DNA of 64,000 nt from an uncultured Alphaproteobacteria bacterium (GTDB taxonomy: Bacteria; Pseudomonadota; Alphaproteobacteria; HIMB59; GCA-002718135). Position numbers and translations under genes: made by a program. The stretch covers positions 586 through 64,585 of the forward strand of contig CACIED010000005.1 of assembly GCA_902585605.1 (NCBI GenBank), written 5' to 3'. How positions within the stretch are numbered: position 1 is the first letter of the stretch; each line of letters opens with the position of its first letter. The notes under the pieces are model-generated. The model ran no database searches, was not told where the DNA came from, and worked only from the letters and a program-made list of their open reading frames with translations. This document shows, piece by piece, positions 1 through 64,000 of the stretch.

Positions 1-73
1 TATTCATATAATCTAAATTAATTTGACTTTATAATAATCAAAAATAAAACGAACTAAAAAGTCCGCATTATTT

Positions 74-391
74 TTATGAGATGGTCTTTGTTTTAGCTCC
101 TGCTATTATCGACGGTCCATCAATTACACCATGTTCTTTAGTAGTAAAGTTATCAAAGTTTTCATGAGTGGATAAAAATTCAAATATTGGACCATTTTTA
201 TATTTTTCCAGACTATCTTCATCTTTAAAAATATAAACTCCTCCATAAACATTATCATTTTCATCACCGATGAAGTATTTAGATATTAAACCTTCAACAC
301 TACGGAAATCCATCGCATCGATGTGGGCTTGAGCTTTAAAAGCATCTACCTCAAGTCCTTTTAAATTAAAGTTTATTATTAAAATTTTCAT
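74..391 (-). CDS. YdhR-like putative monooxygenase (dimeric alpha/beta-barrel, Dabb fold), 105 aa
   Basis: Intact 105-aa ORF. Its size and pattern (..EGLxxK...GGxYxFxDxxSxxxY..) resemble E. coli YdhR as I recall it. A 13-nt gap separates it from the next gene on the same strand. Confidence 0.55.
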   Translation of the reverse strand: MKILIINFNLKGLEVDAFKAQAHIDAMDFRSVEGLISKYFIGDENDNVYGGVYIFKDEDSLEKYKNGPIFEFLSTHENFDNFTTKEHGVIDGPSIIAGAKTKTIS

Positions 392-404
392 TAATTACCT
401 CTTT

Positions 405-1016
405 CTAATCCCAGTTAGATTCTAGAACTCTAGACAAATTAAAGCCATGCCATGTAATACCATCAAAAAAATTTTTATGATTTGCCCACACACCATCTTG
501 ATCAAGTTTATCTTGAGCCTTACCATAATCTTTCATGCTTTGAAAACGTATACCAAATCCCCAATTGTTCTGTGATCCTCTAAGTTGACCAACAGTGCCT
601 CCATTAGCTCCTGCATCCATCCAATATTTAAAAAATGTTTCTGAATCTTTTAGTATTAAATCTTCATCTTCATGACTAAAATTCCAGAATGCAAAACAAT
701 TTTTGACACCAGGATCTGGTTCCATATTATGTAATCTGGGAGTATAAAAATTCATTTTTTCCCATGATGTAATTTCAAAATACGGTTCCATTTCTTTTTG
801 GAAGTCTTCATCATAACTAATTTTGTCATCAATTTCTCCAAAATGTTCATTATTATTAAAACCTGCAAAAAAAGTATAAAGACCAGTATCTCTGCCTATA
901 TGATTTTGTAATGCGGTTCCTATAGATCCGTATTTTTCAAAATACTTTGTTGCCGTTTTATATGCATCAACAGCTTTAGATGCTGTAATTTTATAATCCC
1001 AATTTGCTACAATCAT
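405..1016 (-). CDS. Hypothetical protein with an apparent internal duplication of a Dabb/ferredoxin-like half
   Basis: 203-aa ORF. The two halves start similarly (IVANWDY... and CFAFWNF...), and each is followed by a helix-like segment (..YKTATKYFEKYG / ..SETFFKYWMDAG). No family recognised. Confidence 0.45.
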   Translation of the reverse strand: MIVANWDYKITASKAVDAYKTATKYFEKYGSIGTALQNHIGRDTGLYTFFAGFNNNEHFGEIDDKISYDEDFQKEMEPYFEITSWEKMNFYTPRLHNMEPDPGVKNCFAFWNFSHEDEDLILKDSETFFKYWMDAGANGGTVGQLRGSQNNWGFGIRFQSMKDYGKAQDKLDQDGVWANHKNFFDGITWHGFNLSRVLESNWD

Positions 1017-1104
1017 ATTTTCCTCCTTTGAAGATTAATATTTTAAGGTATTATGAAAATATTAATGAAATATTAAAAATATTTAATTTTAATAATAACT
1101 TGCT

Positions 1105-1956
1105 ATGACTGTGGATAAAATTATACTTGGTTACTGGAGCACTAAAGGTTTAGGATCCACTTCTAGGCAAATGATTATTTATGCTGGAGTTCCACTTGTT
1201 TCAAAGATTTATAGACTGATACCAAAATTAGAAAATAATTCCCTAACTTATGATGGTAGTGAATGGCACGAAAAAGATAAAATTATTTTAAAGAAAAAAA
1301 ATAGTTTAATCAATTTACCTTATTTACAATTTCGTGAAGGGGGAAAAGAAATAATAATTGCTCAATCTATTACTTGCCTATCTTTTCTTGGTAAAAAATT
1401 TAATATGTTTGGAGAAAATTCTAAAGAAGAATTAGCATGTAATCAATTACTTCAAGAAACAGTTGATTTAAGGAATATAGTTACAAGATTTGCTTATACG
1501 CATTTTGAAAATGAAAATGATGAGTTAACTGAAGCATCAACTGTTTTTAATCAAGCATTTGAACATTCAAATGTAGGGAAGTTACAAAAATTTGAACATT
1601 GGCTTAGTTCAAAAAGTAACGAAGAAACTAAACTATTTTTAATAGGTAATAATATTTCTTCACCTGATTTTAATTTGTTTGACACACTAGAACTTTATTA
1701 TGAATTTTTGAAACATTATAAATTTGCAAAAAATATAAACTCTGATAATTTTTTTGAACAATTAGGATTTCCTTTAGTTTCTAAATTTTTTATAAATTTT
1801 AAAACACTTCCTAAGATGCAAAAATATTTTAATTCAATGTTATATCAGTTTCCTTTCACAAATAAATCCGCTAAGTTTGGATCTGGTAAAAATGGAATAA
1901 CGTGGGATCATAAAAAAGAAATAGATTCAACACCTGATGAGATTGTTATTGATTGA
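1105..1956 (+). CDS. Glutathione S-transferase, mu/Sj26-class-like (283 aa, with insertions)
   Basis: Resembles mu-class and Schistosoma Sj26 GST over its full length. Shared elements: ILGYWxxKGL with the catalytic Tyr, W..K....NLPY, QSxxI, K.NM.GE, DLR....R.AY, L.G...S.PDF.L.D.L, FP....F....LP....Y, A.FG.G. Confidence 0.65.
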   Translation: MTVDKIILGYWSTKGLGSTSRQMIIYAGVPLVSKIYRLIPKLENNSLTYDGSEWHEKDKIILKKKNSLINLPYLQFREGGKEIIIAQSITCLSFLGKKFNMFGENSKEELACNQLLQETVDLRNIVTRFAYTHFENENDELTEASTVFNQAFEHSNVGKLQKFEHWLSSKSNEETKLFLIGNNISSPDFNLFDTLELYYEFLKHYKFAKNINSDNFFEQLGFPLVSKFFINFKTLPKMQKYFNSMLYQFPFTNKSAKFGSGKNGITWDHKKEIDSTPDEIVID

Positions 1957-1983
1957 TAAAATTAAGTTGATAAAACTATATTT

Positions 1984-2580
1984 ATGAAAGAAATAAATTT
2001 TTGGTTTTCAATTGGCAGTACTTATACTTATTTAACAGTCAATAGGTTGCATGAGGTTGCAGAAAAAGAAAATATTAAATTTAATTGGCACCCCTTTAGT
2101 GTAAGAAAAATTATGATGGATATGGATAACATTCCATTTACTCCACCAGCTAAAAAAATAAAATCAGATTACATGTGGAGAGATATTGAAAGACGAGCAA
2201 AATTTTATGGCTTTGAAGCTAAAGTACCAGCACCATACCCATTAAAAGAATTTGATTTAGCAAATCAAATTGCAATTCTTGGAATGAATGAAGGGTGGGG
2301 AGTTGATTATGTTTACAAAACATATCAAAGATGGTTTCAGCAAGGGAAAGAACCTGCAACAGAACCTAACTTAACAGAAATTTTTAAAGAACTTAACTTA
2401 GATCATGAAGAAACTATAAATAAAGCCAATGAACAGGAAATAAAGGATAAATACTTAAGTAATACAGAATATGCTTATAAAAAAGGAGTTTTTGGAAGTC
2501 CATCATTTATCTTTGAGGAAGAAGTATTTTGGGGAGATGATAGATTAGAAGATTGTATTAAGTGGATACGATTAAATTAA
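1984..2580 (+). CDS. 2-hydroxychromene-2-carboxylate isomerase family protein (DsbA-like fold, GST-kappa related)
   Basis: 198 aa. N-terminal FWFSIGSTYTYL (no CxxC) and C-terminal GVFGSPSFIF..E.FWG.DRLE are typical of the HCCA isomerase family. Confidence 0.75.
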   Translation: MKEINFWFSIGSTYTYLTVNRLHEVAEKENIKFNWHPFSVRKIMMDMDNIPFTPPAKKIKSDYMWRDIERRAKFYGFEAKVPAPYPLKEFDLANQIAILGMNEGWGVDYVYKTYQRWFQQGKEPATEPNLTEIFKELNLDHEETINKANEQEIKDKYLSNTEYAYKKGVFGSPSFIFEEEVFWGDDRLEDCIKWIRLN

Positions 2581-2672
2581 AAGTAATTTATTTTAATATT
2601 TTACATTATATAAAATTTTTTTGCAGAATCTTTATCTTTAATATTTAAATAAACTAATTCAAAGGAGTAAAA

Positions 2673-3041
2673 ATGAATCTTAGTTTACTTTTTAAAATTC
2701 AAGGCGTCGTCTTAATAATTAATGGTTTAGGATCATTATTTTTAGGATCTATTTGGATTGCACTTGGAACTGGTTGGGAAGCTACACCAGATTTAATTAC
2801 ATTTGGTCAATTTACAGGTGTTGTTCTTTTCGTTATTGGTATTTGGAGTTGGCGTTTCCCTGACATTGCAGCTGAAAATCTTAAATCAATTGGAATGTTG
2901 TTCGCCCTTGGAAGTCTTTTATTTACTGGAATAATTTTATTCCATATTGTTACAGGAGTAATCGCTGGAGCAACACCCTATGTAAATGTAGTTTTAACTG
3001 CATTATTTACATTAGCTTTTTACGTATACAGTAGAGCTTAA
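2673..3041 (+). CDS. Small integral membrane protein (about 4 TM helices), unknown function
   Basis: 122-aa hydrophobic ORF preceded by AAAGGAG 7 nt upstream and followed by a GC hairpin. Confidence 0.6.
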   Translation: MNLSLLFKIQGVVLIINGLGSLFLGSIWIALGTGWEATPDLITFGQFTGVVLFVIGIWSWRFPDIAAENLKSIGMLFALGSLLFTGIILFHIVTGVIAGATPYVNVVLTALFTLAFYVYSRA

Positions 3042-3045
3042 ATAT

Positions 3046-3074
3046 GCGGGCATTTGCCCGCTAAATTAATTTTT
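3046..3074 (+). terminator. Putative intrinsic terminator
   Basis: GCGGGCA-TTTG-CCCGC hairpin 5 nt after the stop codon, followed by a T-rich tract (TAAATTAATTTTT). Confidence 0.5.
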
Positions 3075-3106
3075 AATAAAATAAAAATTCTATTATAATA
3101 TATCTA

Positions 3107-3223
3107 ATGAAATTTTTTGAATACATCTTTCCTAAAGGTCGATGGTCTCTTACCAGAGTTGCTATCTTGTTTATTATATTCATGATATTAGATTTTATAG
3201 TTGTTTATTATAAAATTATATAA
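3107..3223 (+). CDS. Candidate 38-aa single-TM small protein (unannotated sORF)
   Basis: [53 protein letters not shown] lies 7 nt upstream of the ATG and there is no SD. Composition alone could produce this ORF. Confidence 0.25.
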   Translation: MKFFEYIFPKGRWSLTRVAILFIIFMILDFIVVYYKII

Positions 3224-3233
3224 ATTTAAATAA

Positions 3234-5048
3234 GTGGTTAGTGATTTATTATTTTCTCTTAGAGATGTAGAAATTAAATTTGGAAAAAAAATAATTTTTC
3301 AAGATTTAAATCTAAATTTACACAAAGGTGATATGATTGCACTTGTTGGTAAGAATGGTGTCGGAAAAACAACACTAATGAAAACTATAAATGGTGATCA
3401 AGATTTAGATTCTGGAGAATTATGGAGTTATCCAAATTTAAATGTTGGTTACTTCAATCAAAAATTTGAAAAATTAAATAACAAAACCATTCAAGAGAAT
3501 TTTTCAGACTTACTTAATGAACAAAATAAACATTTTGTTGATATATTTTGTAATAAACTCAATTTAGATAAACTTGCTAATGTTGAAAATCTTTCAGGAG
3601 GTCAAAAAAGAAAAGTTTACTTAATTAGATCTTTATTAAAAGACTCAGATGTTTTGTTATTAGATGAGCCTACCAATCATCTAGATTTGCAATGTATCGA
3701 ATGGTTAGAAAGTTATTTACGAAATTTAAATAAGACAATTATGTGTGTGAGCCATGATAGAACTTTTCTAAGTAATTTTACGAATAAAGTTTTTTGGATA
3801 GATAGAGGAAAATTACGAGTAAGTCCAAGAGGATTTAAGGATTTTGACAAATGGTCAGAGGAGTTACTCGATCAAGAATATAGAGAATTAAGAAATAGAA
3901 AGCAATTTGTCAACATTGAGCTCGAGTGGGCAAACAAAGGAGTAAAGGCGCGAGTTAAGCGAAATGAAAAAAGATTAAAAAGAGCGAAAGAATTAAAAGC
4001 AAAATTAGAAAAAGATGAAGCATCTTATAGAAGTGCAATAAAATCTTTAAGACCTCAAGTATCTAAAAAATCTACCGATCAATCTAAATTTATTGCTGAG
4101 CTCCAAGAAGTATTCGTAAAATATCCTAATCAAAGTGAATTTGTTTTTAAAAATCTATCTATCAAAATTTCAAAAAATGATCGTATTGGGCTTTTAGGTA
4201 ATAATGGGAGTGGTAAATCAACTTTTCTCCGGACCATTCTTAATGAAATTAAAATTACTAAAGGTAAAATTAAGTTGAAAAAAAATTTAGAATTTTCTTA
4301 TTTTGATCAGATGCGTAATGATCTTAATGGCAGAAAATCTATTAAAGATATCTTAGTACCCTCTGGAGGAGATTATTTAAAAGTTCAAGGAAGAGATAGG
4401 CATGTTTGTAGTTATGTGAAAGATTTTCAGTTTGATCCTAAAAATGTCAATCATACGATACAAACATTATCTGGAGGAGAGCAAAACAGATTACTTTTAG
4501 CAAAAGTATTAGCAAATCCCAAAACTGGACTTATTTTAGATGAGCCAACAAATGATCTAGATTTAGAAACATTAGATCTATTAACTGAAATGTTATCCAA
4601 TTATAATGGAACGTTATTAATAGTATCGCATGATCGAGATTTTTTAGATCAAACTGTAAATAAAATTCTACATTTTAAAGAGGATGGAAATGTATCATTG
4701 TTCTTTGGTGGATACAGTGATTTTTTGAAATCTGAAAATCAACAAGTTACTAAAAATAAAGAAACTAAAAAATCATATTCAGAAAACAACAAAGTAAAGA
4801 ATTCTAAAGCTAAACTATCATATAAGTTTCAATATGAATTAGAGCAATTACCAAACCAAATAAAAAATATTCAACAAGAATTAGAAGATATTAAAAATGA
4901 ATTAAAGGATACAAACCTATATTTGGAAAATTATGAACGCTATCAAGAAATAACTTCCAAAATGGAAGTTCTTAATAGTGATCTCAATACAAAAGAGAAT
5001 AGATGGTTTGAATTAATTAAAATGGAAGAGGATCTAGTTAGTAATTAA
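3234..5048 (+). CDS. ABC-F family ATPase (Uup-like, two ABC domains plus C-terminal coiled coil)
   Basis: Two Walker A motifs (GKNGVGKT, GNNGSGKS), two LSGG signatures (LSGGQKRK, LSGGEQNR), no TM segments, and a Lys/Glu-rich C-terminal coiled coil. GTG start. Confidence 0.85.
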   Translation: MVSDLLFSLRDVEIKFGKKIIFQDLNLNLHKGDMIALVGKNGVGKTTLMKTINGDQDLDSGELWSYPNLNVGYFNQKFEKLNNKTIQENFSDLLNEQNKHFVDIFCNKLNLDKLANVENLSGGQKRKVYLIRSLLKDSDVLLLDEPTNHLDLQCIEWLESYLRNLNKTIMCVSHDRTFLSNFTNKVFWIDRGKLRVSPRGFKDFDKWSEELLDQEYRELRNRKQFVNIELEWANKGVKARVKRNEKRLKRAKELKAKLEKDEASYRSAIKSLRPQVSKKSTDQSKFIAELQEVFVKYPNQSEFVFKNLSIKISKNDRIGLLGNNGSGKSTFLRTILNEIKITKGKIKLKKNLEFSYFDQMRNDLNGRKSIKDILVPSGGDYLKVQGRDRHVCSYVKDFQFDPKNVNHTIQTLSGGEQNRLLLAKVLANPKTGLILDEPTNDLDLETLDLLTEMLSNYNGTLLIVSHDRDFLDQTVNKILHFKEDGNVSLFFGGYSDFLKSENQQVTKNKETKKSYSENNKVKNSKAKLSYKFQYELEQLPNQIKNIQQELEDIKNELKDTNLYLENYERYQEITSKMEVLNSDLNTKENRWFELIKMEEDLVSN

Positions 5049-5055
5049 GCGACTA

Positions 5056-5844
5056 TTAATATGCGCTAGTATTATCAGATTTAGTATCTACATCTTTCAA
5101 TTCTTTTAATAAACTTTCAGCATGTGATGTCATCATTCTAAAATCAGAAAGTAAGGTGGTAAATTGAAAGCCATATTCCATCATTTCTTTCATATACTTA
5201 ACTGATCCATTATGAATTCCAGCAATCTTTCCTTTTTCTTTTGCTTTTTTTGCAATCATTTTTATGTTTGAAAATACCGGATCTTCACGAACATCAAATT
5301 TAGGTGGCAAACCATAAGAAGAACTCATATCTGCAGGCCCAATATAAATACCAGTTAAGTTTGGAACTGAAAGAATGGCATCTAAATTTTCTACTGCCTC
5401 TTTTGTTTCAACCATTGCTAAACTCACTATGTTGTTATTCGCATGCTTATGGTAATCTGATCCATATGCAACCTGAGCTCTCATTGGACCAAAACTTCTT
5501 TGTCCAATAGGGGGGTAATAACAATATGAAACAAACTTTTCGCAGTCCTCTTTTGTATTAATCATTGGTGCAATAATACCCTGAACTCCAAGATCTAACA
5601 TTTTCATAATAATTCCAGGCTCATTCCAAGGAACTCTTGTCATCGGAACAGTGTTACTATTTGATAATCCCTGAACCATCGCAATAGCAGTTGAATAGTC
5701 ATTTTGACCATGTTGCATATCAATTGTAACAGAATCCCATCCCATTTTTCCAAATGCTTCAGCTGTAAAAGAATTAGGAATTGATAGCCATGCATTTATA
5801 GATGCTTCATTTTTTCTCCATATGTCAAAGAGTGAGTTTTTCAT
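5056..5844 (-). CDS. HpcH/HpaI family aldolase (2-keto-3-deoxy-acid aldolase type)
   Basis: 262 aa. N-terminal pattern ..NAWLSIPNSFTAE..GWDSVTIDMQHG.. and overall size fit the HpaI/HpcH class II aldolases. Confidence 0.8.
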   Translation of the reverse strand: MKNSLFDIWRKNEASINAWLSIPNSFTAEAFGKMGWDSVTIDMQHGQNDYSTAIAMVQGLSNSNTVPMTRVPWNEPGIIMKMLDLGVQGIIAPMINTKEDCEKFVSYCYYPPIGQRSFGPMRAQVAYGSDYHKHANNNIVSLAMVETKEAVENLDAILSVPNLTGIYIGPADMSSSYGLPPKFDVREDPVFSNIKMIAKKAKEKGKIAGIHNGSVKYMKEMMEYGFQFTTLLSDFRMMTSHAESLLKELKDVDTKSDNTSAY

Positions 5845-5849
5845 AAAAT

Positions 5850-5867
5850 TTATTATTATTATTATTA
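5850..5867. repeat. (TTA)6 trinucleotide microsatellite
   Basis: Six perfect TTA units lie directly upstream of the aldolase start codon, in the divergent promoter region. Confidence 0.9.
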
Positions 5868-6005
5868 TATTTAAATATAATTACTATTAAAATTAACTCG
5901 TAAATATATAATTCTCAAACTTTAGAGGTATTTTGCCCTACTAAATACAATCAACTTGCAGTGATTTTAAAATTCTTTAATGTAATATTATTAAATGGAG
6001 GAATT

Positions 6006-7334
6006 ATGATTAAAACAGTAATAAGTTTTGTATCTGTAATTATTTTATCTACTTCTTTTTCTGCAATATCAAAAACCAAGGTAACTTGGTCGATGGAGTC
6101 TAATGCAGATAGAGACCCAATAATGATTGAAAAATTACAAAATGCTTACAACAATTCTCAAGGCAATTATGAACTCGTTATCGAATTTGAAGATAATGAA
6201 ACAAGATTAACTTCAATGAGAACTGCTATGATTGGTGGTATGGGTCCTGATATCGTCGAGACTCCTGGTCCATCTTATGTAAAAGAGTATCATGCAGCTG
6301 GTATGTTAGAAAATTTAGATTCATACGCTGCAGAATTTGGCTGGAAAGATAAGATGATACCTTGGGCTTATAGTTCAGGAGTTTTCGAAGGAAGTTTATA
6401 CGCAATTCCAAAAACTCATGAATCAATGGTTATGCTTTATAATAAAACTTTATTTGAAGAAAATAATTGGAAAGTACCAACAACATTAGAAGAATTAGAA
6501 GATGTTGCTGGCAAAATTAAAGCAAAAGGTATGAATGTATTTTCATATGGATCAGATGGATGGCAACCTACTCATGAACACCTTGTAGGAATTTATTTAA
6601 ATAACTATGCAGGTCCTCAAGCTGTATATGAAGCAATAATTGGTGAAAGAGAATGGACAGATCCTGTTTTTGTTGAAGCTCTTGAGTTACTTAAAAAACA
6701 TATGGTTGACGAGGGATATTGGTCTGGAAGCCTAGAAAATTATTATGCTATTGGATGGGATGATTTCCATGCTCAATTTGCTAATAGAGGGGCAGCTATG
6801 ATGACAATTGGTACTTGGACTTTTCAAGCAACACAATTAGGTATTGGTGCGAGCGGTGATGAATGGGGTTGGGCTCCACTTCCATCTCTATCTTCGCAAT
6901 CTCCAGATCCTAATTTTATGATTGCAATTGGTACAACTATGTCAGTTAATGCAAATGGTAAAAATAAAGATGGTGCGATAGATGTTTTAAACTGGATAAT
7001 GAGTAACAAAGACAAAGTTCTTGATATTGCTAAAGACTTTGAATTTGGAGAAATGGTAGTTCCATTAACTTTATCTAGCAGTGATATTCCAACTGATATT
7101 GCTCCTCAAGTTCAAGATTATCTAAGCGAATATGCAAGAATTACCGGCGAAGGTAATTATGGATATTGTACTTGGACTTTTTGGCCTGCTGACCCTGGTG
7201 TTCATATTTGGAAAGATATGGAAGTTGTATGGGCTGGCGATATATCAGTTGAAGATTTCTTATATGATCATCAAAAGATGTGGGATAAAGCTAGAAAGAA
7301 TGGCGACACTTTACCAGTTCCATTAAGGAACTAA
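6006..7334 (+). CDS. ABC transporter substrate-binding protein, carbohydrate (family 1) type
   Basis: Signal peptide MIKTVISFVSVIILSTSFSA. About 440 aa, Trp/Tyr-rich, typical of sugar-binding proteins. GGAGG sits 5 nt before the ATG at 6006, so the track's start at 5961 is probably an over-extension. Confidence 0.85.
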   Translation: MIKTVISFVSVIILSTSFSAISKTKVTWSMESNADRDPIMIEKLQNAYNNSQGNYELVIEFEDNETRLTSMRTAMIGGMGPDIVETPGPSYVKEYHAAGMLENLDSYAAEFGWKDKMIPWAYSSGVFEGSLYAIPKTHESMVMLYNKTLFEENNWKVPTTLEELEDVAGKIKAKGMNVFSYGSDGWQPTHEHLVGIYLNNYAGPQAVYEAIIGEREWTDPVFVEALELLKKHMVDEGYWSGSLENYYAIGWDDFHAQFANRGAAMMTIGTWTFQATQLGIGASGDEWGWAPLPSLSSQSPDPNFMIAIGTTMSVNANGKNKDGAIDVLNWIMSNKDKVLDIAKDFEFGEMVVPLTLSSSDIPTDIAPQVQDYLSEYARITGEGNYGYCTWTFWPADPGVHIWKDMEVVWAGDISVEDFLYDHQKMWDKARKNGDTLPVPLRN

Positions 7335-7347
7335 AATAAATATTAAA

Positions 7348-7371
7348 CAGTGAAGCTTCAAAGCTTCACTG
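7348..7371 (+). promoter_or_regulatory. Intercistronic stem-loop after the binding-protein gene
   Basis: Perfect CAGTGAAGCTT-CA-AAGCTTCACTG hairpin 13 nt after the stop codon with no U-tract. Such hairpins commonly stabilise or attenuate transcripts so that the binding protein is made in excess of the permeases. Confidence 0.5.
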
Positions 7372-7380
7372 TATCTAAAA

Positions 7381-8256
7381 ATGAAAATATTTTCTAATAA
7401 AAATTTTGTTGCTTGGTATTTTGTCTTTCCTGTTGCATTCATTCATTTATTTGTAATAGGTATTCCATCACTTGCAAGTTTAGCGTTATGTTTAACTGAC
7501 TGGAGAGGGCTTGGTGAAATAAATTATATTGGTTTTGAAAATTTTATAGAACTATTTGATGATAGATATCTTAAAAAGGCAATTATTAATAATGTAATCT
7601 GGACTATTGCTTTCCTAACTGTTCCAGTTGGAATCGCATTAACTTGTGCTTATCTACTTACAGGAATTAAAAGAGGCCAAATGTTTTTTCGACTTGCTTT
7701 CTTCTTTCCTTATATGCTCGCAAGTGTAATTAATTGTCAAATTTGGAAATATTTATTTCACCCAATTCATGGTCTCGGTGGTTTTTTTGAAAGGATCGGA
7801 TGGGAATTTTTAGCAGTATCTCCGTTTACAACAAAATCTACATCTTTATTTGCAGTAGCATTTGTTGATGGTTGGCATTTCTGGGGATTCCTTGTTGTTA
7901 TATATTTAACAGGTATGTATCAAGTAGATAATCATCTCTATGAAGCTGCAGATATTGAGGGAGCAACAAAATTTCAAAAATTTAGATACATAACTTTACC
8001 AATGATAAGACCAGTATTTATTTTTAGTATAATGATAATAATTATTTGGTCTGTTCCAGTATTTGATTATGTTTATATTTTAACGGGAGGTGGTCCCGCA
8101 TACAGCTCAGAAGTAATAGCAAACTATATGTATTCTCAAGCATTTGAGAGATTTGATGTCGGATACTCTTCAGCAATAGGAACATTAATGTTTTTTTATG
8201 TTATGATTATAGTTGCAATGTTTGGTCTTTTTAGAAGAGCCGGTTGGGATATCTAA
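7381..8256 (+). CDS. ABC sugar transporter permease (MalF/UgpA-like)
   Basis: 291 aa with 6 TM helices and an EAA loop (YEAADIEGATKFQKFRYITLP). Confidence 0.85.
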   Translation: MKIFSNKNFVAWYFVFPVAFIHLFVIGIPSLASLALCLTDWRGLGEINYIGFENFIELFDDRYLKKAIINNVIWTIAFLTVPVGIALTCAYLLTGIKRGQMFFRLAFFFPYMLASVINCQIWKYLFHPIHGLGGFFERIGWEFLAVSPFTTKSTSLFAVAFVDGWHFWGFLVVIYLTGMYQVDNHLYEAADIEGATKFQKFRYITLPMIRPVFIFSIMIIIIWSVPVFDYVYILTGGGPAYSSEVIANYMYSQAFERFDVGYSSAIGTLMFFYVMIIVAMFGLFRRAGWDI

Positions 8257-9092
8257 TGATAGTTGCAAAATATAGAAGAAGAGAAGTAATCTCCAATTAT
8301 ATAATACTAATTATATTTGCTTTGATAGCTATACTGCCTCTAGCAGTTCTTTTATTTAATTCAATTAAGCCTCAAATGGAGTTTGGAGTAAATCCACTTG
8401 GTCCTCCAAATGAAATTAGATTTGAAAATTTTAGTGAAGCTTGGGTTAAAGGAGAGTATGCTAAAGTTTTTTTTAATTCTTTAAAGTTAGTAGTTGGATC
8501 AGTATTTTTGTGCCTTGCAGTTTCACTTGCAGCGGGATTTAGTCTTGCAAAATTAAATCCAAAAGGATCTGCAATAATCGCTGTTTACCTTTTAGTTGGT
8601 ATAAGTATTCCTGCCCAGCTTTATATAGTACCATTGTTTTTATTATGGAAGGAGATACATCTTTTAAACACTCATACAGGTCTTATTATAATTTATACTG
8701 CTTTAAACGCCCCTTTTGCAACTTTTTTAATTAGATCTTATATGATAAGATTACCAGATGAGTTATTTGAAGCTGCAAGATTAGATGGAGCTAATACTTT
8801 TCAACTTTTTTTTAGGGTTGCCTTACCTCTTTCTTGGCCAGTTATTTTGACTGCAGGATTAATTATAGCTCTGGCAGTCTGGAATGAATTTTTATTTGCT
8901 TTAACTTTTATTAGCGAAGAAGGTTTTAAACCTATGGCTACTATATTATTTGCATTTCAGTGGAGGTTTGAAAATAATTACGCACTGCAAAGTGCATCAG
9001 CAATAATGATGGTTGCGCCTGTAGCAATTCTTTTTATGCTATTTCAAAGGAGATTTATTTCTGGGTTAACTAGTGGAGGTTTAAAAGGTTAA
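8256..9092 (+). CDS. ABC sugar transporter permease (MalG/UgpE-like)
   Basis: EAA loop FEAARLDGANTFQLFFRVALP. The ATG at 8256 overlaps the upstream stop codon by 1 nt (the first A of ATG is the last base of TAA). The track's start at 8244 is a non-ATG extension. Confidence 0.85.
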   Translation: MIVAKYRRREVISNYIILIIFALIAILPLAVLLFNSIKPQMEFGVNPLGPPNEIRFENFSEAWVKGEYAKVFFNSLKLVVGSVFLCLAVSLAAGFSLAKLNPKGSAIIAVYLLVGISIPAQLYIVPLFLLWKEIHLLNTHTGLIIIYTALNAPFATFLIRSYMIRLPDELFEAARLDGANTFQLFFRVALPLSWPVILTAGLIIALAVWNEFLFALTFISEEGFKPMATILFAFQWRFENNYALQSASAIMMVAPVAILFMLFQRRFISGLTSGGLKG

Positions 9093-11255
9093 ATGAATTA
9101 CAAGTTAGACAAAAATTATGAAGAAAAAGTTTATGCAGGTGTTTTGGGAAAAATTATAGGTGTTTTTCTTGGAAGACCATTTGAAAATTGGTCATATGAA
9201 AGAATAATGAAAGAGTTAGGACCTATTAATTATTATGTGAATGATAAATTAGATTTTCCACTACCAGTCTCTGATGATGATATTACTGGTACCTTTACTT
9301 TTTTACGTGCTTTTAGAGAATGTAACTATAATAAAAATATAACTGCAAAAGATATAGGCAAAACATGGTTGAATAATATTATTGAAGATAAAACAATATT
9401 GTGGTGGGGTGGAAAAGGGCATTCGGCAGAAGATACTGCCTTCCAGAATTTAAAACAAGGGATAAACGCACCACAAAGTGGATCTATTGAAACTAATGGC
9501 AAAGTTATAGCCGAACAAATAGGAGCTCAAATATTTATTGATGGTTGGGCAATGGTCTCACCAGGTGATCCAGAAAAAGCAGCACATTATGCGAAACTAG
9601 CTGCAAGTGTCAGTCATGATGGAGAAGCGATATATGGTGCTCAAATAGTAGCTGCTTTAGAGTCAATGGCATTTATAGAACATGATTTAAAAAAGTTAGT
9701 TGAGCAAGCTAAAAAATTTATCCCAAAAACATCAGTAATATTTAAATTAATATCTGACATCCAAGAGTGGAGTTCTGGAAATTTAGGATGGGAGCAGGCA
9801 AGGGAAAAAATTGTCGAGAATTATGGTTATGATAAATACTTAGGTAATTGTCATATGGTACCTAATCATGCATTAATAATTATGGCTTTACTATTTGGTG
9901 ATGATGATTTTCAAAAAACAATGATGATTGTTAATACTTCTGGTTGGGATACAGATTGTAATTCTGGAAATGTAGGATGTATTTTAGGAATAAAAAATGG
10001 AATTGATGGTCTTAAAAAAGGACCTGATTATTTGTCTCCTATTAATGATATATTATATTGCCCTTCTGCTTCAGGCGGGGAAACTCTAACTGACGCTTTA
10101 TCAGAAACTTATAAAATAATAAACACAACAAGAAAAATCAACGGACTTCCAGAAATATTACCTAAGAATGGAGCTAAATTTCATTTTGATATTAAGGATT
10201 CAACACAAGGATGGAGAATTGGGAATGGTGATCAATTTTGTGAAACAAAAATAAGCAACATTGAGTATAAATCTTATATAGGTGAAAGAGCTCTTGAGAT
10301 TTCTTATAACAACCTTTCAGTAGATAAAATTTCAGAGGTTTATGTCGAGACTTTTTTTCCTGAAATTATTCTTGGATTAGAGGGAAAAAAGAGAGAAGAC
10401 TTTTTCCATTATGATTATATTTCTTGTCCCACAATTTTCTCTGGACAAAAATTAAAAGTTGAAATTGAAAACAATTCACCTCATAAAGTTTCAATTGCAT
10501 TGTTTTCTAAGCATTGGGCTGAAGATGACAAACTTAAAAAAATTACTTCAAATATTTTTGAATTTAATAGTAATGAAAAAAAAGAAATATCTTGGGAAAT
10601 CCCAAATACTGATTCGAACCCTATAGGTCAAATTGGAATAGATATAATGTCAAACACAAATCAATCTGGTGAAGTTATTCTTAATTATGCCACCTTTGAA
10701 GGAGAACCAAAACAAATCTTTAAAAGACCTCAGCACATTGAAAGTTATAAAAGAGGTATAGAAAAAAAAGAGGGTTACTATGGTCAAATTTGGAGAAATG
10801 CTTGGGTACAAACTTTAGATAAATGGGAAGAAAGAGGAAAGAATTTTAGAATTTGTCAGAACATTGGTAGAGAAATTCTGTTTACAGGAACTGATTTATG
10901 GAAAGATTATTCAGTTTCGTCAAATATTCTTTTACAGTCATGTAACTCCGGTGGACTAGTCTCAAGAGCTCAGGGAGTTAAAAAATACTACACTCTAGAA
11001 ATTTGTAGAAATAATAAATTGAGAATAGGCAAGATGAATAATGATTATACAACACTTAAAGAAGTAGATTTTGAAGTAGAATTTTTTAAGGAGTATAATA
11101 TGAAAATGACTGTTAAAAAAAATAAAATAATAGGACAAATAAATGATAAAACTATTATTGAAATTGAAGATAATGATAATCCATTACTTAATGGAGGTTC
11201 TGGTTTAGTTGTTGAAAATGGAACTTTAGTTACAGATCAAATAACGCTAAGTTAA
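9093..11255 (+). CDS. ADP-ribosylglycohydrolase (ARH/DraG) fold domain fused to an uncharacterised C-terminal region of about 370 aa
   Basis: The N-terminal ~330 aa carry both ARH metal-binding signatures: VSDDDITGT (aa 59-67) and GWDTDCNSGNVG (aa 284-295). The C-terminal half is beta-rich. Its last ~150 aa (LWKDY..NSGGLVSR..GGSGLVVENG) are reminiscent of concanavalin/LamG-type modules. Confidence 0.75.
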   Translation: MNYKLDKNYEEKVYAGVLGKIIGVFLGRPFENWSYERIMKELGPINYYVNDKLDFPLPVSDDDITGTFTFLRAFRECNYNKNITAKDIGKTWLNNIIEDKTILWWGGKGHSAEDTAFQNLKQGINAPQSGSIETNGKVIAEQIGAQIFIDGWAMVSPGDPEKAAHYAKLAASVSHDGEAIYGAQIVAALESMAFIEHDLKKLVEQAKKFIPKTSVIFKLISDIQEWSSGNLGWEQAREKIVENYGYDKYLGNCHMVPNHALIIMALLFGDDDFQKTMMIVNTSGWDTDCNSGNVGCILGIKNGIDGLKKGPDYLSPINDILYCPSASGGETLTDALSETYKIINTTRKINGLPEILPKNGAKFHFDIKDSTQGWRIGNGDQFCETKISNIEYKSYIGERALEISYNNLSVDKISEVYVETFFPEIILGLEGKKREDFFHYDYISCPTIFSGQKLKVEIENNSPHKVSIALFSKHWAEDDKLKKITSNIFEFNSNEKKEISWEIPNTDSNPIGQIGIDIMSNTNQSGEVILNYATFEGEPKQIFKRPQHIESYKRGIEKKEGYYGQIWRNAWVQTLDKWEERGKNFRICQNIGREILFTGTDLWKDYSVSSNILLQSCNSGGLVSRAQGVKKYYTLEICRNNKLRIGKMNNDYTTLKEVDFEVEFFKEYNMKMTVKKNKIIGQINDKTIIEIEDNDNPLLNGGSGLVVENGTLVTDQITLS

Positions 11256-11257
11256 AT

Positions 11258-12241
11258 ATGAAATTTAGAAAATTTGGCTCTCTAGATTGGAATGTGTCTG
11301 AAATAGGTTTAGGCTGTTGGCAGATTGGCGCCGATTGGGGTAATGTAAGTGAAGAGAAAGCTAATGAGGTATTACAATCATCATTTGAAAATGGAGTAAA
11401 TTTTTTTGATACAGCTGATGTTTATGGTGATGGCAGAAGTGAAAAATTTGTCGGAAATTTCATAAATTCTATTTCTGAGAGAATTTATGTAGCAACAAAA
11501 GCTGGTAGGCGTATTAATCCACATGTTGCAAATGGTTATTATGATAAAGATTTAATGGAATCTTTTGTAGATCGATCTTTATTAAATCTAAATATTGAAA
11601 CAATTGACCTTTTACAAATGCACTGTCCACCAACAGAAGTTTATTCATCAGATCATACTTTTGAAATGTTAGATTATTTAGTAGATAAAGGGAAAATACA
11701 AAATTATGGTTTTAGTGTTGAAACAGTTGATCAAGCTTTAGAATGCATTAAAAACCCTAATACAAAATCAATTCAAGTCATCTTTAATATTTTTAGACAA
11801 AAACCTGCAGAAGAATTATTTAAGATTGCAAAAGAAAAAAAAGTAGCAATCATAATTAGAGTTCCTCTTGCTAGTGGCTTGTTGTCAGGAAAATTTAATA
11901 AAGATTCTACCTTTTCTTCAGATGATCATCGAAACTATAATATTAATGGTGATGCATTTGATGTTGGTGAAACATTCTCTGGAGTCAATTACTCAAAAGC
12001 TCTGGAAGCAGTAGAAGAACTCAAAAATATTATTCCAAGTGAAGTAACTCTTTCTCAATTATCTCTTAAATGGATATTAATGTATGAAGCTGTGAGTGTT
12101 GTAATTCCAGGTGCAAAAAATAGAGACCATGTAAATCTAAATACTGCCTCTAGCGAAGTTAATGAAATTTCTTCTTTAATGAATGAGATAAATAATATCT
12201 ATACAAAATATTTCTATGATGATGTACATCATCGTTGGTAA
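11258..12241 (+). CDS. Aldo/keto reductase family oxidoreductase
   Basis: GLGCWQIG..WG, FDTADVYGDGRSE and LDLLQMHCP-type motifs; 327 aa. Confidence 0.85.
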   Translation: MKFRKFGSLDWNVSEIGLGCWQIGADWGNVSEEKANEVLQSSFENGVNFFDTADVYGDGRSEKFVGNFINSISERIYVATKAGRRINPHVANGYYDKDLMESFVDRSLLNLNIETIDLLQMHCPPTEVYSSDHTFEMLDYLVDKGKIQNYGFSVETVDQALECIKNPNTKSIQVIFNIFRQKPAEELFKIAKEKKVAIIIRVPLASGLLSGKFNKDSTFSSDDHRNYNINGDAFDVGETFSGVNYSKALEAVEELKNIIPSEVTLSQLSLKWILMYEAVSVVIPGAKNRDHVNLNTASSEVNEISSLMNEINNIYTKYFYDDVHHRW

Positions 12242-12247
12242 TAAATT

Positions 12248-13393
12248 TTGTTAGAAGAAACTAAGATATTTAGAAGTGCAACTCTTGCATCAATAATAAC
12301 ATCAACTTATCCTATGATTGTTGTGGGATGTTACTTTGGCATAACACCGTGGAATATGAATAGGTTGTCAATTGATGAAACAGATTTGAGTTTTTCAATA
12401 TTAATTTTTGGAATTTTTTTTGTATTATCAAATCAAATTGCTGGAAGAATACTAGTTCCAAAATATGGAACAAGACGAGTAATGTCATTAGCTTTTCCTC
12501 TAATTACCTTTTCTTCATTGTTATCGATAACATCTTCATCATATTTATTATTTTTATTAACTTTCATTCCAGCTGGGATAGGATGGGGCGCTTCTGGACC
12601 AATTGGAGGCATTCATAGTCAACTAATTGAAAAACATTTTAAGAAAATTATTACCCCTTATTATGCTATGGGTTTCAATATTGGTATTCTTGTAGGTGGA
12701 GGTTTAGCTGGTATAATAATGCGCTATAACTTTGAGCCTTATATTATTTTTCTTGTTTTATCTTTTTCTTCAATTTTAGTTGCATTTATAGTTCTTCATT
12801 TGGGGCTACCTAGTAACTTAGATTTCAAAGGTAAAGGTGAAAAATTTAAAATTCCCGAGTCAAATGTTCTTATATTTGGTTTCTTGTTATTTTTTGTTTT
12901 TGGTTCTGGTGGTATAATTATGGATTGGTCAACATTGTGGTTATCCAAGGATTTGAATACCCCTCTTTATCTTGCAAGTACGGGATTAATTTTTTTTAGT
13001 ATTGGTGGTATTTTAGCTAATTTATTCTCTAACACCTTAATAAATATATTTACTGAAAAAGTTGTTGGATGTTATTTTGTGATGATTGGTTCTTCAATAT
13101 TGCTTTTGTCCTTATTAACAAATAATTTTTACATTATACTAGGTGTTTTATCTATCTATGGATTTGCAATAGCAAACTTAGTTCCTATAGTAATTCGCCA
13201 AGCTGTTAAGCAATCTAATGAGAGCATTCCTATGACTGTAACTAATTTAATAACTATTGGATTATCATCCACAATGATTATGCCAGCAGCAATTGGTTTT
13301 CTTGCAGAGACATTTTCCCTAACTTTAAATATGTATTTACTATGCATTATAGTATTTACTTCTGGACTAGTTTTTTTACTTAAGTTTAAATAA
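12248..13393 (+). CDS. MFS-type transporter (about 12 TM)
   Basis: 381-aa polytopic ORF with a GRILVPKYGTRR loop between TM2 and TM3 (MFS signature-like). TTG start; N-terminus uncertain. Confidence 0.6.
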   Translation: MLEETKIFRSATLASIITSTYPMIVVGCYFGITPWNMNRLSIDETDLSFSILIFGIFFVLSNQIAGRILVPKYGTRRVMSLAFPLITFSSLLSITSSSYLLFLLTFIPAGIGWGASGPIGGIHSQLIEKHFKKIITPYYAMGFNIGILVGGGLAGIIMRYNFEPYIIFLVLSFSSILVAFIVLHLGLPSNLDFKGKGEKFKIPESNVLIFGFLLFFVFGSGGIIMDWSTLWLSKDLNTPLYLASTGLIFFSIGGILANLFSNTLINIFTEKVVGCYFVMIGSSILLLSLLTNNFYIILGVLSIYGFAIANLVPIVIRQAVKQSNESIPMTVTNLITIGLSSTMIMPAAIGFLAETFSLTLNMYLLCIIVFTSGLVFLLKFK

Positions 13394-13398
13394 AAATT

Positions 13399-14205
13399 AT
13401 GAATAAATTAAAAATTTCTCAAGTACAATTTCAGGCAAGTCATATCCCAGCTTTAAATGCAGAAACTCTTAAAAAAAGTTTTAATAATGCATTAAAATAT
13501 AAACCTCACTTAATTTGTACACCGGAATGTTCAAACATTATTACTAATGATAAAAAATATTTAATATTAAATGCACCTTATCAAAACACCTGTCCAGTTT
13601 TGAAGATGGCAAAAGATTTCGCCAAAAAAAATAAAGTTACTATAAATCTTGGCTCCTTACTTTTAAAAGTTAAAAATCAGAGAAAACTTGTTAATAGATC
13701 TTATTTTATAAATATTAATGGAGATATAAAAAAAACATATGATAAGATTCATATGTTTGATGTTAAAATCAATAACAAAGAAAAACATCAAGAATCATTT
13801 TTATTTCGAGCTGGTAATAAGATAACTTATACAAAAATTAATAATATTAAAATAGGAATGACTATTTGTTATGATTTACGATTTCCTTCTTTATACAGGC
13901 AACTTGCCAAAAAAGATTGTTCAATTATTTTAGTTCCTGCTGCTTTTACTAGACCGACTGGGAAAGATCATTGGGAAATTTTAAATCGATCAAGGGCAAT
14001 AGAAAATAGTGTATTTATTGTAGCAACAGGTATGTGTGGAAATCATCATAAGAAAAGGAATACTTATGGGTATTCCCTTTTAGTTGATCCTTGGGGGAAG
14101 ATTGTAAATAACACTAAAAATAAACCTTCAATACTTAATTCAACTATTGAACTTTCCCATGTAATAAAAATAAGAAAAAAAATTCCTTCTTTAAAATATG
14201 AGTAA
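13399..14205 (+). CDS. Carbon-nitrogen hydrolase (nitrilase superfamily, Nit/omega-amidase-like)
   Basis: Glu-Lys-Cys triad contexts are present: TPECS, YDKIHMFD, ICYDLRFP. Confidence 0.85.
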   Translation: MNKLKISQVQFQASHIPALNAETLKKSFNNALKYKPHLICTPECSNIITNDKKYLILNAPYQNTCPVLKMAKDFAKKNKVTINLGSLLLKVKNQRKLVNRSYFININGDIKKTYDKIHMFDVKINNKEKHQESFLFRAGNKITYTKINNIKIGMTICYDLRFPSLYRQLAKKDCSIILVPAAFTRPTGKDHWEILNRSRAIENSVFIVATGMCGNHHKKRNTYGYSLLVDPWGKIVNNTKNKPSILNSTIELSHVIKIRKKIPSLKYE

Positions 14206-14821
14206 TTTTAAATCTTTAGTTTCAGGTGTTGGTAATTTAAGTAAAACAAAGAAATACTATGATGATTGGTCAGAAAATTATGATGAAACACTAAAGTTAT
14301 GGAATTATCAAGCGCCCAAAAAAAGTATAAAATTTTTAACGGAAACACTTACCATCAAACCAAAAAATATATTAGACTTAGCATGTGGAACTGGTTTATT
14401 TGGTATTGAGTTAAAAAAAATTTATCCAAAAAGTAATATCTATGGTTCTGATATTTCGAAAAAAAGCTTGAAAATTTCATCAGAAAAAAAAATTTATATA
14501 AAATTAAAATATAAAAATTTTGAAAAATTACATAATTATAATACAAAATTTGATTTAATTTCTTTAATCGGTTCTATGACATATTGTAAAAACTTTAAAA
14601 AACTTTTTGCTAACATTAATAAAAATATTAAAAAAAAAGGCTTTGTGTTATTTACACATAGAGTTGATTTATGGAAGCAGCAGGATTTTTTCAATGTTTT
14701 AAAAAAACATCAAATGACATTCAAAATCACTAAAATTTCTAGACCACTAAATTATTTACCTTTGAATAGAGATTTTAAAAACAAAATAAAAATCAAGATT
14801 GTTTTGTTACAAAAATATTAA
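14198..14821 (+). CDS. Class I SAM-dependent methyltransferase
   Basis: Motif I ILDLACGTGLFG. Overlaps the upstream gene by 8 nt. Confidence 0.75.
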   Translation: MSNFKSLVSGVGNLSKTKKYYDDWSENYDETLKLWNYQAPKKSIKFLTETLTIKPKNILDLACGTGLFGIELKKIYPKSNIYGSDISKKSLKISSEKKIYIKLKYKNFEKLHNYNTKFDLISLIGSMTYCKNFKKLFANINKNIKKKGFVLFTHRVDLWKQQDFFNVLKKHQMTFKITKISRPLNYLPLNRDFKNKIKIKIVLLQKY

Positions 14822-14913
14822 AAATTACAAATTTTTTGATTAAAAATTTGAGCCCCAGCCTAGAATCGGGTATTTGTTAGAAAGGTTTATATTCTATCCA
14901 TAAACCAAGAATG

Positions 14914-14946
14914 AAAAGAAGGGATATTCGCCGTGTCCCTTCTTTT
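14914..14946. terminator. Bidirectional intrinsic terminator between convergent genes
   Basis: 11-bp stem AAAAGAAGGGA / TCCCTTCTTTT with an 11-nt loop. The A-run and T-run flanks let it work on both strands (methyltransferase on +, mntR on -). Confidence 0.6.
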
Positions 14947-14985
14947 TTATACACTAGTTAAAATTGATTTGGCAATAGGTTAGAC

Positions 14986-15390
14986 TTATTTTTTTGAATT
15001 AAAACGGTCCATTTTTCTAAGAGTTTTTTTGCTTACATGATGTTCAATACCTTCAGCGTCTTCATATGCCGTATTCTTATCCAATCCGAGATTTATTAAA
15101 AAATTATATACTATATTATGTCTCTTTTTTGATTCACTGGCAATTTTTTGACCTTTCAAAGTTAAGAAAATTGAGCGATAAGGTTCTCTTTTAATATAAC
15201 CCTGTGATTGTAACCTTTGTATTGTTTTATTGGCTGTAGCTTGTGCAATACCCAAGCTTTCAGCAATATCAACGATACGAGCTTCCCCTTTAGAATTTAG
15301 AAGTTCTGCAATAAGCTCTAAATAATCTTCAGTATTTTCTGTTTTATGAGCATTTCTAACTTTACTGAACGACATTCCCATATTTAACAT
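14986..15390 (-). CDS. mntR: Manganese-responsive transcriptional regulator MntR (DtxR family, single-domain E. coli type)
   Basis: Collinear with E. coli MntR as I recall it: VR.AH..E..DY.ELI..L...GEAR.VD.A..LG..Q.T..K...RL, FLT..G.K.A.ES..RH.IV.NFL..LG, DAEG.EHHVS..TL. The true start may be an internal Met (15381 or 15375). Confidence 0.8.
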   Translation of the reverse strand: MLNMGMSFSKVRNAHKTENTEDYLELIAELLNSKGEARIVDIAESLGIAQATANKTIQRLQSQGYIKREPYRSIFLTLKGQKIASESKKRHNIVYNFLINLGLDKNTAYEDAEGIEHHVSKKTLRKMDRFNSKK

Positions 15391-15414
15391 AAAAAATGAA
15401 AAAAATTAATAGAA

Positions 15415-15434
15415 AATATAGCCATAGCTATATT
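15415..15434. promoter_or_regulatory. Putative MntR operator (8-4-8 palindrome)
   Basis: Perfect inverted repeat AATATAGC-CATA-GCTATATT in the 65-nt mntR / transporter divergent spacer. It has the same arm sequence and architecture as the E. coli MntR box (AAcATAGC-N4-GCTATgTT, from memory). An extra half-site TAGCTATAT lies at 15438-15446. Confidence 0.65.
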
Positions 15435-15455
15435 TATTAGCTATATATACATTAC

Positions 15456-16607
15456 ATGAATGCTCTAATTAATGCCATTAATGAAAAAACTAAAATAATT
15501 CTTGAGAATGATGGAAGATTATTAAAGAAATCATTTTTTGGTCTATTATTACTTTCTCTTGTTTTTCAAGGAGGAGAGTTTGGAGAAGTTATACGATCAT
15601 CAATGGTAGATGCTTATATCCAGGTATCTGTTTTTGTAGGATTTACTCTGTTTGTTTTTATTGGATTAGATAGTTTAACAAAGTTTGATGTAAAGAATTT
15701 TTTATCTAAGACACAAAAGTTCCATGTCGGTATAGCTGCTTTTTTAGGTGCCATACCTGGATGTGGTGGAGCTATAATAGTTGTGACGCAGTATATACAG
15801 GGACGTATTTCTTTTGGCTCCTTAGTAGCTGTATTAACAGCAACAATGGGAGATGCTGCTTTCTTAATACTTGCTATTGAGCCTTCAACTGGTTTTTTAA
15901 TATTTGGAATTGGAATAGTTGTTGGATCAATTTCTGGATATGTAATCGATTTTATCCATGGCACAAACTTTATGCAAGCAAAAACAAAAATAAAAGTTGA
16001 ATTTGAAAAAATAAATAAAACTTTTGTATCTAATTTTAACTTCTTTTGGCTTTTTTTATTTATTCCTGGTTTTGTTTTAGGAATTTTAGTTGCGTTTCAA
16101 ATTGAATTTGTATCTTCAATTTATAATTCATTATTAGTGTTGATTGCTTCTGCTGGAGCAATACTTTCAATATTTATGTGGTCATTAAATCCTTTAAGTG
16201 ATTTTCAATGTTCAACTGACAAAAGTAGAGGATTACTATCAAGAGTAGTAGATACAACTAATTTTGTAACTACTTGGGTAATTAGTGGTTTCCTTGTTTT
16301 TGAAATCTTTATGTACTTTACAAGTTTAGATTTAAAAATATTTTTTGATTTATGGCTTCCATTTATTCCATTGATAGCAATTTTATTTGGTTTCTTACCA
16401 GGATGTGGGCCTCAAGTTGTGGTGGCAACGTTTTATCTAAATGGTTATATTCCACTTTCTGCAGAATTAGGTAATGCAATCTCAAATGATGGTGATGCTT
16501 TATTTCCAGCAATAGCTCTTGCACCAAAAGCTGCAATTTTAGCGACACTTTATAGCGGAATACCTGCATTAGTGGTTGCCTATGGGTATTTTTTCATATT
16601 CGAGTAA
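15456..16607 (+). CDS. Polytopic membrane protein with duplicated PGCG motifs; putative MntX-type Mn2+ transporter
   Basis: 383 aa, about 10 TM, with two repeat halves each carrying a PGCGG/PGCGP motif. It is divergent from mntR and shares the operator. The MntX family was reported in marine bacteria including SAR11 (Green, Todd and Johnston 2013, as I recall). It has no Nramp or MntP features. Confidence 0.5.
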   Translation: MNALINAINEKTKIILENDGRLLKKSFFGLLLLSLVFQGGEFGEVIRSSMVDAYIQVSVFVGFTLFVFIGLDSLTKFDVKNFLSKTQKFHVGIAAFLGAIPGCGGAIIVVTQYIQGRISFGSLVAVLTATMGDAAFLILAIEPSTGFLIFGIGIVVGSISGYVIDFIHGTNFMQAKTKIKVEFEKINKTFVSNFNFFWLFLFIPGFVLGILVAFQIEFVSSIYNSLLVLIASAGAILSIFMWSLNPLSDFQCSTDKSRGLLSRVVDTTNFVTTWVISGFLVFEIFMYFTSLDLKIFFDLWLPFIPLIAILFGFLPGCGPQVVVATFYLNGYIPLSAELGNAISNDGDALFPAIALAPKAAILATLYSGIPALVVAYGYFFIFE

Positions 16608-16610
16608 AAA

Positions 16611-16757
16611 TTGAAGAAAAATTTACCTTCTAAAATTTGTATTGTTTGCAATAAATCATTCACTTGGCGCAAAAAATGGGAGAGAGATTGGAAAAATGTT
16701 TTATATTGTTCTAAGAAATGTTCAAAAAATGCTTTAAATAAAAAAACAAATAAATAA
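16611..16757 (+). CDS. DUF2256-type small zinc-ribbon protein (48 aa, missing from the ORF track)
   Basis: TTG-start [51 protein letters not shown]. The [17 protein letters not shown] pattern is the DUF2256 signature. It begins 3 nt after the upstream stop codon. Confidence 0.7.
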
Positions 16758-16766
16758 ATCTTATTT

Positions 16767-16916
16767 GTGACAGATAAACCTAATAAAGAAAAAAATATAA
16801 ATCATTCAAAAGATGATACAAAAAAAGATTTGCGCTTAACAAGATTAAAAAGATTAGAAAAAAAACTCAAATCAAATATTTTAAAAAGAAAAAAAGCAGT
16901 AAGCAGGAATGGATAA
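16767..16916 (+). CDS. Candidate 49-aa Lys/Arg-rich peptide overlapping the murA start
   Basis: GTG..TAA ORF VTDKPNKEKNINHSKDDTKKDLRLTRLKRLEKKLKSNILKRKKAVSRNG. Its stop codon overlaps the murA ATG (ATGGATAA). The AT-rich composition makes chance ORFs of this kind possible. Confidence 0.35.
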   Translation: MTDKPNKEKNINHSKDDTKKDLRLTRLKRLEKKLKSNILKRKKAVSRNG

Positions 16917-18165
16917 ATTAATAATAAAGGGCAATGCTAAAATCTCAGGCGCAGTTAATGTTCATGGGTCAAAAAATTCTGCACTTCCTATAATAGTATC
17001 CTCTCTTTTATCCGAAAATACTCTAAAACTTTCAAATGTACCTAATGTAGTTGATGTATTAAATTTAATAAAATTACTAAAAAATTATGGTGTTAAAATT
17101 GAATATAAAAAAGATAAACTAAAAATAAACCCAAAAAAAATAAAAAATTTATCAGCAGATTATGATGTTGTAAGAAAAATGAGAGCCTCTATTTTAATAC
17201 TAGGACCTTTACTTTCTCGATTTGGTGATGCCAGAATATCTCTACCAGGAGGGTGTGCAATTGGAACTAGACCAATAGATATACACCTCCAAGGTTTAAC
17301 AAAGCTAGGAGCTAATTTTGAAATTCAAAGTGGTTTTGTTGTTGGTACTGTGAAATCGCAATTAGTTGGAAATAAAATTAAATTACCTTTTCCAAGTGTT
17401 GGTGCAACTGAAAATATACTTATGGCTTCTGTGTTAGCAAAAGGTGAGACTAAGATTTCAAATGCTGCCAGAGAACCAGAAATAGAAGATTTATCAAACT
17501 GTCTTAATAAAATGGGAGCAAAGATTACAGGACATGGATCAAAAACTATTTATGTGCAAGGAGTTACAAATTTAAAAAAAGCAGAGCATGAGATAATCTC
17601 TGATAGAATTGTAGCTGGTACATATATAATTGCAGCCTTAATGTTAAATTCAAGTTTAGAAATCAAAAACTTTAATACCATTTATTTAAAATCTTTAATT
17701 AATATTTTAAAAAAAATGGGTGCAAAATTAAAAGTAAGCAAAAATTCAATAAAAGTTCTTAAAGGATCAAAACTAAAATCAACTAGTCTTTCAACTAGTC
17801 CTTATCCTGGTTTCCCCTCTGATTTACAAGCTCAGTTAATGTCACTCATGTGCCTCTCAGATGGAAAATCAAAAATTAAAGAAACAATTTTTGAAAATAG
17901 ATTTATGCATGTTCCTGAATTGAATCGATTAGGTGCAAAAATTACAGTAGAAAAAGACACAGCTACAATAATAGGTAATCAAACATTTAAAGGAGCGCAG
18001 GTAATGGCTAGTGATTTACGAGCTAGTGTAAGTTTAGTGCTAGCCGCTATGAATGCAAGTGGTCAAACAACATTAAATCGCGTTTATCATCTTGATAGAG
18101 GATACGAAAATATAGAAAAAACATTAGGTAGTTTGGGTGTAAAAATAAAAAGGCAGAAAAACTAA
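16909..18165 (+). CDS. murA: UDP-N-acetylglucosamine 1-carboxyvinyltransferase
   Basis: 418 aa; KISGAVNVHGSKNSALPI, LPGGCAIGTRPID (active-site Cys), RFMHVPELNRLGA. Confidence 0.95.
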   Translation: MDKLIIKGNAKISGAVNVHGSKNSALPIIVSSLLSENTLKLSNVPNVVDVLNLIKLLKNYGVKIEYKKDKLKINPKKIKNLSADYDVVRKMRASILILGPLLSRFGDARISLPGGCAIGTRPIDIHLQGLTKLGANFEIQSGFVVGTVKSQLVGNKIKLPFPSVGATENILMASVLAKGETKISNAAREPEIEDLSNCLNKMGAKITGHGSKTIYVQGVTNLKKAEHEIISDRIVAGTYIIAALMLNSSLEIKNFNTIYLKSLINILKKMGAKLKVSKNSIKVLKGSKLKSTSLSTSPYPGFPSDLQAQLMSLMCLSDGKSKIKETIFENRFMHVPELNRLGAKITVEKDTATIIGNQTFKGAQVMASDLRASVSLVLAAMNASGQTTLNRVYHLDRGYENIEKTLGSLGVKIKRQKN

Positions 18166-18211
18166 CTTTTTCTAGTCTTTTCTTTGTTCACAATATAAAA
18201 GCCCGCATTTT

Positions 18212-18859
18212 ATGAGCAAGATAGTCATTGCAGTACCTAGAGGCAGAATTACGAAAGAATGTAAAAACTTGTTACTTAAAACAAGTTTTGCTCCTGATCC
18301 TTTACTATTCGATAAAGATACAAGAAAATTAACTTTTAAATCTAAAAAAAGAAATGTTGAATATATAAAAGTAAGAGCCTTTGATGCGTGTACTTTTGTT
18401 GCATTTGGAGCAGCACAAATTGGTATAGCTGGTGAAGATGTAATTAATGAATTTAATTATTCTGAAATATATGCTCCACTTGATTTAAATATTGGTCATT
18501 GTCGAATTTCTGTAGCTGCTCTTAAATCATTATTAAAAAAAGAGGATCCAGAAACATGGAGTAATATAAGAATTGCTTCTAAATACCCAAATATTACTAA
18601 AAAATTTTTCTATAATAAGGGTATCCAGGTTGAAATTATAAAATTAAGTGGCTCTATGGAATTAGCTCCGTCTTTAAACATGTGTAGAAGAATTGTAGAT
18701 TTGGTTTCTACCGGAAAAACATTGAAAGAGAATGGTTTGGTAGAAATTGAAGAAATAATGAAAATTCAATCTAAATTAATTGTAAATAGATCTGCATATA
18801 AGACAAATATGAATGAGGTTTCAAAAATTATTTCTGAAATAGGTACTTTTGTTAAATGA
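18212..18859 (+). CDS. hisG: ATP phosphoribosyltransferase, short (HisZ-dependent) form
   Basis: 215 aa; IAVPRGRI, RIASKYPNITKKFF, DLVSTGKTLKENGL. Confidence 0.9.
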   Translation: MSKIVIAVPRGRITKECKNLLLKTSFAPDPLLFDKDTRKLTFKSKKRNVEYIKVRAFDACTFVAFGAAQIGIAGEDVINEFNYSEIYAPLDLNIGHCRISVAALKSLLKKEDPETWSNIRIASKYPNITKKFFYNKGIQVEIIKLSGSMELAPSLNMCRRIVDLVSTGKTLKENGLVEIEEIMKIQSKLIVNRSAYKTNMNEVSKIISEIGTFVK

Positions 18860-20136
18860 AAATAATAAAATTTAATAAAAATTTTTATAATCAATTTCAG
18901 ACAAAGATTGAAAAAAGAAATTCATTATCAAGTAAGTTAATTCAAGAAGATGTAAAAAAAATTATTTATGATGTAAAAAAAAATGGAGATAAATCTTTAA
19001 TTAAATTCGCCGCAAAATTTGATAAAGTTAAAATTAGTAAACAAGATCTTAGTTTAGATTTATCTAAAATAAAAATACAATCTAAAGTTGAGCCACAAAT
19101 ATTTAATAGTTTTAAAAAAGCTATAAAAAATATTTCATCATTTCACAAAAAACAATTACCTAAAAATATTATCTACACTAATAATGGTGCAACATTGAAA
19201 TCCTTATGGAAACCTATTGATTCAGTTGGCTTGTACGTACCTGGAGGAAGAGCATTTTATCCCTCATCTTTAATTATGAATGCAATACCTGCAATCATAG
19301 CTGGAGTAAAAAGAATTGTTTGTATAACACCACCAACTAAATCAATTAATCCATATTTTATAAAATTAATCAAAGAATTAGGTATTAAAGAAACATATTT
19401 TGTAGGAGGAGCCCAAGCTATAAGTGCGCTAACGTTTGGCACTCAAACTATTAAGCCAGTAAATAAAATATTTGGACCTGGTAATGCTTATGTAGCAGAA
19501 GCAAAAAAACAATTGTATGGAAAAGTAGGTATAGATTTACTAGCAGGACCATCTGAAATAATAGTGGTTGCAAACAATAATAATAATCCAGATTGGGTAG
19601 CTTCAGATCTAATAGCTCAAGCAGAACATGATGAAAATGCACAATCAATTTTAATTACGGATAATAAAGATTTTGCAACTAAAGTCTTAAGTTCAATTAA
19701 AAAAATTAAAAATGATTTATCAAAAAAGAAAATAATTGAAAAAAGTTTATTTAATAATGGAATTATTGTTTTAGTCGATAATATAGAACTAGCTTCACAA
19801 ATCATAAATTTTGTTGCACCAGAACATTTACATATTCATATTTCTAATAATAAAAAATTATTATCGAACATCAATAATGCTGGCGGTATATTTTTAGGTG
19901 AATATTCTGTCGAAGCTTTTGGCGATTATATTGTAGGCACTAACCATGTATTGCCTACATCAGGAGCAGCAAAATTTTCATCAGGTCTAGGTGTTTTAGA
20001 TTTTATGAAAAGAAGTTCTGTAGTTGAGATGAATAAAAAATCTTTTAATACTCTTTCAGAGGATACACAAAAAATGTCCAGACTTGAAGGTCTAGATGGT
20101 CATAAATTGTCAGTTAAAATTAGACAAAAGAAATAA
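18856..20136 (+). CDS. hisD: Histidinol dehydrogenase
   Basis: 426 aa; AGPSEI.VVA, DLIAQAEHD, APEHLHI, GDY..GTNHVLPT. Overlaps hisG by 4 nt. Confidence 0.95.
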   Translation: MKIIKFNKNFYNQFQTKIEKRNSLSSKLIQEDVKKIIYDVKKNGDKSLIKFAAKFDKVKISKQDLSLDLSKIKIQSKVEPQIFNSFKKAIKNISSFHKKQLPKNIIYTNNGATLKSLWKPIDSVGLYVPGGRAFYPSSLIMNAIPAIIAGVKRIVCITPPTKSINPYFIKLIKELGIKETYFVGGAQAISALTFGTQTIKPVNKIFGPGNAYVAEAKKQLYGKVGIDLLAGPSEIIVVANNNNNPDWVASDLIAQAEHDENAQSILITDNKDFATKVLSSIKKIKNDLSKKKIIEKSLFNNGIIVLVDNIELASQIINFVAPEHLHIHISNNKKLLSNINNAGGIFLGEYSVEAFGDYIVGTNHVLPTSGAAKFSSGLGVLDFMKRSSVVEMNKKSFNTLSEDTQKMSRLEGLDGHKLSVKIRQKK

Positions 20137-20160
20137 ATTTTACTATAAGTTTATAAAAAT

Positions 20161-20379
20161 ATGCCAAAAGAAGGATCGATTGAATTTCAAGGAGTAGTAT
20201 TAGAACTTCTTCCAAATGCAATGTTTAAAGTAAAATTAGAAAATGATCATGAAATTCTAGCACACTCGTCAGGAAAAATGAGAAAAAATAGAATCAGAGT
20301 ATTAGCTGGTGATAAAGTGACAGTAGAAATGACACCTTATGATTTAACAAAAGGTAGAATTACTTTTAGATGGAAGTAA
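20161..20379 (+). CDS. infA: Translation initiation factor IF-1
   Basis: 72 aa; canonical IF-1 sequence ([43 protein letters not shown]). Confidence 0.95.
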
Positions 20380-20549
20380 AAAAATCCAAAAAAAATAATA
20401 TTATTTCATTAAAAAAAAATTCTAAATGCCCTACATGTAAAAAGATTTCTAGAGAACCTTTTATACCTTTTTGTTCAAAAAAATGTGCCAATCTTGATTT
20501 AATGAAATGGCTTACAGATGAACATGGATTGCAAATAAAATCTGATTAA
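20370..20549 (+). CDS. yacG: DNA gyrase inhibitor YacG (zinc finger), 59 aa, missing from the ORF track
   Basis: [62 protein letters not shown]. The CPTC..(x)..PFCS..C...DL..W pattern matches YacG. The ATG overlaps the infA 3' end by 10 nt. Confidence 0.75.
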
Positions 20550-20601
20550 ATTTCCTATTTTTAATTGAATTTAATTATAAATACTTTATCTGATGTTTTG
20601 T

Positions 20602-20677
<76 letters not shown>

Positions 20678-20900
20678 CTTTTTTTTACTTTTTTTTGAGG
20701 GTAACTTTTTTGCTTTTGCAAAGATAAACTACACAGCTTTTATTAGAGAAAAGTCTAAGTTTTGATAATTTTTGGTTAGTTAACTAGGTCTTCAATGTTA
20801 CCTTTTATTACCCTCGAAATGTTTTGTTTTATTTACGCTATTTAATCCTACAATTCTTCAAAATTAGACTCTTAAAAAATTTGTGTTAAAGTGTTCTAAT

Positions 20901-21875
20901 ATGACTAAAAAAATTTTAGTTTTTTCAAATGGTGAAAAAATTGGAGATGGAATAATCAAATTACAACTTCTTCACGAAATTAAAACAAGACTTCCAGACT
21001 ATAAATTATATTGGCTTACAAATAAGGGTAAAACTGTTTATTCAAATACCCTTAAATTCTTTGCAAGTAATTATATTGATGAGATTCTTGATCAAGCAAA
21101 TCTTAGTCCATTTTTTTGGAATAAAATATCAAAAAAATATAATTTAGAGAGTGATTTTTTTGATTATATATTAGATACACAAAAATCAGTAATAAGAACC
21201 ATAGCATTAAAACGAATCAAGCATAAAAATTTTATTTCTGGATCAGCTAATGGTTTTTTTTCTTCTAAAAAAATTAAAAATAATAAGAATAGAAAGTATT
21301 ATTTAAACTACATTTTAGATTTATTAGATTTAATAGTTTCTAAAAAAAATAGAAGTGATTTTAAAATTCCAATAAGTGAAAATCTCGAAAGAAAAATAAG
21401 TAATATTTTATTAAAACAAAAAAGCTATGTAGGAATTGCACCTGGTGCAGGTGAAATAAATAAGATTTGGTCTTTAGAAAAATACATCGAGTTATGTAAC
21501 TATCTTCAAGGAAATAATAAGACTATAGTTTTTTTTATTGGACCTGACGAATTATATTTAAAAGAAAAATTAAAAAATCTTTATCCTTCCTCAATATTTA
21601 TTGAGGATCATATTACTGGATATCAAAATATAGAAATTATTATGGCAACAACTAAATATTTACAATTGGCTATTTCAAATGATAGTGGTGTTAGTCATAT
21701 GTTATCAACTGGATATTGCCCATTAATTAAACTCTTTGGTCCAAAAGATTCTACAAAATTTACTCCGGAAAATCCAAATCTATTTTCTATATCTTCAAGT
21801 GATTTTAACTCAAAAAATATCAATAAAATACCTGTCTCTAGAGTGATTGAAGAAATAGAAAAAGTTCTGATTTAA
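20901..21875 (+). CDS. Glycosyltransferase family 9 (heptosyltransferase-like)
   Basis: GIAPGAGE..K.W, ISNDSGVSHM and an N-terminal ILVFS..KIGDG pattern are typical of GT9. The ATG at 20901 is preferred over the track's GTG at 20883. Confidence 0.75.
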   Translation: MTKKILVFSNGEKIGDGIIKLQLLHEIKTRLPDYKLYWLTNKGKTVYSNTLKFFASNYIDEILDQANLSPFFWNKISKKYNLESDFFDYILDTQKSVIRTIALKRIKHKNFISGSANGFFSSKKIKNNKNRKYYLNYILDLLDLIVSKKNRSDFKIPISENLERKISNILLKQKSYVGIAPGAGEINKIWSLEKYIELCNYLQGNNKTIVFFIGPDELYLKEKLKNLYPSSIFIEDHITGYQNIEIIMATTKYLQLAISNDSGVSHMLSTGYCPLIKLFGPKDSTKFTPENPNLFSISSSDFNSKNINKIPVSRVIEEIEKVLI

Positions 21876-21897
21876 AATTTCATACATTAGAAGGTAG

Positions 21898-21931
21898 ACA
21901 AGTATATTTTTCATCATTACTTGTTTAGTTT
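21898..21931 (+). terminator. Possible intrinsic terminator after the GT9 gene
   Basis: ACAAGTA-13 nt-TACTTGT hairpin followed by TTAGTTTTTT. The stem is AT-rich, so the call is weak. Confidence 0.35.
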
Positions 21932-21934
21932 TTT

Positions 21935-22642
21935 ATGTTTAAATTTGATAAGCTTGTATTTGGAGATGCAGGGTGGGGCGATGAATTTCTTATTGCAACA
22001 CTCATGACTCTACTAGTAAGCATTTTATCAATGGGGTTGGGTCTTTTTTTAGCAATTATTACAGTTTGGGCAAAGATAATACAAAACAGAATAACAAGAT
22101 TTATTGCAAATTTTTATACGACAGTAATAAGAGGTGTTCCTGAATTATTAGTTATTTATCTAATTTTCTTTGGCGGCAATGCTGTTGTTATGAGTATAGC
22201 TAAAGTATTTGGATATAATAAATATATAGAACTAAACGCACTTACAATTGCGACAATTGCCATTGCAGTAATATCAGCTACATATTCGAGTGAAGTTTTA
22301 AGAGCTTCTTATTTGGCTATATCTAAGGGTCAAATAGAAGCTGCAAGAGCACTGGGTATGAATAAATTTAGTATTTTTTTTAAAGTTATTTCACCTCAAG
22401 TTATTAGACATGCCTTACCGGGAATAGGGAATGTATGGCAAATAACTCTTAAAGATACTTCGCTCATTTCCGTAACTGGTCTTGTTGAAATTATGCGTCA
22501 ATCTAGAATATCTTCTAACGTTGAGCATTCACCTTTAACTTTCTTAATAACAGCCGCAATATTATATTTATGTTTAACAACAATCTCTGGCAGGGTTTTT
22601 AAAACGTTAGAAGTAAATTATTCAAAAGGATTTTCGACATGA
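21935..22642 (+). CDS. Polar amino-acid/opine ABC transporter permease (HisQ/OccQ-like)
   Basis: 235 aa, 5 TM, EAA loop IEAARALGMNKFSIFFKVISPQ. Confidence 0.85.
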   Translation: MFKFDKLVFGDAGWGDEFLIATLMTLLVSILSMGLGLFLAIITVWAKIIQNRITRFIANFYTTVIRGVPELLVIYLIFFGGNAVVMSIAKVFGYNKYIELNALTIATIAIAVISATYSSEVLRASYLAISKGQIEAARALGMNKFSIFFKVISPQVIRHALPGIGNVWQITLKDTSLISVTGLVEIMRQSRISSNVEHSPLTFLITAAILYLCLTTISGRVFKTLEVNYSKGFST

Positions 22643-23349
22643 TTGAATTTTTAAATAGTATTCAAAATTCTCTAATTTATAAAAATTTCTTTTTGGTCCT
22701 ATCTGGCTTAGATAATACAATTTTATTATTATTAATTTCATTACCAGTTGGTTTTGTTTTAGCATTATTATTTGCTCTAGGAAGAGTTTCTAAAATTGCA
22801 TTATTATCAAGAACAATTGCTAGTTATATTTTTGTCATTAGAGGAACCCCTTTACTTGTTCAAATATATTTAATTTATTTTGGTTTAGGTTCAGTAAAAT
22901 TTATTCGAGAAAGTTTTTTATGGTACGCATTGAAAGAACCATTTTGGTGCGGAGTAATAGCACTTACAATTAATACTGTTGCATATGGAGCAGAAATTTT
23001 TCGAGGTGGTATTCAATCAATTGAGAAAAGTCAGGTTGAATCAGGCCTATCTCTTGGGTTTGGAAAATTTTTACTTTTAAGAAAAATTATTCTACCTATA
23101 GCTATACGAAAAGTTCTACCGTCTTACGGTAATGAATTAATACTAATGGTTAAAGCAACCTCTTTAGTTAGTTTGACAACCTACATGGAAATGACAGGTA
23201 TTGCTAGAAAGATAATGGCTAAAACATTTGCACCTGTTGAAGCATTTATTGCTGCAGGAATTCTTTATCTTTTTTTAAATTTTCTAATGGTTCAATTTGT
23301 TAAATATTTAGAATGGAAATATAATCCACACTTAAGATTAAATAATTAA
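22639..23349 (+). CDS. Polar amino-acid/opine ABC transporter permease (HisM/OccM-like)
   Basis: 236 aa, EAA-type loop VESGLSLGFGKFLLLRKIILP. Overlaps the upstream permease by 4 nt. Confidence 0.85.
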   Translation: MIEFLNSIQNSLIYKNFFLVLSGLDNTILLLLISLPVGFVLALLFALGRVSKIALLSRTIASYIFVIRGTPLLVQIYLIYFGLGSVKFIRESFLWYALKEPFWCGVIALTINTVAYGAEIFRGGIQSIEKSQVESGLSLGFGKFLLLRKIILPIAIRKVLPSYGNELILMVKATSLVSLTTYMEMTGIARKIMAKTFAPVEAFIAAGILYLFLNFLMVQFVKYLEWKYNPHLRLNN

Positions 23350-23795
23350 TTTCTAAATTTTTTATGACAAGTGCTGCAATTTGCAGCCATTGCTTTAATA
23401 GCATCACTTATCATCTCTTTATCTTCTAATTCTATACTTAAAGATATCATTTCGATATCATCTACAAAGTTTTGGTTATATTCATTAAATGTCTCACGAT
23501 CACTCCAAATATTATCACTAGCTCCTTCTGCTTGACTATTTTCAGGATAAAAATCTTTAAATTCAGATGCTGAGTGAAGAAGAGTTTCATTAAGCTCTAA
23601 CATTTCCTCATATTGATCTGAATTTATTAATCTGTAAAGTTTCGATGATGTGCTTTTTATTTTTTGCATTATTGCCATTCTTTCGTTAACAATCTTTTCT
23701 AACGATTTGTCCTCTAAAGTTACTTTGTGAGCTAGAACATATAAAGGAATGAATGAAATTAAAGTACTTATTGTTATTTTAAAGAATATACCCAT
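23346..23795 (-). CDS. Class II c-type cytochrome (cytochrome c'/c-556-like four-helix bundle)
   Basis: N-terminal signal/anchor, a single CxxCH (CSTCH) 10 residues from the C-terminus, and an R..M..M segment near the N-terminus that could supply a Met ligand. Confidence 0.7.
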   Translation of the reverse strand: MGIFFKITISTLISFIPLYVLAHKVTLEDKSLEKIVNERMAIMQKIKSTSSKLYRLINSDQYEEMLELNETLLHSASEFKDFYPENSQAEGASDNIWSDRETFNEYNQNFVDDIEMISLSIELEDKEMISDAIKAMAANCSTCHKKFRN

Positions 23796-24672
23796 TTTTT
23801 GTTATTATATTATGCAAGTAGTTATGTCCTAATTTTGCATATTCAAGAGGGTTTGCTTTTTTAGGATCCTGCTCAGCTTCAATAATTAACCATTCCTGAT
23901 ATTTTGCCTCATATAGTATCTTAATTAATGGATCGTAATCGATGCAACCATCTCCTGGAACAGTGAAAACACCATCTAAAAAAGACTCTCTAAAACTTAA
24001 GTCATCTTTAATAGATTTTAAAAAAACATCTTTTCTAATATCTTTACAATGAACATGGTTAATTCGAGAAATATAATTTTTTAATACTCTTTCGTAATTT
24101 GCTTCGGCAAACATTAAGTGTCCACTATCGTAAAGCAAAAATGTATTTTGATTTGTCATATCCATAAATCGATCTACATCTTCCTCGGACTGTATAATAG
24201 TTCCCATATGCTCATGATACGACATTGGCATTCCTTCATCCATCAGCATATCAGATAATTCACTGATTTTTTTGCAATAACTATCCCATTCATCTTTTTC
24301 AAGTATTGGTCTTTTACTAAGAGCTTTTGATTGATCGCCTTGGATTGAACCAGATACATCAGCAAAAACAAAAACATCTGCATTAATTAACTTTAATAAA
24401 TTTAAATGATCTTGAAGAGCTATCCATTCTTCTTTTACACTTCTTTCTCTAAGCATTGCGCCATACCAACCACCTGGCATTTTTAAATTAAATTTTTCTA
24501 AAAGAAATTTTGTTATTCCAGGGTTTCTTGGAAATTTTCCACCTAATTCAATACCTGTAAATCCAGATGTGCTTGCATCCTCTAAACATTTTTCAATAGG
24601 AGTGTCACCCCCTAGTTCTGGCATATCATCATTGCTCCAGGCAATAGGCGCGATACCTAGTTTAATTTTCAT
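23779..24672 (-). CDS. Xylose-isomerase-like TIM-barrel protein, IolE (inosose dehydratase)-like
   Basis: The N-terminus KLGIAPIAWSNDDMPELGGDTP closely resembles IolE proteins; 297 aa. Confidence 0.65.
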   Translation of the reverse strand: MKIKLGIAPIAWSNDDMPELGGDTPIEKCLEDASTSGFTGIELGGKFPRNPGITKFLLEKFNLKMPGGWYGAMLRERSVKEEWIALQDHLNLLKLINADVFVFADVSGSIQGDQSKALSKRPILEKDEWDSYCKKISELSDMLMDEGMPMSYHEHMGTIIQSEEDVDRFMDMTNQNTFLLYDSGHLMFAEANYERVLKNYISRINHVHCKDIRKDVFLKSIKDDLSFRESFLDGVFTVPGDGCIDYDPLIKILYEAKYQEWLIIEAEQDPKKANPLEYAKLGHNYLHNIITKNGYIL

Positions 24673-24715
24673 GAAGTTTTACATATTTCATGATAGATGA
24701 AAAATAAAGATAAAT

Positions 24716-25537
24716 ATGAACATATTATTAGTCGATGGAAATGAAAAAGAAGCTTCTGATCGATATACAAAATTGGGTATGGATACTCAATTTCAAGTAT
24801 ATGAAAAAATTTTAAAAAAATATTCTAGTTCAACTATCAATATTACAACAATTCATCCTGCTGTTCATAATAACTACCTTCCTTTAGGCATAAGTCTTGA
24901 CGATTTCGAAGCGGTTGCTTGGACAGGAAGCCTACTTAATATATATAACATGACAAAATCCATAACTAATCAAATAGATTTAGCTAAAGAATTATTTAAA
25001 AAAAAGAATAAAATATTTGGTAGTTGTTGGGGGCTTCAGGTTTTAGTAACTGCCGCAGGAGGTAAAGTAAGAAAAAATCCAAAAGGCCTTGAAGCAGTTT
25101 TAGCTAAAAATATTACATTAAATCAAGATGGTGAAATTCATCCCATGTATAAAAACAAAAAAAAATCATTTAATGCACTCTGTTGGCATTATGATGAAGC
25201 AGAAAAGCTTCCAAAAGAAACTAAGGTACTAGCCTCAAATAAGATCAGTCAATTCCAATCTATAAGCTTTGAAGTAAATCAATCAAGTGTTTGGGCAGTG
25301 CAATACCATCCAGAATTTAATTCAAAATGGATGGCCAGACTTATGGAAATGAGAAAAGATATTTTGTTGGAACAAAAAGTATATGAAAATTTATCAGAAT
25401 ATGAAAACGAAAAAATGATTTTACAAAACCCTGATAATCTTGAGAAAAAAGAATTACATATATATGATGATGTAGTTGATGAAGAAATCCATTCTTTAGA
25501 ACTTTCAAATTGGTTAAATCTTAATAAAAATTATTGA
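24716..25537 (+). CDS. Class I glutamine amidotransferase-like protein
   Basis: Nucleophile elbow FGSCWGLQV and VQYHPEF (His/Glu) motifs. Confidence 0.75.
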   Translation: MNILLVDGNEKEASDRYTKLGMDTQFQVYEKILKKYSSSTINITTIHPAVHNNYLPLGISLDDFEAVAWTGSLLNIYNMTKSITNQIDLAKELFKKKNKIFGSCWGLQVLVTAAGGKVRKNPKGLEAVLAKNITLNQDGEIHPMYKNKKKSFNALCWHYDEAEKLPKETKVLASNKISQFQSISFEVNQSSVWAVQYHPEFNSKWMARLMEMRKDILLEQKVYENLSEYENEKMILQNPDNLEKKELHIYDDVVDEEIHSLELSNWLNLNKNY

Positions 25538-27002
25538 CTACATTTATAATTGATTTCCACTTACTAATACTAGAAGTTGAAATGGATTTGTTAATATTTG
25601 CTTTTACTGTTTTATCTTTTTTCCAAAGTTTACTTATTTGGCTTGTATTTTTTAAATATCCAGATTGAATTGCTGCAAGATATGCTACGCCAAGTGAAGT
25701 AGTCTCAACATTACTTGGTCTAATAATTTTAATTTGAGAAATATTTGCTAAACTTTGTAGAAAGCTATTATTTTTAACCATACCTCCATCAACTCTTATT
25801 TCACTAATCTTTGTCTTAGAATCTTTTTCCATACACTCAATTAATTCATAAGTTTGAAAAGATAGGCTGTCCAAAGTTGCTTTGATGATATCTCCTTTAG
25901 AAGTATTTCTAGTGATACCAAAAAATGTTCCTCTTGCATTAGGGTTCCAATATGGGGCGCCAAGTCCAGTTAAGGCTGGGACAAAAAATAAACTTTCATC
26001 TTTATTAGCTTTTTTATACAATTTATCAGTTTCACTAGAATCTTTTATAAATTTTAAATTATCGCGAAGCCATTGTATGGCAGAGCCTGCTACAAAAATA
26101 CTTCCTTCATAGCAAAACATTTTTTTACCATTTATTTTAAAAGCAACAGTTGTTAGTAATCTATTTTTAGATAATTTAAATTTTTCTCCAATATTCATAA
26201 GAAGAAAACAGCCTGTACCATATGTACTTTTTGATTGCCCTTTTTGAAAACAAGCTTGACCAATTGTTGCTGACTGTTGATCTCCAGCCATACCTCCAAT
26301 TGGTATTAAATCACCAAATAATTTAGTAGAGCCAAAATCATATGCATTTTCAACTACAGTTGGTAAGATATTTTTTGGAATATTAAATATTTTTAAAATT
26401 TTGTCAGACCACTGCTCTTTTTGAGAATCAAAAATCATGGTTCTTGAGGCATTTGATATATCTGTTAGGTGAGATTTTCCCTTGGTTAATTTCCATAATA
26501 GCCAGGTGTCTATTGTTCCAAAAAGTAAATTATTATTTTTTAAATTCTTATTTACTTCCTCAACATTATCAATAATCCATTTAATTTTAGTAGCTGAAAA
26601 ATATGGATCAAGCTCTAGACCAGTTATTTTTTGAATTTTTTTATCAATGCCTTTTCTTTTTAAATTTTCACAAAGATTAGATGTTCTTCTATCTTGCCAG
26701 ACTATTGCTCTGTAAACTGGTTTCCCAGTTTTCTTATTCCACAAAACTGTTGTTTCTCTTTGATTGGTAATTCCAATTGAAATTATATTTTTTGAATTTA
26801 ACTTATTTTTTCTTAATATTTTTGAAATTAAATTTCTAACATCATCCCAAATTTCCATTGCATTATGTTCTACCCATCCTTCATTGGGAAAATATTGTTT
26901 AAATTCTTTTTGGACAATATCGAATATTTCAAATTTTTTATTATACAGTACAATTCTTGAACTTGTTGTTCCTTGATCTATTACCAAAAAATATTTTTTC
27001 AT
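25521..27002 (-). CDS. glpK: Glycerol kinase
   Basis: 493 aa; IDQGTTSSR, GITNQRETTV.W, GGMAGDQQSA, VDGGM..N. Confidence 0.95.
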   Translation of the reverse strand: MKKYFLVIDQGTTSSRIVLYNKKFEIFDIVQKEFKQYFPNEGWVEHNAMEIWDDVRNLISKILRKNKLNSKNIISIGITNQRETTVLWNKKTGKPVYRAIVWQDRRTSNLCENLKRKGIDKKIQKITGLELDPYFSATKIKWIIDNVEEVNKNLKNNNLLFGTIDTWLLWKLTKGKSHLTDISNASRTMIFDSQKEQWSDKILKIFNIPKNILPTVVENAYDFGSTKLFGDLIPIGGMAGDQQSATIGQACFQKGQSKSTYGTGCFLLMNIGEKFKLSKNRLLTTVAFKINGKKMFCYEGSIFVAGSAIQWLRDNLKFIKDSSETDKLYKKANKDESLFFVPALTGLGAPYWNPNARGTFFGITRNTSKGDIIKATLDSLSFQTYELIECMEKDSKTKISEIRVDGGMVKNNSFLQSLANISQIKIIRPSNVETTSLGVAYLAAIQSGYLKNTSQISKLWKKDKTVKANINKSISTSSISKWKSIINVVNNFY

Positions 27003-27005
27003 AAA

Positions 27006-28940
27006 TTAGACGTCTAAATTTTTAATGAAGTTAGCATTATTTTGAATAAATTTAAAACGTAACTCTGCTTGTTTTCCCATTAAGGTTTCGAATAAACTTT
27101 CGGTATTCTTCATATCTTTCTTCGCTTTTTCAGAGTTAATCAATATTAGATTTCTTTTGTTTTGATCCATTGTAGTCTCTTTCAATTGATCAGCTGGCAT
27201 TTCACCCAAACCTTTAAATCTTGTAATGTTATAATTGTCAGACTTAAATTCTTTTTCAATTAATTTATCTTTCTCTTTTTCATCATATGCATAAAAAGAT
27301 TTATTTTTGTTATAAATTTTAAATAAAGGAGGCATTGCTAGATATAGTTTATTTTCATCAATTAAACTTTTCATATATTTATAAAAAAAAGTAATAAGTA
27401 GAGTTGCAATATGTGAACCATCTACGTCCGCATCAGTCATTAAAATTATTTTCTCATATCGAAGTTTTGAAATTTCAAAGTTTTTTCCAATACCACAACC
27501 TAAAGATTGAATAAGATTTTGTATTTCATTGTTATCAGCAATTTTAGATAGCCCAACATTATAAACATTTAATATTTTACCCCTTAAAGGAAGTATTGCT
27601 TGAAATTCTCTATTTCTTGCTTGCTTAGCAGAACCTCCAGCACTGTCGCCTTCGACAATAAATATTTCAGAATCTTTTATTGATTTACTCGAACAATCTA
27701 CTAATTTACCTGGAAGACGATTTCTTTCTTTAATACTTTTTCTATCTAACTCTTTAATTTTTGATAAATCAGTTCTTTGAAGAGCTCTTTCAATTAAATT
27801 ATCTAAAAGTATTTTTGAATTTTTCTTATTAGCATTTAACCATAATAAAAATTCTTGTTGTGTTTTTGTTTCAATTTCTCTTTGTAAATTTGGCATTATT
27901 ATTCTCTTTTTAGTTTGACCTTCAAAACTTGGATCATTTATAAATATTGAAATAATAACGTTAGAGTAATCAAAAATATCACTGTGATTGATATTACTGA
28001 TTTTTGAGAATTGATTTTTTTGGCCATAAAGTTTTATAGCTCTTAGAATTCCATTACGAATACCATTTTCATGAGAGCCGCCATCTGGTGTTTCAATAGT
28101 ATTACAATATGACATTAAACTTGAATTTTCATTTGTATTAAATGAAATTAAAGTTTCAAAATTTTCATTATCTTTAATTTTTGATTTTAATAGAAAATTT
28201 TTTTCAAATAATTTAGAGTTGTTTGCGTATTCTAATTGAAAATAATCTTCAATTCCTTTTTTATAAAAAAAACTTTTTTTGTTAGGGATTTTATCTTTTA
28301 TTAATTCTTTATCAATTTCAAAGTTGATAGTTGTCCCTCCAACTAATACTGATTTCATATTTATAAAATTATATAATTTTTTTGGAACAAATTGTGTTTC
28401 TTCAAATATGCTTTCATCTGGAATAAAAGAAATTTCTGTACCTTTTAATTTTTTGCTACATTTTTCAATTTTTATTTTTGTCTTAACCTTTCCTTTTGAG
28501 TAATCTTGTCTATACACTTTTCCATCTTTGAATACCTGAACTTGTAATAAAGAACTTAATGCATTTACAACAGAAATCCCAACCCCGTGTAATCCACCAG
28601 AAGTTTTGTAAGCATTACTGTTAAATTTACCACCTGCGTGAAGTGTAGTTAAAACTACTTCAAGTGCTCTTTTATTTTTATATTTTGGATGAAAATCAAT
28701 AGGAATACCTCTTCCATTATCTTTTATTTTTATCGAACCATCTTTTTTATATTGAAAACTTATATCGGTCGCATGACCAGCTAAAACTTCATCTATACTA
28801 TTATCTAGTACTTCGTTAACTAAATGATGAAGACCATCTTGATTTGTGCTTCCAATATACATACCCGGTCTTTTACGAACTGGCTCAAGACCCTCAAGTA
28901 CTTCAATATCTTTGGCATTATAAGTAGATTTTTTAGCCAC
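27006..28940 (-). CDS. parE: DNA topoisomerase IV subunit B
   Basis: GHKL ATPase and Toprim motifs (LEGLEPVRKRPGMYIG, GGLHGVG, EGDSAGGSAKQARNR, DADVDGSHI). At 644 aa it lacks the proteobacterial GyrB insertion, which favours ParE. GTG start. Confidence 0.8.
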   Translation of the reverse strand: MAKKSTYNAKDIEVLEGLEPVRKRPGMYIGSTNQDGLHHLVNEVLDNSIDEVLAGHATDISFQYKKDGSIKIKDNGRGIPIDFHPKYKNKRALEVVLTTLHAGGKFNSNAYKTSGGLHGVGISVVNALSSLLQVQVFKDGKVYRQDYSKGKVKTKIKIEKCSKKLKGTEISFIPDESIFEETQFVPKKLYNFINMKSVLVGGTTINFEIDKELIKDKIPNKKSFFYKKGIEDYFQLEYANNSKLFEKNFLLKSKIKDNENFETLISFNTNENSSLMSYCNTIETPDGGSHENGIRNGILRAIKLYGQKNQFSKISNINHSDIFDYSNVIISIFINDPSFEGQTKKRIIMPNLQREIETKTQQEFLLWLNANKKNSKILLDNLIERALQRTDLSKIKELDRKSIKERNRLPGKLVDCSSKSIKDSEIFIVEGDSAGGSAKQARNREFQAILPLRGKILNVYNVGLSKIADNNEIQNLIQSLGCGIGKNFEISKLRYEKIILMTDADVDGSHIATLLITFFYKYMKSLIDENKLYLAMPPLFKIYNKNKSFYAYDEKEKDKLIEKEFKSDNYNITRFKGLGEMPADQLKETTMDQNKRNLILINSEKAKKDMKNTESLFETLMGKQAELRFKFIQNNANFIKNLDV

Positions 28941-28976
28941 AAATATTTCTTATCAAAAGTGTTGTTCTAAAAACAT

Positions 28977-29000
28977 AAAAAAAACCGCCCTAAGGCGGTT
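28977..29000 (-). terminator. Intrinsic terminator downstream of glnA
   Basis: On the minus strand, an AACCGCC-TTAG-GGCGGTT hairpin is followed by eight U residues, 25 nt after the glnA stop codon. Confidence 0.8.
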
Positions 29001-29024
29001 TTCTTTATAGAGACAAGTATAATT

Positions 29025-30455
29025 CTACACGTCGTAGTATAGTTTAAACTCGTGTGGATGAGGTCTAATATTAATCGGGTCAACCTCACTCTCTTTTTTA
29101 TAGCTAATATAAGTTTCAATTACATCTTTGGTGAATACATCACCCTCTAATAAAAATGCATGATCTTTTTCAAGAGCTTCAAGAGATTCAGCTAAAGATC
29201 CAGGCGTAGATTGAATTTTAGACAAAACTTCATCGCTAGCAGCATAGAGATTTATATCTGTTGGATCACCAGGATTAATTTTATTTTTAATTCCATCTAA
29301 TCCTGCCATTAACATTGCTGAGAATGCTAAGTATGGATTTGCACTTGGATCTGGACATCTAAACTCCATTCTTTTTGCTTTAGGGCTTTGAGAATAAGCA
29401 GGAATTCTAACAGATGCAGTTCTATTTCTTTGAGAGTAAACAATGTTCACCGGAGCCTCAAAGCCTGGGACCAATCTTTTATAAGAATTAGTAGTAGGAG
29501 CACAAAAAGCTAAAAGAGCAGGTGCATGTTTAAGTATACCGCCAATATAATTTAGAGCTAAATCACTTAGGTTAGCATAGTTACCCTCTTTATACATTAA
29601 TGTGTCACCGTCTTTCCAAACACTTTGATGAACGTGCATACCTGAACCATTATCTTCGAATAAAGGTTTAGGCATAAATGTAGCTGTCATTCCATGTTGT
29701 CTAGCAACATTTTTAACAACGTACTTATATTTCATCATGTCATCAGCCATTTTTAGTAAAGGCGAAAATTCTAAATCAATTTCACATTGTCCACCTGTTG
29801 CAACTTCATGGTGATGTGCTTCAACTGTAAGACCAATGTCTTGCATTGTCATTACCATTTCAGTTCTTACATCTTGAAGTGTATCAACTGGCGGTAAAGG
29901 AAAATAACCTTCTTTATGTCTAGGCTTATGACCTAAGTTTGGATTTTCATCAGCACCACTATTCCAAGTACCTTCAACAGAATCAACTTCATGAAATGCA
30001 AAATTTGATCCTGAGTCAAACTGAACGTTATTAAACACAAAAAATTCTGCTTCTGGACCAAAAAATGCTGTGTCACCGATACCAGATGATTTCAAATAAG
30101 CTTCAGCTTTTTTAGCAATATTTCTTGGATCACGACTATAGTCAACCAAAGTTACAGGATCTTTAATATTACAATGTAATGCCAAAGTTTTTTCTGAAAA
30201 AAATGGATCAATATAGGCTGTTGTTGCATCTGGCAAAACAATCATATCACTGTCTTGAATTTCTTGGAAACCTCTTACTGAAGATCCATCAAAACCAAGT
30301 CCATCAGAAAATATATCTTCGTCTAAAAATTTAATTGGTATTGTAAAATGTTGAGTTGTTCCTGGTATATCAGTAAAGCGCATATCAACCATCTTAATGT
30401 CCATATCTTTAATTTCAGACATTAAATCTTTTGGAGTCGAGCTTTTTAATTTCAT
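29025..30455 (-). CDS. glnA: Glutamine synthetase type I
   Basis: 476 aa; [52 protein letters not shown]. Confidence 0.95.
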
Positions 30456-30540
30456 ATCTATCTCCTTACTTCAACAAAAGGGTATGCTATCCAGCGTTAC
30501 CCGGTTAAATCATGCTCTAGTTATGAAATCTGCTTTTGAT

Positions 30541-30596
30541 GCGCGTTCCTTCAGCTTATAGCCTACTTCCGACCTATATATAATAGGTTGAACGAT
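30541..30596 (-). promoter_or_regulatory. Glutamine riboswitch aptamer (glnA RNA motif), copy proximal to glnA
   Basis: Minus-strand RNA AUCGUUCAACCUAUUAUAUAUAGGUCGGAAGUAGGCUAUAAGCUGAAGGAACGCGC. P1 is CGUUC/GAACG. The junctions UCGGAAGUAGG and GAAGGAACG are conserved, and there are two internal hairpins. Confidence 0.8.
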
Positions 30597-30607
30597 TTAT
30601 AACTTTT

Positions 30608-30662
30608 GCATGCGTTCCTTCGGCACAATGCCTACTTCCGACTCTAAAAGAGTTGAACGATT
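30608..30662 (-). promoter_or_regulatory. Glutamine riboswitch aptamer (glnA RNA motif), distal copy
   Basis: Minus-strand RNA AAUCGUUCAACUCUUUUAGAGUCGGAAGUAGGCAUUGUGCCGAAGGAACGCAUGC. The junction strands are identical to the proximal copy, and the hairpins differ by compensatory changes. Confidence 0.8.
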
Positions 30663-30702
30663 ATTGGTTAATTACTAGGTTTTATATAAAAGTAAAGAAA
30701 AA

Positions 30703-31044
30703 TTAGACAGCATCACTGTCTTTTTCACCAGTCCTTATTCTAATTACCTGCTCAATATTCGATACAAAAATCTTACCATCGCCGATTTTTCCAGAATAAG
30801 CGCTAGTTTTTATTGATTCAATAACATCATCTACTTGATTGTCTTCAACGATTACTTCAAGTTTCATTTTTGCTAAAAATTCATCATCATACCCATCATT
30901 AGGATCAATTCCACCAGTTGACCCTCTTTGTCTACCGAAACCTTTTACATCTACTAATGTCATCCCGGATATTCCAAGTTCATGTAAAGCTTCTTTAACT
31001 TGAGAAAGTTTAAATGGTTTAATGATTGCTTCTATTTTTTTCAT
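30703..31044 (-). CDS. glnB: Nitrogen regulatory protein P-II
   Basis: 113 aa; MKKIEAIIKPFKL..VKEAL, T-loop GFGRQRG, and a canonical C-terminal IRIRTGE. Confidence 0.95.
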   Translation of the reverse strand: MKKIEAIIKPFKLSQVKEALHELGISGMTLVDVKGFGRQRGSTGGIDPNDGYDDEFLAKMKLEVIVEDNQVDDVIESIKTSAYSGKIGDGKIFVSNIEQVIRIRTGEKDSDAV

Positions 31045-32198
31045 ATTGTTGATAACCTATTAATTGCTTCTTTAATGTTTTCTAGAGAATTAGCAAAACT
31101 TATTCTAACAAATTCTCCAGCATTATCTCCAAAGCTAGAGCCTGGAACTAATGCAACACCTTTTTCTTCAAGTGCGATTTCTGAAAATTTATTTCCACTC
31201 AATCCAGTTTTTGAAATATTGGGAAATGCATAAAAAGCACCACCCGGTTCAAAACAAGAGATTTTTTCTAATTTATTCAATTCGTTAAAAACGTATTCTT
31301 TTCTTTTTTTAAATTCACTAACAATTTTTGTTATTTCTTTCTGAGAACCTTTTATTGCTTCTAATCCTGCATATTGCGAAATTGAGGTAGCGCAGGAATT
31401 ATAATTGATACATATTTTATTAGCATGTTCAATTAAATTTTCTGGCCATATACTCCAGCCTAACCTCCATCCAGTCATACAATATGTTTTGCTCCATCCT
31501 TCAAGAACTATCAATCTATCTTTTATACTTTCGTATTCTAATAATGATGGCATTTGTTCATTATTAAAAATAATGTTACTATAAATTTCATCACTTAAAA
31601 TGGAGACGTTTGGATATTGCTCTAATAAATTAACAAGATCAGTAATTTTTTTCTTATTCATATATGATCCTGTTGGATTGTTTGGATTATTTATTATTAT
31701 CAAACTTGTTTTATCAGAAATTAATTCTTTTAATTGTTCAGTATTAATTTCGAAATTATCTTTTTCTGAAAGCTTTAATGGTACAGCTTTTGCACCGCTG
31801 TATTTAATCATAGATCTATAAATTGGAAATCCTGGATCAGGAAAAATTATTTCTCTATCCTCACTACCTAACAATAATGCTGAAATAAAAATTACAGGCT
31901 TACCTCCTGGAGTAATTAAAACATTTTCTGACTTAATATTTGTTTTGTATTTGTTGAGTACTAACTCTGAGATTGCTTCTCGTAATTCAGGTATACCATT
32001 TGATGGAGTATATCCATGATAACCATCTTTGATTGCCTTAATAGCAGCTTCTTGTATATTGATTGGAGTAGGAAAATCAGGTTGTCCAATTCCCAAATTG
32101 ATAATATCTTTACCTTTGGCTGCTAGATCATTGGCTTTAGCAAGAATAGAGAATGCCGTTTCTGTTTCTAAATTAAATATTCTTTTTGAAACTTCCAT
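31041..32198 (-). CDS. PLP-dependent aminotransferase class I/II (aspartate aminotransferase-like)
   Basis: 385 aa; NNPNNPTG, SKTYCMTGWRLGW (PLP-Lys context). Overlaps glnB by 4 nt. Confidence 0.85.
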   Translation of the reverse strand: MEVSKRIFNLETETAFSILAKANDLAAKGKDIINLGIGQPDFPTPINIQEAAIKAIKDGYHGYTPSNGIPELREAISELVLNKYKTNIKSENVLITPGGKPVIFISALLLGSEDREIIFPDPGFPIYRSMIKYSGAKAVPLKLSEKDNFEINTEQLKELISDKTSLIIINNPNNPTGSYMNKKKITDLVNLLEQYPNVSILSDEIYSNIIFNNEQMPSLLEYESIKDRLIVLEGWSKTYCMTGWRLGWSIWPENLIEHANKICINYNSCATSISQYAGLEAIKGSQKEITKIVSEFKKRKEYVFNELNKLEKISCFEPGGAFYAFPNISKTGLSGNKFSEIALEEKGVALVPGSSFGDNAGEFVRISFANSLENIKEAINRLSTI

Positions 32199-32250
32199 AT
32201 TTTTGATATAGCGATTTAATATAAAAATTAAACTTTTAATTATGTTATAT

Positions 32251-32328
32251 GGCGAACGTAGCTCAGTTGGTTAGAGCGCAGGCTTGTGGTGCCTGATGCC
32301 GTGGGTTCGAATCCCATCGTTCGCCCCA
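32251..32328 (+). tRNA. tRNA-His (GTG) with genome-encoded G-1 and C73
   Basis: Acceptor GCGAACG/CGTTCGC preceded by G (-1) and followed by C73 and CCA. Anticodon loop TTGTGGT, T-loop TTCGAAT. Confidence 0.95.
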
Positions 32329-32394
32329 ATTTGTATTAAGTTAATTTTCTCTATTGTTTTTTAATTTATTGTACATAAAAGGCTAATAATAATA

Positions 32395-32479
32395 GGGCCG
32401 GTGGTGGAATTGGTAGACACGCTAGATTTAGGTTCTAGTGCCGCGAGGTGTGAAGGTTCAAGTCCTTTCCGGCCTACCA
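32395..32479 (+). tRNA. tRNA-Leu (TAG)
   Basis: 85 nt with a long variable arm. Acceptor GGGCCGG/CCGGCCT, anticodon loop TTTAGGT, encoded CCA. Confidence 0.95.
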
Positions 32480-32495
32480 TTAGGTTTGATGAATT

Positions 32496-33848
32496 ATGAA
32501 TACAAAAGAATTAAAATCTACGAAACTTTATAAGGAATACTTATTAGAAATTCCTTATGAAGAAATTGATGTTGAAGTAGATAATAAAATAAATCAAATA
32601 CTGCCCACTGTAAATATTCCTGGTTTTCGAAAAGGTAAAGCCCCACTAAATATTGTTAAAAAAAAATATGAAGATAATGTCTTAAATGAAGTAATTCAAA
32701 AAGTAATTGATACAAATACAAAAAGATTAATTGATGAAAAAAAGTTTTCTCTTTTTAGGGCTCCTAAAGTTGAGCTTAGTAACTATGAAAAAAATAAACC
32801 AATAACTATAAATTTAAAATTTGATTTAAAACCTGAAATTGAACTTAAAGATTTTAAAGATCTTAAAATAAATAAATATGAAATTGTATTAGGTAAAAGA
32901 GCAGAAGAAAATCAATTTAAGAGTTTTATTGACTCACAAAAAAATTTTAAAAAAATTGAAAGTTTGAGACAAGTTAAAAATTCCGACAAGGTTATTGTTA
33001 ATTTTGAATCCTCTCAAGAAGACCTTCCAGAATATTTAAAATCTCAAAAAAATTTTCCCATTGATTTGGGTTTTGATGATGGGATACTTCCAGGTTTAAA
33101 TAAAGAATTAATAGAAAGAAAAGTAAAACCTGGAGATAAAATTGAATTAAAAATCAATTTATCAAAAATTCTTAAAGATGATAAATTTAAAAAAACTACT
33201 TTTCATTTTGAAATAATTTCAATTGAAGAAAAAATCAAATTTGAGCTAACAAAAGAGTTTTTAGATAAGAATGGTTTTAAAACAGAAAAAGATCTTAAAA
33301 ACTTTTTATTGAGTAATATGAAAACTCAATATGAGCAAGGAATAAAACAAATAGAAAAAAAAGAATTGATGGATCTTTTAGATAATAATTACAAATTTGA
33401 ATTGCCTGATGGAGTACTAGAAGACGATTTTAAACAAATATGGAACCGTTTAGAGCAAGCTAAAAAAGAAGGCAGTTTAGATGAAGATGATAAGATATTA
33501 AAAGATGATGACCTTAAAAAAAGATATAAAAAAATCTCAGAAAGAAGGGTTAAGCTTGGTTTATTAATGCAACATATCGCTTCTGAAGAAAAAGTTGTTG
33601 TATCTGAAGAAGAAATTAACAAAGGGATACTAGAATATACTAGGCAATATCCTGGTCAAGAAAAGCAGATTATAGAATATTTTGAAAAAAATCCATCATC
33701 ACTGGATACGATTCGAGCACCTCTTATTGAACAAAAAGTAATTGATTCAATCATTTCCAAATCTAAAACAAATGTTATAAAATTAAACGAAGATGAATAT
33801 AAAAAACTTGAAGTTAAAACATTTGATATTAAGGATGCAAAAAAATGA
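32496..33848 (+). CDS. tig: Trigger factor
   Basis: 450 aa. N-terminal ribosome-binding motif GFRKGKAP. Sits in the conserved tig-clpP-clpX-lon context. Confidence 0.9.
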
Positions 33849-34456
33849 TTGATCCAATAGATAATATTACCAATAATCTTATTCCAATGGTTGTTGAACA
33901 ATCCTCAAGGGGTGAAAGATCTTATGATATCTATTCAAGATTGTTAAAAGAAAGAATAATTTTCCTTACTGGACCGATTGATGATAATGTTGCAAGTCTA
34001 ATTTGTGCTCAAATATTGTTTCTAGAGTCTGAAAATCCAAAAAAGGAAATTTCTTTTTATATTAATTCACCAGGAGGTATCGTTTGGTCAGGATTGGCTA
34101 TTTACGATACTATGCAATATGTTTCGTCAAAAATTATGACTATATGTATAGGTCAAGCTGCTTCTGCTGGCTCTCTTCTTCTGACAGCTGGAGAAAAAGG
34201 GATGAGATTCTCACTTCCTAACTCTCGAATTATGGTTCATCAACCAAGCGGAGGCTATCAAGGTCAGGTAACTGATATTGAAATTCAAACAAATGAAATA
34301 AAGAGAGCAAAGTTAAAATTAAATGAAATTTATTCAAAACATACAGGAAAAAAAATATCAGAAATATCAAGTATCATGGAAAGAGATAAATATTTCTCTG
34401 CCGATGAAGCTATTAAATTTGGTCTTATAGACAAAGTAGTAAAGGGTAGGAAATAA
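33845..34456 (+). CDS. clpP: ATP-dependent Clp protease proteolytic subunit
   Basis: [29 protein letters not shown] (active Ser), MVHQPSGG (His). Confidence 0.95.
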
Positions 34457-35721
34457 TGAACAAAAAAAATGATAAAGATTCTTTATTTTGTTCTTTTTGT
34501 GGAAAAAATCAAAAAGAAGTTAAAAAGTTAATAGCTGGTCCAACTGTTTTTGTATGTGATGAATGCGTTGAACTATGCATGGATATTATAAAAGAAGATA
34601 ATAAGAATAATAAATTTAAAATTAAAAAAGATATACCTAAACCTTCAGAAATAAATAAATTTTTAAATGATTATGTAATTGGTCAAAAAGATTCAAAAAA
34701 AATACTTTCTGTAGCTGTTTATAATCACTATAAGAGATTATCTTCTAATTTAGAAAACGACAACATTGAAATCTCAAAATCAAATATTCTTTTAGTTGGC
34801 CCAACTGGAACGGGTAAAACATTATTAGCTCAAACTTTAGCAAAGATATTAGATGTTCCTTTTACAGTAGCTGATGCAACTAGTTTAACAGAAGCAGGTT
34901 ATGTTGGGGAAGATGTAGAAAATATAATTCTTAAATTATTACAAGCTTCTGATTACAATGTTGAACGTGCACAAAAAGGAATAGTTTATATTGATGAAAT
35001 TGACAAAATTGGAAGAAAAAGCGACAACCCATCTATAACAAGAGATGTTTCAGGAGAAGGTGTTCAACAAGCTTTGCTTAAAATTATGGAAGGCACTGTA
35101 GCTAGTGTACCACCCCAAGGTGGAAGAAAACATCCTCAGCAAGAATTTTTACAAGTGGATACATCTAACATACTTTTTATATGTGGAGGTGCATTTTCAG
35201 GTTTAGAAGAAATAATAAATTATCGTTTAAAAGGTACAGCTATTGGATTTAATTCTAAACTAGATTTAGAACCTAAAAAGACTATTGGTGCTTCACTCAA
35301 AAATTTAGAAAATCAAGATCTATTAAAATTTGGAATGATACCAGAATTTATAGGAAGACTCCCAGTAATAACTACTTTGAGCGAACTTGATGAAGATATG
35401 CTAATTCGAATAATGACTCAACCAAAAAACGCGATTGTCAAGCAATTCGAATCTCTTATGAAAATGGATGGAGTTAAATTAGAAATAAAGGAAGATGCTT
35501 TAAAAGAAATTGCTAAGTTAGCTGTTTCACAAAATACTGGTGCTAGAGGTTTAAGATCTATAATTGAGGATTCCTTGATGGATCTCATGTATAAAGTACC
35601 TGAAGAGAAAGATTTATATAAGGTAGTAATAAATAAAGATGTTATTGCAAAAAAATCCGATCCAATTTTAATTTATTCAAATAAAGAAAATAATCAAAAA
35701 TTAATGTCAAATAACTCTTGA
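34456..35721 (+). CDS. clpX: ATP-dependent Clp protease ATP-binding subunit ClpX
   Basis: N-terminal zinc finger CSFCGK..C..C, Walker [18 protein letters not shown]. Confidence 0.95.
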
Positions 35722-35751
35722 ATTTGATTAATATATAAACATTTATATAAA

Positions 35752-38118
35752 ATGGTAAAAAATTTACTTCCTGTTCTTCCTCTAAGAGATATAGTTGTAT
35801 TTCCAAACATGGTAGCTCCGTTATTTGTTGGTAGACAACAATCAGTAAATGCTCTTAATCATGTAATGACAAATGATAAAAAAATTTTTTTACTTTCTCA
35901 AAAGAATTCAAAAGTTGACAATCCTGATAAAGAAAACCTATATTCTTTTGGCACTGTTGCAAAAGTTATTCAGTTATTAAAACTTCCAGATGGTACTCTT
36001 AAGGTTTTGGTTGAAGGAATACAAAGAGCAAAAGTAAATAAAATTAATTTTAATAAAGAATTTATCACTGCATCTATTATTGAAATCAACAATAAAACTA
36101 AAAAGAATACAAACATACGAGCTTTACAAAAACTTATTATTGAGCAGTTTGTTGAGTTTCAAAAAATTAACAAAAAAGTTTCCTTGGATGTAATTAACAA
36201 TGTCAAAGCAATAAATGATCCTGATAAAATTGTTGATATTATTGCATCGAATATATCAATTTCATTATCTCAAAAACAAGAAATTTTAGAAATTATTAAA
36301 ACAGAAGAAAGACTTAACAAAGTCTATGGTTATTTGGTTTCAGAAATTGATTCCTTTCAAGTTGAGAAAAAAATAAAAGGTCGAGTAAAGAGACAAATGG
36401 AAAAAACACAGAAAGAATATTATTTAAATGAACAAATGAAAGCAATTCAAAAAGAATTAGGGGATAATGAAGATTTGGATGAAATTGCTGAGCTTGAGAA
36501 AAAATTAAATCAATACAATTTGTCTAAAGAAGCTAAAGAGAAATGTACCTCAGAAATTAAAAAATTAAAAAATATGAGTCCTATGTCAGCTGAGGCAACT
36601 GTAATTAGAAACTATCTAGATTGGGTAATGTCAATACCATGGAATAACCCAAATCAAATTTCTAAAAACATTAATAAAGCATCTTCAATATTAGAGAATG
36701 ATCACTATGGACTAATCAAGGTTAAGGAGAGAATTCTTGAATATTTAGCAGTTCAAAAAAGAACCGATAAACTCAAAGGTCCTATATTGTGTTTAGTTGG
36801 TCCCCCTGGTGTTGGAAAGACATCTCTTGGTAAATCCATTGCGAATTCAACAGGAAGAAGTTTTGTTAGAATGTCCTTAGGAGGTGTAAGGGATGAAGCT
36901 GAAATAAGAGGCCATAGAAAAACCTATATCGGTTCAATGCCTGGAAGATTTATTCAAGCAATGAAAAAGTCAAAATCTTCTAATCCACTTATATTACTTG
37001 ATGAAATTGATAAACTTGGATCTGATTGGAGAGGAGATCCATCTTCTGCACTTTTAGAAGTCCTTGATCCTGAACAAAATAGTAAATTTAATGATCATTA
37101 CTTGGAACTTGACTATGATCTTTCTGATGTAATGTTTGTTTGCACAGCTAATACACTTAACATACCACCAGCTCTTCTTGATAGAATGGAAGTTATAAGA
37201 ATTCCTGGGTATACTGAAAAAGAAAAAAATCAAATTGCAAAAAGATATTTAGTTCCTAAACAAATTAAAAATCATGGAATAAAAAAATCTGAAGTTTTTT
37301 TTAGTTCAAAAGTTTTAAACTCTATTATTAGAAATTATACCAGAGAGGCTGGAGTAAGAAATCTTGAAAAAGAAATCTCTAAAGTTTGTAGAAAAGCTGT
37401 AAAAAAATTAGAAACTACTAAAATGAAAAAAATAAACCTAAATGATAAATCTTTACAAGATCTCCTTGGTATTGCAAAATTTAGATCAAGTGAAATTGAA
37501 AAAAAGAATTTGGTCGGCGTCACTAATGGTTTGGCTTGGACTGAGGTAGGAGGAGAAATTCTATCAGTCGAGGTAATTTTATCTATAGGCAAAGGAAAAC
37601 TAACAATAACAGGTAAATTAGGTGAAGTGATGAAAGAATCAATTCAAGCTGCTACTTCATACGTTAAATCAAAATCGTTAAGTTTAGGAATAAACCCCAA
37701 AGATTTTGAAAACTATGACATTCACATTCATGTTCCTGAGGGAGCTACACCAAAAGATGGTCCAAGTGCAGGCATAGCAATTTTTAATTCTCTAGTTTCT
37801 TCACTTACAAATAATAAAATTAGAAAAGATGTTGCAATGACTGGGGAAATCACCCTTAGAGGCAGAGTACTTCCAATTGGAGGTTTAAAAGAAAAAATAT
37901 ATGCAGCTAGTAGAGCTGGTATAAAAAAAGTCCTTATACCGCTTGAAAATTTTAGAGAAGTTTCTGAGTTTGATAAAGATCTAATAAAAGGAATAAAAAT
38001 TATTCCTGTTTCTGAAGCTTTTTCAATTCTTGAGCACACTTTAACAAAATCAATAATTCCACTAAATTTAAGCGAATCTCAGCTAAAAAACTCTCAAAAT
38101 ACAAGCAGCACTCATTAA
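35752..38118 (+). CDS. lon: Lon protease
   Basis: 788 aa; LPVLPLRD.VVFP, GPPGVGKTS, catalytic PKDGPSAG. Confidence 0.95.
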   Translation: MVKNLLPVLPLRDIVVFPNMVAPLFVGRQQSVNALNHVMTNDKKIFLLSQKNSKVDNPDKENLYSFGTVAKVIQLLKLPDGTLKVLVEGIQRAKVNKINFNKEFITASIIEINNKTKKNTNIRALQKLIIEQFVEFQKINKKVSLDVINNVKAINDPDKIVDIIASNISISLSQKQEILEIIKTEERLNKVYGYLVSEIDSFQVEKKIKGRVKRQMEKTQKEYYLNEQMKAIQKELGDNEDLDEIAELEKKLNQYNLSKEAKEKCTSEIKKLKNMSPMSAEATVIRNYLDWVMSIPWNNPNQISKNINKASSILENDHYGLIKVKERILEYLAVQKRTDKLKGPILCLVGPPGVGKTSLGKSIANSTGRSFVRMSLGGVRDEAEIRGHRKTYIGSMPGRFIQAMKKSKSSNPLILLDEIDKLGSDWRGDPSSALLEVLDPEQNSKFNDHYLELDYDLSDVMFVCTANTLNIPPALLDRMEVIRIPGYTEKEKNQIAKRYLVPKQIKNHGIKKSEVFFSSKVLNSIIRNYTREAGVRNLEKEISKVCRKAVKKLETTKMKKINLNDKSLQDLLGIAKFRSSEIEKKNLVGVTNGLAWTEVGGEILSVEVILSIGKGKLTITGKLGEVMKESIQAATSYVKSKSLSLGINPKDFENYDIHIHVPEGATPKDGPSAGIAIFNSLVSSLTNNKIRKDVAMTGEITLRGRVLPIGGLKEKIYAASRAGIKKVLIPLENFREVSEFDKDLIKGIKIIPVSEAFSILEHTLTKSIIPLNLSESQLKNSQNTSSTH

Positions 38119-38254
38119 TTTTCGACTATAAATAACTTAGTTATTAAGCCGTTTTATTGATAAATTCCCTCTTTTCTGGGAAAATTTAAATAATAATATT
38201 GACTTGTTTGAAAAACAGACAATTATTGACCAAATTTATTAAAGGAGATTAAAA

Positions 38255-38530
38255 GTGAACAAAAATGATCTTATCGCTTCTGTAGCATCTTCCGCTGGAC
38301 TATCAAAATCGGATGCAACTAGAGCAATTGAAAGCTTTCTAGATGCAATTACTAATTCTTTAAAGAGAGATGAAAAGGTTAGTATTGTTGGATTTGGTAA
38401 TTTTAGCGTTAGCCATAGAAAAGCAACTACCGGTAGAAACCCTAGAACAGGTGAATCAATTCAAATCCCTGCATCTAAAAGACCTAAATTTACTGTAGGA
38501 AAAGCTTTAAAAGACTCAGTAAACAATTAA
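38255..38530 (+). CDS. hup: DNA-binding protein HU
   Basis: 91 aa; MNKNDLI, GFGNF, RNPRTGE.I.IPA. GTG start preceded by AAAGGAG. Confidence 0.9.
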   Translation: MNKNDLIASVASSAGLSKSDATRAIESFLDAITNSLKRDEKVSIVGFGNFSVSHRKATTGRNPRTGESIQIPASKRPKFTVGKALKDSVNN

Positions 38531-38549
38531 TTATCTTTTTTTCTTGCAC

Positions 38550-38584
38550 CGGCTGTTAAATAAATTTAACAGCCGCTTTTATTT
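38550..38584 (+). terminator. Intrinsic terminator after hup
   Basis: Perfect 26-nt palindrome CGGCTGTTAAAT-AA-ATTTAACAGCCG followed by CTTTTATTT. It ends directly at the first base of tRNA-Val. Confidence 0.65.
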
Positions 38585-38660
38585 GGGTGTTTAGCTCAGT
38601 TGGTAGAGCATCTCGTTTACACCGAGAGGGCCGGGAGTTCAAGTCTCTCAACACCCACCA
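38585..38660 (+). tRNA. tRNA-Val (TAC)
   Basis: Acceptor GGGTGTT/AACACCC, anticodon loop TTTACAC, T-loop TTCAAGT, encoded CCA. Confidence 0.95.
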
Positions 38661-38663
38661 TGC

Positions 38664-38740
38664 GCGGGAGTAGTTCAGCTGGTTAGAACGCTGCCCTGTC
38701 ACGGCAGAGGCCGCGGGTTCGAATCCCGTCTCTCGCGCCA
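38664..38740 (+). tRNA. tRNA-Asp (GTC)
   Basis: Acceptor GCGGGAG/CTCTCGC, anticodon loop CTGTCAC, T-loop TTCGAAT, encoded CCA. Lies 3 nt after tRNA-Val. Confidence 0.95.
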
Positions 38741-38838
38741 TTCATTTCTGTTTTTTTGTGTACTAAAGTCGCAACGAGACACGTTGTTATTGTTGAATAA
38801 ATCGTTAAATACATTACTAATTTAATTGTGAGATTATA

Positions 38839-39204
38839 GTGTCTGAGTTTCTATTTGAATATTTGCCTATTTTGATTTTTATTTTTATTGCTCTAGCATT
38901 AGCTATTGGCATGACATTACTATCTTTTGTAGTGGGAGACTCCCAACCAGATAAAGAAAAACTATCAGCTTATGAATGCGGGTTTGAAGCTTTTGATGAT
39001 GCTCGCGGAAGATTTGATGTAAGATTTTATTTAGTAGCAATTCTTTTTATAATTTTTGATTTAGAGGTTGCCTTTTTATTTCCTTGGGCAATAACATTAG
39101 GCAAAATTGGATTATTTGGCTTTTGGTCGATGATGATATTTTTAACAGTTTTAACAATTGGTTTTATTTATGAATGGAAAAAAGGAGCTTTAGAATGGGA
39201 GTAG
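38839..39204 (+). CDS. nuoA: NADH-quinone oxidoreductase subunit A
   Basis: 121 aa, 3 TM; YECGF, FDLE..FLFPW. GTG start. Confidence 0.9.
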
Positions 39205-39707
39205 ATGAAGCTAAAAAATATGTTGATGATACTTTAAGCACAGAACTTTCTTCTAAGGGTTTCTTAGTCGCCAGTTATGACAAAATACTAACTTGGGCTA
39301 GAACAGGTTCTTTATGGCCTATGACTTTTGGATTGGCATGTTGTGGAGTTGAAATGATACATTCTTACATGGCAAGATATGATCTAGATCGTTATGGAGT
39401 TATACCAAGAGGTAGCCCCAGACAATCTGATGTAATGATTGTTGCTGGTACACTAACAAATAAAATGGCACCAGCTTTAAGAAAAGTTTATGATCAAATG
39501 CCTGAACCAAGATGGGTTATATCAATGGGCTCATGTGCAAATGGTGGTGGATATTATCACTATTCATATTCAGTAGTAAGAGGTTGCGATAGAATAGTTC
39601 CCGTTGATGTTTACGTACCAGGATGCCCCCCAACAGCAGAAGCATTAGTTTACGGTATATTGCAATTACAGAAAAAAATTAGAAGAGAAAATAAATTTAA
39701 AAGATAA
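39195..39707 (+). CDS. nuoB: NADH-quinone oxidoreductase subunit B
   Basis: [20 protein letters not shown]. The ATG at 39195 is preceded by AAAGGAG. The track's start at 39174 lies inside nuoA. Confidence 0.9.
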
Positions 39708-39712
39708 TTTAT

Positions 39713-40294
39713 ATGATTAAATTTCTTACTAAAATAGATGGCATAAATAATATTTTAGAGAATAATAATTTGTTAGAAATAGAATTTGAAAAAAATAATA
39801 TTATAAAAATTTTTAACGAATTAAGAGATAATATTGAGCTTAATTTCAATCAATTATTAGATATTACAGCTGTAGACTATCCTTCAAGAGAATTTAGATT
39901 TGATTTGATTTATATTTTGCAAAGTTTAACTAAAAATAAAAAAATTATTTTAAAAACTTTTATTAAAGAAAATGAAAACATAGAATCAATTACCAATATT
40001 CACAAATCTGCGGATTGGTATGAAAGAGAATGTTATGATTTATTTGGAATTGAATTTATTAACCATCCTGATTTAAGAAGGATAATGACGGATTACAATT
40101 TTGAAGGTTATCCGTTGCGCAAAGATTTTCCTTTAACAGGACATACAGAAGTTCGTTACGATGACCTTGAAAAAAAAGTAATATATGAGCCTGTTAAGTT
40201 AACTCAAGAATTTAGAAATTTCGATAGTGAATCTCCTTGGGAAGGAATGGAAAACAAACTTTTTGGTGATGAGAAATCTAGTGGTGAAAATTAA
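39713..40294 (+). CDS. nuoC: NADH-quinone oxidoreductase subunit C
   Basis: 193 aa; W.ERE..D.FGI.F..HPDLRR, PLRKDFPL. Confidence 0.9.
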   Translation: MIKFLTKIDGINNILENNNLLEIEFEKNNIIKIFNELRDNIELNFNQLLDITAVDYPSREFRFDLIYILQSLTKNKKIILKTFIKENENIESITNIHKSADWYERECYDLFGIEFINHPDLRRIMTDYNFEGYPLRKDFPLTGHTEVRYDDLEKKVIYEPVKLTQEFRNFDSESPWEGMENKLFGDEKSSGEN

Positions 40295-41473
40295 ATGAAA
40301 GAAGTAGAGCTTAATACAACTACAATTAACTTTGGCCCTCAACATCCAGCTGCGCATGGTGTTTTACGTCTAGTAGTTGAGCTTGAAGGTGAAGTAGTTC
40401 AAAGAGCAGAACCACACATCGGATTGTTACATAGGGGGACAGAAAAATTAATTGAATATAAAACTTATCTTCAGGCTGTCCCTTATTTTGATAGACTTGA
40501 TTACGTTTCACCAATGTGTCAAGAACATGCTTTTGCATTGGCAACCGAAAATCTCCTAGGTATCAATGTTCCTGAAAGAGCTAAATATATTCGGGTTATT
40601 TTTGCAGAAATTACTAGAATACTAAACCATTTATTAAATATACCTGCCTATGCTGCTGACATTGGTGCAGTGACACCTTTTTTATGGTGTTTTGAAGAAA
40701 GGGAAAAGCTTTTGGAGTTTCATGAAGCCGTATCTGGGGCAAGATTTCATGCAGCCTATTTTAGACCTGGCGGCGTTCATCAGGATATGCCAGAAGGAAT
40801 GGAAGTAAAATTATTTGAACATTTTAAAACTCTTCCAAAATTTATTGATGATCTTGAAAGCTTGCTTACTAATAACAGAATTTTAAGACAAAGATCAGTT
40901 GATATAGGAATAATTTCAAAGTCTGAAGCAATTGAATGGGGGTGTTCTGGTCCCGTATTAAGAAGTGCAGGTGTAGCATGGGATTTAAGAAGATCTCAAC
41001 CGTATGACGCCTATGATCAAGTTGATTTTGAAGTTCCTGTTGGAAAAAAGGGTGATTGTTTTGATCGATATTTGGTTCGCATAGAGGAAATGAGACAAAG
41101 CATTAGTATTATTAACCAATGTTTAAATAAAATCAAACCAGGTCCAATATCAATTGAGGATAATAAAATTACACCTCCTAAAAGAAATCAAATGAAAAAA
41201 TCAATGGAAGCTTTAATTCATCATTTTAAACTTTTCACTGAAGGTTACCGTGTTCCCGCTGGTCAAGTTTATAGTGCAGTAGAAGCTCCAAAGGGTGAAT
41301 TTGGCGTTTACCTTGTCTCTGATGGATCTAGTAAACCATATAGATGTAAAATAAGAGCACCAGGTTTTGCACACCTTCAAACATTGGATCATTTATCTAA
41401 AGGTCACTTAATGGCTGACATAGCCGCTATACTAGGTAGCTTAGATATTGTTTTTGGAGAGATAGATAGATAA
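40295..41473 (+). CDS. nuoD: NADH-quinone oxidoreductase subunit D
   Basis: 392 aa; [28 protein letters not shown]-terminal DIVFGEIDR. Confidence 0.95.
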
Positions 41474-42072
41474 TGCATCATCCTGGTACAAATAATAAAG
41501 TATATAAAAAAATTAATGATAATTTTGAATGGTCATCAGAAAATTTTAAAAAAATTTCTGAAATAATTAAAAAATATCCATCAAACCGTATTCAAAGCGC
41601 AGTTATTCCTTTACTTGATTTAGCACAAAGACAAAATAATGGATGGCTAAGTAAAAACTCAATGGAAAAAGTAGCTGAAACTCTAAGTATGTCTTATATA
41701 AGAGTGTTGGAAGTTGCCACTTTTTATTCCATGTTTAATTTAGAACCTATTGGTAAAAATTTTGTACAAATTTGTAGAACGACACCTTGTTGGTTAAGAG
41801 GGAGTGATAAACTGTCAAAAGTTGCACAAGAAGTTTGCGAAACTAATATTGGCGAGACAAGTGATAATGAAATATTTACAGTTGTTGAAGTTGAATGCTT
41901 AGGTGCATGTTGCAATGCTCCTATGGTCCAGATCAATGATGATTATTATGAAGATTTAGATGAAGAGAGTTTTAAAAAAATACTTCAAGATTTAAAAGAT
42001 AATAAATCAATAAAAGTAGGTTCACAAATTGGTAGAAAATCATCACAACCTGAAAGAAAATTTGATGCTTAA
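41473..42072 (+). CDS. nuoE: NADH-quinone oxidoreductase subunit E
   Basis: 2Fe-2S ligand context C..TPC, ECLGAC..AP. Confidence 0.9.
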
Positions 42073-43339
42073 AGAAAAAGATAAAATTTTTAAAAATTTA
42101 TACGGTTTTGATGATTGGAAATTAGAAGGTGCCAAAAAAAGAGGTATTTGGTCAAATACTAAAGAACTTATTAAAATGGGTAGTGAAAAAATTGTTGAGG
42201 AAATTAAAAATAGTCAATTAAGAGGAAGGGGAGGAGCAGGTTTCCCTGCGGGACTTAAGTGGTCATTTATGCCAAAAGACTCTGGAAAAGATCATTACCT
42301 AGTTGTTAATGCAGATGAGTCAGAGCCAGGCACATGTAAAGATCGAGAGATTATGAGAAACGACCCACATCTTCTTTTAGAAGGTTGTTTAGTTGCTGCC
42401 TTTGCTATGCATGCACATACTTGTTATATATATATAAGGGGTGAATATTATTCTGAATCTTCTAATTTACAAAAAGCAATAGATGAAGCCTACGCAAATA
42501 ATTTAATTGGTAAAAATGCATGTGGTACAGGGTGGGATTTTGATATTTATCTTCATAGAGGAGCAGGAGCATATATTTGTGGTGAAGAAACTGCTTTACT
42601 TGAAAGTTTAGAGGGTAAAAAAGGCCAACCTCGATTAAAACCTCCGTTTCCCGCTGGTGCAGGTTTATATGGATGCCCAACAACAGTTACAAATGTTGAA
42701 ACAGTTGCCGTTTCACCAACTATTTTAAGACGTGGTTCAAAATGGTTCGCTGATTTAGGAAGTGCCAACAATACAGGTACAAAAATTTTTAGTATTTCAG
42801 GACACGTTAATAATCCATGCAATGTAGAAGAGGAAATGGGGATACCATTAAAAGAACTGATTGAAAAACATGCAGGTGGTGTAATTGGTGGTTGGGAAAA
42901 TTTATTAGCTGTAATTCCTGGAGGTGCAAGTGTGCCTTTATTACCTAAGTCTATTTGCGATACTGTTAAAATGGATTTTGATAGCCTAAAAGAAGTTCAA
43001 AGTGGATTAGGAACTGCTGCTGTTATTGTAATGAATAAATCAACAGATATTGTTGAAGCGATAGCTAGATTATCACATTTTTATAAACATGAAAGCTGCG
43101 GTCAATGTACACCTTGCAGAGAAGGTACTGGATGGATGTACAGAATGATGGAAAAAATGGTTCATGGAAATGTTGAACATCAAGATATTGATAAAATTTT
43201 AGATGTGACTAAGCAAATTGAAGGTCATACTATTTGTGCCTTAGGTGATGCTGCTGCTTGGCCTATTCAAGGTTTGTTTAGACACTTTAGACCTGAAATT
43301 GAAAAAAGAATTCAAGAAAGAAATAAAAGAGTAGCCTAG
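42065..43339 (+). CDS. nuoF: NADH-quinone oxidoreductase subunit F
   Basis: [26 protein letters not shown]. The ATG at 42065 (MLKEKDKIF) overlaps the nuoE stop codon. The track's start at 42029 is an extension inside nuoE. Confidence 0.9.
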
Positions 43340-45378
43340 TGCCAAAGATAACTATTGATAATAAAGAATACGAATTTGAAAACGGCATGACCGTAATGCA
43401 AGCTTGTGAACAAGCAGGAACTGAAATTCCAAGATTTTGTTATCATGAAAAACTCTCAATAGCAGGAAACTGTAGAATGTGTTTAGTAGAAATGGAAAAA
43501 GCTCCAAAACCTATTGCATCATGTGCCATGCCAGCTGCAGATGGAATGGTTATAAAAACAAAAACAGAAACAGTTAAAAAAGCTCGAAAAGGTGTAATGG
43601 AGTTTCTTCTCATTAATCATCCATTGGATTGCCCTATTTGTGATCAAGGAGGAGAATGTGATCTTCAAGATCAAGCGATGTATTATGGTTTTGATAAAAC
43701 TAGATATGAAGAAAACAAAAGAGCAGTTCAAAATAAAAATATGGGACCACTTGTCAAAACAATTATGACAAGATGTATACATTGTACAAGATGCGTAAGG
43801 TTTTCTACAGAAGTTGCGGGTGTTGATGATATAGGATTACTTGGCAGAGGTGAAAATGCTGAGATCACGACGTACTTAGAAAAAACTATTGAGTCAGAAT
43901 TATCTGGAAATGTAATTGATTTATGCCCCGTAGGTGCTTTAACAAGCAAACCATATGCATTTAAATCTAGACCATGGGAGTTAACCAAGACAGAAACATT
44001 TGATGTGTTTGATGGTATAGGTTCAAGTATAAGGATTGATACAAGAGGAAAAAAAGTTTTAAGAGCTCTTCCTAGAATAAATGAAGAAACCAATGAAGAA
44101 TGGATAAGCGATAAATCTAGATTTGCAGTTGATGGACTCTCAAGTCAAAGATTGGATAATGTATATTCTAAATCAAATAATAAACTCCAAAAATCTTCAT
44201 GGGATAATGCATTTGAATTAATAAAAAAAGAAATTACAAAAAGACGTAAAGAAAATACTGTATTCCTATCTGGTAAGTTTACCGATATTGAAACTTTATA
44301 TTCCGCACAAAAATTTAGCAATTCACTAAAATCAAAAAACTATGATTGTAGATTTGATAATACACAAATTATCGATAATTCATCTTCAAGTTATAAATTT
44401 AATTCAACAATTCAAGAAATTGAAAAGGCTGATGCTATTCTTTTAATCGGATCAAACCCTAGATGGGAAGCAGCGGTACTAAACGCTAGAATTAGAAAGG
44501 CATATATTGAAAATAACTGCAAAATTGGCCTTATAGGTCCTAAATTAGATCTTACTTACGATTATCATCATTTATCTGATTCTTTAGATTACCTTAATAA
44601 ATTATCTAATAATAAATCTGAATTCAATAAAGTTTTAAAATCTGCAAAAAACCCACTTATAATATTAGGTACTTCAGCAATAAATAATGATCATGGAAAA
44701 AAAATATTAGAAACTGCAGGATTAATTGCGAAAAAAATTCAAAAAAATAAAAATATAAATCCATTAAATATTCTTAACCAAGATATTTCTAGAGTAGGAG
44801 CATTAGATTTGAAATTTTATAATAAAAAATTTGATAATGATTACAATAAACAATTAAAAAAACATATTGATAAAACAAAGCCTGTAGTTTTCTTAATGGG
44901 GTTAGATGAGATAAATTTTTCAACATTTGAAAATGCTTTTGTTGTTTATCTTGGTCATCATGGAGATGTTTCAGCATCTATAGCTGATATAATTTTACCA
45001 ACCCCTGCATATACTGAGAAAAGTTCTACTTATATGAATATAGAAGGTAGAGTTATTCAAACAACTAAGTGTCATAATCCAATAGGTGAAGCAAAAGAGG
45101 AGTGGAAAATTTTTAGAGTTTTAAGTGACTTATTTGAAAAAAATTTAAATTTCAATAATCTTGGGGAGCTTCGAAATGAGCTTACAAGTACCTATGGTCA
45201 ATTTGCTCTCTTAAATGAAGTTAATTCTATTGGCGAAATAACTTTTGCTAAAAATAATAAAATTGAGAATATTAAAATTAAATATAACATTGAAAATTTT
45301 TATATGAATGATTCTATTTCTAGATCTTCTGAAACAATGGCAAAATGCACTAAAGATATTTTAAATAAGGCAGCATAA
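43339..45378 (+). CDS. nuoG: NADH-quinone oxidoreductase subunit G
   Basis: 679 aa; Fe-S motifs CYHE..SIAGNCRMC, HPLDCPICDQGGEC, CIHCTRCVRF. Confidence 0.95.
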   Translation: MPKITIDNKEYEFENGMTVMQACEQAGTEIPRFCYHEKLSIAGNCRMCLVEMEKAPKPIASCAMPAADGMVIKTKTETVKKARKGVMEFLLINHPLDCPICDQGGECDLQDQAMYYGFDKTRYEENKRAVQNKNMGPLVKTIMTRCIHCTRCVRFSTEVAGVDDIGLLGRGENAEITTYLEKTIESELSGNVIDLCPVGALTSKPYAFKSRPWELTKTETFDVFDGIGSSIRIDTRGKKVLRALPRINEETNEEWISDKSRFAVDGLSSQRLDNVYSKSNNKLQKSSWDNAFELIKKEITKRRKENTVFLSGKFTDIETLYSAQKFSNSLKSKNYDCRFDNTQIIDNSSSSYKFNSTIQEIEKADAILLIGSNPRWEAAVLNARIRKAYIENNCKIGLIGPKLDLTYDYHHLSDSLDYLNKLSNNKSEFNKVLKSAKNPLIILGTSAINNDHGKKILETAGLIAKKIQKNKNINPLNILNQDISRVGALDLKFYNKKFDNDYNKQLKKHIDKTKPVVFLMGLDEINFSTFENAFVVYLGHHGDVSASIADIILPTPAYTEKSSTYMNIEGRVIQTTKCHNPIGEAKEEWKIFRVLSDLFEKNLNFNNLGELRNELTSTYGQFALLNEVNSIGEITFAKNNKIENIKIKYNIENFYMNDSISRSSETMAKCTKDILNKAA

Positions 45379-45385
45379 TAATTAG

Positions 45386-46387
45386 ATGACTTATGATATA
45401 TTAATTACAGGGTTAATAATCATTGCCCAAATACTTGCTGTTGTTGTGCCAGTTTTAATATCTGTAGCTTTTTTAGTTTATGCTGAAAGAAAAGTATTAG
45501 CATTAATTCAATTAAGAAGAGGTCCAAATATAGTAGGGCCTTTTGGTATATTACAAAGTTTTGCTGATGCATTAAAACTTATTACTAAAGAAAATATTAT
45601 ACCTAGTGGATCAAATAAAATTGTTTTTATTTTAGCACCCATAATAACAATGGTACTTAGCTTAGCAGGTTGGGCAGTAATACCTTTTGCTCCAGGATGG
45701 GTAGTCTCTGATATTAACGTAGGTATCATGTATCTCTTTGCAGTATCATCTCTTGGGGTATACGGAATAATAATGGCTGGATGGGCTAGTAACTCTCAAT
45801 ATCCTTTTCTAGGAGCATTAAGATCAGCTGCTCAAATGGTTTCATATGAAGTATCTATTGGATTTGTAATAATTACTGTATTATTATGTGTAGGTTCTTT
45901 AAATTTATCAAAGATAGTTTTAGCTCAGCAGACTGTATGGTTTGCAATTCCATTATTACCTATGTTCATTATTTTTTTTATTTCTGCGTTAGCTGAAACA
46001 AATAGATTACCTTTTGATCTTCCTGAAGATGAATCAACACTTGTTGCAGGATTTTTTACTGAATATTCATCTGCTTCATTTGTATTATTTTTTTTAGGTG
46101 AATACGCGAGTATGATTTTAATGTCTTCTATGACTGTCATTCTTTTTTTAGGCGGATGGCTTCCTCCATTTGATGTATACCCATTAAATGTTGTTCCTGG
46201 AGTAATCTGGTTTACTGTGAAAGTTATATTTATATTATTTTTATTTATTTGGGTTAGAGGAACTTTCCCAAGATATAGATATGATCAGTTAATGAGACTT
46301 GGATGGAAAGTTTTTTTACCGTTTTCTATGTTTTGGGTTGTGGCAACTTCTGGTTTTTTAGTATATTTTGACATGCTGCCAAATTAA
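45386..46387 (+). CDS. nuoH: NADH-quinone oxidoreductase subunit H
   Basis: 333 aa polytopic; AERK.LA..Q.R.GPN, ETNR.PFDL.E.ES. Confidence 0.95.
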
Positions 46388-46388
46388 T

Positions 46389-46868
46389 ATGTATAAATTA
46401 ATTAAATCTTTTACTTTATTTGAATTATTTCAAGGACTATTTTTAACTTTCAAATACATATTTAAATCTAAAGTTACAATAAATTATCCTCACGAAAAAG
46501 GTCCATTAAGTCCACGTTTTAGAGGCGAGCATGCTTTGAGAAGATATCCAAGTGGGGAAGAGAGATGTATCGCATGTAAACTTTGTGAAGCAGTATGTCC
46601 TGCTCAGGCAATTACAATTGAAGCAGAGCCAAGAGAGGACGGAAGCAGAAGAACAACAAGATATGATATAGATATGACTAAATGTATTTACTGTGGTTTA
46701 TGTCAAGAATCTTGCCCAGTTGATGCGATAGTAGAAGGACCAAATTTTGAATTTGCCACTGAAACAAGAGAAGAATTAATTTATAATAAAGATAAACTTT
46801 TAGAAAATGGAGATAGATGGGAGCAAGAAATTGCTCAAAATATTCATCTCGATAGAAAATATAGATAA
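46389..46868 (+). CDS. nuoI: NADH-quinone oxidoreductase subunit I
   Basis: Two 4Fe-4S motifs: [12 protein letters not shown] and [12 protein letters not shown]. The ATG at 46389 is preferred over the track's start at 46368. Confidence 0.9.
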
Positions 46869-46870
46869 GA

Positions 46871-47482
46871 ATGGTTCTTTATTCATTAACATTTTATCTT
46901 TTTTCATCTGTTGCAGTTCTTTCTGCTCTAATGGTTATAAGTGCAAAAAATCCAGTTCATTCAGTTTTGTTCTTAATTTTAAGCTTTGTTAACGCATCAG
47001 GACTCTTTGTTTTATTAGGTGCTGAATTTTTGGCAATGATCCTTGTTGTTGTATATGTTGGAGCTGTTGCCGTCCTTTTTCTATTCGTTGTAATGATGCT
47101 TGATATAAATTTTGTAAAGTTGAGAGAGGGTTTTTTGCAATATTTACCTTTTGGAGCATTATTAGGGATAGTTCTAGTAATTGAACTTGGAATACTTTTT
47201 TTAACAGATAGATCGTCTAATATTTATAACAATCAAACACCACTACAACCTATAGTTAATGAAGTGGAAAATACAAAAATGATTGGGCAAATACTCTACA
47301 CTGAATATTTTTATTTATTTCAAATATGTGGGATAATTTTATTAGTCGCAATGATTGGCTCTATTACACTTACATTAAGAGATAAAGGTGGTGTTAAAAG
47401 GCAAAATATAGATTCTCAAAATACAGTTGATGCATCAACAGCTATAGAAAAGAAAAAAGTAAAAATAGGCGAAGGAATTTAA
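46871..47482 (+). CDS. nuoJ: NADH-quinone oxidoreductase subunit J
   Basis: 203 aa hydrophobic; NPVHS.L.LI, YVGAV.VLFLFV.MML. Confidence 0.9.
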   Translation: MVLYSLTFYLFSSVAVLSALMVISAKNPVHSVLFLILSFVNASGLFVLLGAEFLAMILVVVYVGAVAVLFLFVVMMLDINFVKLREGFLQYLPFGALLGIVLVIELGILFLTDRSSNIYNNQTPLQPIVNEVENTKMIGQILYTEYFYLFQICGIILLVAMIGSITLTLRDKGGVKRQNIDSQNTVDASTAIEKKKVKIGEGI

Positions 47483-47485
47483 TTC

Positions 47486-47791
47486 ATGATTACTCTTGAA
47501 CACTATCTTTTTCTCGGTGCAATTATTTTTACCTTAGGTGTTTTAGGAATATTTTTAAATAAGAAAAATTTAATTATAATTTTAATGTCTATAGAACTCA
47601 TCTTGTTGTCGGTAAATATTAATTTTATTGCTTTCTCAGCTTATATTAATGATATCTCAGGGCAAATTTTTGCAATGCTTACACTTACTGTTGCAGCAGC
47701 TGAAGCAGCAATTGGACTTGCCATACTTGTAGTATTTTTTAGAAATTTAGGATCAATAGAAGTAAATAAAATTAATCAGCTTAAGGGATAG
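47486..47791 (+). CDS. nuoK: NADH-quinone oxidoreductase subunit K
   Basis: 101 aa, 3 TM; [22 protein letters not shown]. Confidence 0.9.
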
Positions 47792-47794
47792 TAG

Positions 47795-49702
47795 ATGGCA
47801 ACCTCAATTATATTTTTACCTCTACTTGGTTTTCTTTTTTGTTTTTTGCTAGGTAAACTGTTTCACTATAAGATTTATCAAATATCAACAACTTCAATTC
47901 TTTTTCTTTGTGCATTATTTTCTTGGATAATATTCATTCAATTTATTAATAATAAGGAAACTGAAACAATCTTTATTCTTAACTGGATTACTTCTGGAAA
48001 CTTTATTGTTGATTGGTCAATAAGATTAGACACGTTAACTGCCGTAATGTTCATTGTGGTTACAACTGTTTCCGCTTGTGTTCACTTATATTCAATAGGT
48101 TATATGGAAGAAGATCCATCAAAAATAAGATTTATGGGCTATCTAAGCTTATTTACTTTTTTTATGCTTGTGCTTGTATCAAGTAATAACTTGTTGCAAA
48201 TGTTTTTTGGTTGGGAGGGTGTTGGACTAGCCTCATATTTATTAATTGGTTTTTGGCACCATAAAGATTCAGCCAACAAAGCTGCTATAAAAGCATTTGT
48301 CGTAAATAGAGTTGGAGATTTTGGATACGCAATTGGAATTGCAGGAATTTTTTACATTTTTGGTACGATAAGTTTCGACAGTATATTTGAGCAAGTGGAT
48401 CAATTTAGTGAGCATCAAATTCAATTCCTTTCATTTAGTTTTCCAACTTTAGATTTTTTATGTTTTCTTTTATTTATAGGAGCAATGGGTAAATCTGCCC
48501 AATTAGGTTTACACACATGGCTGCCAGATGCTATGGAAGGACCTACTCCTGTTTCTGCGCTAATACATGCTGCAACAATGGTAACAGCTGGCGTATTTTT
48601 AGTTGCAAGAATGAGTCCTCTTTATGAGTTTGCTGCATTTACTAATTTATTCATTACTTTTGTAGGCGCGGCTACAGCTATTTTTGCCGCCTCTATAGCC
48701 TTAACACAAAATGATATTAAACGAGTGATTGCATATTCAACATGTAGTCAATTAGGATATATGTTTTTCGCAGCAGGTGTAGGTGCTTATAATGCATCAA
48801 TATTTCACTTAACAACCCATGCCTTTTTTAAAGCTCTTCTATTTCTTTCTGCAGGTTCTGTAATTCACGCAATGCATCATGAACAGGATATGAGAAAAAT
48901 GGGCGGACTTTTCAAAAAAATACCTTTTACCGCTACAATGATGTGGATTGGATCTCTTGCAATTATTGGTTTCCCGTATCTATCTGGCTACTATTCAAAA
49001 GAAAGTATTTTAGAAAATGCTTTCTATGCATCAAATGGAATAGCATATTTTGCATATTTAGTAGGTATTTTAACTGCTCTACTTACAGCTTTTTATTCAT
49101 GGAGATTATTATTTCTAACATTTCATGGTGAAAATAGATCAGAAAATAAAACATATGATCACGCCCATGAATCACCTTTAGTTATGACAGCTCCATTATT
49201 TATTCTTGCAATTGGTTCTATTTTTTCAGGAATATTCTTTGCTGATTATTTTATTGGATATTACAAAAAAGAATTTTGGGATAATGCAGTATTATTAACA
49301 GAGAGCTCTCATAAATATCTTCCTCTTACACAATCCTTAATATCAAAATCAGCTGTTGCAATTGGAATTCTTATATGTGTGTTGATATATTCAAATAATT
49401 TAAATAGAGCAAAAAATCTTTCTCATAACTTAGATCCCCTATATTCTCTTTCTAAAAATAAATGGTATGTGGATGAACTATATCATAAAGTATTTGTTTT
49501 AACTTTTTTCAAATTAGCAAACTTTTTTTGGAAAAGAGGAGATGAAAAAACTATCGATGGATTAGGGCCAAACGGAGTGTCTTGGATTATTTCAAAATCT
49601 TCATCTTATGTAAGTTTATTTCAATCAGGGTATTTGTTTCATTATGCTTTTGCTATGCTTGGCGGCTTAGTAATAATTTTAACATGGTTTTTATATTACT
49701 AA
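47795..49702 (+). CDS. nuoL: NADH-quinone oxidoreductase subunit L
   Basis: 635 aa antiporter-like subunit; GWEGVGLASYLLIGFW, KSAQ..LH.WLPDAMEGPTPVSALIHAATMV. Confidence 0.95.
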   Translation: MATSIIFLPLLGFLFCFLLGKLFHYKIYQISTTSILFLCALFSWIIFIQFINNKETETIFILNWITSGNFIVDWSIRLDTLTAVMFIVVTTVSACVHLYSIGYMEEDPSKIRFMGYLSLFTFFMLVLVSSNNLLQMFFGWEGVGLASYLLIGFWHHKDSANKAAIKAFVVNRVGDFGYAIGIAGIFYIFGTISFDSIFEQVDQFSEHQIQFLSFSFPTLDFLCFLLFIGAMGKSAQLGLHTWLPDAMEGPTPVSALIHAATMVTAGVFLVARMSPLYEFAAFTNLFITFVGAATAIFAASIALTQNDIKRVIAYSTCSQLGYMFFAAGVGAYNASIFHLTTHAFFKALLFLSAGSVIHAMHHEQDMRKMGGLFKKIPFTATMMWIGSLAIIGFPYLSGYYSKESILENAFYASNGIAYFAYLVGILTALLTAFYSWRLLFLTFHGENRSENKTYDHAHESPLVMTAPLFILAIGSIFSGIFFADYFIGYYKKEFWDNAVLLTESSHKYLPLTQSLISKSAVAIGILICVLIYSNNLNRAKNLSHNLDPLYSLSKNKWYVDELYHKVFVLTFFKLANFFWKRGDEKTIDGLGPNGVSWIISKSSSYVSLFQSGYLFHYAFAMLGGLVIILTWFLYY

Positions 49703-51187
49703 ATGATTGACTGGCCACTAGTATCAGTAATAATTTTTTTACCTTTAATTGGCGCTTTAATTATTCTTTTTATTAAAGAAGATGAATTAACATCAATTAA
49801 TATTAAATGGGCTGCTTTACTAACAACGTTAGGAACATTTATTTTAAGTTTAATACTTTGGTTACAATTTGATTACTCCAATCCATCTTATCAATATGAA
49901 GAAAAATTTAGATGGTTCGATGATTTTAATTTCTTCTACCATGTTGGTGTTGACGGTATCTCACTTTTTATGATTTTATTAAGTACATTTTTAACCCCAC
50001 TTTGTATTTTAGCTAGTTGGAATAATATAAAAAAAAGAGTCAAGGAATATATGCTTTCTTTTCTATTTTTAGAGACTGTAATGATTGGAATGTTTGCTTC
50101 TATAGATATACTTTTATTTTATATTTTTTTTGAAGCCGTATTAATACCAATGTATCTAATCATAGGTATTTGGGGAGGAAATAGAAGAATCTATGCTTCT
50201 TTTAAATTCTTTCTCTATACTCTTTTGGGGTCAGTACTCATGTTGATTGCTATTATTGTGATGTATAGAAATACAAGCTCAATGAGTATAGAGTTTTTAC
50301 AAGGTAATTATTTTTCCTATAATACTCAATTGTTTCTATGGCTTGCCTTCTTTGCTTCCTTTGCAGTTAAAATTCCTATGTGGCCTTTTCATACATGGTT
50401 GCCTGATGCACATGTTGAAGCTCCAACGGCTGGATCTGTTATTTTAGCTGGAGTACTTTTAAAAATGGGTGGATATGGTTTTATCCGTTTCTCTTTAGGC
50501 ATGCTTCCAGAAGCAACAGAGTTTTTTATTCCTTTAATTATGACATTAAGTATAGTTGCCATAGTATACACTTCCTTAGTAGCACTAGCACAAACTGATA
50601 TTAAAAAACTAATTGCATATTCATCTGTTGCTCATATGGGCATTGTAACAATTGGAATTTTCTTAGTTAATCAACAAGGTTTAGAAGGGGCAATGATGCA
50701 AATGATTAGTCATGGACTAGTTTCAGCAGCATTATTTTTATGTGTTGGTGTTATTTATGATCGAATGCATACTAGAGAAATTGAATTTTATGGAGGATTA
50801 GTTCAAAGAATGCCACTTTATGCAACAGTATTTATGATTTTTATGCTGGGATCAGTTGGATTACCTGGGACTAGTGGTTTTGTTGGAGAATTTTTAGTTA
50901 TTATTGGAGCATTTAAATTTTCAAGTTACGTTGTTATTGGCGCGGCTTTTGGAATAATATTATCCGCTGTTTACATGCTATATCTTTATAAAAGAATTAT
51001 TTTTGGCACCATAACTAATAATAAACTTGCAGATATTTTAGATATAAACACAAGAGAGAAAATCATATTAATTCCTTTAGCAATTTCAGTAATATTACTA
51101 GGTATATTTCCAAATCTATTTTTAGATCCTATGAGATTATCACTTGAACTAATTATAACAAACTATGAAATAGCTAATGCTAAATAA
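49703..51187 (+). CDS. nuoM: NADH-quinone oxidoreductase subunit M
   Basis: 494 aa; PFHTWLPDAHVEAPTAGSV.LAG.LLK. Confidence 0.95.
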   Translation: MIDWPLVSVIIFLPLIGALIILFIKEDELTSINIKWAALLTTLGTFILSLILWLQFDYSNPSYQYEEKFRWFDDFNFFYHVGVDGISLFMILLSTFLTPLCILASWNNIKKRVKEYMLSFLFLETVMIGMFASIDILLFYIFFEAVLIPMYLIIGIWGGNRRIYASFKFFLYTLLGSVLMLIAIIVMYRNTSSMSIEFLQGNYFSYNTQLFLWLAFFASFAVKIPMWPFHTWLPDAHVEAPTAGSVILAGVLLKMGGYGFIRFSLGMLPEATEFFIPLIMTLSIVAIVYTSLVALAQTDIKKLIAYSSVAHMGIVTIGIFLVNQQGLEGAMMQMISHGLVSAALFLCVGVIYDRMHTREIEFYGGLVQRMPLYATVFMIFMLGSVGLPGTSGFVGEFLVIIGAFKFSSYVVIGAAFGIILSAVYMLYLYKRIIFGTITNNKLADILDINTREKIILIPLAISVILLGIFPNLFLDPMRLSLELIITNYEIANAK

Positions 51188-52613
51188 TATTTACAATATT
51201 TTTTTTATACCTGAAATTTTTTTAGCATGCTCTTCTTTTGTATGCTTACTTTTTGGTCTTTTTTTAAAAAAGAATGCCTTTAGGCAAACTTCTAATTTAG
51301 CAGTTTTCGTTTTATTGTTAACCATTTTGCTTGTTTACTATGATAGTGAATCCAATTTTGCAAATTATAAAAGTTTATTTAGCCATTCTTCTTTTATAAA
51401 TTTTTTTAAAATTTTAGCTCTATTAGGATCAATAGCTAGTATCATTATTTCTAAAGATTATTTCTTAGGCATTAAGCTTAAAAATTTTGAAATTCCTGTT
51501 TTATTTTTATTTTCAACACTTGGGATGATGTTAATGATTGCTTCAAATAATCTTATGTCCATGTATTTAGCAATAGAACTGCAAAGTTTATCTTTGTATG
51601 TTGCTGCAGCAATAAAAAGAGATTCAATTTCATCAGCTGAGTCAGGAGTAAAATACTTTATTTTAGGAGCATTATCGTCTGGTATACTATTGTATGGCTT
51701 CTCCTTAATTTATGGATTCACTGGTTCAATGAATTTTGATGATATAAGTTTCTATTTATCAAAATATGATAATTTAAATTTAGGTCTAATATTTGGTCTT
51801 GTATTTGTGATGGTAGGCTTGGCTTTTAAGGTTTCAGCCGTACCTTTCCATATGTGGACTCCCGATGTTTATGAAGGAGCGCCAAACTCAATTACAGGTT
51901 TTTTTGCTATTGTCCCTAAGATTGCTGCAGTAGCTTTAATTTATCGTTTTTGCTTAGTTCCATTTGAAAATTTTTACTTAGAATGGAGTCAAATAATTTT
52001 ATTTTTATCAATAGCCTCAATGTTTCTTGGGGCTATCGCGGCTATAGCACAGTCAAATATTAAAAGATTATTAGCTTATAGTTCTATCGGACATATAGGC
52101 TATATATTAATAGCTTTAGTTGCCGCAAATGATGATGGAATTAAAGCAGCATCTATTTATATGTTTTCATACATGATAATGAATGTTGCTATTTTTGCTA
52201 TTTTACTTTCATTAAAAGTTAAAAATGAATATTTAATTAACATAAGTGATTTGAAAGGGTTAAGTAAAAGTAATCCAATCGTTAGTCTTTCTATTTCAAT
52301 AATAATGCTATCTATGGCTGGTATTCCACCTTTTATAGGATTTTTTGGAAAGTTTTATGTTTTCATTGCTGCAATTGAACAGGAATTATATGTACTTTCA
52401 GTTCTTGGTGTCCTAGCTAGTGTTATTTCTGCTTTTTATTATTTAAGAATTATTAAGATAATGTATTTTGATGAAAGTATTAGTGAAGGAATAATCAATT
52501 TTAAAATTTCCTTTCAATCAAAAATTATTCTATCCTTAAGTTTGTTTTTAATTATTTGTTTTATATTTTACCCGTCTTTATTGATTAATATATCAGCAAA
52601 TTTGACCATTTAA
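51177..52613 (+). CDS. nuoN: NADH-quinone oxidoreductase subunit N
   Basis: 478 aa; PFHMWTPDVYEGAP, LLAYSSIGH.G. Overlaps nuoM by 11 nt. Confidence 0.95.
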   Translation: MLNNIYNIFFIPEIFLACSSFVCLLFGLFLKKNAFRQTSNLAVFVLLLTILLVYYDSESNFANYKSLFSHSSFINFFKILALLGSIASIIISKDYFLGIKLKNFEIPVLFLFSTLGMMLMIASNNLMSMYLAIELQSLSLYVAAAIKRDSISSAESGVKYFILGALSSGILLYGFSLIYGFTGSMNFDDISFYLSKYDNLNLGLIFGLVFVMVGLAFKVSAVPFHMWTPDVYEGAPNSITGFFAIVPKIAAVALIYRFCLVPFENFYLEWSQIILFLSIASMFLGAIAAIAQSNIKRLLAYSSIGHIGYILIALVAANDDGIKAASIYMFSYMIMNVAIFAILLSLKVKNEYLINISDLKGLSKSNPIVSLSISIIMLSMAGIPPFIGFFGKFYVFIAAIEQELYVLSVLGVLASVISAFYYLRIIKIMYFDESISEGIINFKISFQSKIILSLSLFLIICFIFYPSLLINISANLTI

Positions 52614-52616
52614 TTA

Positions 52617-53351
52617 ATGTCATTATATAAAATTAAAAATCTATTAGATAAAAACAATTTTGATTTTCATTTTATTGAATCTGTAGATTCTACAATGTCA
52701 GAGATTAAAAAACTTATTTATAATAGAAATATATGTTTGATGGCAAATGAACAAAAAAAAGGATTTGGAAGAAGAGGTACAACTTGGGAAAGTCCAAAAA
52801 ATAATGTCTATATTTCTATTTTATCTAAAAATATATTGCCAATAGAAAATCATTTTTTAAATAATGCTTTTATTACTAATATGATCTGTTCTGTAATTGA
52901 AAATATTTGTAATGTAAAAACTCAAATTAAATGGCCGAATGATATTTTAATTAATAACGAAAAAATTTCTGGAATAATTTCTGAAATATTTAGTATCAAA
53001 AGTGATAAATATATAAATACTGGTTTTGGAGTTAATATAGTATCTTCTCCAAAAATAGAAAATTATCCTACAACTAATATTTATAAATACAATAAAGAAA
53101 TTAATAACTTTTATTTTGTATATGAAATTATGGAAGAGTATTTTAACAATTTTAAACAACTGCTAAATGATCACGAAAAAATTATGACTGAATATAAAAG
53201 TAGATTATTATATTTAGGAGGCAATATTAATTTAAAAATCGATGAACAAAATGTAAAACAAGGAATATTTCATAATCTTAACCCAGATGGGTCAATTACT
53301 TTAAAAAATAATATTAATTTTGAAAATATATATAACGCTAGAATAATTTAA
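52617..53351 (+). CDS. birA: Biotin--[acetyl-CoA-carboxylase] ligase (group I, no HTH domain)
   Basis: 244 aa; Q..G.GRRGT.W.S, KWPNDIL...KK/EKISGI. Confidence 0.85.
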   Translation: MSLYKIKNLLDKNNFDFHFIESVDSTMSEIKKLIYNRNICLMANEQKKGFGRRGTTWESPKNNVYISILSKNILPIENHFLNNAFITNMICSVIENICNVKTQIKWPNDILINNEKISGIISEIFSIKSDKYINTGFGVNIVSSPKIENYPTTNIYKYNKEINNFYFVYEIMEEYFNNFKQLLNDHEKIMTEYKSRLLYLGGNINLKIDEQNVKQGIFHNLNPDGSITLKNNINFENIYNARII

Positions 53352-54112
53352 TGATTGTTATAGATGCAGGTAATACTAATATAGTTATAGGTTTTTATAC
53401 AAAAAACAAATTAAATAAAATTATTAGATTAAAAACAAAAAACAAAATCAATATTACTCAAAAAGAAATAAATAAATTTTTTAAATCTAACAAAAAGTTG
53501 ATTAATAATCTTAAAGATAGATTTTGCATCTTGTGCTCTGTTGTACCTTCTTTAAATTTAATTTTTAAAAATATCTTTCAAAAAAATAAATTTAAATTTT
53601 ATGTAATTAATCCAATAAAAATACCATTTAAAAATAGTATCAATTATAATTTAAATCAAATTGGAAGTGATCGCATAGCAAACTATGCCTATGTATATAG
53701 TAAGAAAATAAAAGACTGTATAATTGTTGACTTTGGTACAGCTACTACTTTTGATGTCATTAAAAATAATCAATATTTAGGTGGATTAATTTTTCCAGGT
53801 ATAAATCTTTCAATGGAGACACTTTTAAAAAATGCTGAGTTAATAAAAACTTCAAAAATATCAAAATCAAAAAAAATTGTTAATAATAATACATTTGCTT
53901 CTATTCAATCAGGTTTCTATTTTGGTTATTTGCATGCAGTTAATGGGATATTAAAGCAAATTATCAAGGAGAATAATTTTAAGCCCAAAGTCTATATTAC
54001 GGGTGGTCTAGGTAAAATATTTAGGGATAAAATTATTTATAAACCTATATATAAGGAACATTTAACATTAGAAGGAATAAAAGAAATCGGTAACAAACAT
54101 TTTTATGAGTAA
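53351..54112 (+). CDS. coaX: Type III pantothenate kinase
   Basis: IDAGNTN...G, GSDR.AN, VDFGTATTFD, GG.I.PG. Confidence 0.9.
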   Translation: MIVIDAGNTNIVIGFYTKNKLNKIIRLKTKNKINITQKEINKFFKSNKKLINNLKDRFCILCSVVPSLNLIFKNIFQKNKFKFYVINPIKIPFKNSINYNLNQIGSDRIANYAYVYSKKIKDCIIVDFGTATTFDVIKNNQYLGGLIFPGINLSMETLLKNAELIKTSKISKSKKIVNNNTFASIQSGFYFGYLHAVNGILKQIIKENNFKPKVYITGGLGKIFRDKIIYKPIYKEHLTLEGIKEIGNKHFYE

Positions 54113-55778
54113 TAATTTACAACTAAATGATTTTAATGAAGGACTACACTTTTTATCTCTTGGGGGTATAGGAGAAATAGGTGCAAATTGTTATCTTTAT
54201 GGATGTGATGGAAAATGGATAATGATAGATTTAGGTCTTTCATTTGCAGATGAAAAGTTTCCTGGTGTAGATTTATTGGTACCAAAAATAGATCATATAG
54301 AAAGTTTAGAAGATAATCTTGAGGCTATTATTATCAGCCATGGTCATGAAGATCATGCAGGAGCTGTTGCGTTCTTAGCAAATAAAATTAAATGTCCTGT
54401 ATATGCAAGTAAATTTGCAAAATTCCTTATCGAAAATCGGCTAAAAGAATTCAATAAAGTAGAAGGATTTACTTTAGAAGAGATAAATCTAGACAAAAAA
54501 TTAATATTCAATAATTTTGATATAAGTTTTATTCCAACTACGCACTCAATTCCAGAACCAAGTGCAATAGTAATTAACACAACATATGGATCATTACTTC
54601 ATACTGCTGATTGGAAAATAGATCATTCACCTACTTTAGGAGACTCATTTTCAAAAGAAAAATTTAAAAAATTAGGAAATGATGGATTACTTGCCTTAAT
54701 AGGTGACTCTACTAACGCAAATGTGCCTGGCAAATCAGAATCTGAAAGTGAAGTTAGGGATGAACTGACAAGTATATTTTCAAGATTTTCTAATAGAATT
54801 GTTGTTACCTGTTTTTCTTCAAATATTGCAAGAATGAAAAATATTATTCATGCAGCAAAAAAAAATAAAAGAAAGGTCGCTCTTGTTGGTAGGAGTATGA
54901 AAAAAAATATCGAAGTAGCAAGAAAATGTGGTTATGTTGCTGATGATGAAATTTTTATAAGTGAAGATGAAGCTTCTTATATACCAAGAGAAAATTTAGT
55001 CATAATTTGTACTGGAAGTCAGGGTGAAAAAAGATCTGCGCTTTTCAGAATAGCTTATAATTCTCATCAACATTTACATTTAGAGCCTGAAGATGTAGTA
55101 ATTTTTAGCTCTAGAGATATTCCTGGTAATGAAAAATCAATAAATAATTTAAAGAACTTACTTATTAGACAAAGAGTTGAGATAGTAACAGCTGATGATG
55201 ATTTAGTACATGTTTCAGGTCATGGTTATGCAGATGAAATAAAACAAATGTATAATTGGACAAAACCCTACCTATCTATTCCTGTGCATGGTGAACCCAT
55301 GCATCTAGAAGCGCATAAACAATTATCTTACTCATCTCAAGTGCCATTTACTAAAATTTTAGAAAATGGAAAATGTCTCAAAATTGCACCAGGTGAACCT
55401 AAAATTGTAGAAAAATTTGAAACTGGAAAGTTAATTGTCGAGGGTAAAAATCTTTATGACTCTGAATCTGCATTTATTAAAGAGAGAAGGAAATATTCAT
55501 TTGAAGGGCTAGTTTTAATTTCTTTAATTATCAATGATGATGACTCTTCAATTAATAAAAATATATTACTTACCTTAAAAGGATTGCCGGGAATTGATGA
55601 AGAAAATATTAAAAGTGATTTTAAAATACTTTTTATAGAAAACTTTACAAAACTTAACAAAGATCAAAAATCATCAGATCTTATAGTATCTGACTTAGTT
55701 AAAAGTAGTTTTAGAAAAATTATAAAAAATTCAATTCAAAAAAAACCAGAAATTGAAGTTCATTTGATACGATCTTAA
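54105..55778 (+). CDS. rnj: Ribonuclease J (beta-CASP metallo-beta-lactamase)
   Basis: 557 aa; SHGHEDHAGA, HSIPE, DST.A, HVSGHG. Confidence 0.85.
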   Translation: MSNNLQLNDFNEGLHFLSLGGIGEIGANCYLYGCDGKWIMIDLGLSFADEKFPGVDLLVPKIDHIESLEDNLEAIIISHGHEDHAGAVAFLANKIKCPVYASKFAKFLIENRLKEFNKVEGFTLEEINLDKKLIFNNFDISFIPTTHSIPEPSAIVINTTYGSLLHTADWKIDHSPTLGDSFSKEKFKKLGNDGLLALIGDSTNANVPGKSESESEVRDELTSIFSRFSNRIVVTCFSSNIARMKNIIHAAKKNKRKVALVGRSMKKNIEVARKCGYVADDEIFISEDEASYIPRENLVIICTGSQGEKRSALFRIAYNSHQHLHLEPEDVVIFSSRDIPGNEKSINNLKNLLIRQRVEIVTADDDLVHVSGHGYADEIKQMYNWTKPYLSIPVHGEPMHLEAHKQLSYSSQVPFTKILENGKCLKIAPGEPKIVEKFETGKLIVEGKNLYDSESAFIKERRKYSFEGLVLISLIINDDDSSINKNILLTLKGLPGIDEENIKSDFKILFIENFTKLNKDQKSSDLIVSDLVKSSFRKIIKNSIQKKPEIEVHLIRS

Positions 55779-56011
55779 TGGCACTATTTACCCATGTTCT
55801 AATTTTTATCCTTGTTTGGTGGATTTTATTTTTCATACTCCTACCGATTAAGATAAAAGTACCCCAAAAAGTAGAATCTGGACATGCAAAAAGTGCTCCG
55901 AGTAAGCCATATCTTCTAATAAAATTTATAGCAACTTCATTAATATCAGCTTTAATTTTATTTTTTTTGATTTTATTTGGATTTGATTTATCAAATATAT
56001 TTAATAAATGA
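55778..56011 (+). CDS. DUF1467 family small membrane protein
   Basis: 77 aa, two TM helices flanking ..GHAKSAPSKP.., in the position conserved among alphaproteobacteria between rnj and proS. Confidence 0.7.
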   Translation: MALFTHVLIFILVWWILFFILLPIKIKVPQKVESGHAKSAPSKPYLLIKFIATSLISALILFFLILFGFDLSNIFNK

Positions 56012-57303
56012 AATATTCTAATTTTTTTCTTCCCACTATTAAAGATGCACCATCAGATGCTGAAATAATTTCACATAAATTAATGATCAGAGCAGGTATG
56101 ATTAAGCAATCTAGTGCAGGTATTTATTCTTGGTTGCCATTAGGTTTACTTGTATTAAAAAAAATTGAACAGATTGTCCGAGAAGAACAAAATAATGCAG
56201 GAGCAATAGAACTCCTTATGCCTACGATTCAATCTTCTGATTTATGGATTAAATCAGGAAGATATGATGATTATGGAAAAGAAATGTTGAGGATTACAGA
56301 TCGAAGTGGAAGAGATATGCTATACGGCCCAACAAATGAAGAATTAATTACTGATATATTTCAATCACATATTAATTCTTACAAAGATCTTCCAAAAAAC
56401 CTTTATCATATTCAATGGAAATTCCGAGATGAAGTTAGGCCTAGGTTTGGAGTAATGCGAGGAAGAGAATTCTTAATGAAGGATAATTATTCATTTGATC
56501 TTGATGAAAACGAAGCAAAAAAATCTTATGACAATATGTTTAAAGCATACATAAAAACTTTTATTAGAATGGGTTTAACACCAATTTCCTTAAGAGCGGA
56601 AACTGGACCAATTGGCGGTAACTTAAGTCATGAATTTCAAATACTAGCTAAGACTGGTGAAAGTACACTTTATTATGATAAAAAATTAGAAACTCTAAAC
56701 CCTGAAACTATAGATCCAAATGAGTTGCAGTCATTTTATGCTGCAGTTGATGATCAACATGATGAAAAAAATTGCCCAATTTCAAATGAAGATTTAAAAA
56801 TTTCTAAGGGTATTGAAGTCGGTCATATATTTTATTTTGGAACAAAATATTCTGAGAAATTAAACGCATTTGTTCAAGATAAAAGTGGGAAAAATGTTCC
56901 AGTACATATGGGATCATATGGCATTGGTGTTTCAAGACTTGTGGGTGCAATTATAGAAGCTTATCATGATGAAAAAGGAATTAGATGGCCTATAGAAGTT
57001 GCTCCATTTAAGGTTTCCATAGTTAATTTAATGCCAGATGATCAAGATTGTGCCACAAAATCATCAGAATATTATGAATATTTTATGAAAAATAATATTG
57101 AAGTCATTTTAGATGATAGAATCTGCAGTATAGGAAAAAAATTATCTGATAATGAGTTAATTGGGACACCATATCAAATTATTATTGGCAAAAGAGATTT
57201 AAAAGATAATTTAGTAGAAATAAAAAATCGCCAAAATAATGAAAGTGAAAAAATTTCGTCCAGTAGTGTAATTGATTTTATTATTAATAAGTTAAAAAAA
57301 TAG
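56008..57303 (+). CDS. proS: Proline--tRNA ligase (short form without the bacterial editing insertion)
   Basis: 431 aa; class II motifs, R.E.RPRFG.MR.REF.MKD, GCYGIG-type SYGIGVSR. Confidence 0.95.
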   Translation: MKYSNFFLPTIKDAPSDAEIISHKLMIRAGMIKQSSAGIYSWLPLGLLVLKKIEQIVREEQNNAGAIELLMPTIQSSDLWIKSGRYDDYGKEMLRITDRSGRDMLYGPTNEELITDIFQSHINSYKDLPKNLYHIQWKFRDEVRPRFGVMRGREFLMKDNYSFDLDENEAKKSYDNMFKAYIKTFIRMGLTPISLRAETGPIGGNLSHEFQILAKTGESTLYYDKKLETLNPETIDPNELQSFYAAVDDQHDEKNCPISNEDLKISKGIEVGHIFYFGTKYSEKLNAFVQDKSGKNVPVHMGSYGIGVSRLVGAIIEAYHDEKGIRWPIEVAPFKVSIVNLMPDDQDCATKSSEYYEYFMKNNIEVILDDRICSIGKKLSDNELIGTPYQIIIGKRDLKDNLVEIKNRQNNESEKISSSSVIDFIINKLKK

Positions 57304-58554
57304 ATGATTTCTAAATCAGAACGATTACTGATTTTTAGGTTTTTATTTTCTAAGAAATCCGATGGCTATGTGTCTATTTTTGCTTGGTTTTCAATAATAG
57401 GTATTAGTTTAGGAGTAGCAGCAATTATTATAGTAATGTCTGTTATGAATGGTTTTAGAATTGATCTAACTAACAGAATAATTGGACTTAATTCGCACCT
57501 TAATATTTATAGTTTTGATAATGAGATAACAAATAAGCAAGCTGATGAACTTATATTGAATATTGATAATTCTTTTTTTTACCAACACTACAAATCTATT
57601 GAAACAAATGGATTAATTATAAAATCAAATAACTCAAAAGGTGTGATGATCAAAGGCTATGATGCATATGATAAAAATCATTATTTGTTTAATTCAATTA
57701 ATATGGGTGCATTAATTCAAAATCCAAAAAGTGAAATATTAATTGGAGATTCCTTAGCGAACGAAATGAATCTAAGCGTGGGAGATAAGGTTAAAATTGC
57801 AATTCCAAAGACTGATAAAACAATATTAGGAAATATTCCAAGATTTAAAACATTGGAGGTAGTAGGTGTATTTGATCTAGGTTTATATGAATATGATTCA
57901 AATTTAATTTTTTTATCTTCAGAACTTGTTAGAAAATTACTCTTATATGATGAAGATATATATAACAAAATTGAATTCTTTACATCATCTCCTAATGAAA
58001 TTGAATTATTTAAAAATAAAGTAGAATTAGAAACATCTAATCTATTATTAAATTTTTATTCAATATCTTGGAAGGATCAAAACAAAACTTTAATAAATGC
58101 ACTTAAAGTAGAAAAGAATGTTATGTTTATTATCCTTTCTTTAATCATCTTAGTTGCATCATTAAATATTATTTCAGGTTTAATTATTTTTGTAAAAGAA
58201 AAAAATAAGGATATTGGCATTTTAAAAACTATTGGAATGAGTAATAAAAGTATTATAAAAATATTTTTTATTATTGGAACCTCAATTGGCTTGATTGGCT
58301 CGTTAATAGGATTAATAATTGGAATACTTTTCACAATAAATATTAAATCAATTCAAAGTTTTTTAGAATATTTACTTGGGACAAAGCTCTTTTCTGAAGA
58401 AGTCTATTATTTATCATCTTTACCTTCAAAGATTAGTATAAATGAAGTTGTTTACGTACTTTGTGTGGCTATAATCATATCAATTATCTCAACTATTTTT
58501 CCAGCTTTAAGTTCAGCCAGAATAGATCCTATTAAGAGTTTAAGAAGTGAATAA
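57304..58554 (+). CDS. Lipoprotein-releasing system permease (LolC/LolE family, FtsX/MacB-type)
   Basis: 416 aa; N-terminal TM, large periplasmic domain and C-terminal FtsX triple-TM. Followed by lolD. Confidence 0.85.
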   Translation: MISKSERLLIFRFLFSKKSDGYVSIFAWFSIIGISLGVAAIIIVMSVMNGFRIDLTNRIIGLNSHLNIYSFDNEITNKQADELILNIDNSFFYQHYKSIETNGLIIKSNNSKGVMIKGYDAYDKNHYLFNSINMGALIQNPKSEILIGDSLANEMNLSVGDKVKIAIPKTDKTILGNIPRFKTLEVVGVFDLGLYEYDSNLIFLSSELVRKLLLYDEDIYNKIEFFTSSPNEIELFKNKVELETSNLLLNFYSISWKDQNKTLINALKVEKNVMFIILSLIILVASLNIISGLIIFVKEKNKDIGILKTIGMSNKSIIKIFFIIGTSIGLIGSLIGLIIGILFTINIKSIQSFLEYLLGTKLFSEEVYYLSSLPSKISINEVVYVLCVAIIISIISTIFPALSSARIDPIKSLRSE

Positions 58555-59236
58555 CAAATATTTATTAGAGATATCTAGTTTAGGTAAACATTATTCTAAT
58601 GAAAATAATTTAAAAATTGAGATAATTAAAAATCTGAATTTTAAATTAATGCAAAACACTAAAGTTGCGATTGTTGGGCCTTCAGGTTCAGGCAAAACTA
58701 CTTTTCTTAATATTATTGGTTTACTTGACTCTGAATATGATGGAAAAGTTTATTTTAAGAATAAAGATATTTCTTTATGTTCTAAAGATGAAACAAATAA
58801 AATTAGAGGATTATCAATTGGTTTTATTCATCAATTTTTTCATTTGATTCCTGAACTCACTGTTATCGAGAATGTTATGCTTCCATTATTAATAAATAAA
58901 AATGAAAAGAAAAGTCATGAAATATCTAAAAAACTACTTTTTGAATTTGGTTTAAATGAAAGGATTAATTATAAACCTTTAAAGTTATCAGGAGGAGAAC
59001 AACAAAGAGTTGCTATTGCAAGATCTTTAGTAAATAATCCAGATTTAATTTTAGCTGATGAGATGACTGGAAATCTTGATGAAGATACTGCTAACAACAT
59101 TTTTAAATTTTTTATAAATTATATCGAACAAAATAAAAAAACTTTAGTATATGTTACTCATAACAAAACTTATTCATTACTAGCTGATGAAATTTATTAT
59201 TTTAAAAACAAGAATATACAATTAAAGAATGAATAA
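58547..59236 (+). CDS. lolD: Lipoprotein-releasing system ATP-binding protein
   Basis: Walker A GPSGSGKTT, LSGGEQQRVAIARSL, LADEMTGNLD. Confidence 0.9.
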   Translation: MNNKYLLEISSLGKHYSNENNLKIEIIKNLNFKLMQNTKVAIVGPSGSGKTTFLNIIGLLDSEYDGKVYFKNKDISLCSKDETNKIRGLSIGFIHQFFHLIPELTVIENVMLPLLINKNEKKSHEISKKLLFEFGLNERINYKPLKLSGGEQQRVAIARSLVNNPDLILADEMTGNLDEDTANNIFKFFINYIEQNKKTLVYVTHNKTYSLLADEIYYFKNKNIQLKNE

Positions 59237-62200
59237 TCCTTTTATTCATTTACGATCTTTATCTTCATATTCTTTATCTGAAAGTACTTTAAAAATTACT
59301 AATTTAGTAGATCTTGCAAAAAAAAATGAAATGCCTGCAATTGCCATTACAGATAATAATAATATGTTTGGAGTCTTTGAGTTTTCAAAAGAATGCGTAA
59401 AAAATAATATTCAACCTATAATAGGAACTTCAATAAATTTACTAGATGTTGTTGTAAATAATCAAATTTCCCAAGTTACATTTTTAGTCAAAAATGAAAT
59501 CGGGTATAGAAATCTATTAGAATTAAGCTCACTTTCTCATCTTAAGGAAGGAAATAATGTTGGTATATACTTTTCACAATTAGAGAAATTTTCTGAAGGT
59601 TTATTTTGTTATATAGGTGGTGAATTTAATCCTTTACTTTTATTAAACAAAGAAAACAAAAAAAAAGATATCATTCAATTAATTGATAATTTTAAAAAAG
59701 TTTTTAAGCAAAATTTTCTTTTTGAAATTCAAAGAATAAATGATCAAAATATCGATTTTTTTGAAAAAGAATTTATTAATTTATCAAAAGAATATGACAT
59801 ACCCCTTATTGGTTCAAATAATATTAAGTACGCTACTAAAGATGATTATTCAGCTCATGATGCATTACTATGTATTGCTCAAAAATCTACAATTAACAAT
59901 TCTCAAAGAAATACTTCAAATGAAAACATTTATTTCAAGTCAAATGAAGAAATGTATTCAAATTTTGAAGATATTCCTGAGATAATTCAAAATAATTTAA
60001 ATATTTCTCTATCTTGTAATTATTTTCCTGAATCAACAAAACCAAAATTACCGGAATTTAAAAATGATTTAAATCTATCTGCAGAAAATTATTTATTAAA
60101 AACCTCAGAATTGGGACTTGGAAAAAAAATAAAAGAAAAGAATATTAAGAATATAGAAATTTACACAGATAGATTGAAATATGAAAACGAAATCATCATT
60201 AGAATGGGGTTTGCTGGATATTTTTTAATAGTAGCAGATTTTGTTAATTGGGCTAAAAAGGAATCCATCCCTGTTGGTCCTGGAAGAGGATCGGGCGCCG
60301 GCAGTTTAGTAGCGTGGTGTTTAGGGATAACAGATTTAGATCCATTAGAATATGAATTATTATTTGAAAGATTCTTAAATCCAGAAAGAGTGTCAATGCC
60401 AGATTTTGACATAGATTTTTGTCAAACTAGAAGAGATGAAGTTATCGAATACGTAAATAATAAATATGGAAGTGAATGTGTAGCTCATATTATTACATTT
60501 GGTACTCTAGCATCAAGAGCTGCAGTAAGAGACATTGGTAGGGTTTTAGAAGTTCCGTATGGAGAGGTAGACTCTTTTGCTAAACTAATACCTTTTAATC
60601 CATCAAATCCACTTTCTTTAAGTGAGTCAATTAAATCTGAAAGAAGTTTGCAAGAAAGGATAAGCAGTGATGAAAGAATTTCAAATATTATTGATGTGAG
60701 TCTTAAAATTGAAGGAACTCACAGACATGCTTCAACACATGCTGCAGGAGTTGTTATTGGTCATGAAAAATTATCTAAAGTAGTTCCTTTATACAAAGAT
60801 CAAAATACCAATACAAATGCAACACAATTTTCTATGAAATACGTTGAAGAAGTAGGTTTAATAAAATTTGATTTTCTTGGATTAACCACATTATCAATCA
60901 TTGATGACTGCATAGAATTGATAATTAAAGAGAATAAGAATTTTTTAATAAATAACATACCCCTAAATGACAAAAAAACATATGATCAGTTAAGTAAAGG
61001 TGACACTGTTGGAATCTTCCAATTGGAAAGCAATGGTATGGGAAGTGTTCTTCGTCAATTACAACCAGATAGATTTGAAGAAATAATTGCAGTAGTTGCT
61101 TTGTTTAGACCTGGACCAATGGATAATATTCCTTCTTTTTGTAATAGAAAACATGGACGTGAAGAAATCAAATATCTTCATTCTATGTTAGAAGACGTCT
61201 TAAAAGAAACTTATGGAATTATTGTTTATCAAGAACAAGTAATGCAGATTGCACAAGTTTTATCAAATTATTCTTTAGGTGAAGCAGACTTACTAAGAAG
61301 AGCAATGGGAAAAAAAATTCAAAAAGAAATGGATATGCAAAAATCAAGATTTATAGAAGGTGCTGTTCAAAATAATATTGATAAAAAAGAAGCTGCAAAA
61401 ATATTTGATTTAGTTGATAAATTTGCAGGGTACGGTTTTAATAAAAGTCATGCAGCAGCATATGCTTTAATATCTTACCAAACTGCTTATCTAAAAGCAA
61501 ACTTTCCTCACGAATTTCTTACAGCAACTTTAAATTATTCTATAGATAGAACAGAAAAAATTATTTTACTTAAACAAGAAATAGAAAGATTAAATATTAA
61601 TTTTTTAAAACCAGATATAAATTTTTCTGACCCATTATTTTCAATTGAAATAAATGACAACTTAAAATCAATAAGATTTGGATTAGCAGCAATTAAAGGT
61701 GTTGGTTTAAAATCAATTTCTAACATGGTTGATGAAAGAAATAAAAATGGCAAATTTAAGAGTATAATTGATTTTATGAATAGAGTTTCTAAAGAGGTAA
61801 TAAACAAAAGACAACTTGAAAAGCTTATTCAGGCAGGAGCTTTTGATAGTATTGAAGCTAACAGATCTAAATTATTTAATAATGTACCAAAATTTGTTGA
61901 ACTCTTTGGAGGAGAAAAAAATATCAATCAAGATATGCTCTTTGAAGAAAATGAGATTTCTTTTGAAGATAAAAATCTTTTTAATCAAAATTATGAAAAG
62001 TGGAAGAATTCTGAAATTTTATCTAACGAGTTAGAGGTTATTGGATTTTATTTCTCTGATCACCCATTAAATCATTATCCAAAAAAGTTTTTTGAATTAG
62101 AGAATATTATGTCTTTTAAAAACTATTCTGAAAGCTATGAATCAAATGTCGTTAAAGTTTGTGGCGCTATTCTAGATATTAAAGAAAGGTCAAATAAGGA

Positions 62201-62633
62201 TGGAAAAAAGTATGCATTTATAACAGTATCAGAAACTAGTTTTCAATTTGAATTAACAATATTTAGTGAAAATTTATATAAATACCGACCATTATTGAAA
62301 GAGGGTAATTTGTTAATATTTAATGTTGATATTGTAAAAAGTAACACTGATACTCGTTTTATAATAAGATCATTAGAGTCTTTAGAAAAAATTTTTAATA
62401 ATAATAATTATAAATTTAATATTTATACAAATATTAAAAACATTGATAAATTAAAAGATAATATTTTTGCACCAAAAGAAAGCGACAATTTTGATAAATT
62501 TATTGATGTCTTCATTACAGTGGATCAAAAATTAGTAAATTTTGATTTTAATAAATATTCTATTAAATCTTACAAAAAACTTGATGATTTGAATAAATCA
62601 AAAATATTAGATTATTCTTTAGAAATATCTTGA
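59229..62633 (+). CDS. dnaE: DNA polymerase III alpha subunit
   Basis: 1134 aa; PHP domain (HLRSLSSYS), GPGRGSGAGSLVAW, PDFDIDF, GLLKFDFLGL, FNKSHAAAYA. Confidence 0.95.
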   Translation: MNNPFIHLRSLSSYSLSESTLKITNLVDLAKKNEMPAIAITDNNNMFGVFEFSKECVKNNIQPIIGTSINLLDVVVNNQISQVTFLVKNEIGYRNLLELSSLSHLKEGNNVGIYFSQLEKFSEGLFCYIGGEFNPLLLLNKENKKKDIIQLIDNFKKVFKQNFLFEIQRINDQNIDFFEKEFINLSKEYDIPLIGSNNIKYATKDDYSAHDALLCIAQKSTINNSQRNTSNENIYFKSNEEMYSNFEDIPEIIQNNLNISLSCNYFPESTKPKLPEFKNDLNLSAENYLLKTSELGLGKKIKEKNIKNIEIYTDRLKYENEIIIRMGFAGYFLIVADFVNWAKKESIPVGPGRGSGAGSLVAWCLGITDLDPLEYELLFERFLNPERVSMPDFDIDFCQTRRDEVIEYVNNKYGSECVAHIITFGTLASRAAVRDIGRVLEVPYGEVDSFAKLIPFNPSNPLSLSESIKSERSLQERISSDERISNIIDVSLKIEGTHRHASTHAAGVVIGHEKLSKVVPLYKDQNTNTNATQFSMKYVEEVGLIKFDFLGLTTLSIIDDCIELIIKENKNFLINNIPLNDKKTYDQLSKGDTVGIFQLESNGMGSVLRQLQPDRFEEIIAVVALFRPGPMDNIPSFCNRKHGREEIKYLHSMLEDVLKETYGIIVYQEQVMQIAQVLSNYSLGEADLLRRAMGKKIQKEMDMQKSRFIEGAVQNNIDKKEAAKIFDLVDKFAGYGFNKSHAAAYALISYQTAYLKANFPHEFLTATLNYSIDRTEKIILLKQEIERLNINFLKPDINFSDPLFSIEINDNLKSIRFGLAAIKGVGLKSISNMVDERNKNGKFKSIIDFMNRVSKEVINKRQLEKLIQAGAFDSIEANRSKLFNNVPKFVELFGGEKNINQDMLFEENEISFEDKNLFNQNYEKWKNSEILSNELEVIGFYFSDHPLNHYPKKFFELENIMSFKNYSESYESNVVKVCGAILDIKERSNKDGKKYAFITVSETSFQFELTIFSENLYKYRPLLKEGNLLIFNVDIVKSNTDTRFIIRSLESLEKIFNNNNYKFNIYTNIKNIDKLKDNIFAPKESDNFDKFIDVFITVDQKLVNFDFNKYSIKSYKKLDDLNKSKILDYSLEIS

Positions 62634-62654
62634 AAAAATAACCTATTATAATAT

Positions 62655-62732
62655 TAGATCATTCAAATTAAATCTAACACACAGAAAAAACCGGTGTTTT
62701 TTATTTCTGTGGAGGTTAAACCGGGAGTAAAT
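62655..62732 (+). promoter_or_regulatory. Structured rpsB 5' leader (candidate S2 autoregulatory element) downstream of a TATAAT box
   Basis: TATTATAAT lies at 62645-62653. Hairpin CACAGAAA (62680-87) / TTTCTGTG (62704-11). Its loop segment CCGGT (62691-95) can pair with ACCGG (62720-24) immediately 5' of the GGGAG SD, giving pseudoknot potential. Confidence 0.5.
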
Positions 62733-63485
62733 ATGAATTTACCAGAAGTTAAAATAGAAGATCTTCTAGAATCAGGAGTTCATTTTGGTCACAATGTAAG
62801 AAGATGGAATCCTAAAATGAAAGAATATATATATGGTGTTAGAAATAACATTCATATTTTTGATCTAAGAATTACATTAGAATTAATAAATAGTGCACTC
62901 ACTAAGATACACGAAACTGTTTCTAAGTCAGGTAAAATACTTTTTGTTGGTACAAAAAAACAGTGCAGTGATGTTGTTAAAGAGTTAGCACTGTCTAATA
63001 ATAATTTCTATGTTAACAAAAGATGGCTAGGTGGCACTTTAACAAATTGGAAAACAATTTCTAATTCTATAAAGAGATTAGATGAAATTGAGTTATTTCT
63101 AAAAGATAATGAACTATCAAAGAATTTATCCAAAAAAGAATTATTAGATATTTCAAGAGAAAAACAAAAACTAGAATTAAATATTGGTGGAATAAGAACA
63201 CTAAATGGAAAACCAGATTTATTAGTTGTATTTGATGTAATCAAAGATAAAATTGCTATTCGCGAAGCAACTAAATTGAATATTCCAATTGTTGCTATTG
63301 TTGATTCAAATGCTGACCCAGAAAATATTGACTATTTAATTCCTGGTAACGATGATGCACTTAGGTCAATAAACCTGTATAAAACATATTTTATGGAAAC
63401 TATTGAAGATGCTAAAAACTTTCAAAATGAAAATGAAATTAAAGATGATGAGGAAGTTGAAAAAAAAATTAAAGAGGAAAAATAA
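62733..63485 (+). CDS. rpsB: 30S ribosomal protein S2
   Basis: MNLPEVKIEDLLESGVHFGH..RRWNPKM, WLGG.LTN. The ATG at 62733 is preceded by GGGAG. The track's GTG at 62694 lies inside the structured leader. Confidence 0.93.
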   Translation: MNLPEVKIEDLLESGVHFGHNVRRWNPKMKEYIYGVRNNIHIFDLRITLELINSALTKIHETVSKSGKILFVGTKKQCSDVVKELALSNNNFYVNKRWLGGTLTNWKTISNSIKRLDEIELFLKDNELSKNLSKKELLDISREKQKLELNIGGIRTLNGKPDLLVVFDVIKDKIAIREATKLNIPIVAIVDSNADPENIDYLIPGNDDALRSINLYKTYFMETIEDAKNFQNENEIKDDEEVEKKIKEEK

Positions 63486-63487
63486 CA

Positions 63488-64000
63488 ATGAAATCATTAA
63501 CTGATCTTATAAAGGAATTAAGAGAGAAAACAGGTGCAGGTTTTTTAGATTGTAAAAAATCATTAGAAGAAAATAATAATGATATAGAAAAGTCTATAGA
63601 TGCTCTTAGAAAAAAAGGATTAGCTAAAGCTTCAAAAAAAAGTGATCGTGAAGCAAATGAAGGAGCTATTGGTATTTATTCAAATGAAAATATCACAGCC
63701 TTAATAAAAGTTAATAGTGAAACTGATTTTGCTGCAAAAAGTGATACATTTTTAAATTTTCTAGATAGTTTAGGAGATCTAGTGCTTCAAAACAATTTAA
63801 ATATAAATAAAGATCAATTTTTAGATTTAAAATATGAACAGGGCACAGTTAAAGATTATTTTAATTCAATGATTGCAAAAATTGGTGAAAATTTAGTACT
63901 AAGTGATTTGCTCATTAAAAATAATAATGAAACAAATTTTAATTATTATATACATAATAGTTATAGAGATAATATAGGTAAAATAATCTCTTTATTAGAA
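63488..64000 (+). CDS. tsf: Elongation factor Ts (5' partial; continues beyond the window)
   Basis: MKSLTDLIKELREKTGAGFLDCKKSLEEN... is open to the window end and starts 2 nt after the rpsB stop codon. It is absent from the ORF track because no stop codon falls within the window. Confidence 0.9.
   Translation, partial: MKSLTDLIKELREKTGAGFLDCKKSLEENNNDIEKSIDALRKKGLAKASKKSDREANEGAIGIYSNENITALIKVNSETDFAAKSDTFLNFLDSLGDLVLQNNLNINKDQFLDLKYEQGTVKDYFNSMIAKIGENLVLSDLLIKNNNETNFNYYIHNSYRDNIGKIISLLE

Follow-up and report, generated by a model that had tools for sequence, protein, structure and literature searches.

SAR11, an abundant ocean bacterium, carries a six-gene accessory cassette (positions 6006-13393 of the 64-kb stretch of DNA analyzed, hereafter the window) in which the genes for a sugar-type ABC importer accompany a gene for a 720-aa fusion enzyme with an ADP-ribosylhydrolase (ARH) fold. 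This cassette, and not a single eight-gene pathway, is the functional unit. We consider it reasonably probable that the cassette imports a riboside or ribose-containing glycoside and hydrolyzes it in the cytoplasm. If this is true, then SAR11 pairs a sugar-type importer with an ADP-ribosylhydrolase-fold enzyme that releases ribose from a ribose-containing compound, as judged by the partners of these genes elsewhere.

Eight tightly packed genes precede a terminator

The original prediction had described a string of eight same-strand ORFs, which we confirmed at 5961-14821 with domain calls that are all backed by Pfam and NCBIfam. From 5′ to 3′, the SBP gene is followed by a gap of 46 nt, the two permease genes overlap by 13 nt, the next four junctions have gaps of 0, 2, 6, and 5 nt, and the last two genes overlap by 8 nt. 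The features of the region are as follows.

5056-5844, minus strand: HpcH/HpaI-type aldolase, divergent (Pfam/NCBIfam)
5950-5965, plus strand: leader motif ATCAACTTGCAGTGAT, an imperfect palindrome ~40 nt 5′ of the SBP start
6006-7334, plus strand: solute-binding protein (SBP), start corrected (ORF 5961-7334); PF01547/PF13416
7347-7372, plus strand: intra-operon stem-loop 3′ of the SBP gene; 11-bp perfect stem, -16.7 kcal/mol, z = -6.5
7381-8256, plus strand: ABC permease 1, MalF/UgpA-like; PF00528, NCBIfam best matches GlcT/UgpA
8244-9092, plus strand: ABC permease 2, MalG/UgpE-like; PF00528, NCBIfam best matches GlcU/UgpE/MalG
9093-11255, plus strand: 720-aa ARH fusion; PF03747, E 6e-51
11258-12241, plus strand: aldo/keto reductase (AKR), AKR11-like; PF00248, E 1e-59
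12248-13393, plus strand: MFS transporter; PF07690
13399-14205, plus strand: Nit-family amidase (Nit); NCBIfam best match deaminated-glutathione amidase, below cutoff
14198-14821, plus strand: SAM methyltransferase (MT); Pfam/NCBIfam
14914-14946, plus strand: intrinsic terminator, stem then T-run; -18.7 kcal/mol, z = -6.1
14986-15390, minus strand: transcription factor DtxR/MntR, just past the terminator

The SBP gene had been taken to start at 5961, but the invariant GGAGG at 5997-6001 and the aligned sequences of seven relatives point to the ATG at 6006 as the probable start. The resulting 442-aa protein has a predicted Sec signal peptide, and we assign it as the periplasmic binding protein of a CUT1 (sugar/oligosaccharide-type) ABC importer. 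Its closest solved relatives are xylo-oligosaccharide- and chitobiose-binding proteins (E 1e-25 to 1e-19). The leader yielded no Rfam family match and no significant fold (z = -0.4); the motif ATCAACTTGCAGTGAT is mostly invariant in seven SAR11 relatives while the flanking intergenic DNA varies, and it could serve as a promoter or operator. The stem-loop that follows the SBP gene has no T-run on the plus strand and is probably an mRNA-stabilizing or decoupling hairpin that would give an excess of SBP transcript.

The terminator sits between the convergent MT and MntR genes, where it ends the Nit-MT unit and hence also any transcript that reads through from the cassette. Note that an automatic terminator scan missed this element because its loop exceeds the 8-nt limit of the scan. 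The earlier statement that there is no transcription factor needs a correction: the DtxR/MntR gene lies just beyond the terminator, where it and the gene for an ArsP_2 transporter make up a metal unit of their own. The only ABC ATPases in the 64-kb window are an ABC-F protein (3234-5048) and LolD (58547-59236), and none of the genes within it encodes a MalK/UgpC-type ATPase, a LacI/GntR regulator, or a ribokinase.

The cassette is inserted into a conserved SAR11 backbone

Gene order was compared in a sample of 80 genomes and 80 marine metagenome contigs. The SAR11 backbone is conserved as ABC-F–HpcH on one side and Nit–MT–MntR–ArsP2–MurA on the other, terminator included, and the six cassette genes (SBP, two permeases, ARH fusion, AKR, and MFS) are present or absent between HpcH and Nit. 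Empty and occupied sites were both seen among the metagenome contigs, with HpcH adjoining Nit in approximately 35 of the 58 informative ones, and in one additional locus (L009) the backbone is contiguous and the ABC and fusion genes reside elsewhere. The HpcH aldolase is a backbone gene that flanks the insertion site and lies outside the cassette. Nit, which starts 5 nt 3′ of the cassette, and MT are backbone genes that are probably just co-transcribed with it in this genome, in agreement with a caveat already attached to the original prediction.

That prediction had nevertheless proposed a single pathway comprising all eight genes and the divergent aldolase, wherein a compound is de-glycosylated, the AKR and aldolase act on the sugar, and the amidase and methyltransferase act on a nitrogenous aglycone. 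The tight same-strand packing and the single terminator in the window are consistent with this scheme, but synteny already contradicts it and we find it scarcely tenable. With no cassette between them, the backbone genes HpcH, Nit, MT, MntR, and ArsP2 adjoin one another in most related populations, and HpcH, Nit, and MT never accompany the fusion gene outside SAR11 in the loci examined. Moreover, the best match of Nit is a housekeeping enzyme. Because Nit belongs to the backbone, the amidase has no demonstrated role on a nitrogenous aglycone.

The fusion enzyme combines an ARH domain with two β-sandwiches

The 720-aa protein consists of an intact ARH catalytic domain (residues 1-350), a β-sandwich (360-545), and a CBM66-like domain (585-720). 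An AlphaFold model (pTM 0.84; active-site loops 98-148 at low confidence) was used with Foldseek to match the N-terminal domain to ARH3 and DraG, and the C-terminal domain to CBM66 (TM 0.74, rmsd 1.8 Å) and the GALC lectin domain. A profile match to CBM66 was also obtained (E 7e-4), and some homologs match PF21708, the galactocerebrosidase C-terminal lectin domain. Residues E31, D61-D63, and D286-T287-D288 are invariant, and these acidic metal-site motifs are kept from SAR11 to Anaerolineae. In contrast to the SBP, the fusion has no predicted signal peptide, and we predict that it is the cytoplasmic, glycosidic bond-cleaving enzyme of the cassette. Among paralogs and distant orthologs alike, the catalytic domain is 63-74% conserved and the β-sandwiches 25-45%, a pattern consistent with a sugar that stays the same and a partner that varies.

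The importer and fusion genes form a quartet with ribose-linked neighbors

Within the cassette, four genes, those for the SBP, the two permeases, and the ARH fusion, make up the conserved core. This quartet was seen in SAR11-like single-cell genomes (SAGs), SAR116, Rhodobacteraceae, Rhizobium, Agrobacterium, Chloroflexota, Deinococcota, Trueperaceae, and Cellvibrionaceae. The proposed linkage of the fusion to the ABC genes extends far beyond SAR11: permease 1 is kept with the fusion across phyla, and permease 2 lies directly upstream on the same strand in 23 of the 51 distant loci with enough upstream sequence. Annotated Rhizobium and Agrobacterium plasmids have this arrangement too. Linked ABC genes are absent from 21 of 36 well-covered loci, a point against the model given below.

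Outside SAR11, the partners of the quartet are LacI/RbsR-like regulators, UgpC/MalK ATPases, ribokinase, RbsD, extra ARH paralogs, and occasionally nucleoside hydrolases. Rhizobium loci have the order LacI-SBP-P1-P2-ARHfus-UgpC; one strand of an A. tumefaciens plasmid encodes LacI, two permeases, SBP, ARH, ARH fusion, UgpC, and ribokinase; and SAR116/Rhodobacteraceae loci include LacI and a MalK-type ATPase. One other SAR11 population retains a GntR/UTRA regulator. The lack of an ATPase and a regulator, which had been presented as a trait of the system, is thus best read from these gene orders as a lineage-specific reduction. The neighboring ribokinase, found in 14 loci, scores 337 bits on TIGR02152 (cutoff 299.65), RbsD is encoded inside one locus (L029), and an IU nucleoside hydrolase gene is packed against the fusion gene in two others (L030 and L062). 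The best NCBIfam match of the LacI regulator is RbsR, and it also matches the UriR model, with a below-cutoff score of 150 bits. A census of the 128 nearest neighbors gave LacI (16-17), extra ARH (12), and PfkB (10) as the top families. These recurrent partners lend real support to the ribosylated substrate that had been suggested. Overall, the original interpretation is partly supported, in its ABC linkage and its substrate idea, but not in the roles given to HpcH and the amidase or in an ATPase- and regulator-less system.

A model for cassette function and its alternatives

The analysis establishes the gene content, the borders of the cassette, the linkage across phyla, the domain layout of the fusion with its intact catalytic signature, and purifying selection. 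We infer ribose as the product from gene neighborhood only, and the kind of substrate, an ATPase that acts in trans, and the AKR and MFS roles are likewise proposals. In our model, the periplasmic CUT1-type SBP would capture a small ribose-containing glycoside or riboside, which the two permeases would import with energy from a MalK/UgpC-type ATPase whose gene lies at another genomic site. The metal-dependent ARH active site of the cytoplasmic fusion would then cut the ribosyl glycosidic bond, with the two CBM-like β-sandwiches perhaps reading the variable partner, either an aglycone or a neighboring sugar. In larger genomes, co-encoded RbsD and ribokinase would handle the freed ribose and a LacI/RbsR-like repressor would control the locus. 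The SAR11 cassette is a streamlined version that has lost the regulator, ATPase, and kinase and is accompanied by AKR and MFS, to which we tentatively assign the processing or transport of either product. The lack of a ribokinase and a suitable ATPase in the window makes the fate of ribose and the energizing subunit in SAR11 points that count against this reading.

The closest structures to the AKR are IolS and YhdN. Its gene follows the fusion in every full SAR11 cassette seen and in no distant locus, and AKR and MFS join the quartet in SAR11 only. The AKR might reduce the aglycone or the released sugar, and the MFS protein, whose gene is kept with ARH-AKR in a variant that lacks the ABC genes (L007), might act either in uptake or in aglycone export. 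On one short contig (L084), the AKR gene directly adjoins HpcH. The AKR and MFS genes may thus form a unit of their own, which is a point against the cassette reading.

A different possibility, which we judge unlikely, is that the fusion acts as a glycosidase on a sugar other than ribose, for example on another furanoside (fructo-, arabino-, or galactofuranoside), wherein an ordinary oligosaccharide is imported, the ARH fold has been recruited as a new glycoside hydrolase scaffold, and the ribokinase association is partial. Terminal fructofuranosides are the ligands of CBM66, to which the C-terminal domain is similar, the closest solved relatives of the SBP bind xylo- and chito-oligosaccharides, and approximately 55 of 69 distant loci have no nearby ribokinase. 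In addition, the neighbors of the fusion gene in a Deinococcus locus are of the ordinary glycosidase kind (GH2, a trehalase-family enzyme, and a ricin lectin), which allows for a non-ribose sugar. However, the only recurrent sugar-specific partners are the above-cutoff ribokinase, RbsD, RbsR-like regulators, and nucleoside hydrolases. The neighbor census shows no enrichment of any further family of sugar kinases or isomerases, and, to our knowledge, all characterized ARH-fold enzymes (such as ARH1, ARH3, and DraG) act at C1″ of a ribose. Still less probable is that the fusion removes ADP-ribose from a modified protein, nucleic acid, or small molecule, like DraG, ARH1, ARH3, and Tri1, in a regulatory, repair, or immunity role with an incidental link to transport. 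Its Pfam membership, its structural likeness to ARH3 and DraG, and its intact metal-site residues typical of ADP-ribosylhydrolases agree with such a role. Yet the gene is packed in operons with a CUT1 importer across phyla (in the window the gap is 0 nt), its usual partners are LacI-type sugar repressors and ribokinase, and CBM-like domains such as its two typify carbohydrate-active enzymes. None of the neighborhoods examined contained an ADP-ribosyltransferase, a nitrogenase, or a toxin as partner, and the tandem arrays of four fusion paralogs found in some SAR11 populations fit substrate diversification better than a regulatory switch.

The missing ATPase, regulator, and kinase could also mean that the SAR11 cassette is a decaying, nonworking remnant, and partly deleted variants exist that lack the ABC genes (L007 and L085) or carry a broken second ARH copy (L083). 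We regard this as improbable, because all six ORFs are intact and their dN/dS values (0.02-0.15; SBP 0.03-0.09, fusion ~0.09) are the same as those of housekeeping neighbors. The cassette is under purifying selection and probably still in use. It is also frequent in metagenomes, where each cluster contains hundreds of sequences, and populations carry from zero to four fusion paralogs. Furthermore, most Chloroflexota loci likewise have no linked ATPase, and CUT1 systems in several phyla share one common ATPase, such as MsiK.

Relation to known systems

Homology and literature searches found no characterized relative of the system and no description of the fusion family, and neither the SBP nor the hydrolase mapped to a characterized pathway. 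As in the ARH family (PF03747: ARH1, ARH3, DraG, and Tri1), the N-terminal 350 aa form an all-α fold that superposes on ARH3/DraG, and the acidic metal-binding motifs DDD 61-63 and DTD 286-288 are retained together with E31. However, identity to any solved ARH is at most ~14%, the two extra C-terminal β-sandwiches are not known from any characterized ARH, and the gene resides in sugar-uptake operons and not beside ADP-ribosyltransferases or nitrogenase. The substrate is probably not a protein.

The importer resembles CUT1 systems that use a common ATPase (MalEFGK, UgpBAEC, and the MsiK-dependent NgcEFG and BxlEFG) in its SBP_bac_1 protein and two BPD_transp_1 permeases, its BxlE-, NgcE-, and NagB-like closest solved SBPs, the hairpin 3′ of the SBP gene, and a frequently unlinked ATPase gene. 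It differs in that its ABC proteins reach no NCBIfam equivalog cutoff and the accompanying hydrolase is ARH-fold and not a CAZy glycoside hydrolase. The uridine-utilization operon uriR-rbsK-uriT-uriH of Corynebacterium, along with riboside salvage based on IU nucleoside hydrolase (IU-NH), is similar in that one operon encodes a transporter and a ribokinase together with a LacI-type regulator and an enzyme that hydrolyzes ribosyl bonds, but there the hydrolase is IU-NH and the transporter is MFS instead of ABC, although the SAR11 cassette has an MFS gene as well.

Residues 585-720 of the fusion superpose on CBM66, the module of Bacillus subtilis levanase SacC, and resemble the GALC lectin domain (PF21708), but here the module is intracellular and joined to an ARH domain. 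Some Bacteroidetes ribose-utilization (Rus) loci contain predicted ADP-ribosylglycohydrolases (Glowacki et al., 10.1101/574913), which is a precedent in favor of our model. These loci follow the same logic, in that a transporter, ribokinase(s), and a regulator are combined with variable hydrolases that free ribose from ribose-containing nutrients (10.1101/574913). Their uptake relies on SusC/D-type outer-membrane proteins and the RusT permease in place of a CUT1 ABC importer, and that work does not describe the ARH-CBM66 fusion or its presence in Proteobacteria, Chloroflexota, and Deinococcota (10.1101/574913).

Layout of the gene string and its signals

As originally predicted, the window (~29% G+C) carries eight same-strand genes, whose coordinates and spacings were reproduced by an ORF listing and whose predicted domains were each confirmed by Pfam and NCBIfam. 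They encode a family-1 substrate-binding protein (SBP), two BPD_transp_1 permeases (P1 and P2), a 720-aa fusion protein with an ARH domain (9093–11255, + strand), an aldo/keto reductase (AKR), an MFS_1 transporter, a CN_hydrolase protein (Nit) whose top NCBIfam match, deaminated-glutathione amidase, falls under the cutoff, and a class-I SAM methyltransferase (MT). The divergent gene encodes an HpcH/HpaI aldolase. Both the hairpin predicted behind the SBP gene (7347–7372) and the terminator at 14914–14946 are real, with stability z values of −6.5 and −6.1, respectively, relative to shuffled controls. An alignment of the SBP leaders of seven relatives revealed an invariant GGAGG followed by an ATG at 6006, and therefore we assign the SBP 442 aa from 6006, including a typical Sec signal peptide.

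An imperfect palindrome (ATCAACTTGCAGTGAT, 5950–5965) is kept in the SBP leaders of regulator-less SAR11 cassettes and could be a promoter element or an operator for a regulator encoded elsewhere. A riboswitch or structured leader that replaces the lost regulator was considered and rejected, as no Rfam match was found in 5700–7500 and the fold of the leader is not significant (z = −0.4).

A six-gene cassette within a conserved backbone

Species-representative genomes were scanned with the 720-aa protein, which yielded at least 561 relatives, and the best 80 loci were analyzed. Among these 80, the gene order SBP–permease–permease–ARH fusion recurs in SAR11-like SAGs, one Rhodobacteraceae, one SAR116, many Chloroflexota, one Trueperaceae, and one Cellvibrionaceae, and the AKR, MFS, Nit, MT, and HpcH genes lie beside the fusion gene only in the closest relatives. 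Upstream sequence of at least 3.5 kb was available for 51 distant loci, and in 23 of them the second permease gene is located directly upstream of the fusion gene and on the same strand. The linkage of the ARH fusion to ABC genes, which had been set as a test of the original prediction, thus holds beyond SAR11.

The boundaries of the unit were revealed by loci in which its parts are separated. In L009, a locus whose fusion protein is 72% identical to that of the window, the genes for ABC-F, HpcH, Nit, MT, MntR, and ArsP2 form an uninterrupted block, and the quartet of SBP, permease, and fusion genes resides elsewhere. A metagenome scan with HpcH provided 58 contigs that are informative on the divergent side. 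HpcH adjoins Nit–MT–MntR–ArsP2–MurA in ~35 of these, with an M24 peptidase gene between them in a few, and the cassette lies between HpcH and Nit in ~14–16. These findings assign HpcH, Nit, MT, and the terminator to the backbone and define the cassette as SBP–P1–P2–ARH–AKR–MFS (6006–13393). The original proposal that the eight genes and the aldolase form one unit is therefore abandoned, and its suspicion that Nit and MT might be unrelated genes that are merely co-transcribed agrees with their synteny. Because the cassette ends 5 nt before Nit, transcription from the cassette promoter probably continues into the Nit–MT genes in this genome. The backbone proteins of the window fall into clusters of at least 90% identity shared with NCBI 'Pelagibacteraceae bacterium' proteins, which assigns the window to SAR11.

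The AKR–MFS pair may in turn be a unit that is independent of ARH genes. The sole case pointing to such independence is a short contig (L084), whereas all long contigs with AKR also carry ARH genes.

A divergent DtxR/MntR-type metalloregulator gene (14986–15390, − strand) and a gene for an ArsP_2 10-TM metal transporter (15456–16607, + strand) are located directly past the terminator. Although ARH enzymes need metal, these genes are a conserved backbone pair unrelated to the cassette.

A CUT1-type importer

The SBP matches PF01547 and PF13416 and carries the signal peptide MIKTVISFVSVIILSTSFSA, and both permeases match PF00528 with top NCBIfam matches to GlcT/UgpA and GlcU/UgpE/MalG, as is characteristic of CUT1 systems. 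The absence of an ATPase for the importer, claimed in the original prediction, was confirmed in that no MalK/UgpC/MsiK-type ATPase (with a TOBE/OB domain) is encoded within the 64-kb window. Its two ABC ATPases were rejected as importer subunits, one being an ABC-F, Uup/EttA-like translation factor (3234–5048) and the other LolD (58547–59236), which lies beside a LolC/E-type permease. A MalK/UgpC-type ATPase gene does adjoin the orthologous quartet in L011–L013, Rhizobium, and Agrobacterium. Because CUT1 systems commonly share one ATPase, and because most Chloroflexota loci also are without a linked one, an ATPase acting in trans is plausible.

Likewise, neither a ribokinase gene, the kinase expected of a ribose locus, nor a LacI or GntR gene for a ribose-responsive regulator was found within the 64-kb window. 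NCBIfam, sequence, and profile homology searches mapped neither the SBP nor the fusion protein to a characterized pathway. Public annotation is generic for the SBP ('raffinose/stachyose/melibiose transport system substrate-binding protein') and reads 'ADP-ribosylglycohydrolase' for the fusion.

An ARH-fold enzyme with two β-sandwich domains

The fusion protein matches PF03747 over residues 16–308 with 174.3 bits (gathering score 26.2; E 6e-51). An AlphaFold2 model (pTM 0.84) predicts an α-helical ARH domain (1–350), with low-confidence loops at 98–148, followed by two β-sandwiches (~360–545 and 585–720). By using Foldseek, the ARH domain was matched with probability 1.00 to ARH3 (TM 0.64–0.66) and DraG (TM 0.70). 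Residues E31, D61-D62-D63, T67, and D286-T287-D288, which we take to correspond to the binuclear-metal and catalytic motifs of ARH3 and DraG, do not vary across 31 diverse homologues and the four SAR11 paralogues described below. Judged from its sequence, modeled fold, and motifs, the protein belongs to the ARH superfamily, and it carries no signal peptide. Its architecture, its genomic setting, and the probable class of its substrate set it apart from every characterized ARH.

The C-terminal 380 aa yielded no Pfam match at E values up to 5, and the identity of this region came only from structure prediction and the family profile. The last domain adopts a predicted CBM66-like fold (Foldseek TM 0.74, rmsd 1.8 Å over 141 columns), and the family profile matches CBM66 by sequence (hmmsearch, E 7e-4). 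This domain also matches the galactocerebrosidase lectin domain by Foldseek, and PF21708 was matched in some homologues. The two β-sandwiches together resemble tandem CBMs (Foldseek). A sequence search of the PDB with the fusion protein gave marginal matches only, and Pfam and NCBIfam detected in it the ARH domain alone and no GH domain.

When the double β-sandwich alone served as the query, 308 representative clusters (50% identity) were recovered at E 1e-10 or better, mostly fusions of ~700–720 aa and some stand-alone proteins of ~380 aa. Four of the latter (P0173, P0175, P0178, and P0180) consist of the double β-sandwich module only, with the match running from about residue 27 on. Such stand-alone proteins could be split-gene or secreted versions.

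Variation and selection in SAR11

The compared SAR11 contigs and loci (L numbers) differ in the content of the cassette site, and the population-level variation in fusion gene copy number is notable.

Variants of the cassette site in SAR11
Empty site: ~35 contigs
One fusion gene: the window, L161, L081
ABC genes missing: L007, L085
Second fusion copy, broken: L083
GntR/UTRA regulator upstream of SBP, and GSDH-type dehydrogenase: L140, L148
Four tandem fusion paralogues (721, 734, 720, and 719 aa) before AKR–MFS: L166, L162–L165

The four paralogues of the largest array (L166:5592–14347; also L162–L165) lie between the permeases and AKR, are catalytically intact by motif, and share 51–71% mutual identity. 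The L166 population is abundant, and for a streamlined genome the array represents a large investment. With only 55–57% identity to each paralogue, the fusion protein of the window represents a further subtype. The full catalytic signature is present in all fusion copies. The paralogues are 69–74% identical to the window protein in the ARH domain and 38–45% identical in the β-sandwich domains, and the corresponding values for an Anaerolineae orthologue are 63% and 25–29%.

For the six cassette genes compared with four relatives, dN/dS ranges from 0.02 to 0.15, which is indistinguishable from the values for MurA and ArsP2. Per-gene identities are mosaic across the cassette, indicating recombination within it.

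In L140, a gene for a GntR/UTRA (HutC-type) regulator (9230–9916, − strand) lies directly upstream of the SBP gene, and a gene for a soluble glucose/sorbosone dehydrogenase (GSDH; 695–1762, + strand) lies between MFS and Nit. L148 has the same layout.

Partner genes in other bacteria

We clustered and annotated the neighbors of the fusion gene in 69 distant loci. LacI regulators with RbsR as top match are present in 20, a ribokinase over the TIGR02152 equivalog cutoff in 14, and a second, single-domain ARH in 11; further partners are MalK/UgpC ATPases, RbsD (L029), and another PfkB kinase (L021 and L078). A Pfam census of the 128 nearest neighbors ranked LacI (16–17), ARH (12), and PfkB (10) at the top, with sporadic MalK, IU nucleoside hydrolase (IU-NH), and PGM/PMM. 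Two IU-NH genes that abut the fusion gene were found by phmmer with an E. coli RihA query sequence, and the census independently gave two IU_nuc_hydro members. Hydrolysis of (ADP-)ribosyl bonds by the fusion is putative and receives indirect support from the ribokinase, RbsD, and IU-NH neighbors.

A plasmid of A. tumefaciens HAMBI 105 encodes on one strand LacI, two permeases, SBP, ARH (401 aa), ARH fusion (699 aa), UgpC, and ribokinase, and plasmids of Rhizobium jaguaris and Rhizobium sp. 11515TR carry LacI–SBP–P1–P2–ARH fusion–UgpC. The fusion gene of Deinococcus aetherius is surrounded by genes for GH2, SBP, a fused permease, a ricin-domain protein, and a trehalase-family glycosidase.

Three other arrangements were observed. 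In Enterobacter hormaechei CP103578.1, a 517-kb 'plasmid' record from a clinical isolate, a three-gene LacI–ARH fusion–SBP insert with no permeases annotated (L168:7963–12422) is flanked by chiP and glnS, and the surrounding region is chromosome-like. In marine or sponge-associated Chloroflexota (L056, L061, L063, L072, L074, and L075), a γ-glutamyltransferase gene lies upstream of an SBP–permease–ARH fusion–ribokinase block. In SAR324 (L045:3831–6231 and L065:2681–7314), the fusion gene is followed by genes for an HD-domain phosphohydrolase and an endonuclease/exonuclease/phosphatase-family protein, an arrangement hinting that some members of the fusion family may act on phosphorylated substrates.

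Proposed function and its significance

The most economical reading is that the cassette is a nutrient-acquisition module. The CUT1 importer would take up a small glycoside that contains ribose, or a riboside, and its ribosyl bond would be broken in the cytoplasm by the ARH-fold enzyme. Ribose would then enter metabolism via RbsD and RbsK where these are encoded. SAR11 would have shed the regulator, ATPase, and kinase, with the ATPase supplied in trans, and AKR and MFS may reduce one of the hydrolysis products and export or import it. Together, the fast evolution of the β-sandwiches and the arrays of paralogues point to a sugar that stays constant and partners that vary. Substrates we considered include α-ribofuranosides, disaccharide nucleosides such as ribosyl-adenosine, ribosyl-amino acids, and ribofuranose-containing oligosaccharides.

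A more specific proposal, which we regard as possible but somewhat short of probable, is that ARH–CBM66 fusions form a family of cytoplasmic ribofuranosidases that spans phyla, has gone unrecognized, and lies outside the CAZy GH families. SAR11 would harvest ribosylated compounds from marine DOM with one to four specialized paralogues, their number varying among populations and one CUT1 importer feeding them, and the β-sandwiches would set aglycone specificity.

The nearest conceptual precedent for the cassette is the Bacteroidetes Rus system, which has predicted ADP-ribosylglycohydrolases among its variable hydrolases (10.1101/574913). A search for literature on ARH enzymes with ribokinase, ABC or sugar transport, SAR11, or rhizobia returned only this preprint as relevant. 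The ADP-ribosylglycohydrolase gene SAR11_1227 was merely listed in a 2007 SAR11 paper, and in one SAR11 genomics paper (PMC12636525) the nucleoside salvage given as core to the family is solely phosphorolytic. The cassette is of the same kind as known catabolic loci that combine importer, hydrolase, and kinase but differs by its unexplored catalytic scaffold.

SAR11 is the most abundant heterotroph of the surface ocean and has extremely streamlined genomes. The maintenance of a 7 to 14 kb cassette under purifying selection in such genomes, with up to four paralogues, argues for a real, ecologically variable resource. To our knowledge, neither the fusion enzyme family nor its transporter includes a characterized member, and imported ribose-containing glycosides and ribosides are absent from current models of SAR11 carbon use. 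If our proposal is true, carbohydrate-active enzymes would gain a new catalytic scaffold and the labile pool of marine DOM a new class of compounds. Because the core module is also present in the culturable and tractable A. tumefaciens HAMBI 105, Rhizobium jaguaris, Deinococcus aetherius, Dictyobacter, and Enterobacter hormaechei, the identity of the substrate is directly testable.

Other features of the window

Upstream of a glutamine synthetase gene (29025–30455, − strand) lie two glutamine riboswitch aptamers in tandem (30540–30661, − strand), each matching RF01739 with 64 bits, and a P-II family gene (30703–31044, − strand) is located immediately upstream of the aptamers. The latter gene is noteworthy in that one report (PMC3870248) describes the model strain HTCC1062 as being without GlnB/GlnK.

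Follow-up and report, generated by a model that had tools for sequence, protein, structure and literature searches.

ARH-long, a 720-aa protein encoded in a SAR11-type genome, joins an ADP-ribosylglycohydrolase (ARH) domain with conserved di-metal motifs to two C-terminal beta-sandwiches, and its gene stands beside the genes of a sugar ABC importer, an association that recurs in other phyla, in some loci together with a ribokinase gene. The reading that we favour, and hold with modest confidence, is that ARH-long is a cytoplasmic, divalent-metal-dependent glycosidase that would cleave ribose, or a different furanose, from a glycoside taken up by the cell, serving nutrient catabolism and not protein de-ADP-ribosylation. 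The window, that is, the whole 64-kb stretch of DNA analysed, carries the features listed in Table 1.

Table 1. Position, strand and basis of the features of the ARH-long locus in the window
Feature	Position	Strand	Basis
Periplasmic solute-binding protein, CUT1 (oligosaccharide-type) ABC importer	5961..7334	+	Pfam SBP_bac_1 (E 1.7e-23), SBP_bac_8
Palindromic hairpin, 11-bp stem	7347..7372	.	In the 46-nt gap from the binding-protein gene to the first permease gene
ABC importer permease 1	7381..8256	+	Pfam BPD_transp_1; cluster in 47/79 related loci
ABC importer permease 2	8244..9092	+	Pfam BPD_transp_1 (E 9e-21); cluster in 48/79 related loci
ARH-long (720-aa three-domain protein)	9093..11255	+	ATG-to-stop ORF, stop codon included
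All-alpha ARH-fold putative catalytic domain, aa 1-350	9093..10142	+	Pfam PF03747, AlphaFold, Foldseek
E31, canonical N-terminal Glu of the GxxxGxPxE motif	9183..9185	+	Alignment
Metal motif 1, S60-D61-D62-D63-I-T-G-T67 (canonical [ST]-D-D)	9270..9293	+	hhalign against canonical short ARHs
Metal motif 2, G284-W-D286-T-D288-C289-N-S-G-N-V-G295 (canonical D-x-D-[ST])	9942..9977	+	Alignment
Middle beta-sandwich, aa ~355-550, CBM4/22/11/44-type jelly roll	10155..10742	+	AlphaFold and Foldseek
C-terminal concanavalin-like lectin domain, aa ~585-720, CBM66-like and GH59_C-like	10845..11252	+	AlphaFold, Foldseek, profile
Aldo/keto reductase (AKR11-like), directly downstream of ARH-long	11258..12241	+	Pfam Aldo_ket_red (E 1.4e-59)
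MFS transporter, same tightly packed gene string; functional link uncertain	12248..13393	+	Pfam MFS_1

Gene and domain architecture of ARH-long

The ORF call confirmed the 720-aa reading frame that a preliminary description of this DNA had placed here. Thousands of database proteins match its product, and the best 120 of them are all about 720 aa long and 56-96% identical. Relatives were found in at least 594 species genomes, clusters of the clade at 90% identity contain hundreds of sequences of marine metagenomic origin, and 163 positions are at least 95% conserved in an alignment of 100 relatives. Judging by these numerous relatives and many conserved positions, ARH-long is a real gene and no chance ORF. 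An NCBIfam scan of the protein matched no family, and our full-text literature search found no paper on the architecture of an ARH domain with two C-terminal beta-sandwiches, the only relevant items being the rus-locus preprint and the yegTUV paper discussed below. A defence or toxin-antitoxin role was dropped because PADLOC defence models gave no match. A stand-alone family of C-terminal modules was also rejected: the many proteins of 270-390 aa that were matched in a representative-library search with aa 341-720 are contig-edge fragments, whose first residue on inspection falls within the ARH domain or on an internal Met that is conserved, and the ARH domain was present in every long match inspected.

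The Pfam family ADP_ribosyl_GH (PF03747) matches aa 16-308 of the protein (HMM positions 2-285 of 287; E 6e-51; 174.3 bits, gathering cutoff 26.2) and each of 57 diverse relatives (57/57). In the AlphaFold model the chain is helical up to aa ~349, with moderate confidence in this domain (pLDDT <50 at aa 46-60 and 98-146), and Foldseek aligns this part with DraG (2woc, TMt 0.63, E 3.7e-5) and with 5zqy, a poly(ADP-ribose) glycohydrolase (TMt 0.55). At the level of sequence, the only solved ARH reached was the uncharacterised MJ1187 (1t5j), with marginal E values of 0.0035-0.1 in phmmer and profile searches of PDB sequences. As DraG and ARH3 were not reached in this way, the motifs were mapped by hhalign, using as a bridge a canonical short ARH encoded in related loci.

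In alignments with MJ1187, with YegU and with the canonical short ARH, E31 falls on the Glu, and the residue is 100% conserved in the 100 relatives, which come from several phyla. S60-D61-D62 and D286-x-D288 likewise fall on the canonical positions of short ARHs, MJ1187 and YegU, with 99-100% conservation. In metal motif 1, D61 is conserved in 99% of them and D62, D63, G66 and T67 in 100%; the string SDDDITGT had been reported before at aa 59-67, and it is indeed present, with its true start one residue later (aa 60-67). The second motif, GWDTDCNSGNVG, lies at aa 284-295 as originally given and aligns with GGDTDS of MJ1187 and GRDxDS of short ARHs. Here D286, T287, D288, C289 and N290 are each 100% conserved, so that the last ligand position, where the usual residue is Ser or Thr, is held by an invariant Cys. 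The earlier assignment to the ARH family with intact metal motifs is therefore upheld by the Pfam match and by the conservation of the aligned positions, with the nuance of C289, and supports the view that the domain is putatively catalytically competent. A 50-residue invariant segment at aa ~98-150 is specific to the ARH-long family and takes the place of part of the usual substrate-binding region. The ARH domain is also the slowest-evolving part of the protein: when the window protein is compared with 53 relatives from outside the SAR11-like and other alphaproteobacterial loci, the ARH domain is 62% identical, against 28-32% for the beta domains.

The C-terminal half had been described as beta-rich, with a concanavalin/LamG/DUF1080-like fold in its last ~150 aa. 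It consists of two beta-sandwiches, the first of which had been missed. This middle domain, modelled alone (AlphaFold, aa 350-575; pLDDT 85.7, pTM 0.84), retrieves 2c26 from the PDB with a Foldseek E value of 1.6e-7, the CBM22 structure 4xup with TMt 0.67-0.70, and CBM4, CBM11 and CBM16 domains with TMt 0.5-0.6. The window protein has no Pfam match in this region, and no sequence-level family match was obtained for the 57 relatives. On the strength of the model, the domain is of the CBM4/CBM22 type in fold only, which does not amount to family membership.

For the last domain, which has pLDDT values of 86-96 in the full-length model, the earlier reading proved right at the level of fold and clan. 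The segments on which it was based, LWKDYSVSS, NSGGLVSRAQG, YYTLEI and GGSGLVVENGTLV, were all recovered (aa 602-610, 618-628, 632-637 and 701-713, respectively). Foldseek superposes the domain on CBM66 (4azz/4b1m) with TMt 0.80-0.81 and an rmsd of 2.0-2.3 Å over ~156 columns at 18% identity, and the family profile, searched against PDB sequences, finds the CBM66 of Bacillus subtilis levanase with E values of 3.4e-5 (A1) and 5.8e-4 (A4), a weak signal of 21-25 bits. The top Foldseek match is galactocerebrosidase (3zr5, E 2.9e-9) and spans both its beta-sandwich and its lectin domain. The corresponding Pfam family, Glyco_hydro_59_C (PF21708), is matched by 30/57 relatives at E<=0.01. The relative P0108 scores 31.3 bits on it against a cutoff of 27, and P0030 scores 25.3 bits; the window protein itself gave no match to it at E<=1. 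As for 3keto-disac_hyd (PF06439, the former DUF1080), it has no match in the window protein and is matched by only 2/57 relatives (best E 9e-4). By these comparisons the lectin domain is of the same fold class as DUF1080 but closer to GH59_C and CBM66. A whole-chain pTM of 0.81, the one value from which interdomain contact is read, suggests that the three domains form one compact unit. Domains resembling CBMs can be purely structural.

The sugar importer and its recurrence across phyla

Beside ARH-long the window has the layout of a CUT1 importer, a family-1 binding protein with two BPD_transp_1 permeases. The true start of the binding protein is probably M16 (nt 6006), with a Sec-type signal peptide next to it, and the mature form would begin at about aa 37 of the listed ORF; homologues are 442-445 aa long. 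Its best solved relatives (4g68, 3vxb and 7ehp) have xylo- or chito-oligosaccharides as ligands. The hairpin that follows the binding-protein gene may be an mRNA-stability or attenuation element. The stop codon of permease 2 directly abuts the start codon of ARH-long; since SAR11 genomes are compact, tight gene spacing is by itself weak evidence for an operon, and a promoter and terminator scan of this AT-rich DNA was uninformative. No MalK/MsiK-type ATPase is encoded in the 64-kb window, which holds just an ABC-F protein and a 229-aa ABC ATPase; CUT1 systems often use a shared ATPase encoded elsewhere. A ribokinase gene is likewise absent from the window. The aldo/keto reductase has IolS and GSP69 as closest solved structures, which give no specific clue to its function. 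It follows ARH-long in SAR11-like loci and in 3 Chloroflexota loci, and it is a possible pathway partner of ARH-long. The MFS gene is syntenic in SAR11-like loci only and was absent from the other loci examined.

We sampled the neighbourhoods of 79 of the at least 594 loci, 51 of them outside the SAR11-like group. The importer is kept next to ARH-long in 43-48 of the 79, and loci that pair importer and enzyme come from SAR11-like Alphaproteobacteria, Chloroflexota and Bacillota alike. The binding proteins that adjoin ARH-long in other phyla are 32-51% identical to that of the window, which argues that the importer travels with the enzyme. Outside the SAR11-like group (51 loci), same-strand operons include the two permeases in 22 and 21 cases and the binding protein in 18 cases; 13 have a LacI regulator. 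Among the remaining operon proteins of these loci, Pfam identified 10 PfkB kinases, 5 short ARHs and 3 IU nucleoside hydrolases, and enzymes of families GH127 and GH94 are occasional neighbours. The PfkB partner passes the cutoff of the ribokinase equivalog TIGR02152 (337 bits against 299.65), and the LacI partner is closest to RbsR. A ribokinase is present in the operon in only ~10/51 loci of this set. This link to ribokinase, which narrows the likely product to ribose, had escaped the preliminary description. In some SAR11 genomes 2-4 tandem paralogues of ARH-long occupy the same slot; tandem paralogues are common for glycosidases that diversify in specificity.

Proposed function and rival explanations

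In the mechanism that we propose, the CUT1 importer would bring in a small glycoside or oligosaccharide with a terminal ribofuranosyl or other furanosyl unit. The ARH domain would bind this sugar at the di-metal centre (E31, S60/D61/D62/D63 and D286/D288/C289) and hydrolyse the glycosidic bond, while the CBM4/22-like and CBM66-like sandwiches would pack on the catalytic domain and help to shape the pocket on its aglycone side or to control access there, as in galactocerebrosidase. Released ribose would then be phosphorylated by the ribokinase, a same-operon gene in many other genomes; in the SAR11-type genome studied here, the downstream aldo/keto reductase may process a product instead. Cytoplasmic action on an imported substrate had been suggested before, and it gains support from the conservation of the importer-enzyme module across phyla; no signal peptide is evident on reading the sequence by eye, again as noted earlier, and the hydrophobic N-terminal stretch seen in that reading is the first conserved ARH helix.

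Like DraG, ARH1 and ARH3, the protein has an all-alpha fold and, besides the N-terminal Glu, both di-metal motifs, [ST]DD and DxD[ST]; presumably it also resembles them in hydrolysing, with the help of metal, a bond at the anomeric carbon of ribose. Its Pfam membership, its intact motifs and its structural likeness to DraG and to another ADP-ribose-cleaving glycohydrolase would all suit a genuine (ADP-ribosyl)hydrolase of this type, one that removes ADP-ribose from proteins or nucleic acids, or degrades poly/oligo-ADP-ribose or O-acetyl-ADP-ribose, with beta-sandwiches that recognise the target; to our knowledge, all biochemically characterised ARH enzymes act on ADP-ribosyl linkages. We nevertheless regard such an activity as improbable. 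ARH-long is twice as long as these enzymes, carries two C-terminal beta-sandwiches that we did not find described for ARHs, has Cys in place of the Ser/Thr ligand and an extra Asp (D63), and its invariant segment replaces part of the substrate-binding region; its similarity to every solved ARH is marginal and limited to MJ1187. ARH-long lies in a sugar-import operon and forms no regulatory pair with an ADP-ribosyltransferase. Across phyla its synteny is with nucleoside hydrolases, ribokinase, a repressor of LacI/RbsR-like type and a carbohydrate ABC importer, and the annotated neighbours include no identified gene for an ADP-ribosyltransferase, a sirtuin, a macrodomain or nitrogenase. Arrays of tandem paralogues would also be atypical for a regulatory eraser.

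If ARH-long is a catabolic glycosidase, its sugar might not be ribose, because CBM66, closest to the C-terminal domain, binds terminal fructofuranose. An enzyme for another sugar (for example, fructofuranose or arabinofuranose) or for a glycosylated osmolyte, to which the ribokinase link would be secondary, is in our view unlikely, if less so than an ADP-ribosyl hydrolase. Ribokinase is missing from the window and from most loci, the SAR11 gene that follows ARH-long encodes an aldo/keto reductase and no kinase, and GH127 and GH94 enzymes occur nearby on occasion. Yet the commonest non-transporter partners in the operons are ribose-centred (a true ribokinase, a second ARH and IU nucleoside hydrolases), the regulator is RbsR-like, and known ARH chemistry takes place at C1'' of ribose. 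Very improbable, in turn, is a non-catalytic or binding protein, be it a lectin-like sensor or a crystallin-like relic of an ARH, or a housekeeping protein of unrelated role that lies next to a transporter by coincidence. Dead ARH-fold proteins such as the jellyfish J1 crystallins and ARH2/ADPRHL1 do exist, but in ARH-long the canonical metal-ligand positions and many further polar residues of the ARH domain are invariant across phyla and this domain evolves slowest, while the importer link recurs in distant phyla with co-diverging binding proteins.

Related systems and significance

The catabolic glycosidase that we favour has its closest counterparts in gene content. In the rus loci of Bacteroidetes, one or more ribokinases occur with a transporter, with a regulator that in some loci is LacI, and with a variable set of enzymes that release ribose, ARHs and nucleoside hydrolases among them; the loci have been proposed to liberate ribose from as yet unknown nutrients that contain it (bioRxiv 10.1101/574913). 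They resemble ARH-long loci in gene content, being catabolic and joining an ARH to ribokinase, transporter and regulator. They differ in being SusC/D-based, with a different permease, whereas ARH-long loci of SAR11, Chloroflexota and Bacillota have a periplasmic-binding-protein ABC transporter, and rus-locus ARHs are not reported with CBM-like domains, of which ARH-long has two. In E. coli yegTUV the ARH-family gene yegU has a transporter gene on one side and a PfkB sugar-kinase gene on the other, and the locus has a dedicated repressor; what YegU does is still unknown (PMC10819704). As a precedent, which the preliminary description had already invoked, this is a fair analogy: an ARH-family gene again accompanies a transporter, a PfkB sugar kinase and a repressor. 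YegU itself is only a remote relative, and we rejected it as a close homologue on the basis of BLASTP (26% identity over 39 aa) and hhalign (probability 6%). It has 334 aa and no beta-sandwich domains, its transporter is an MFS nucleoside-type symporter in place of a CUT1 ABC system, and its regulator is of the GntR and not the LacI type. A survey of SAR11 binding proteins mentions only one that binds sugar, SAR11_0769, and we found nothing in it on the ARH-long locus (PMC11485210).

In domain order, the nearest parallel is galactocerebrosidase (GH59), in which a catalytic domain is likewise followed by a beta-sandwich and then by a concanavalin-like lectin domain; the catalytic domain is a TIM barrel there and the helical ARH domain in ARH-long, and the likeness to 3zr5 is at fold level only (~10% identity, global TM 0.18-0.20). 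The beta-sandwich and lectin domains of GH59 enzymes contribute to the substrate pocket. CBM66 of the B. subtilis exo-levanase SacC, which binds the terminal fructose of levan, matches the C-terminal ~135 aa of ARH-long by profile and by overall structure; it sits on a secreted GH32 enzyme and its counterpart on a putatively cytoplasmic ARH protein.

ARH enzymes have been studied almost wholly as erasers of ADP-ribosylation, and the deeply conserved ARH-long clade is linked to a sugar importer, to ribokinase and to domains of sugar-binding type. If ARH-long is a catabolic glycosidase, a second important function in biology would fall to the ARH fold, and uncharacterised ARH genes beside transporters and sugar kinases, including yegU of E. 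coli and the ARHs of rus loci, would gain a working hypothesis. It would also point to a ribose-bearing compound to whose consumption SAR11 genomes, streamlined as they are, devote a whole ABC system and as many as 4 enzyme copies. A bolder proposal, about which we are more doubtful than hopeful, is that ARH-long founds an unrecognised class of glycoside hydrolases, metal-dependent enzymes of ARH fold with CBM-like domains, by which SAR11, more abundant in the surface ocean than any other bacterial group, may use a ribose-containing glycoside from dissolved organic matter, Chloroflexota and Bacillota doing likewise, and that the tandem paralogues may differ in aglycone specificity. Were this so, identifying the substrate would uncover a previously unrecognised constituent of marine dissolved organic carbon that is widely consumed, and ARH chemistry would extend beyond ADP-ribose.

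The ARH-long gene and its relatives

ARH-long, an ADP-ribosylglycohydrolase (ARH) domain followed by two C-terminal beta domains, is encoded by an ORF running from ATG to stop (720 aa). All the strings quoted in the preliminary description were found in its translation: GWDTDCNSGNVG occupies aa 284-295 as given, the C-terminal strings all fall within aa 602-713, and SDDDITGT is present but at aa 60-67 instead of 59-67. An NCBIfam scan of the protein returned no model. The gene is real and widespread: a protein database search yielded thousands of matches and at least 594 stretches, in a collection of one genome per species, encode a relative. The best 120 protein matches are each ~720 aa long (56-96% identity, mostly marine metagenomes), several of the 90% clusters comprise hundreds of sequences each, and the only database name for these relatives is 'ADP-ribosylglycohydrolase'. 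Among the best 80 of the at least 594 stretches, nearly all cover about the full protein; three are shortened, two of these where a contig ends. From the ~29% G+C of the window and the nearest relatives (82-93% identity), which come from single-cell genomes labelled uncultured Alphaproteobacteria (AG-xxx), we infer a SAR11-type source organism. Full-length relatives with 42-49% identity occur in Chloroflexota (many), Bacillota, Chthonomonadaceae, Nitrospirales, SAR324 and one Bacteroidetes MAG.

Catalytic and beta domains

Pfam ADP_ribosyl_GH matches aa 16-308 over nearly the complete model (E 6e-51, 174 bits), with no second Pfam match in the protein at E<=1. We mapped the motifs by profile-profile alignment with canonical ~380-aa ARHs from some related loci. 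GKIIGVFLGRPFE aligns with GGAIGDALGxPxE, making E31 the canonical Glu, S60-D61-D62 with the canonical T-D-D, and G-W-D286-T-D288-C289 with G-R-D-x-D-S; the register was identical when MJ1187 was aligned with HMMER and E. coli YegU with BLASTP. In DraG and ARH3, the two Mg/Mn ions are held at the positions of E31, [ST]DD and DxD[ST]. In 100 family members from all phyla found, E31, D62, D63, D286, T287, D288, C289 and N290 are conserved in 100%, D61 in 99%, and 98% have T or S at residue 60. By this alignment and conservation the metal site is intact, in agreement with the preliminary description, whose ligand signatures lie at canonical positions. Two twists are specific to the family: D63 adds a third Asp to the motif, and C289, a Cys in every member, stands where other ARHs have Ser/Thr. 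The many further invariant polar residues of the domain (for example W105, E113, S129-G130-S131, N135, Q142, Q146, D150, S174-H175-D176-G-E178, H254 and N258-H259) are densest at aa ~98-180. Profile, fold and motifs all place ARH-long in the ARH superfamily. Among solved ARHs, HMMER reached only the uncharacterised MJ1187, and sequence similarity to all of them is marginal; ARH-long forms a deep, distinct clade.

AlphaFold2 (35-sequence alignment; pLDDT 75.7, pTM 0.81) predicted a helical domain up to aa ~349, with moderate confidence in part of the ARH domain, and two beta domains, one at aa ~360-545 and the other at ~585-720, where pLDDT is mostly 84-96. For the C-terminal domain, the top Foldseek match in the PDB was mouse galactocerebrosidase (3zr5, E 2.9e-9), with an alignment that takes in its beta-sandwich as well as its lectin domain, followed by CBM66, the C-terminal levanase module of B. 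subtilis (TMt 0.80-0.81, rmsd ~2.1 Å, 18% identity). The family profile recovered CBM66 by sequence alone (E 3.4e-5; 5.8e-4 with a more diverse family alignment). Pfam Glyco_hydro_59_C (cutoff 27 bits) reached 31.3 bits in the relative P0108 and E<=0.01 in 30 of 57 diverse members, whereas 3keto-disac_hyd (former DUF1080) matched only 2 of the 57. The concanavalin-like character proposed for the C-terminus is upheld at the fold level by Foldseek and profile, with CBM66 and Glyco_hydro_59_C closer to it than DUF1080. When modelled by itself (pLDDT 85.7), the middle domain matched type-B CBM jelly rolls (2c26, CBM22, CBM4, CBM11, CBM16; E 1e-7 to 1e-5, TM 0.5-0.7).

With aa 341-720 as query, 674 clusters were found among 1.8 billion representative proteins, and every long match inspected carries the ARH domain. 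Short matches were rejected as a stand-alone family, being fragments that start inside the ARH domain. As far as sampled, the beta module is found solely behind the ARH domain of ARH-long. Between the window protein and relatives from other phyla, identity is 62% in the ARH domain (slow evolution) and 28-32% in the beta domains (faster evolution).

Gene neighbourhood

Genes and elements around ARH-long in the window
Feature	Position	Strand	Basis
HpcH/HpaI-type 2-keto-3-deoxy-sugar-acid aldolase	5056-5844	-	
Binding protein	5961/6006-7334	+	ORF calling, annotation
Hairpin	7347-7372		
Permease	7381-8256	+	ORF calling, annotation
Permease	8244-9092	+	ORF calling, annotation
ARH-long	9093-11255	+	
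Aldo/keto reductase	11258-12241	+	
MFS transporter			
C-N hydrolase and SAM methyltransferase (8-nt overlap)	13399-14821		
ArsP_2-type permease	15456-16607		
tRNA genes (Phe, His, Leu, Val, Asp)	20602, 32252, 32395, 38585, 38664		

The string from binding protein to methyltransferase is tightly packed. The binding-protein ORF was called from a GTG (457 aa); since homologues have 442-445 aa and a Sec-type signal peptide, MIKTVISFVSVIILSTSFSA, follows Met16, the real start is probably nt 6006. In the 46-nt gap before the first permease gene, a hairpin with a perfect 11-bp stem (ACAGTGAAGCT-TCAA-AGCTTCACTGT) may act by mRNA stabilisation or attenuation and so set how much binding protein is made relative to permease. 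The 64-kb window contains no ribokinase, short ARH or MalK-type ATPase. The 10-TM ArsP_2-type permease (E 1e-119) downstream of the string and the scattered tRNA genes are ordinary chromosomal context.

We called and clustered ORFs in 79 of the at least 594 loci. The order binding protein-permease-permease-ARH-long recurs in SAR11-like, other alphaproteobacterial, Chloroflexota and Bacillota loci, often with a LacI regulator on the 5′ side. Across 51 loci that do not belong to the SAR11-like group, the operon on the same strand includes the permeases (22/51 and 21/51), binding protein (18/51) and LacI regulator (13/51); by Pfam, the remaining proteins include 10 PfkB kinases, five short ARHs, three IU-type nucleoside hydrolases and three Zn-dehydrogenases. 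At 337 bits the PfkB partner passes the TIGR02152 cutoff of 299.65 and is a true ribokinase, and the LacI partner is nearest to RbsR and CytR, with scores below their cutoffs. Binding proteins beside ARH-long in other phyla are far closer to that of the window (32-51% identity, median 276 bits) than the best solved one (92 bits; the solved ones bind xylo- or chito-oligosaccharides), so importer and enzyme travel together.

In SAR11-like loci both the reductase and the MFS gene show linkage to ARH-long; for the reductase this extends to a few other loci. The C-N hydrolase (nearest models deaminated-glutathione amidase, scores below cutoffs) and methyltransferase genes lie 3′ of the MFS gene in all SAR11-like loci; among the loci compared, no link to the ARH gene was evident beyond SAR11. 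The aldolase, divergent and upstream of the importer, is kept in SAR11-like loci only, and with the aldo/keto reductase might be a hint that SAR11 uses a non-phosphorylative sugar route. Other SAR11-like single-cell genomes (loci L009-L020) carry two or four tandem ARH-long paralogues between the second permease and the reductase (for example L010:3586-12341), where the window has one; these share 51-71% identity overall, averaging 72% in the ARH domains and 47-51% in the beta domains. In five Chloroflexota loci (L031, L053, L055, L064, L069; for example L055:6857-8002) a second, canonical ~380-aa ARH with GDALG..E, TDDS and DxDS motifs lies directly 5′ of ARH-long, which suggests two ARH-fold enzymes in one pathway. 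ARH-long-like ORFs of ~440-600 aa by or near a full-length copy in several others (L035, L037, L044, L059, L070, L072) may represent truncated variants or pseudogenes, or be artefacts of ORF calling.

Proposed function

A non-catalytic role for ARH-long is disfavoured by the invariant active site. Fold and motifs are as expected of a true de-ADP-ribosylase, but gene context and the paralogue arrays speak against this reading, as does the lack of any transferase partner among the annotated neighbours; no defence-system model matched. Two points favour a glycosidase acting on a furanose other than ribose, namely the relationship to CBM66 and the lack of a ribokinase in the window and most loci.

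ARH genes have been noted in Bacteroidetes ribose-utilisation loci (bioRxiv 10.1101/574913), and by analogy ARH-long would work like the ARHs encoded there. There is a resemblance to E. coli yegTUV (PMC10819704) as well; the precedent raised earlier holds as a resemblance, but YegU is just a remote relative. From both systems ARH-long differs in clade, architecture and transporter type. In the ARH literature we found no description of a fusion to CBM-like domains, nor of a link to SAR11.

ARH-long fits a cytoplasmic catabolic glycosidase. An oligosaccharide-type ABC system would bring in a small glycoside, and the ARH di-metal site would hydrolyse the bond at its terminal furanose. On the model of galactocerebrosidase, both CBM-like domains probably shape the pocket on its aglycone side; contacts between domains are inferred from pTM only. 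The sugar is most likely ribose: the partners (ribokinase, RbsR-like regulator, nucleoside hydrolases) and the chemistry known for ARHs point that way.

Follow-up and report, generated by a model that had tools for sequence, protein, structure and literature searches.

Tandem glutamine-riboswitch aptamers in the glnA leader of a marine HIMB59-type alphaproteobacterium and a candidate helix joining their linker to the trailer

The aat-glnB-glnA locus and its tandem aptamers

The stretch of DNA analysed here, referred to as the window, is 64,000 nucleotides long and carries on its minus strand an aminotransferase gene (aat), glnB and glnA, followed by a canonical intrinsic terminator (Table 1). 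These are the flanking genes given in the initial annotation, which had also recorded the 4-nt overlap, seen in the list of open reading frames (ORFs), between the aminotransferase stop and the glnB start. The spacer between glnB and glnA (30456-30702) measures 247 nt and is read here on the minus strand. The GlnB sequence is found in identical form on at least 1000 contigs under the record name 'P-II family nitrogen regulator [Pelagibacteraceae bacterium]', and the GlnA sequence on 797 contigs as 'type I glutamate--ammonia ligase [Pelagibacteraceae bacterium]'. No nitrogen regulator gene was found among the window ORFs scanned (about three-quarters of the 58 that reach 90 aa or more), in line with the earlier remark that no regulator gene was in sight.

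The host is a marine HIMB59/AEGEAN-169-type alphaproteobacterium of the GTDB genus AG-337-I02 or a close relative. The AG-337-I02 member of our set (L035) encodes a GlnA 99% identical to that of the window, this genus has been equated with the order HIMB59/AEGEAN-169 (PMC8692485), and the GC content of about 29% lies inside the AEGEAN-169 range of PMC10308909. The order is also named "SAR11 subclade V". HIMB59 has been described as possessing glnB, glnD and glnK as well as the glnB-glnA arrangement, and the wording of the same report implies that ntrB and ntrC are absent from it (Smith et al. 2013, PMC3870248).

Table 1. Features of the glnA locus in window coordinates
Feature	Position	Strand	Basis
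Class I/II aminotransferase gene (aspartate-aminotransferase-like)	31041..32198	-	ORF list; Pfam PF00155 5.8e-71; NCBIfam aminotransferase models
glnB, P-II nitrogen regulatory protein, 113 aa	30703..31044	-	Pfam PF00543 2.2e-33
Terminator-like hairpin AGACAGUGAUGCUGUCU, 7 bp, on the glnB stop codon, followed by AAUUUUUCUU	30705..30721	-	Terminator scan
Promoter-like element: CTTTAC (30697-30692), 17 nt, TAATTA (30674-30669)	30669..30697	-	Conservation
Glutamine riboswitch aptamer 1 (A1): P1 CGUUC/GAACG, P2 ACUCU/AGAGU, P3 GGC/GCC	30609..30661	-	RF01739
Inter-aptamer linker L, 18 nt, CAUGCAAAAGUUAUAAAU	30595..30612	-	Alignment; duplex energy; RNAalifold
Glutamine riboswitch aptamer 2 (A2): P1 CGUUC/GAACG, P2 ACCUA/UAGGU, P3 GGC/GCU	30540..30596	-	RF01739
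D1, semi-conserved trailer CGCAUCAAAAGCAG; first C at the linchpin C position of aptamer 2	30530..30543	-	Alignment
D2, invariant block AUUUCAUAAC-UAGA-GCAUG	30511..30529	-	Invariant columns
Hairpin H: inner stem GGGUA..UACCC (30502-30480), outer helix UUUAAC/GUUGAA, then a U-rich tract	30470..30509	-	Variants; RNAalifold
Ribosome-binding region: SD AAGGAG (30467-30462) and UAGAUAUGAAAU (30460-30449)	30449..30467	-	Duplex energy; pairability
glnA, type I glutamine synthetase (GS), 476 aa, the putatively regulated gene	29025..30455	-	Pfam PF00120 and PF03951
Canonical intrinsic terminator 3' of glnA	28974..29009	-	Terminator scan: 16-pair stem, then T-run

On the minus strand the spacer holds two copies of the architecture AUCGUUCAAC-[hairpin]-UCGGAAGUAGGC-[hairpin]-GAAGGAACGC, just as the initial annotation had described it. 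With cmscan against Rfam 15 at the gathering threshold, both copies matched RF01739 over the complete model (positions 1-53 of 53), aptamer 1 with 64.3 bits (E 6e-12) and aptamer 2 with 63.8 bits (E 8e-12), just under twice the gathering score of 35 bits, and no further RF01739 match was found elsewhere in the 64-kb window. In a set of 71 distinct homologous leaders, 99.4% of the aptamer stem positions are paired, and 14 of the 26 stem pairs, located in P2 and P3 of both aptamers, show compensatory double changes; none of 500 column shuffles reached the observed values, which lie far outside chance. The proposal that a tandem glutamine riboswitch (glnA RNA motif) with hairpins that keep their pairing despite sequence change occupies this alphaproteobacterial glnB-glnA locus is thus upheld by the RF01739 scores and by the stem covariation. 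P1 is invariant among the leaders and is therefore uninformative in the covariation test, and the columns of the junction strands CGGAAGUA and GAAGG are invariant as well. Both aptamers contain the nucleotides of the long-range linchpin G-C pair, namely GG in the CGGAAGUA junction and a C directly 3' of P1 (GGAACG-C), for which the candidate C is 30612 in aptamer 1 and 30543 in aptamer 2; the roles of these nucleotides are those given in PMC11477058 and PMC6212724. The tandem sits 85 nt 5' of glnA on the same strand, that is, in the leader of a nitrogen-metabolism gene, and the linker between the two aptamers is devoid of an ORF, a start codon or a terminator. At the level of sequence, two tandem RF01739 glutamine-riboswitch aptamers in the glnA leader can be taken as confirmed.

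The tandem arrangement is fixed across the HIMB59/AEGEAN-169-type clade. The layout aat-glnB-[A1-A2]-glnA was present in all 70 related genomes with a GlnA identity of at least 74%, and was absent from all nine ordinary alphaproteobacteria, whose GlnA is about 65% identical. The Rfam model confirmed the tandem in L047, L050, L063 and L067, the last of which lacks aat-glnB, its leader and glnA following a divergent tRNA gene. A metagenome scan returned more than 20 linker types, and triple arrays as well.

Conserved elements around the aptamers

Of 72 leaders, 65 share one and the same linker L, and the others carry three minor variants of it. Its first C (30612) occupies the linchpin C position of aptamer 1 and its last base adjoins P1 of aptamer 2; D2 lies 14 nt 3' of aptamer 2. 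L and D2 are complementary through CAUGC:GCAUG and AGUUAU:AUAACU, extendable by AAAU:AUUU, with D1 bulging out, and the resulting helix would enclose aptamer 2 and adjoin the P1 base of both aptamers without spacer nucleotides. The predicted duplex has an energy of -10.9 kcal/mol in the window, which none of 1000 shuffles equalled, and of -10.9 to -12.3 kcal/mol across lineages, where 0-15 of 1000 dinucleotide shuffles were as good. RNAalifold independently predicted the same helix, and both blocks stay invariant in lineages whose GlnA protein is only 74-77% identical. An AUG inside D2 (GCAUGA) was considered as the start of a leader peptide and discarded, as the short ORFs are of unequal length and sequence from one lineage to the next.

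A second partner for D2 is the glnA start region: the block is complementary to UAGAUAUGAAAU and to UAUGAAAU, each of which contains the glnA AUG. This D2:start pairing comprises 8-9 contiguous pairs in 71 of 71 leaders and is 99.6% pairable; its duplex energy ranges from -5.9 to -12.1 kcal/mol (equalled by 1-65 of 1000 shuffles). In 9 of 10 lineages it is the dominant pairing of the unconstrained ensembles. The U at -1 and the U at +7 of the glnA start are conserved while codon 3 varies among Leu, Phe and Tyr, a single AAA to AGA change in the start region keeps a G.U pair with D2, and the bulged C of D2, otherwise unexplained, pairs with the G of the glnA AUG. As a control, the start regions of the 58 window genes were compared for pairing with D2; glnA ranked only third, and the support for D2:start is modest for this reason. 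In this AT-rich genome, six of the 58 genes have a start region that could pair with D2 over 8 or more contiguous bases. The covariation test is uninformative for both pairings because the partners are invariant: L:D2 is 98.2% pairable and lacks compensatory covariation, as does D2:start, where two one-sided G.U changes occur among the 71 leaders. L:D2 and D2:start are proposed on complementarity and conservation only.

A homologous, non-identical L/D2 module recurs in the leaders of ammonium-transporter (amt) genes; these leaders lie directly behind TTGAAA-N17-TATAAT-like boxes. Their L:D2 duplex has -10.5 to -11.5 kcal/mol, a value that 0-7 of 1000 shuffles equalled, and is present in most of the minimum-free-energy (MFE) folds of the whole leader, whereas pairing of D2 with the ribosome-binding site is no better than in shuffled sequences (60-282 of 1000 as good). 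When these leaders were added to the covariation test, only one-sided changes appeared in L:D2 and D2:start.

Between D2 and the ribosome-binding region, the position of hairpin H is taken by a hairpin in all 39 distinct variants, which comprise at least 10 unrelated sequences; RNAalifold also predicts this hairpin, supported by double changes. H was not called by the terminator scan. A U-run follows it in the window type (UUUUGUUG), L063-65, L055/57, L060, L069 and others, and is missing in about half of the lineages. A terminator together with a conserved, mutually exclusive antiterminator would mark a transcription-attenuating riboswitch, and this combination is not seen at H. We also considered a sigma-54 promoter in the spacer; on visual inspection the segment around CTGGATAGCAT has the wrong GG/GC spacing, and it belongs to the variable hairpin H.

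Upstream of the tandem, the terminator scan flagged the hairpin on the glnB stop codon, contrary to the earlier statement that glnB runs into the aptamers without a terminator. In most lineages synonymous sites preserve this hairpin; it is broken in L047 and L058, and the T-run after it occurs only in window-like lineages. From the glnB stop to aptamer 1, CTTTAC and a TA 17 nt later are the sole invariant bases among 24 diverse lineages. This CTTTAC-N17-TA arrangement resembles the -35 and -10 elements of a sigma-70 promoter and would place the transcript start a few nucleotides before aptamer 1; a consensus promoter scan did not call CTTTAC-N17-TAATTA, and the box is not a strong consensus match. 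In L067 a TATAAA box lies 8 nt 5' of aptamer 1.

A candidate translational switch and its alternatives

The best explanation of these features as a whole may be a translational switch on glnA that works through the linker and trailer and is most likely OFF at high glutamine; we give this reading an even chance. In such a switch glnA would have its own promoter, CTTTAC-N17-TAATTA, and aptamer 1 would therefore lie almost at the 5' end of the mRNA, hairpin H would bring D2 and the glnA start region together, and L would serve as an apparent decoy of the start region (UAU-AAAU versus UAUGAAAU). At low glutamine D2 would be held by L, leaving the AUG free, and GS would be made. L:D2 would be the kinetic default because D2 is transcribed earlier than the start region. 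According to PMC6212724 (citing Ren et al. 2015) and PMC11477058, glutamine docks at the P1 base and draws a junction G into a pair with the C just 3' of P1, melting any short helix that is attached at this base. In aptamer 1 the linchpin C would be the first base of L, and in aptamer 2 the inner end of L:D2 would stack on P1; since glutamine would cap P1 and melt the attached helix, occupancy of one aptamer or of both should loosen L:D2 at its two ends. D2 would then be released, the start codon sequestered and glnA translation switched OFF, and the placement of two aptamers on one helix might make the response sharper or wider. In the ON-type leaders of the metagenome scan the anti-SD lies directly 3' of P1 (CACCU...GGAGGGUG); compared with these, the glnA leader of the window appears to contain one extra, inverting element. 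The RNA module would thereby take over part of the role of NtrBC for glnA, and apparently also for amt, in the HIMB59-type clade.

The same elements could also act with the opposite sign, which seems to us somewhat unlikely. Glutamine would then stabilise both P1s, L:D2 would stack coaxially on them and keep D2 off the AUG, and glnA translation would be ON at high glutamine; in the ligand-free state the P1 strands, being identical in the two aptamers, could mispair (A1 3' strand with A2 5' strand), trapping L in a loop and freeing D2 to block the AUG. Such a swapped P1 pairing does appear in the unconstrained MFE fold of the window, and holding both aptamers in the native fold moves the window from D2:start (AUG unpaired 0.05) to L:D2 (0.65), with L047 behaving alike. 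However, this predicted shift is missing in most of the other lineages, which stay with D2:start when both aptamers are locked, and nearest-neighbour ensembles with the aptamers locked or free give no consistent sign among lineages. It would in addition be physiologically odd for glutamine to feed back positively on the enzyme that makes it, and on amt through the same module, and glnA and amt are classically repressed under plentiful nitrogen. The experimentally validated glutamine riboswitches are all ON switches (PMC6212724), and the genes associated with the motif were inferred to be down-regulated on nitrogen depletion (Weinberg et al. 2010, PMC2864571), both of which favour the opposite sign; the effect of binding as described in PMC6212724 and PMC11477058, however, is to cap the P1 base and melt the attached helix, with no extension of it, and this speaks for the OFF switch.

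Two further readings deny L:D2 or the tandem the role proposed above. If L:D2 were a constitutive scaffold fixing the two aptamers relative to one another, much like the leader-linker helix in tandem glycine riboswitches, regulation would lie elsewhere (H as an intrinsic terminator, mRNA stability, or SD access through other contacts), and the D2:start match would be a coincidence of AT-rich start contexts. This would agree with L:D2 being both the RNAalifold consensus and the MFE pairing of most amt leaders, with a D2:start match that is only in about the top 5% among window genes and not significant in amt leaders, and with the U-run that follows H in the window type and several other lineages. 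Nevertheless, we consider it improbable, as it leaves the bulged C of D2 and the conserved U residues around the AUG unexplained, and attenuation at H in particular is at odds with the silence of the terminator scan, the inconsistent U-run and the lack of a conserved antiterminator partner, given that H varies freely while everything 5' of it is invariant. H as a regulated intrinsic terminator was rejected as the main mechanism on these same three points. The initial annotation had instead viewed the tandem as an internal gate within one transcript; on this account aat-glnB-glnA would be transcribed together through a spacer with neither terminator nor promoter, and the tandem would serve purely to uncouple glnA from glnB. 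The three genes are indeed co-oriented with aat and glnB overlapping, the hairpin at the glnB stop is a weak one that L047 and L058 do not conserve, its T-run is lineage-specific, and glnBA co-transcripts are known from other alphaproteobacteria. An unlikely scheme all the same, it is weakened by the CTTTAC-N17-TA box, which is invariant and stands at promoter distance from aptamer 1, the terminator-like site called at the glnB stop, the leader and glnA of L067 that do without aat-glnB, and the homologous amt leaders directly behind their own promoter-like boxes. Read-through from glnB past the weak stop-codon hairpin is possible.

Relation to known systems

A report of 2010 (PMC2864571) had described tandem copies of glnA RNA and their association with GS, PII, GOGAT and amt genes, and one of 2018 (PMC6212724) placed type-1 glutamine riboswitches 5' of glnA in marine metagenomes; because the class, the tandem and the marine glnA position had been published, the novelty claimed in the initial annotation was overstated. 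Within the collection of papers searched, none tied a glutamine riboswitch to HIMB59 or AEGEAN-169. The new elements here are the clade of the host and the conserved helix between linker and trailer, which probably couples both aptamers to glnA translation, together with the recurrence of this module before amt genes and the match of D2 to the glnA start codon. Klahn et al. (2018) stated that the carriers of glutamine riboswitches before glnA, and the effect of glutamine on glnA, were not known. For SAR11 the question has been raised of how nitrogen is sensed by streamlined marine heterotrophs that lack an NtrBC cascade (PMC3870248). The locus ties one large group of metagenomic glutamine riboswitches to a named clade with cultured members (HIMB59, LSUCC0245), whose cells are abundant in the surface ocean. 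The candidate platform is concrete enough for mutational testing, and the same platform precedes ammonium-transporter genes. If the OFF logic of the proposed glnA switch is true, one aptamer class would give ON and OFF switches through a single added helix; if it is not, the locus would be a textbook case of an already described riboswitch class. More tentatively, the locus might be the first glutamine riboswitch of OFF type and might offer a first mechanistic reason for tandem glutamine aptamers, in which an anti-sequestrator helix is clamped between both P1 bases and each glutamine peels one end, releasing the start-codon sequestrator; glnA and amt would then form the core of a protein-independent nitrogen regulon replacing NtrBC/sigma-54 in HIMB59/AEGEAN-169.

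A close known relative is the type 1 glutamine riboswitch, as found in the Synechocystis gifB 5' UTR (Klahn et al. 2018) and in the Synechococcus aptamer solved by Ren et al. (2015, as cited in PMC6212724 and PMC11477058). It has the same P1 and the same junction strands, CGGAAGUA and GAAGG, as well as two hairpins of variable sequence and the C at the linchpin position. Like gifB, the present example lies in the leader of a nitrogen gene. In contrast to the cyanobacterial examples, there are two aptamers on one platform and the host is alphaproteobacterial, and the gene under putative control encodes GS itself, where gifB encodes a GS-inactivating factor. In gifB the ribosome-binding site is paired directly by the nucleotides 3' of P1, giving an ON switch, whereas here they would pair with an intermediate, D2, that is able to cover the start codon, so that the logic is probably inverted. 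The locus belongs to the tandem glnA RNAs known from marine metagenomes (Weinberg et al. 2010, PMC2864571; Ames & Breaker 2011, as cited in PMC6212724 and PMC11477058), in which tandem copies precede GS, PII and amt genes of marine bacterioplankton; those reports assigned neither an organism nor a platform, whereas a clade and a candidate platform are identified here.

If the two aptamers are coupled through the L:D2 helix, as our modelling leads us to infer, the arrangement would recall the tandem glycine riboswitch, which likewise has two like aptamers on one platform and a linker engaged in a conserved helix with a flank; its aptamer fold and ligand are unrelated, however, and its linker pairs with the 5' leader, whereas here the pairing would be with the 3' trailer. 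NtrBC/sigma-54 control in Alphaproteobacteria has the same targets (glnA and amt/amtB) and the same ultimate signal, glutamine status. That control is protein-based and transcriptional and acts through GlnD and PII, whereas the control proposed for HIMB59-type glnA would be exerted in cis by an RNA that reads glutamine directly.

Tandem glutamine aptamers before glnA and their host clade

The glnB stop (30703) and the glnA start (30455) are separated by 247 nt. On the minus strand this spacer shows the pattern AUCGUUCAAC-hairpin-UCGGAAGUAGGC-hairpin-GAAGGAACGC twice, in agreement with the initial annotation, and the gene order and 4-nt overlap that it reported for glnB and the aminotransferase gene (aat) match the ORF coordinates. 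Its identification of tandem glutamine riboswitches was confirmed by covariance model: when all of the window was searched with cmscan and the gathering thresholds of Rfam 15, both copies matched RF01739 ("Glutamine riboswitch aptamer (glnA leader)"; gathering score 35) completely, and the remaining matches were five tRNAs only. A GlnA-protein scan of one genome per GTDB species gave 80 loci. Two aptamer cores precede glnA in 70/70 loci with GlnA identity of at least 74% and sufficient upstream DNA, and in 0/9 loci of ordinary alphaproteobacteria, where GlnA is 64-67% identical; in four divergent representatives of the carriers, the pairs were verified with Rfam. Among 71 distinct aligned leaders, the six aptamer stems are 99.4% paired, the closing stem P1 is invariant in both aptamers, and 14 of the 26 stem pairs show compensatory double changes, the observed values being reached by none of 500 column shuffles. 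Very probably, these spacer RNAs function as glutamine aptamers and act in cis on glnA.

Features of the window and of related loci
Feature	Sequence	Position	Strand	Remarks
Class I/II aminotransferase (aat)	window	31041-32198	-	ORF and profile match
P-II/glnB	window	30703-31044	-	4-nt overlap with aat
glnB-stop hairpin	window	30721-30705	-	7 pairs
CTTTAC box	window	30697-30692	-	
TAATTA box	window	30674-30669	-	
Aptamer 1	window	30661-30609	-	complete RF01739 match, 64.3 bits
Linker L	window	30612-30595	-	18 nt, CAUGCAAAAGUUAUAAAU; identical in 65/72 leaders
Aptamer 2	window	30596-30540	-	complete RF01739 match, 63.8 bits
Block D2	window	30529-30511	-	AUUUCAUAAC-UAGA-GCAUG; begins 14 nt past aptamer 2
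Type I glutamine synthetase (glnA)	window	29025-30455	-	ORF and profile match
Two tRNAs between aat and tig	window	32252-32476	+	
nuo (NADH dehydrogenase I) operon	window	38839-52613	+	apparently complete; first and fourth ORFs Pfam-checked
Synteny around leader-glnA	L067	3440-4010		MarineAlpha5_Bin12
amt tandem leader	L117	4433-4553	-	marine metagenome contig
amt tandem leader	L128	8-131	+	marine metagenome contig
amt tandem leader	L147	7817-7939	-	marine metagenome contig
amt tandem leader	L157	1667-1796	-	marine metagenome contig
amt tandem leader	L172	2751-2871	+	marine metagenome contig
amt tandem leader	L087	4538-4655	+	marine metagenome contig
amt tandem leader	L090	516-634	+	marine metagenome contig
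amt tandem leader	L119	2318-2436	-	marine metagenome contig
Triple aptamers	L104	8080-8254	+	three RF01739 matches in a row
Triple aptamers	L194	1073-1248	+	three RF01739 matches in a row

The nearest relatives are single-cell genomes of marine origin, among them AG-337-I02 (L035, 99% GlnA identity), and farther carriers of the tandem leader include a HIMB59-labelled MAG and MarineAlpha5 bins. The GTDB genus AG-337-I02 has been equated with the order HIMB59/AEGEAN-169 (PMC8692485), and the window GC of ~29% lies inside the range given for this clade (PMC10308909); identical GlnA and P-II proteins bear the NCBI name "Pelagibacteraceae bacterium". Unlike SAR11 subclade Ia, HIMB59 has glnB, glnD, glnK and the glnB-glnA arrangement, and the absence of ntrB and ntrC is implied by the wording of the same report (Smith et al. 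2013, PMC3870248). The remark that no regulator gene is in sight holds for the ~3/4 of the window's 58 ORFs of at least 90 aa that were scanned, which include no nitrogen regulator gene; the rest belong mostly to the apparent nuo operon. This operon comes after tig-clpP-clpX-lon-hupB and two tRNAs, and the interval from aat to tig holds two further tRNAs, on the opposite strand. The gene context of the window is ordinary housekeeping, and no mobile elements were seen in it.

Two loci, L055 and L057, look recombinant against window 32300-28900. Their nucleotide identity to the window, ~95% and ~87% across aat-glnB and the aptamers, falls from about 30500 on (the hairpin H before the glnA SD, and glnA) to ~74%, the level of distant HIMB59-type genomes. 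The apparent breakpoint falls within the ultra-conserved leader, a possible recombination site for the exchange of glnA alleles.

Transcription of glnA

The initial annotation's view that the aptamers form an internal glutamine gate within one aat-glnB-glnA transcript, with no terminator, is not well supported, given a hairpin at the glnB stop, an invariant promoter-like box, locus L067 and the leaders of ammonium-transporter (amt) genes. A terminator scan found a hairpin across the glnB stop, followed by AAUUUUUCUU. This hairpin (GACAGUGAUGCUGUC) is built from the last five glnB codons, and in most lineages its synonymous sites are conserved, though P-II is only 66-80% identical; it is disrupted in two loci, L047 and L058, and only some lineages have the T-run. 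As a terminator the hairpin is weak or partial at best, and its conservation suggests selection on the structure of the RNA or DNA around the glnB stop, possibly as a partial terminator or processing site.

From the glnB stop to aptamer 1, the only bases invariant across 24 diverse lineages are CTTTAC and, after 17 nt, the TA within TAATTA, whereas the bases between and after these boxes vary freely. CTTTAC-N17-TA has the form of a sigma-70-type -35/-10 pair and would set the transcription start shortly upstream of aptamer 1, at a distance of a few bases. In MarineAlpha5_Bin12 (L067), aat-glnB is missing and a divergent tRNA gene precedes the leader and glnA, a gene order indicating that the leader can exist without glnB; here aptamer 1 has a TATAAA box 8 nt in front of it. 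The synteny of tig-clpP-clpX, tRNAs and leader-glnA-parE-like gene is retained in L067; in the window, the aat-glnB pair that L067 lacks sits between the tRNAs and the leader. Homologous amt leaders are placed behind TTGAAA-N17-TATAAT-like boxes. From these sequence patterns we infer that glnA is driven by its own promoter, to which read-through from glnB may add. The choice between internal gate and own promoter is independent of the readings of platform and sign below and can be combined with any of them.

A predicted linker-trailer helix and the sign of the switch

Outside the aptamers, two segments are near-invariant across lineages with GlnA only 74-77% identical: the inter-aptamer linker L and a block, D2, 3' of aptamer 2. 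They are complementary (CAUGC:GCAUG and AGUUAU:AUAACU, extendable by AAAU:AUUU over a bulged C), and their duplex energy of -10.9 to -12.3 kcal/mol is equalled by 0-15 of 1000 dinucleotide shuffles; RNAalifold independently predicts the helix. L:D2 encloses aptamer 2 and adjoins the P1 base of both aptamers with zero unpaired nucleotides. Compensatory covariation was not found in L:D2, because both strands are invariant; conservation, complementarity and recurrence in amt leaders support the predicted pairing. RNAalifold also predicts pairing of the aptamer-2 junction (GAAGGAACG), through its GAAG, with UUUC in D2 (alignment A1 columns 134-137 with 161-164, a region labelled window 30134-30164; about 30552-30549 with 30528-30525 in window coordinates). 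For the 5' half of D2 this would be a third possible partner, located in the core where aptamer 2 binds its ligand, and the contact could be relevant to switching.

The start region of glnA, which reads UAG-A-UAUGAAAU in the window and UUAUGAAAU in other lineages, is likewise complementary to D2, and 71/71 leaders have 8-9 contiguous pairs. In 9 of 10 lineages this duplex is the dominant one in the unconstrained ensemble, and it closes over hairpin H, which occurs in 39/39 distinct variants with at least 10 unrelated sequences. Only this duplex offers a partner to the conserved bulged C of D2; -1 U and +7 U around the AUG are conserved even though codon 3 can be Leu, Phe or Tyr, and a single AAA to AGA change near the start retains a G.U pair with D2. 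L itself is similar to the start region minus G (UAU-AAAU versus UAUGAAAU), as are the variant linkers GUUAGAAAU and GUUUGAAUU. AUGAAA starts are frequent in this AT-rich genome, and at least 8 contiguous bases complementary to D2 occur in 6 of the 58 window ORF start regions. Since the glnA start ranks only third of these 58 for pairing with D2, and D2:RBS pairing in amt leaders was no better than shuffles, the D2:start pairing is plausible and modestly supported.

Glutamine binds at the base of P1, where a "linchpin" junction G inserts and pairs with the C directly 3' of P1, and a short helix joined to P1 melts on binding (PMC11477058; Ren et al. 2015, as cited in PMC6212724). In gifB the melted helix is anti-RBS:RBS, which makes it an ON switch (PMC6212724). 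In the window, L begins (30612) with the base at the linchpin C position of aptamer 1, and L:D2 continues at its inner end directly into P1 of aptamer 2, so glutamine binding would loosen L:D2 from both ends. D2, once freed, would cover the glnA AUG and turn translation OFF at high glutamine, a reading to which we give an even chance. The linker-trailer helix of the glnA and amt leaders suggests such an inverted platform; formation of L:D2 before D2:start during transcription would fit it, as would a two-ended clamp, which supplies a reason for two aptamers. Most bacteria repress glnA and amt when nitrogen is sufficient, which also fits an OFF switch. Against it, nearest-neighbour ensembles gave no consistent sign across lineages, and all validated glutamine riboswitches are ON switches (PMC6212724). 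An ON switch at high glutamine seems rather unlikely here, and L:D2 as a constitutive scaffold, with control exerted elsewhere, seems quite improbable.

Related leaders and known glutamine riboswitches

The glnA RNA motif was described in cyanobacteria and marine metagenomes, tied to PII, GS, GOGAT and ammonium-transporter genes, with some copies in tandem (Weinberg et al. 2010, PMC2864571). The class was validated as an ON switch on gifB, and type-1 riboswitches were reported before glnA in marine metagenomes, glutamine effect and taxon then being unknown (Klahn et al. 2018, PMC6212724). The leader in the window is thus a real, rightly identified case of a class, a tandem arrangement and a gene association that were already known. 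Among the papers searched, none ties a glutamine riboswitch to HIMB59 or AEGEAN-169; host assignment and expression platform appear to be new. What is added is the assignment to this clade, the evidence for an own promoter as against an internal gate, and a linker-trailer helix common to glnA and amt leaders.

A metagenome scan covered tandem aptamers with linkers other than L. Leaders of ammonium-transporter genes (aptamers RF01739 in Rfam; downstream protein of the Amt family, PF00909 in Pfam) carry an L/D2 module homologous, and not identical, to that of the window, with linker CAUGCUAAGUUAUAAAAU or CAUGCUACAGUUAAU and D2 as AAUUUCCAUAGC-NAC-GCAUG or AAUUNAAUAAC-UAA-GCAUG, followed by a variable hairpin and then an SD. 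Their L:D2 pairing is strongly non-random (0-7 of 1000 shuffles) and present in most whole-leader MFE folds. These similarities suggest a small candidate riboswitch regulon of glnA and amt, its amt side known from metagenome contigs.

Triple arrays (L104 and L194, also L101, L140 and L185) have 7-nt and ~24-nt linkers and precede a Gcw_chp porin-like gene and a P-II gene. Linkers of the ~24-nt type (CGCCGTTAACAGGAAAACGTAAAT), together with a common trailer CAACCGTTAAACCC..CGAGTTTGACTTC..CCTGCAG, are also found before GSII-like genes and a GS-I gene (L160); this is a second, distinct platform family. The scan further recovered ON-type tandem leaders with CACCU directly after P1, complementary to GGAGGGUG. 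In tandems with 10-11-nt linkers (CATTATCATAT, CATTGTAAAA, CATTATCGAT; L082, L085, L089, L105, L112, L122 and others), which precede small ORFs of ~67-80 aa, the bases directly 3' of P1 (CACCUAAC or CACUUUGAC) are complementary to the SD (GGAGGGUG or GGAGGAGUG). This anti-SD-after-P1 architecture is the one proposed for cyanobacterial ON-type switches, in contrast to the platform of the window.
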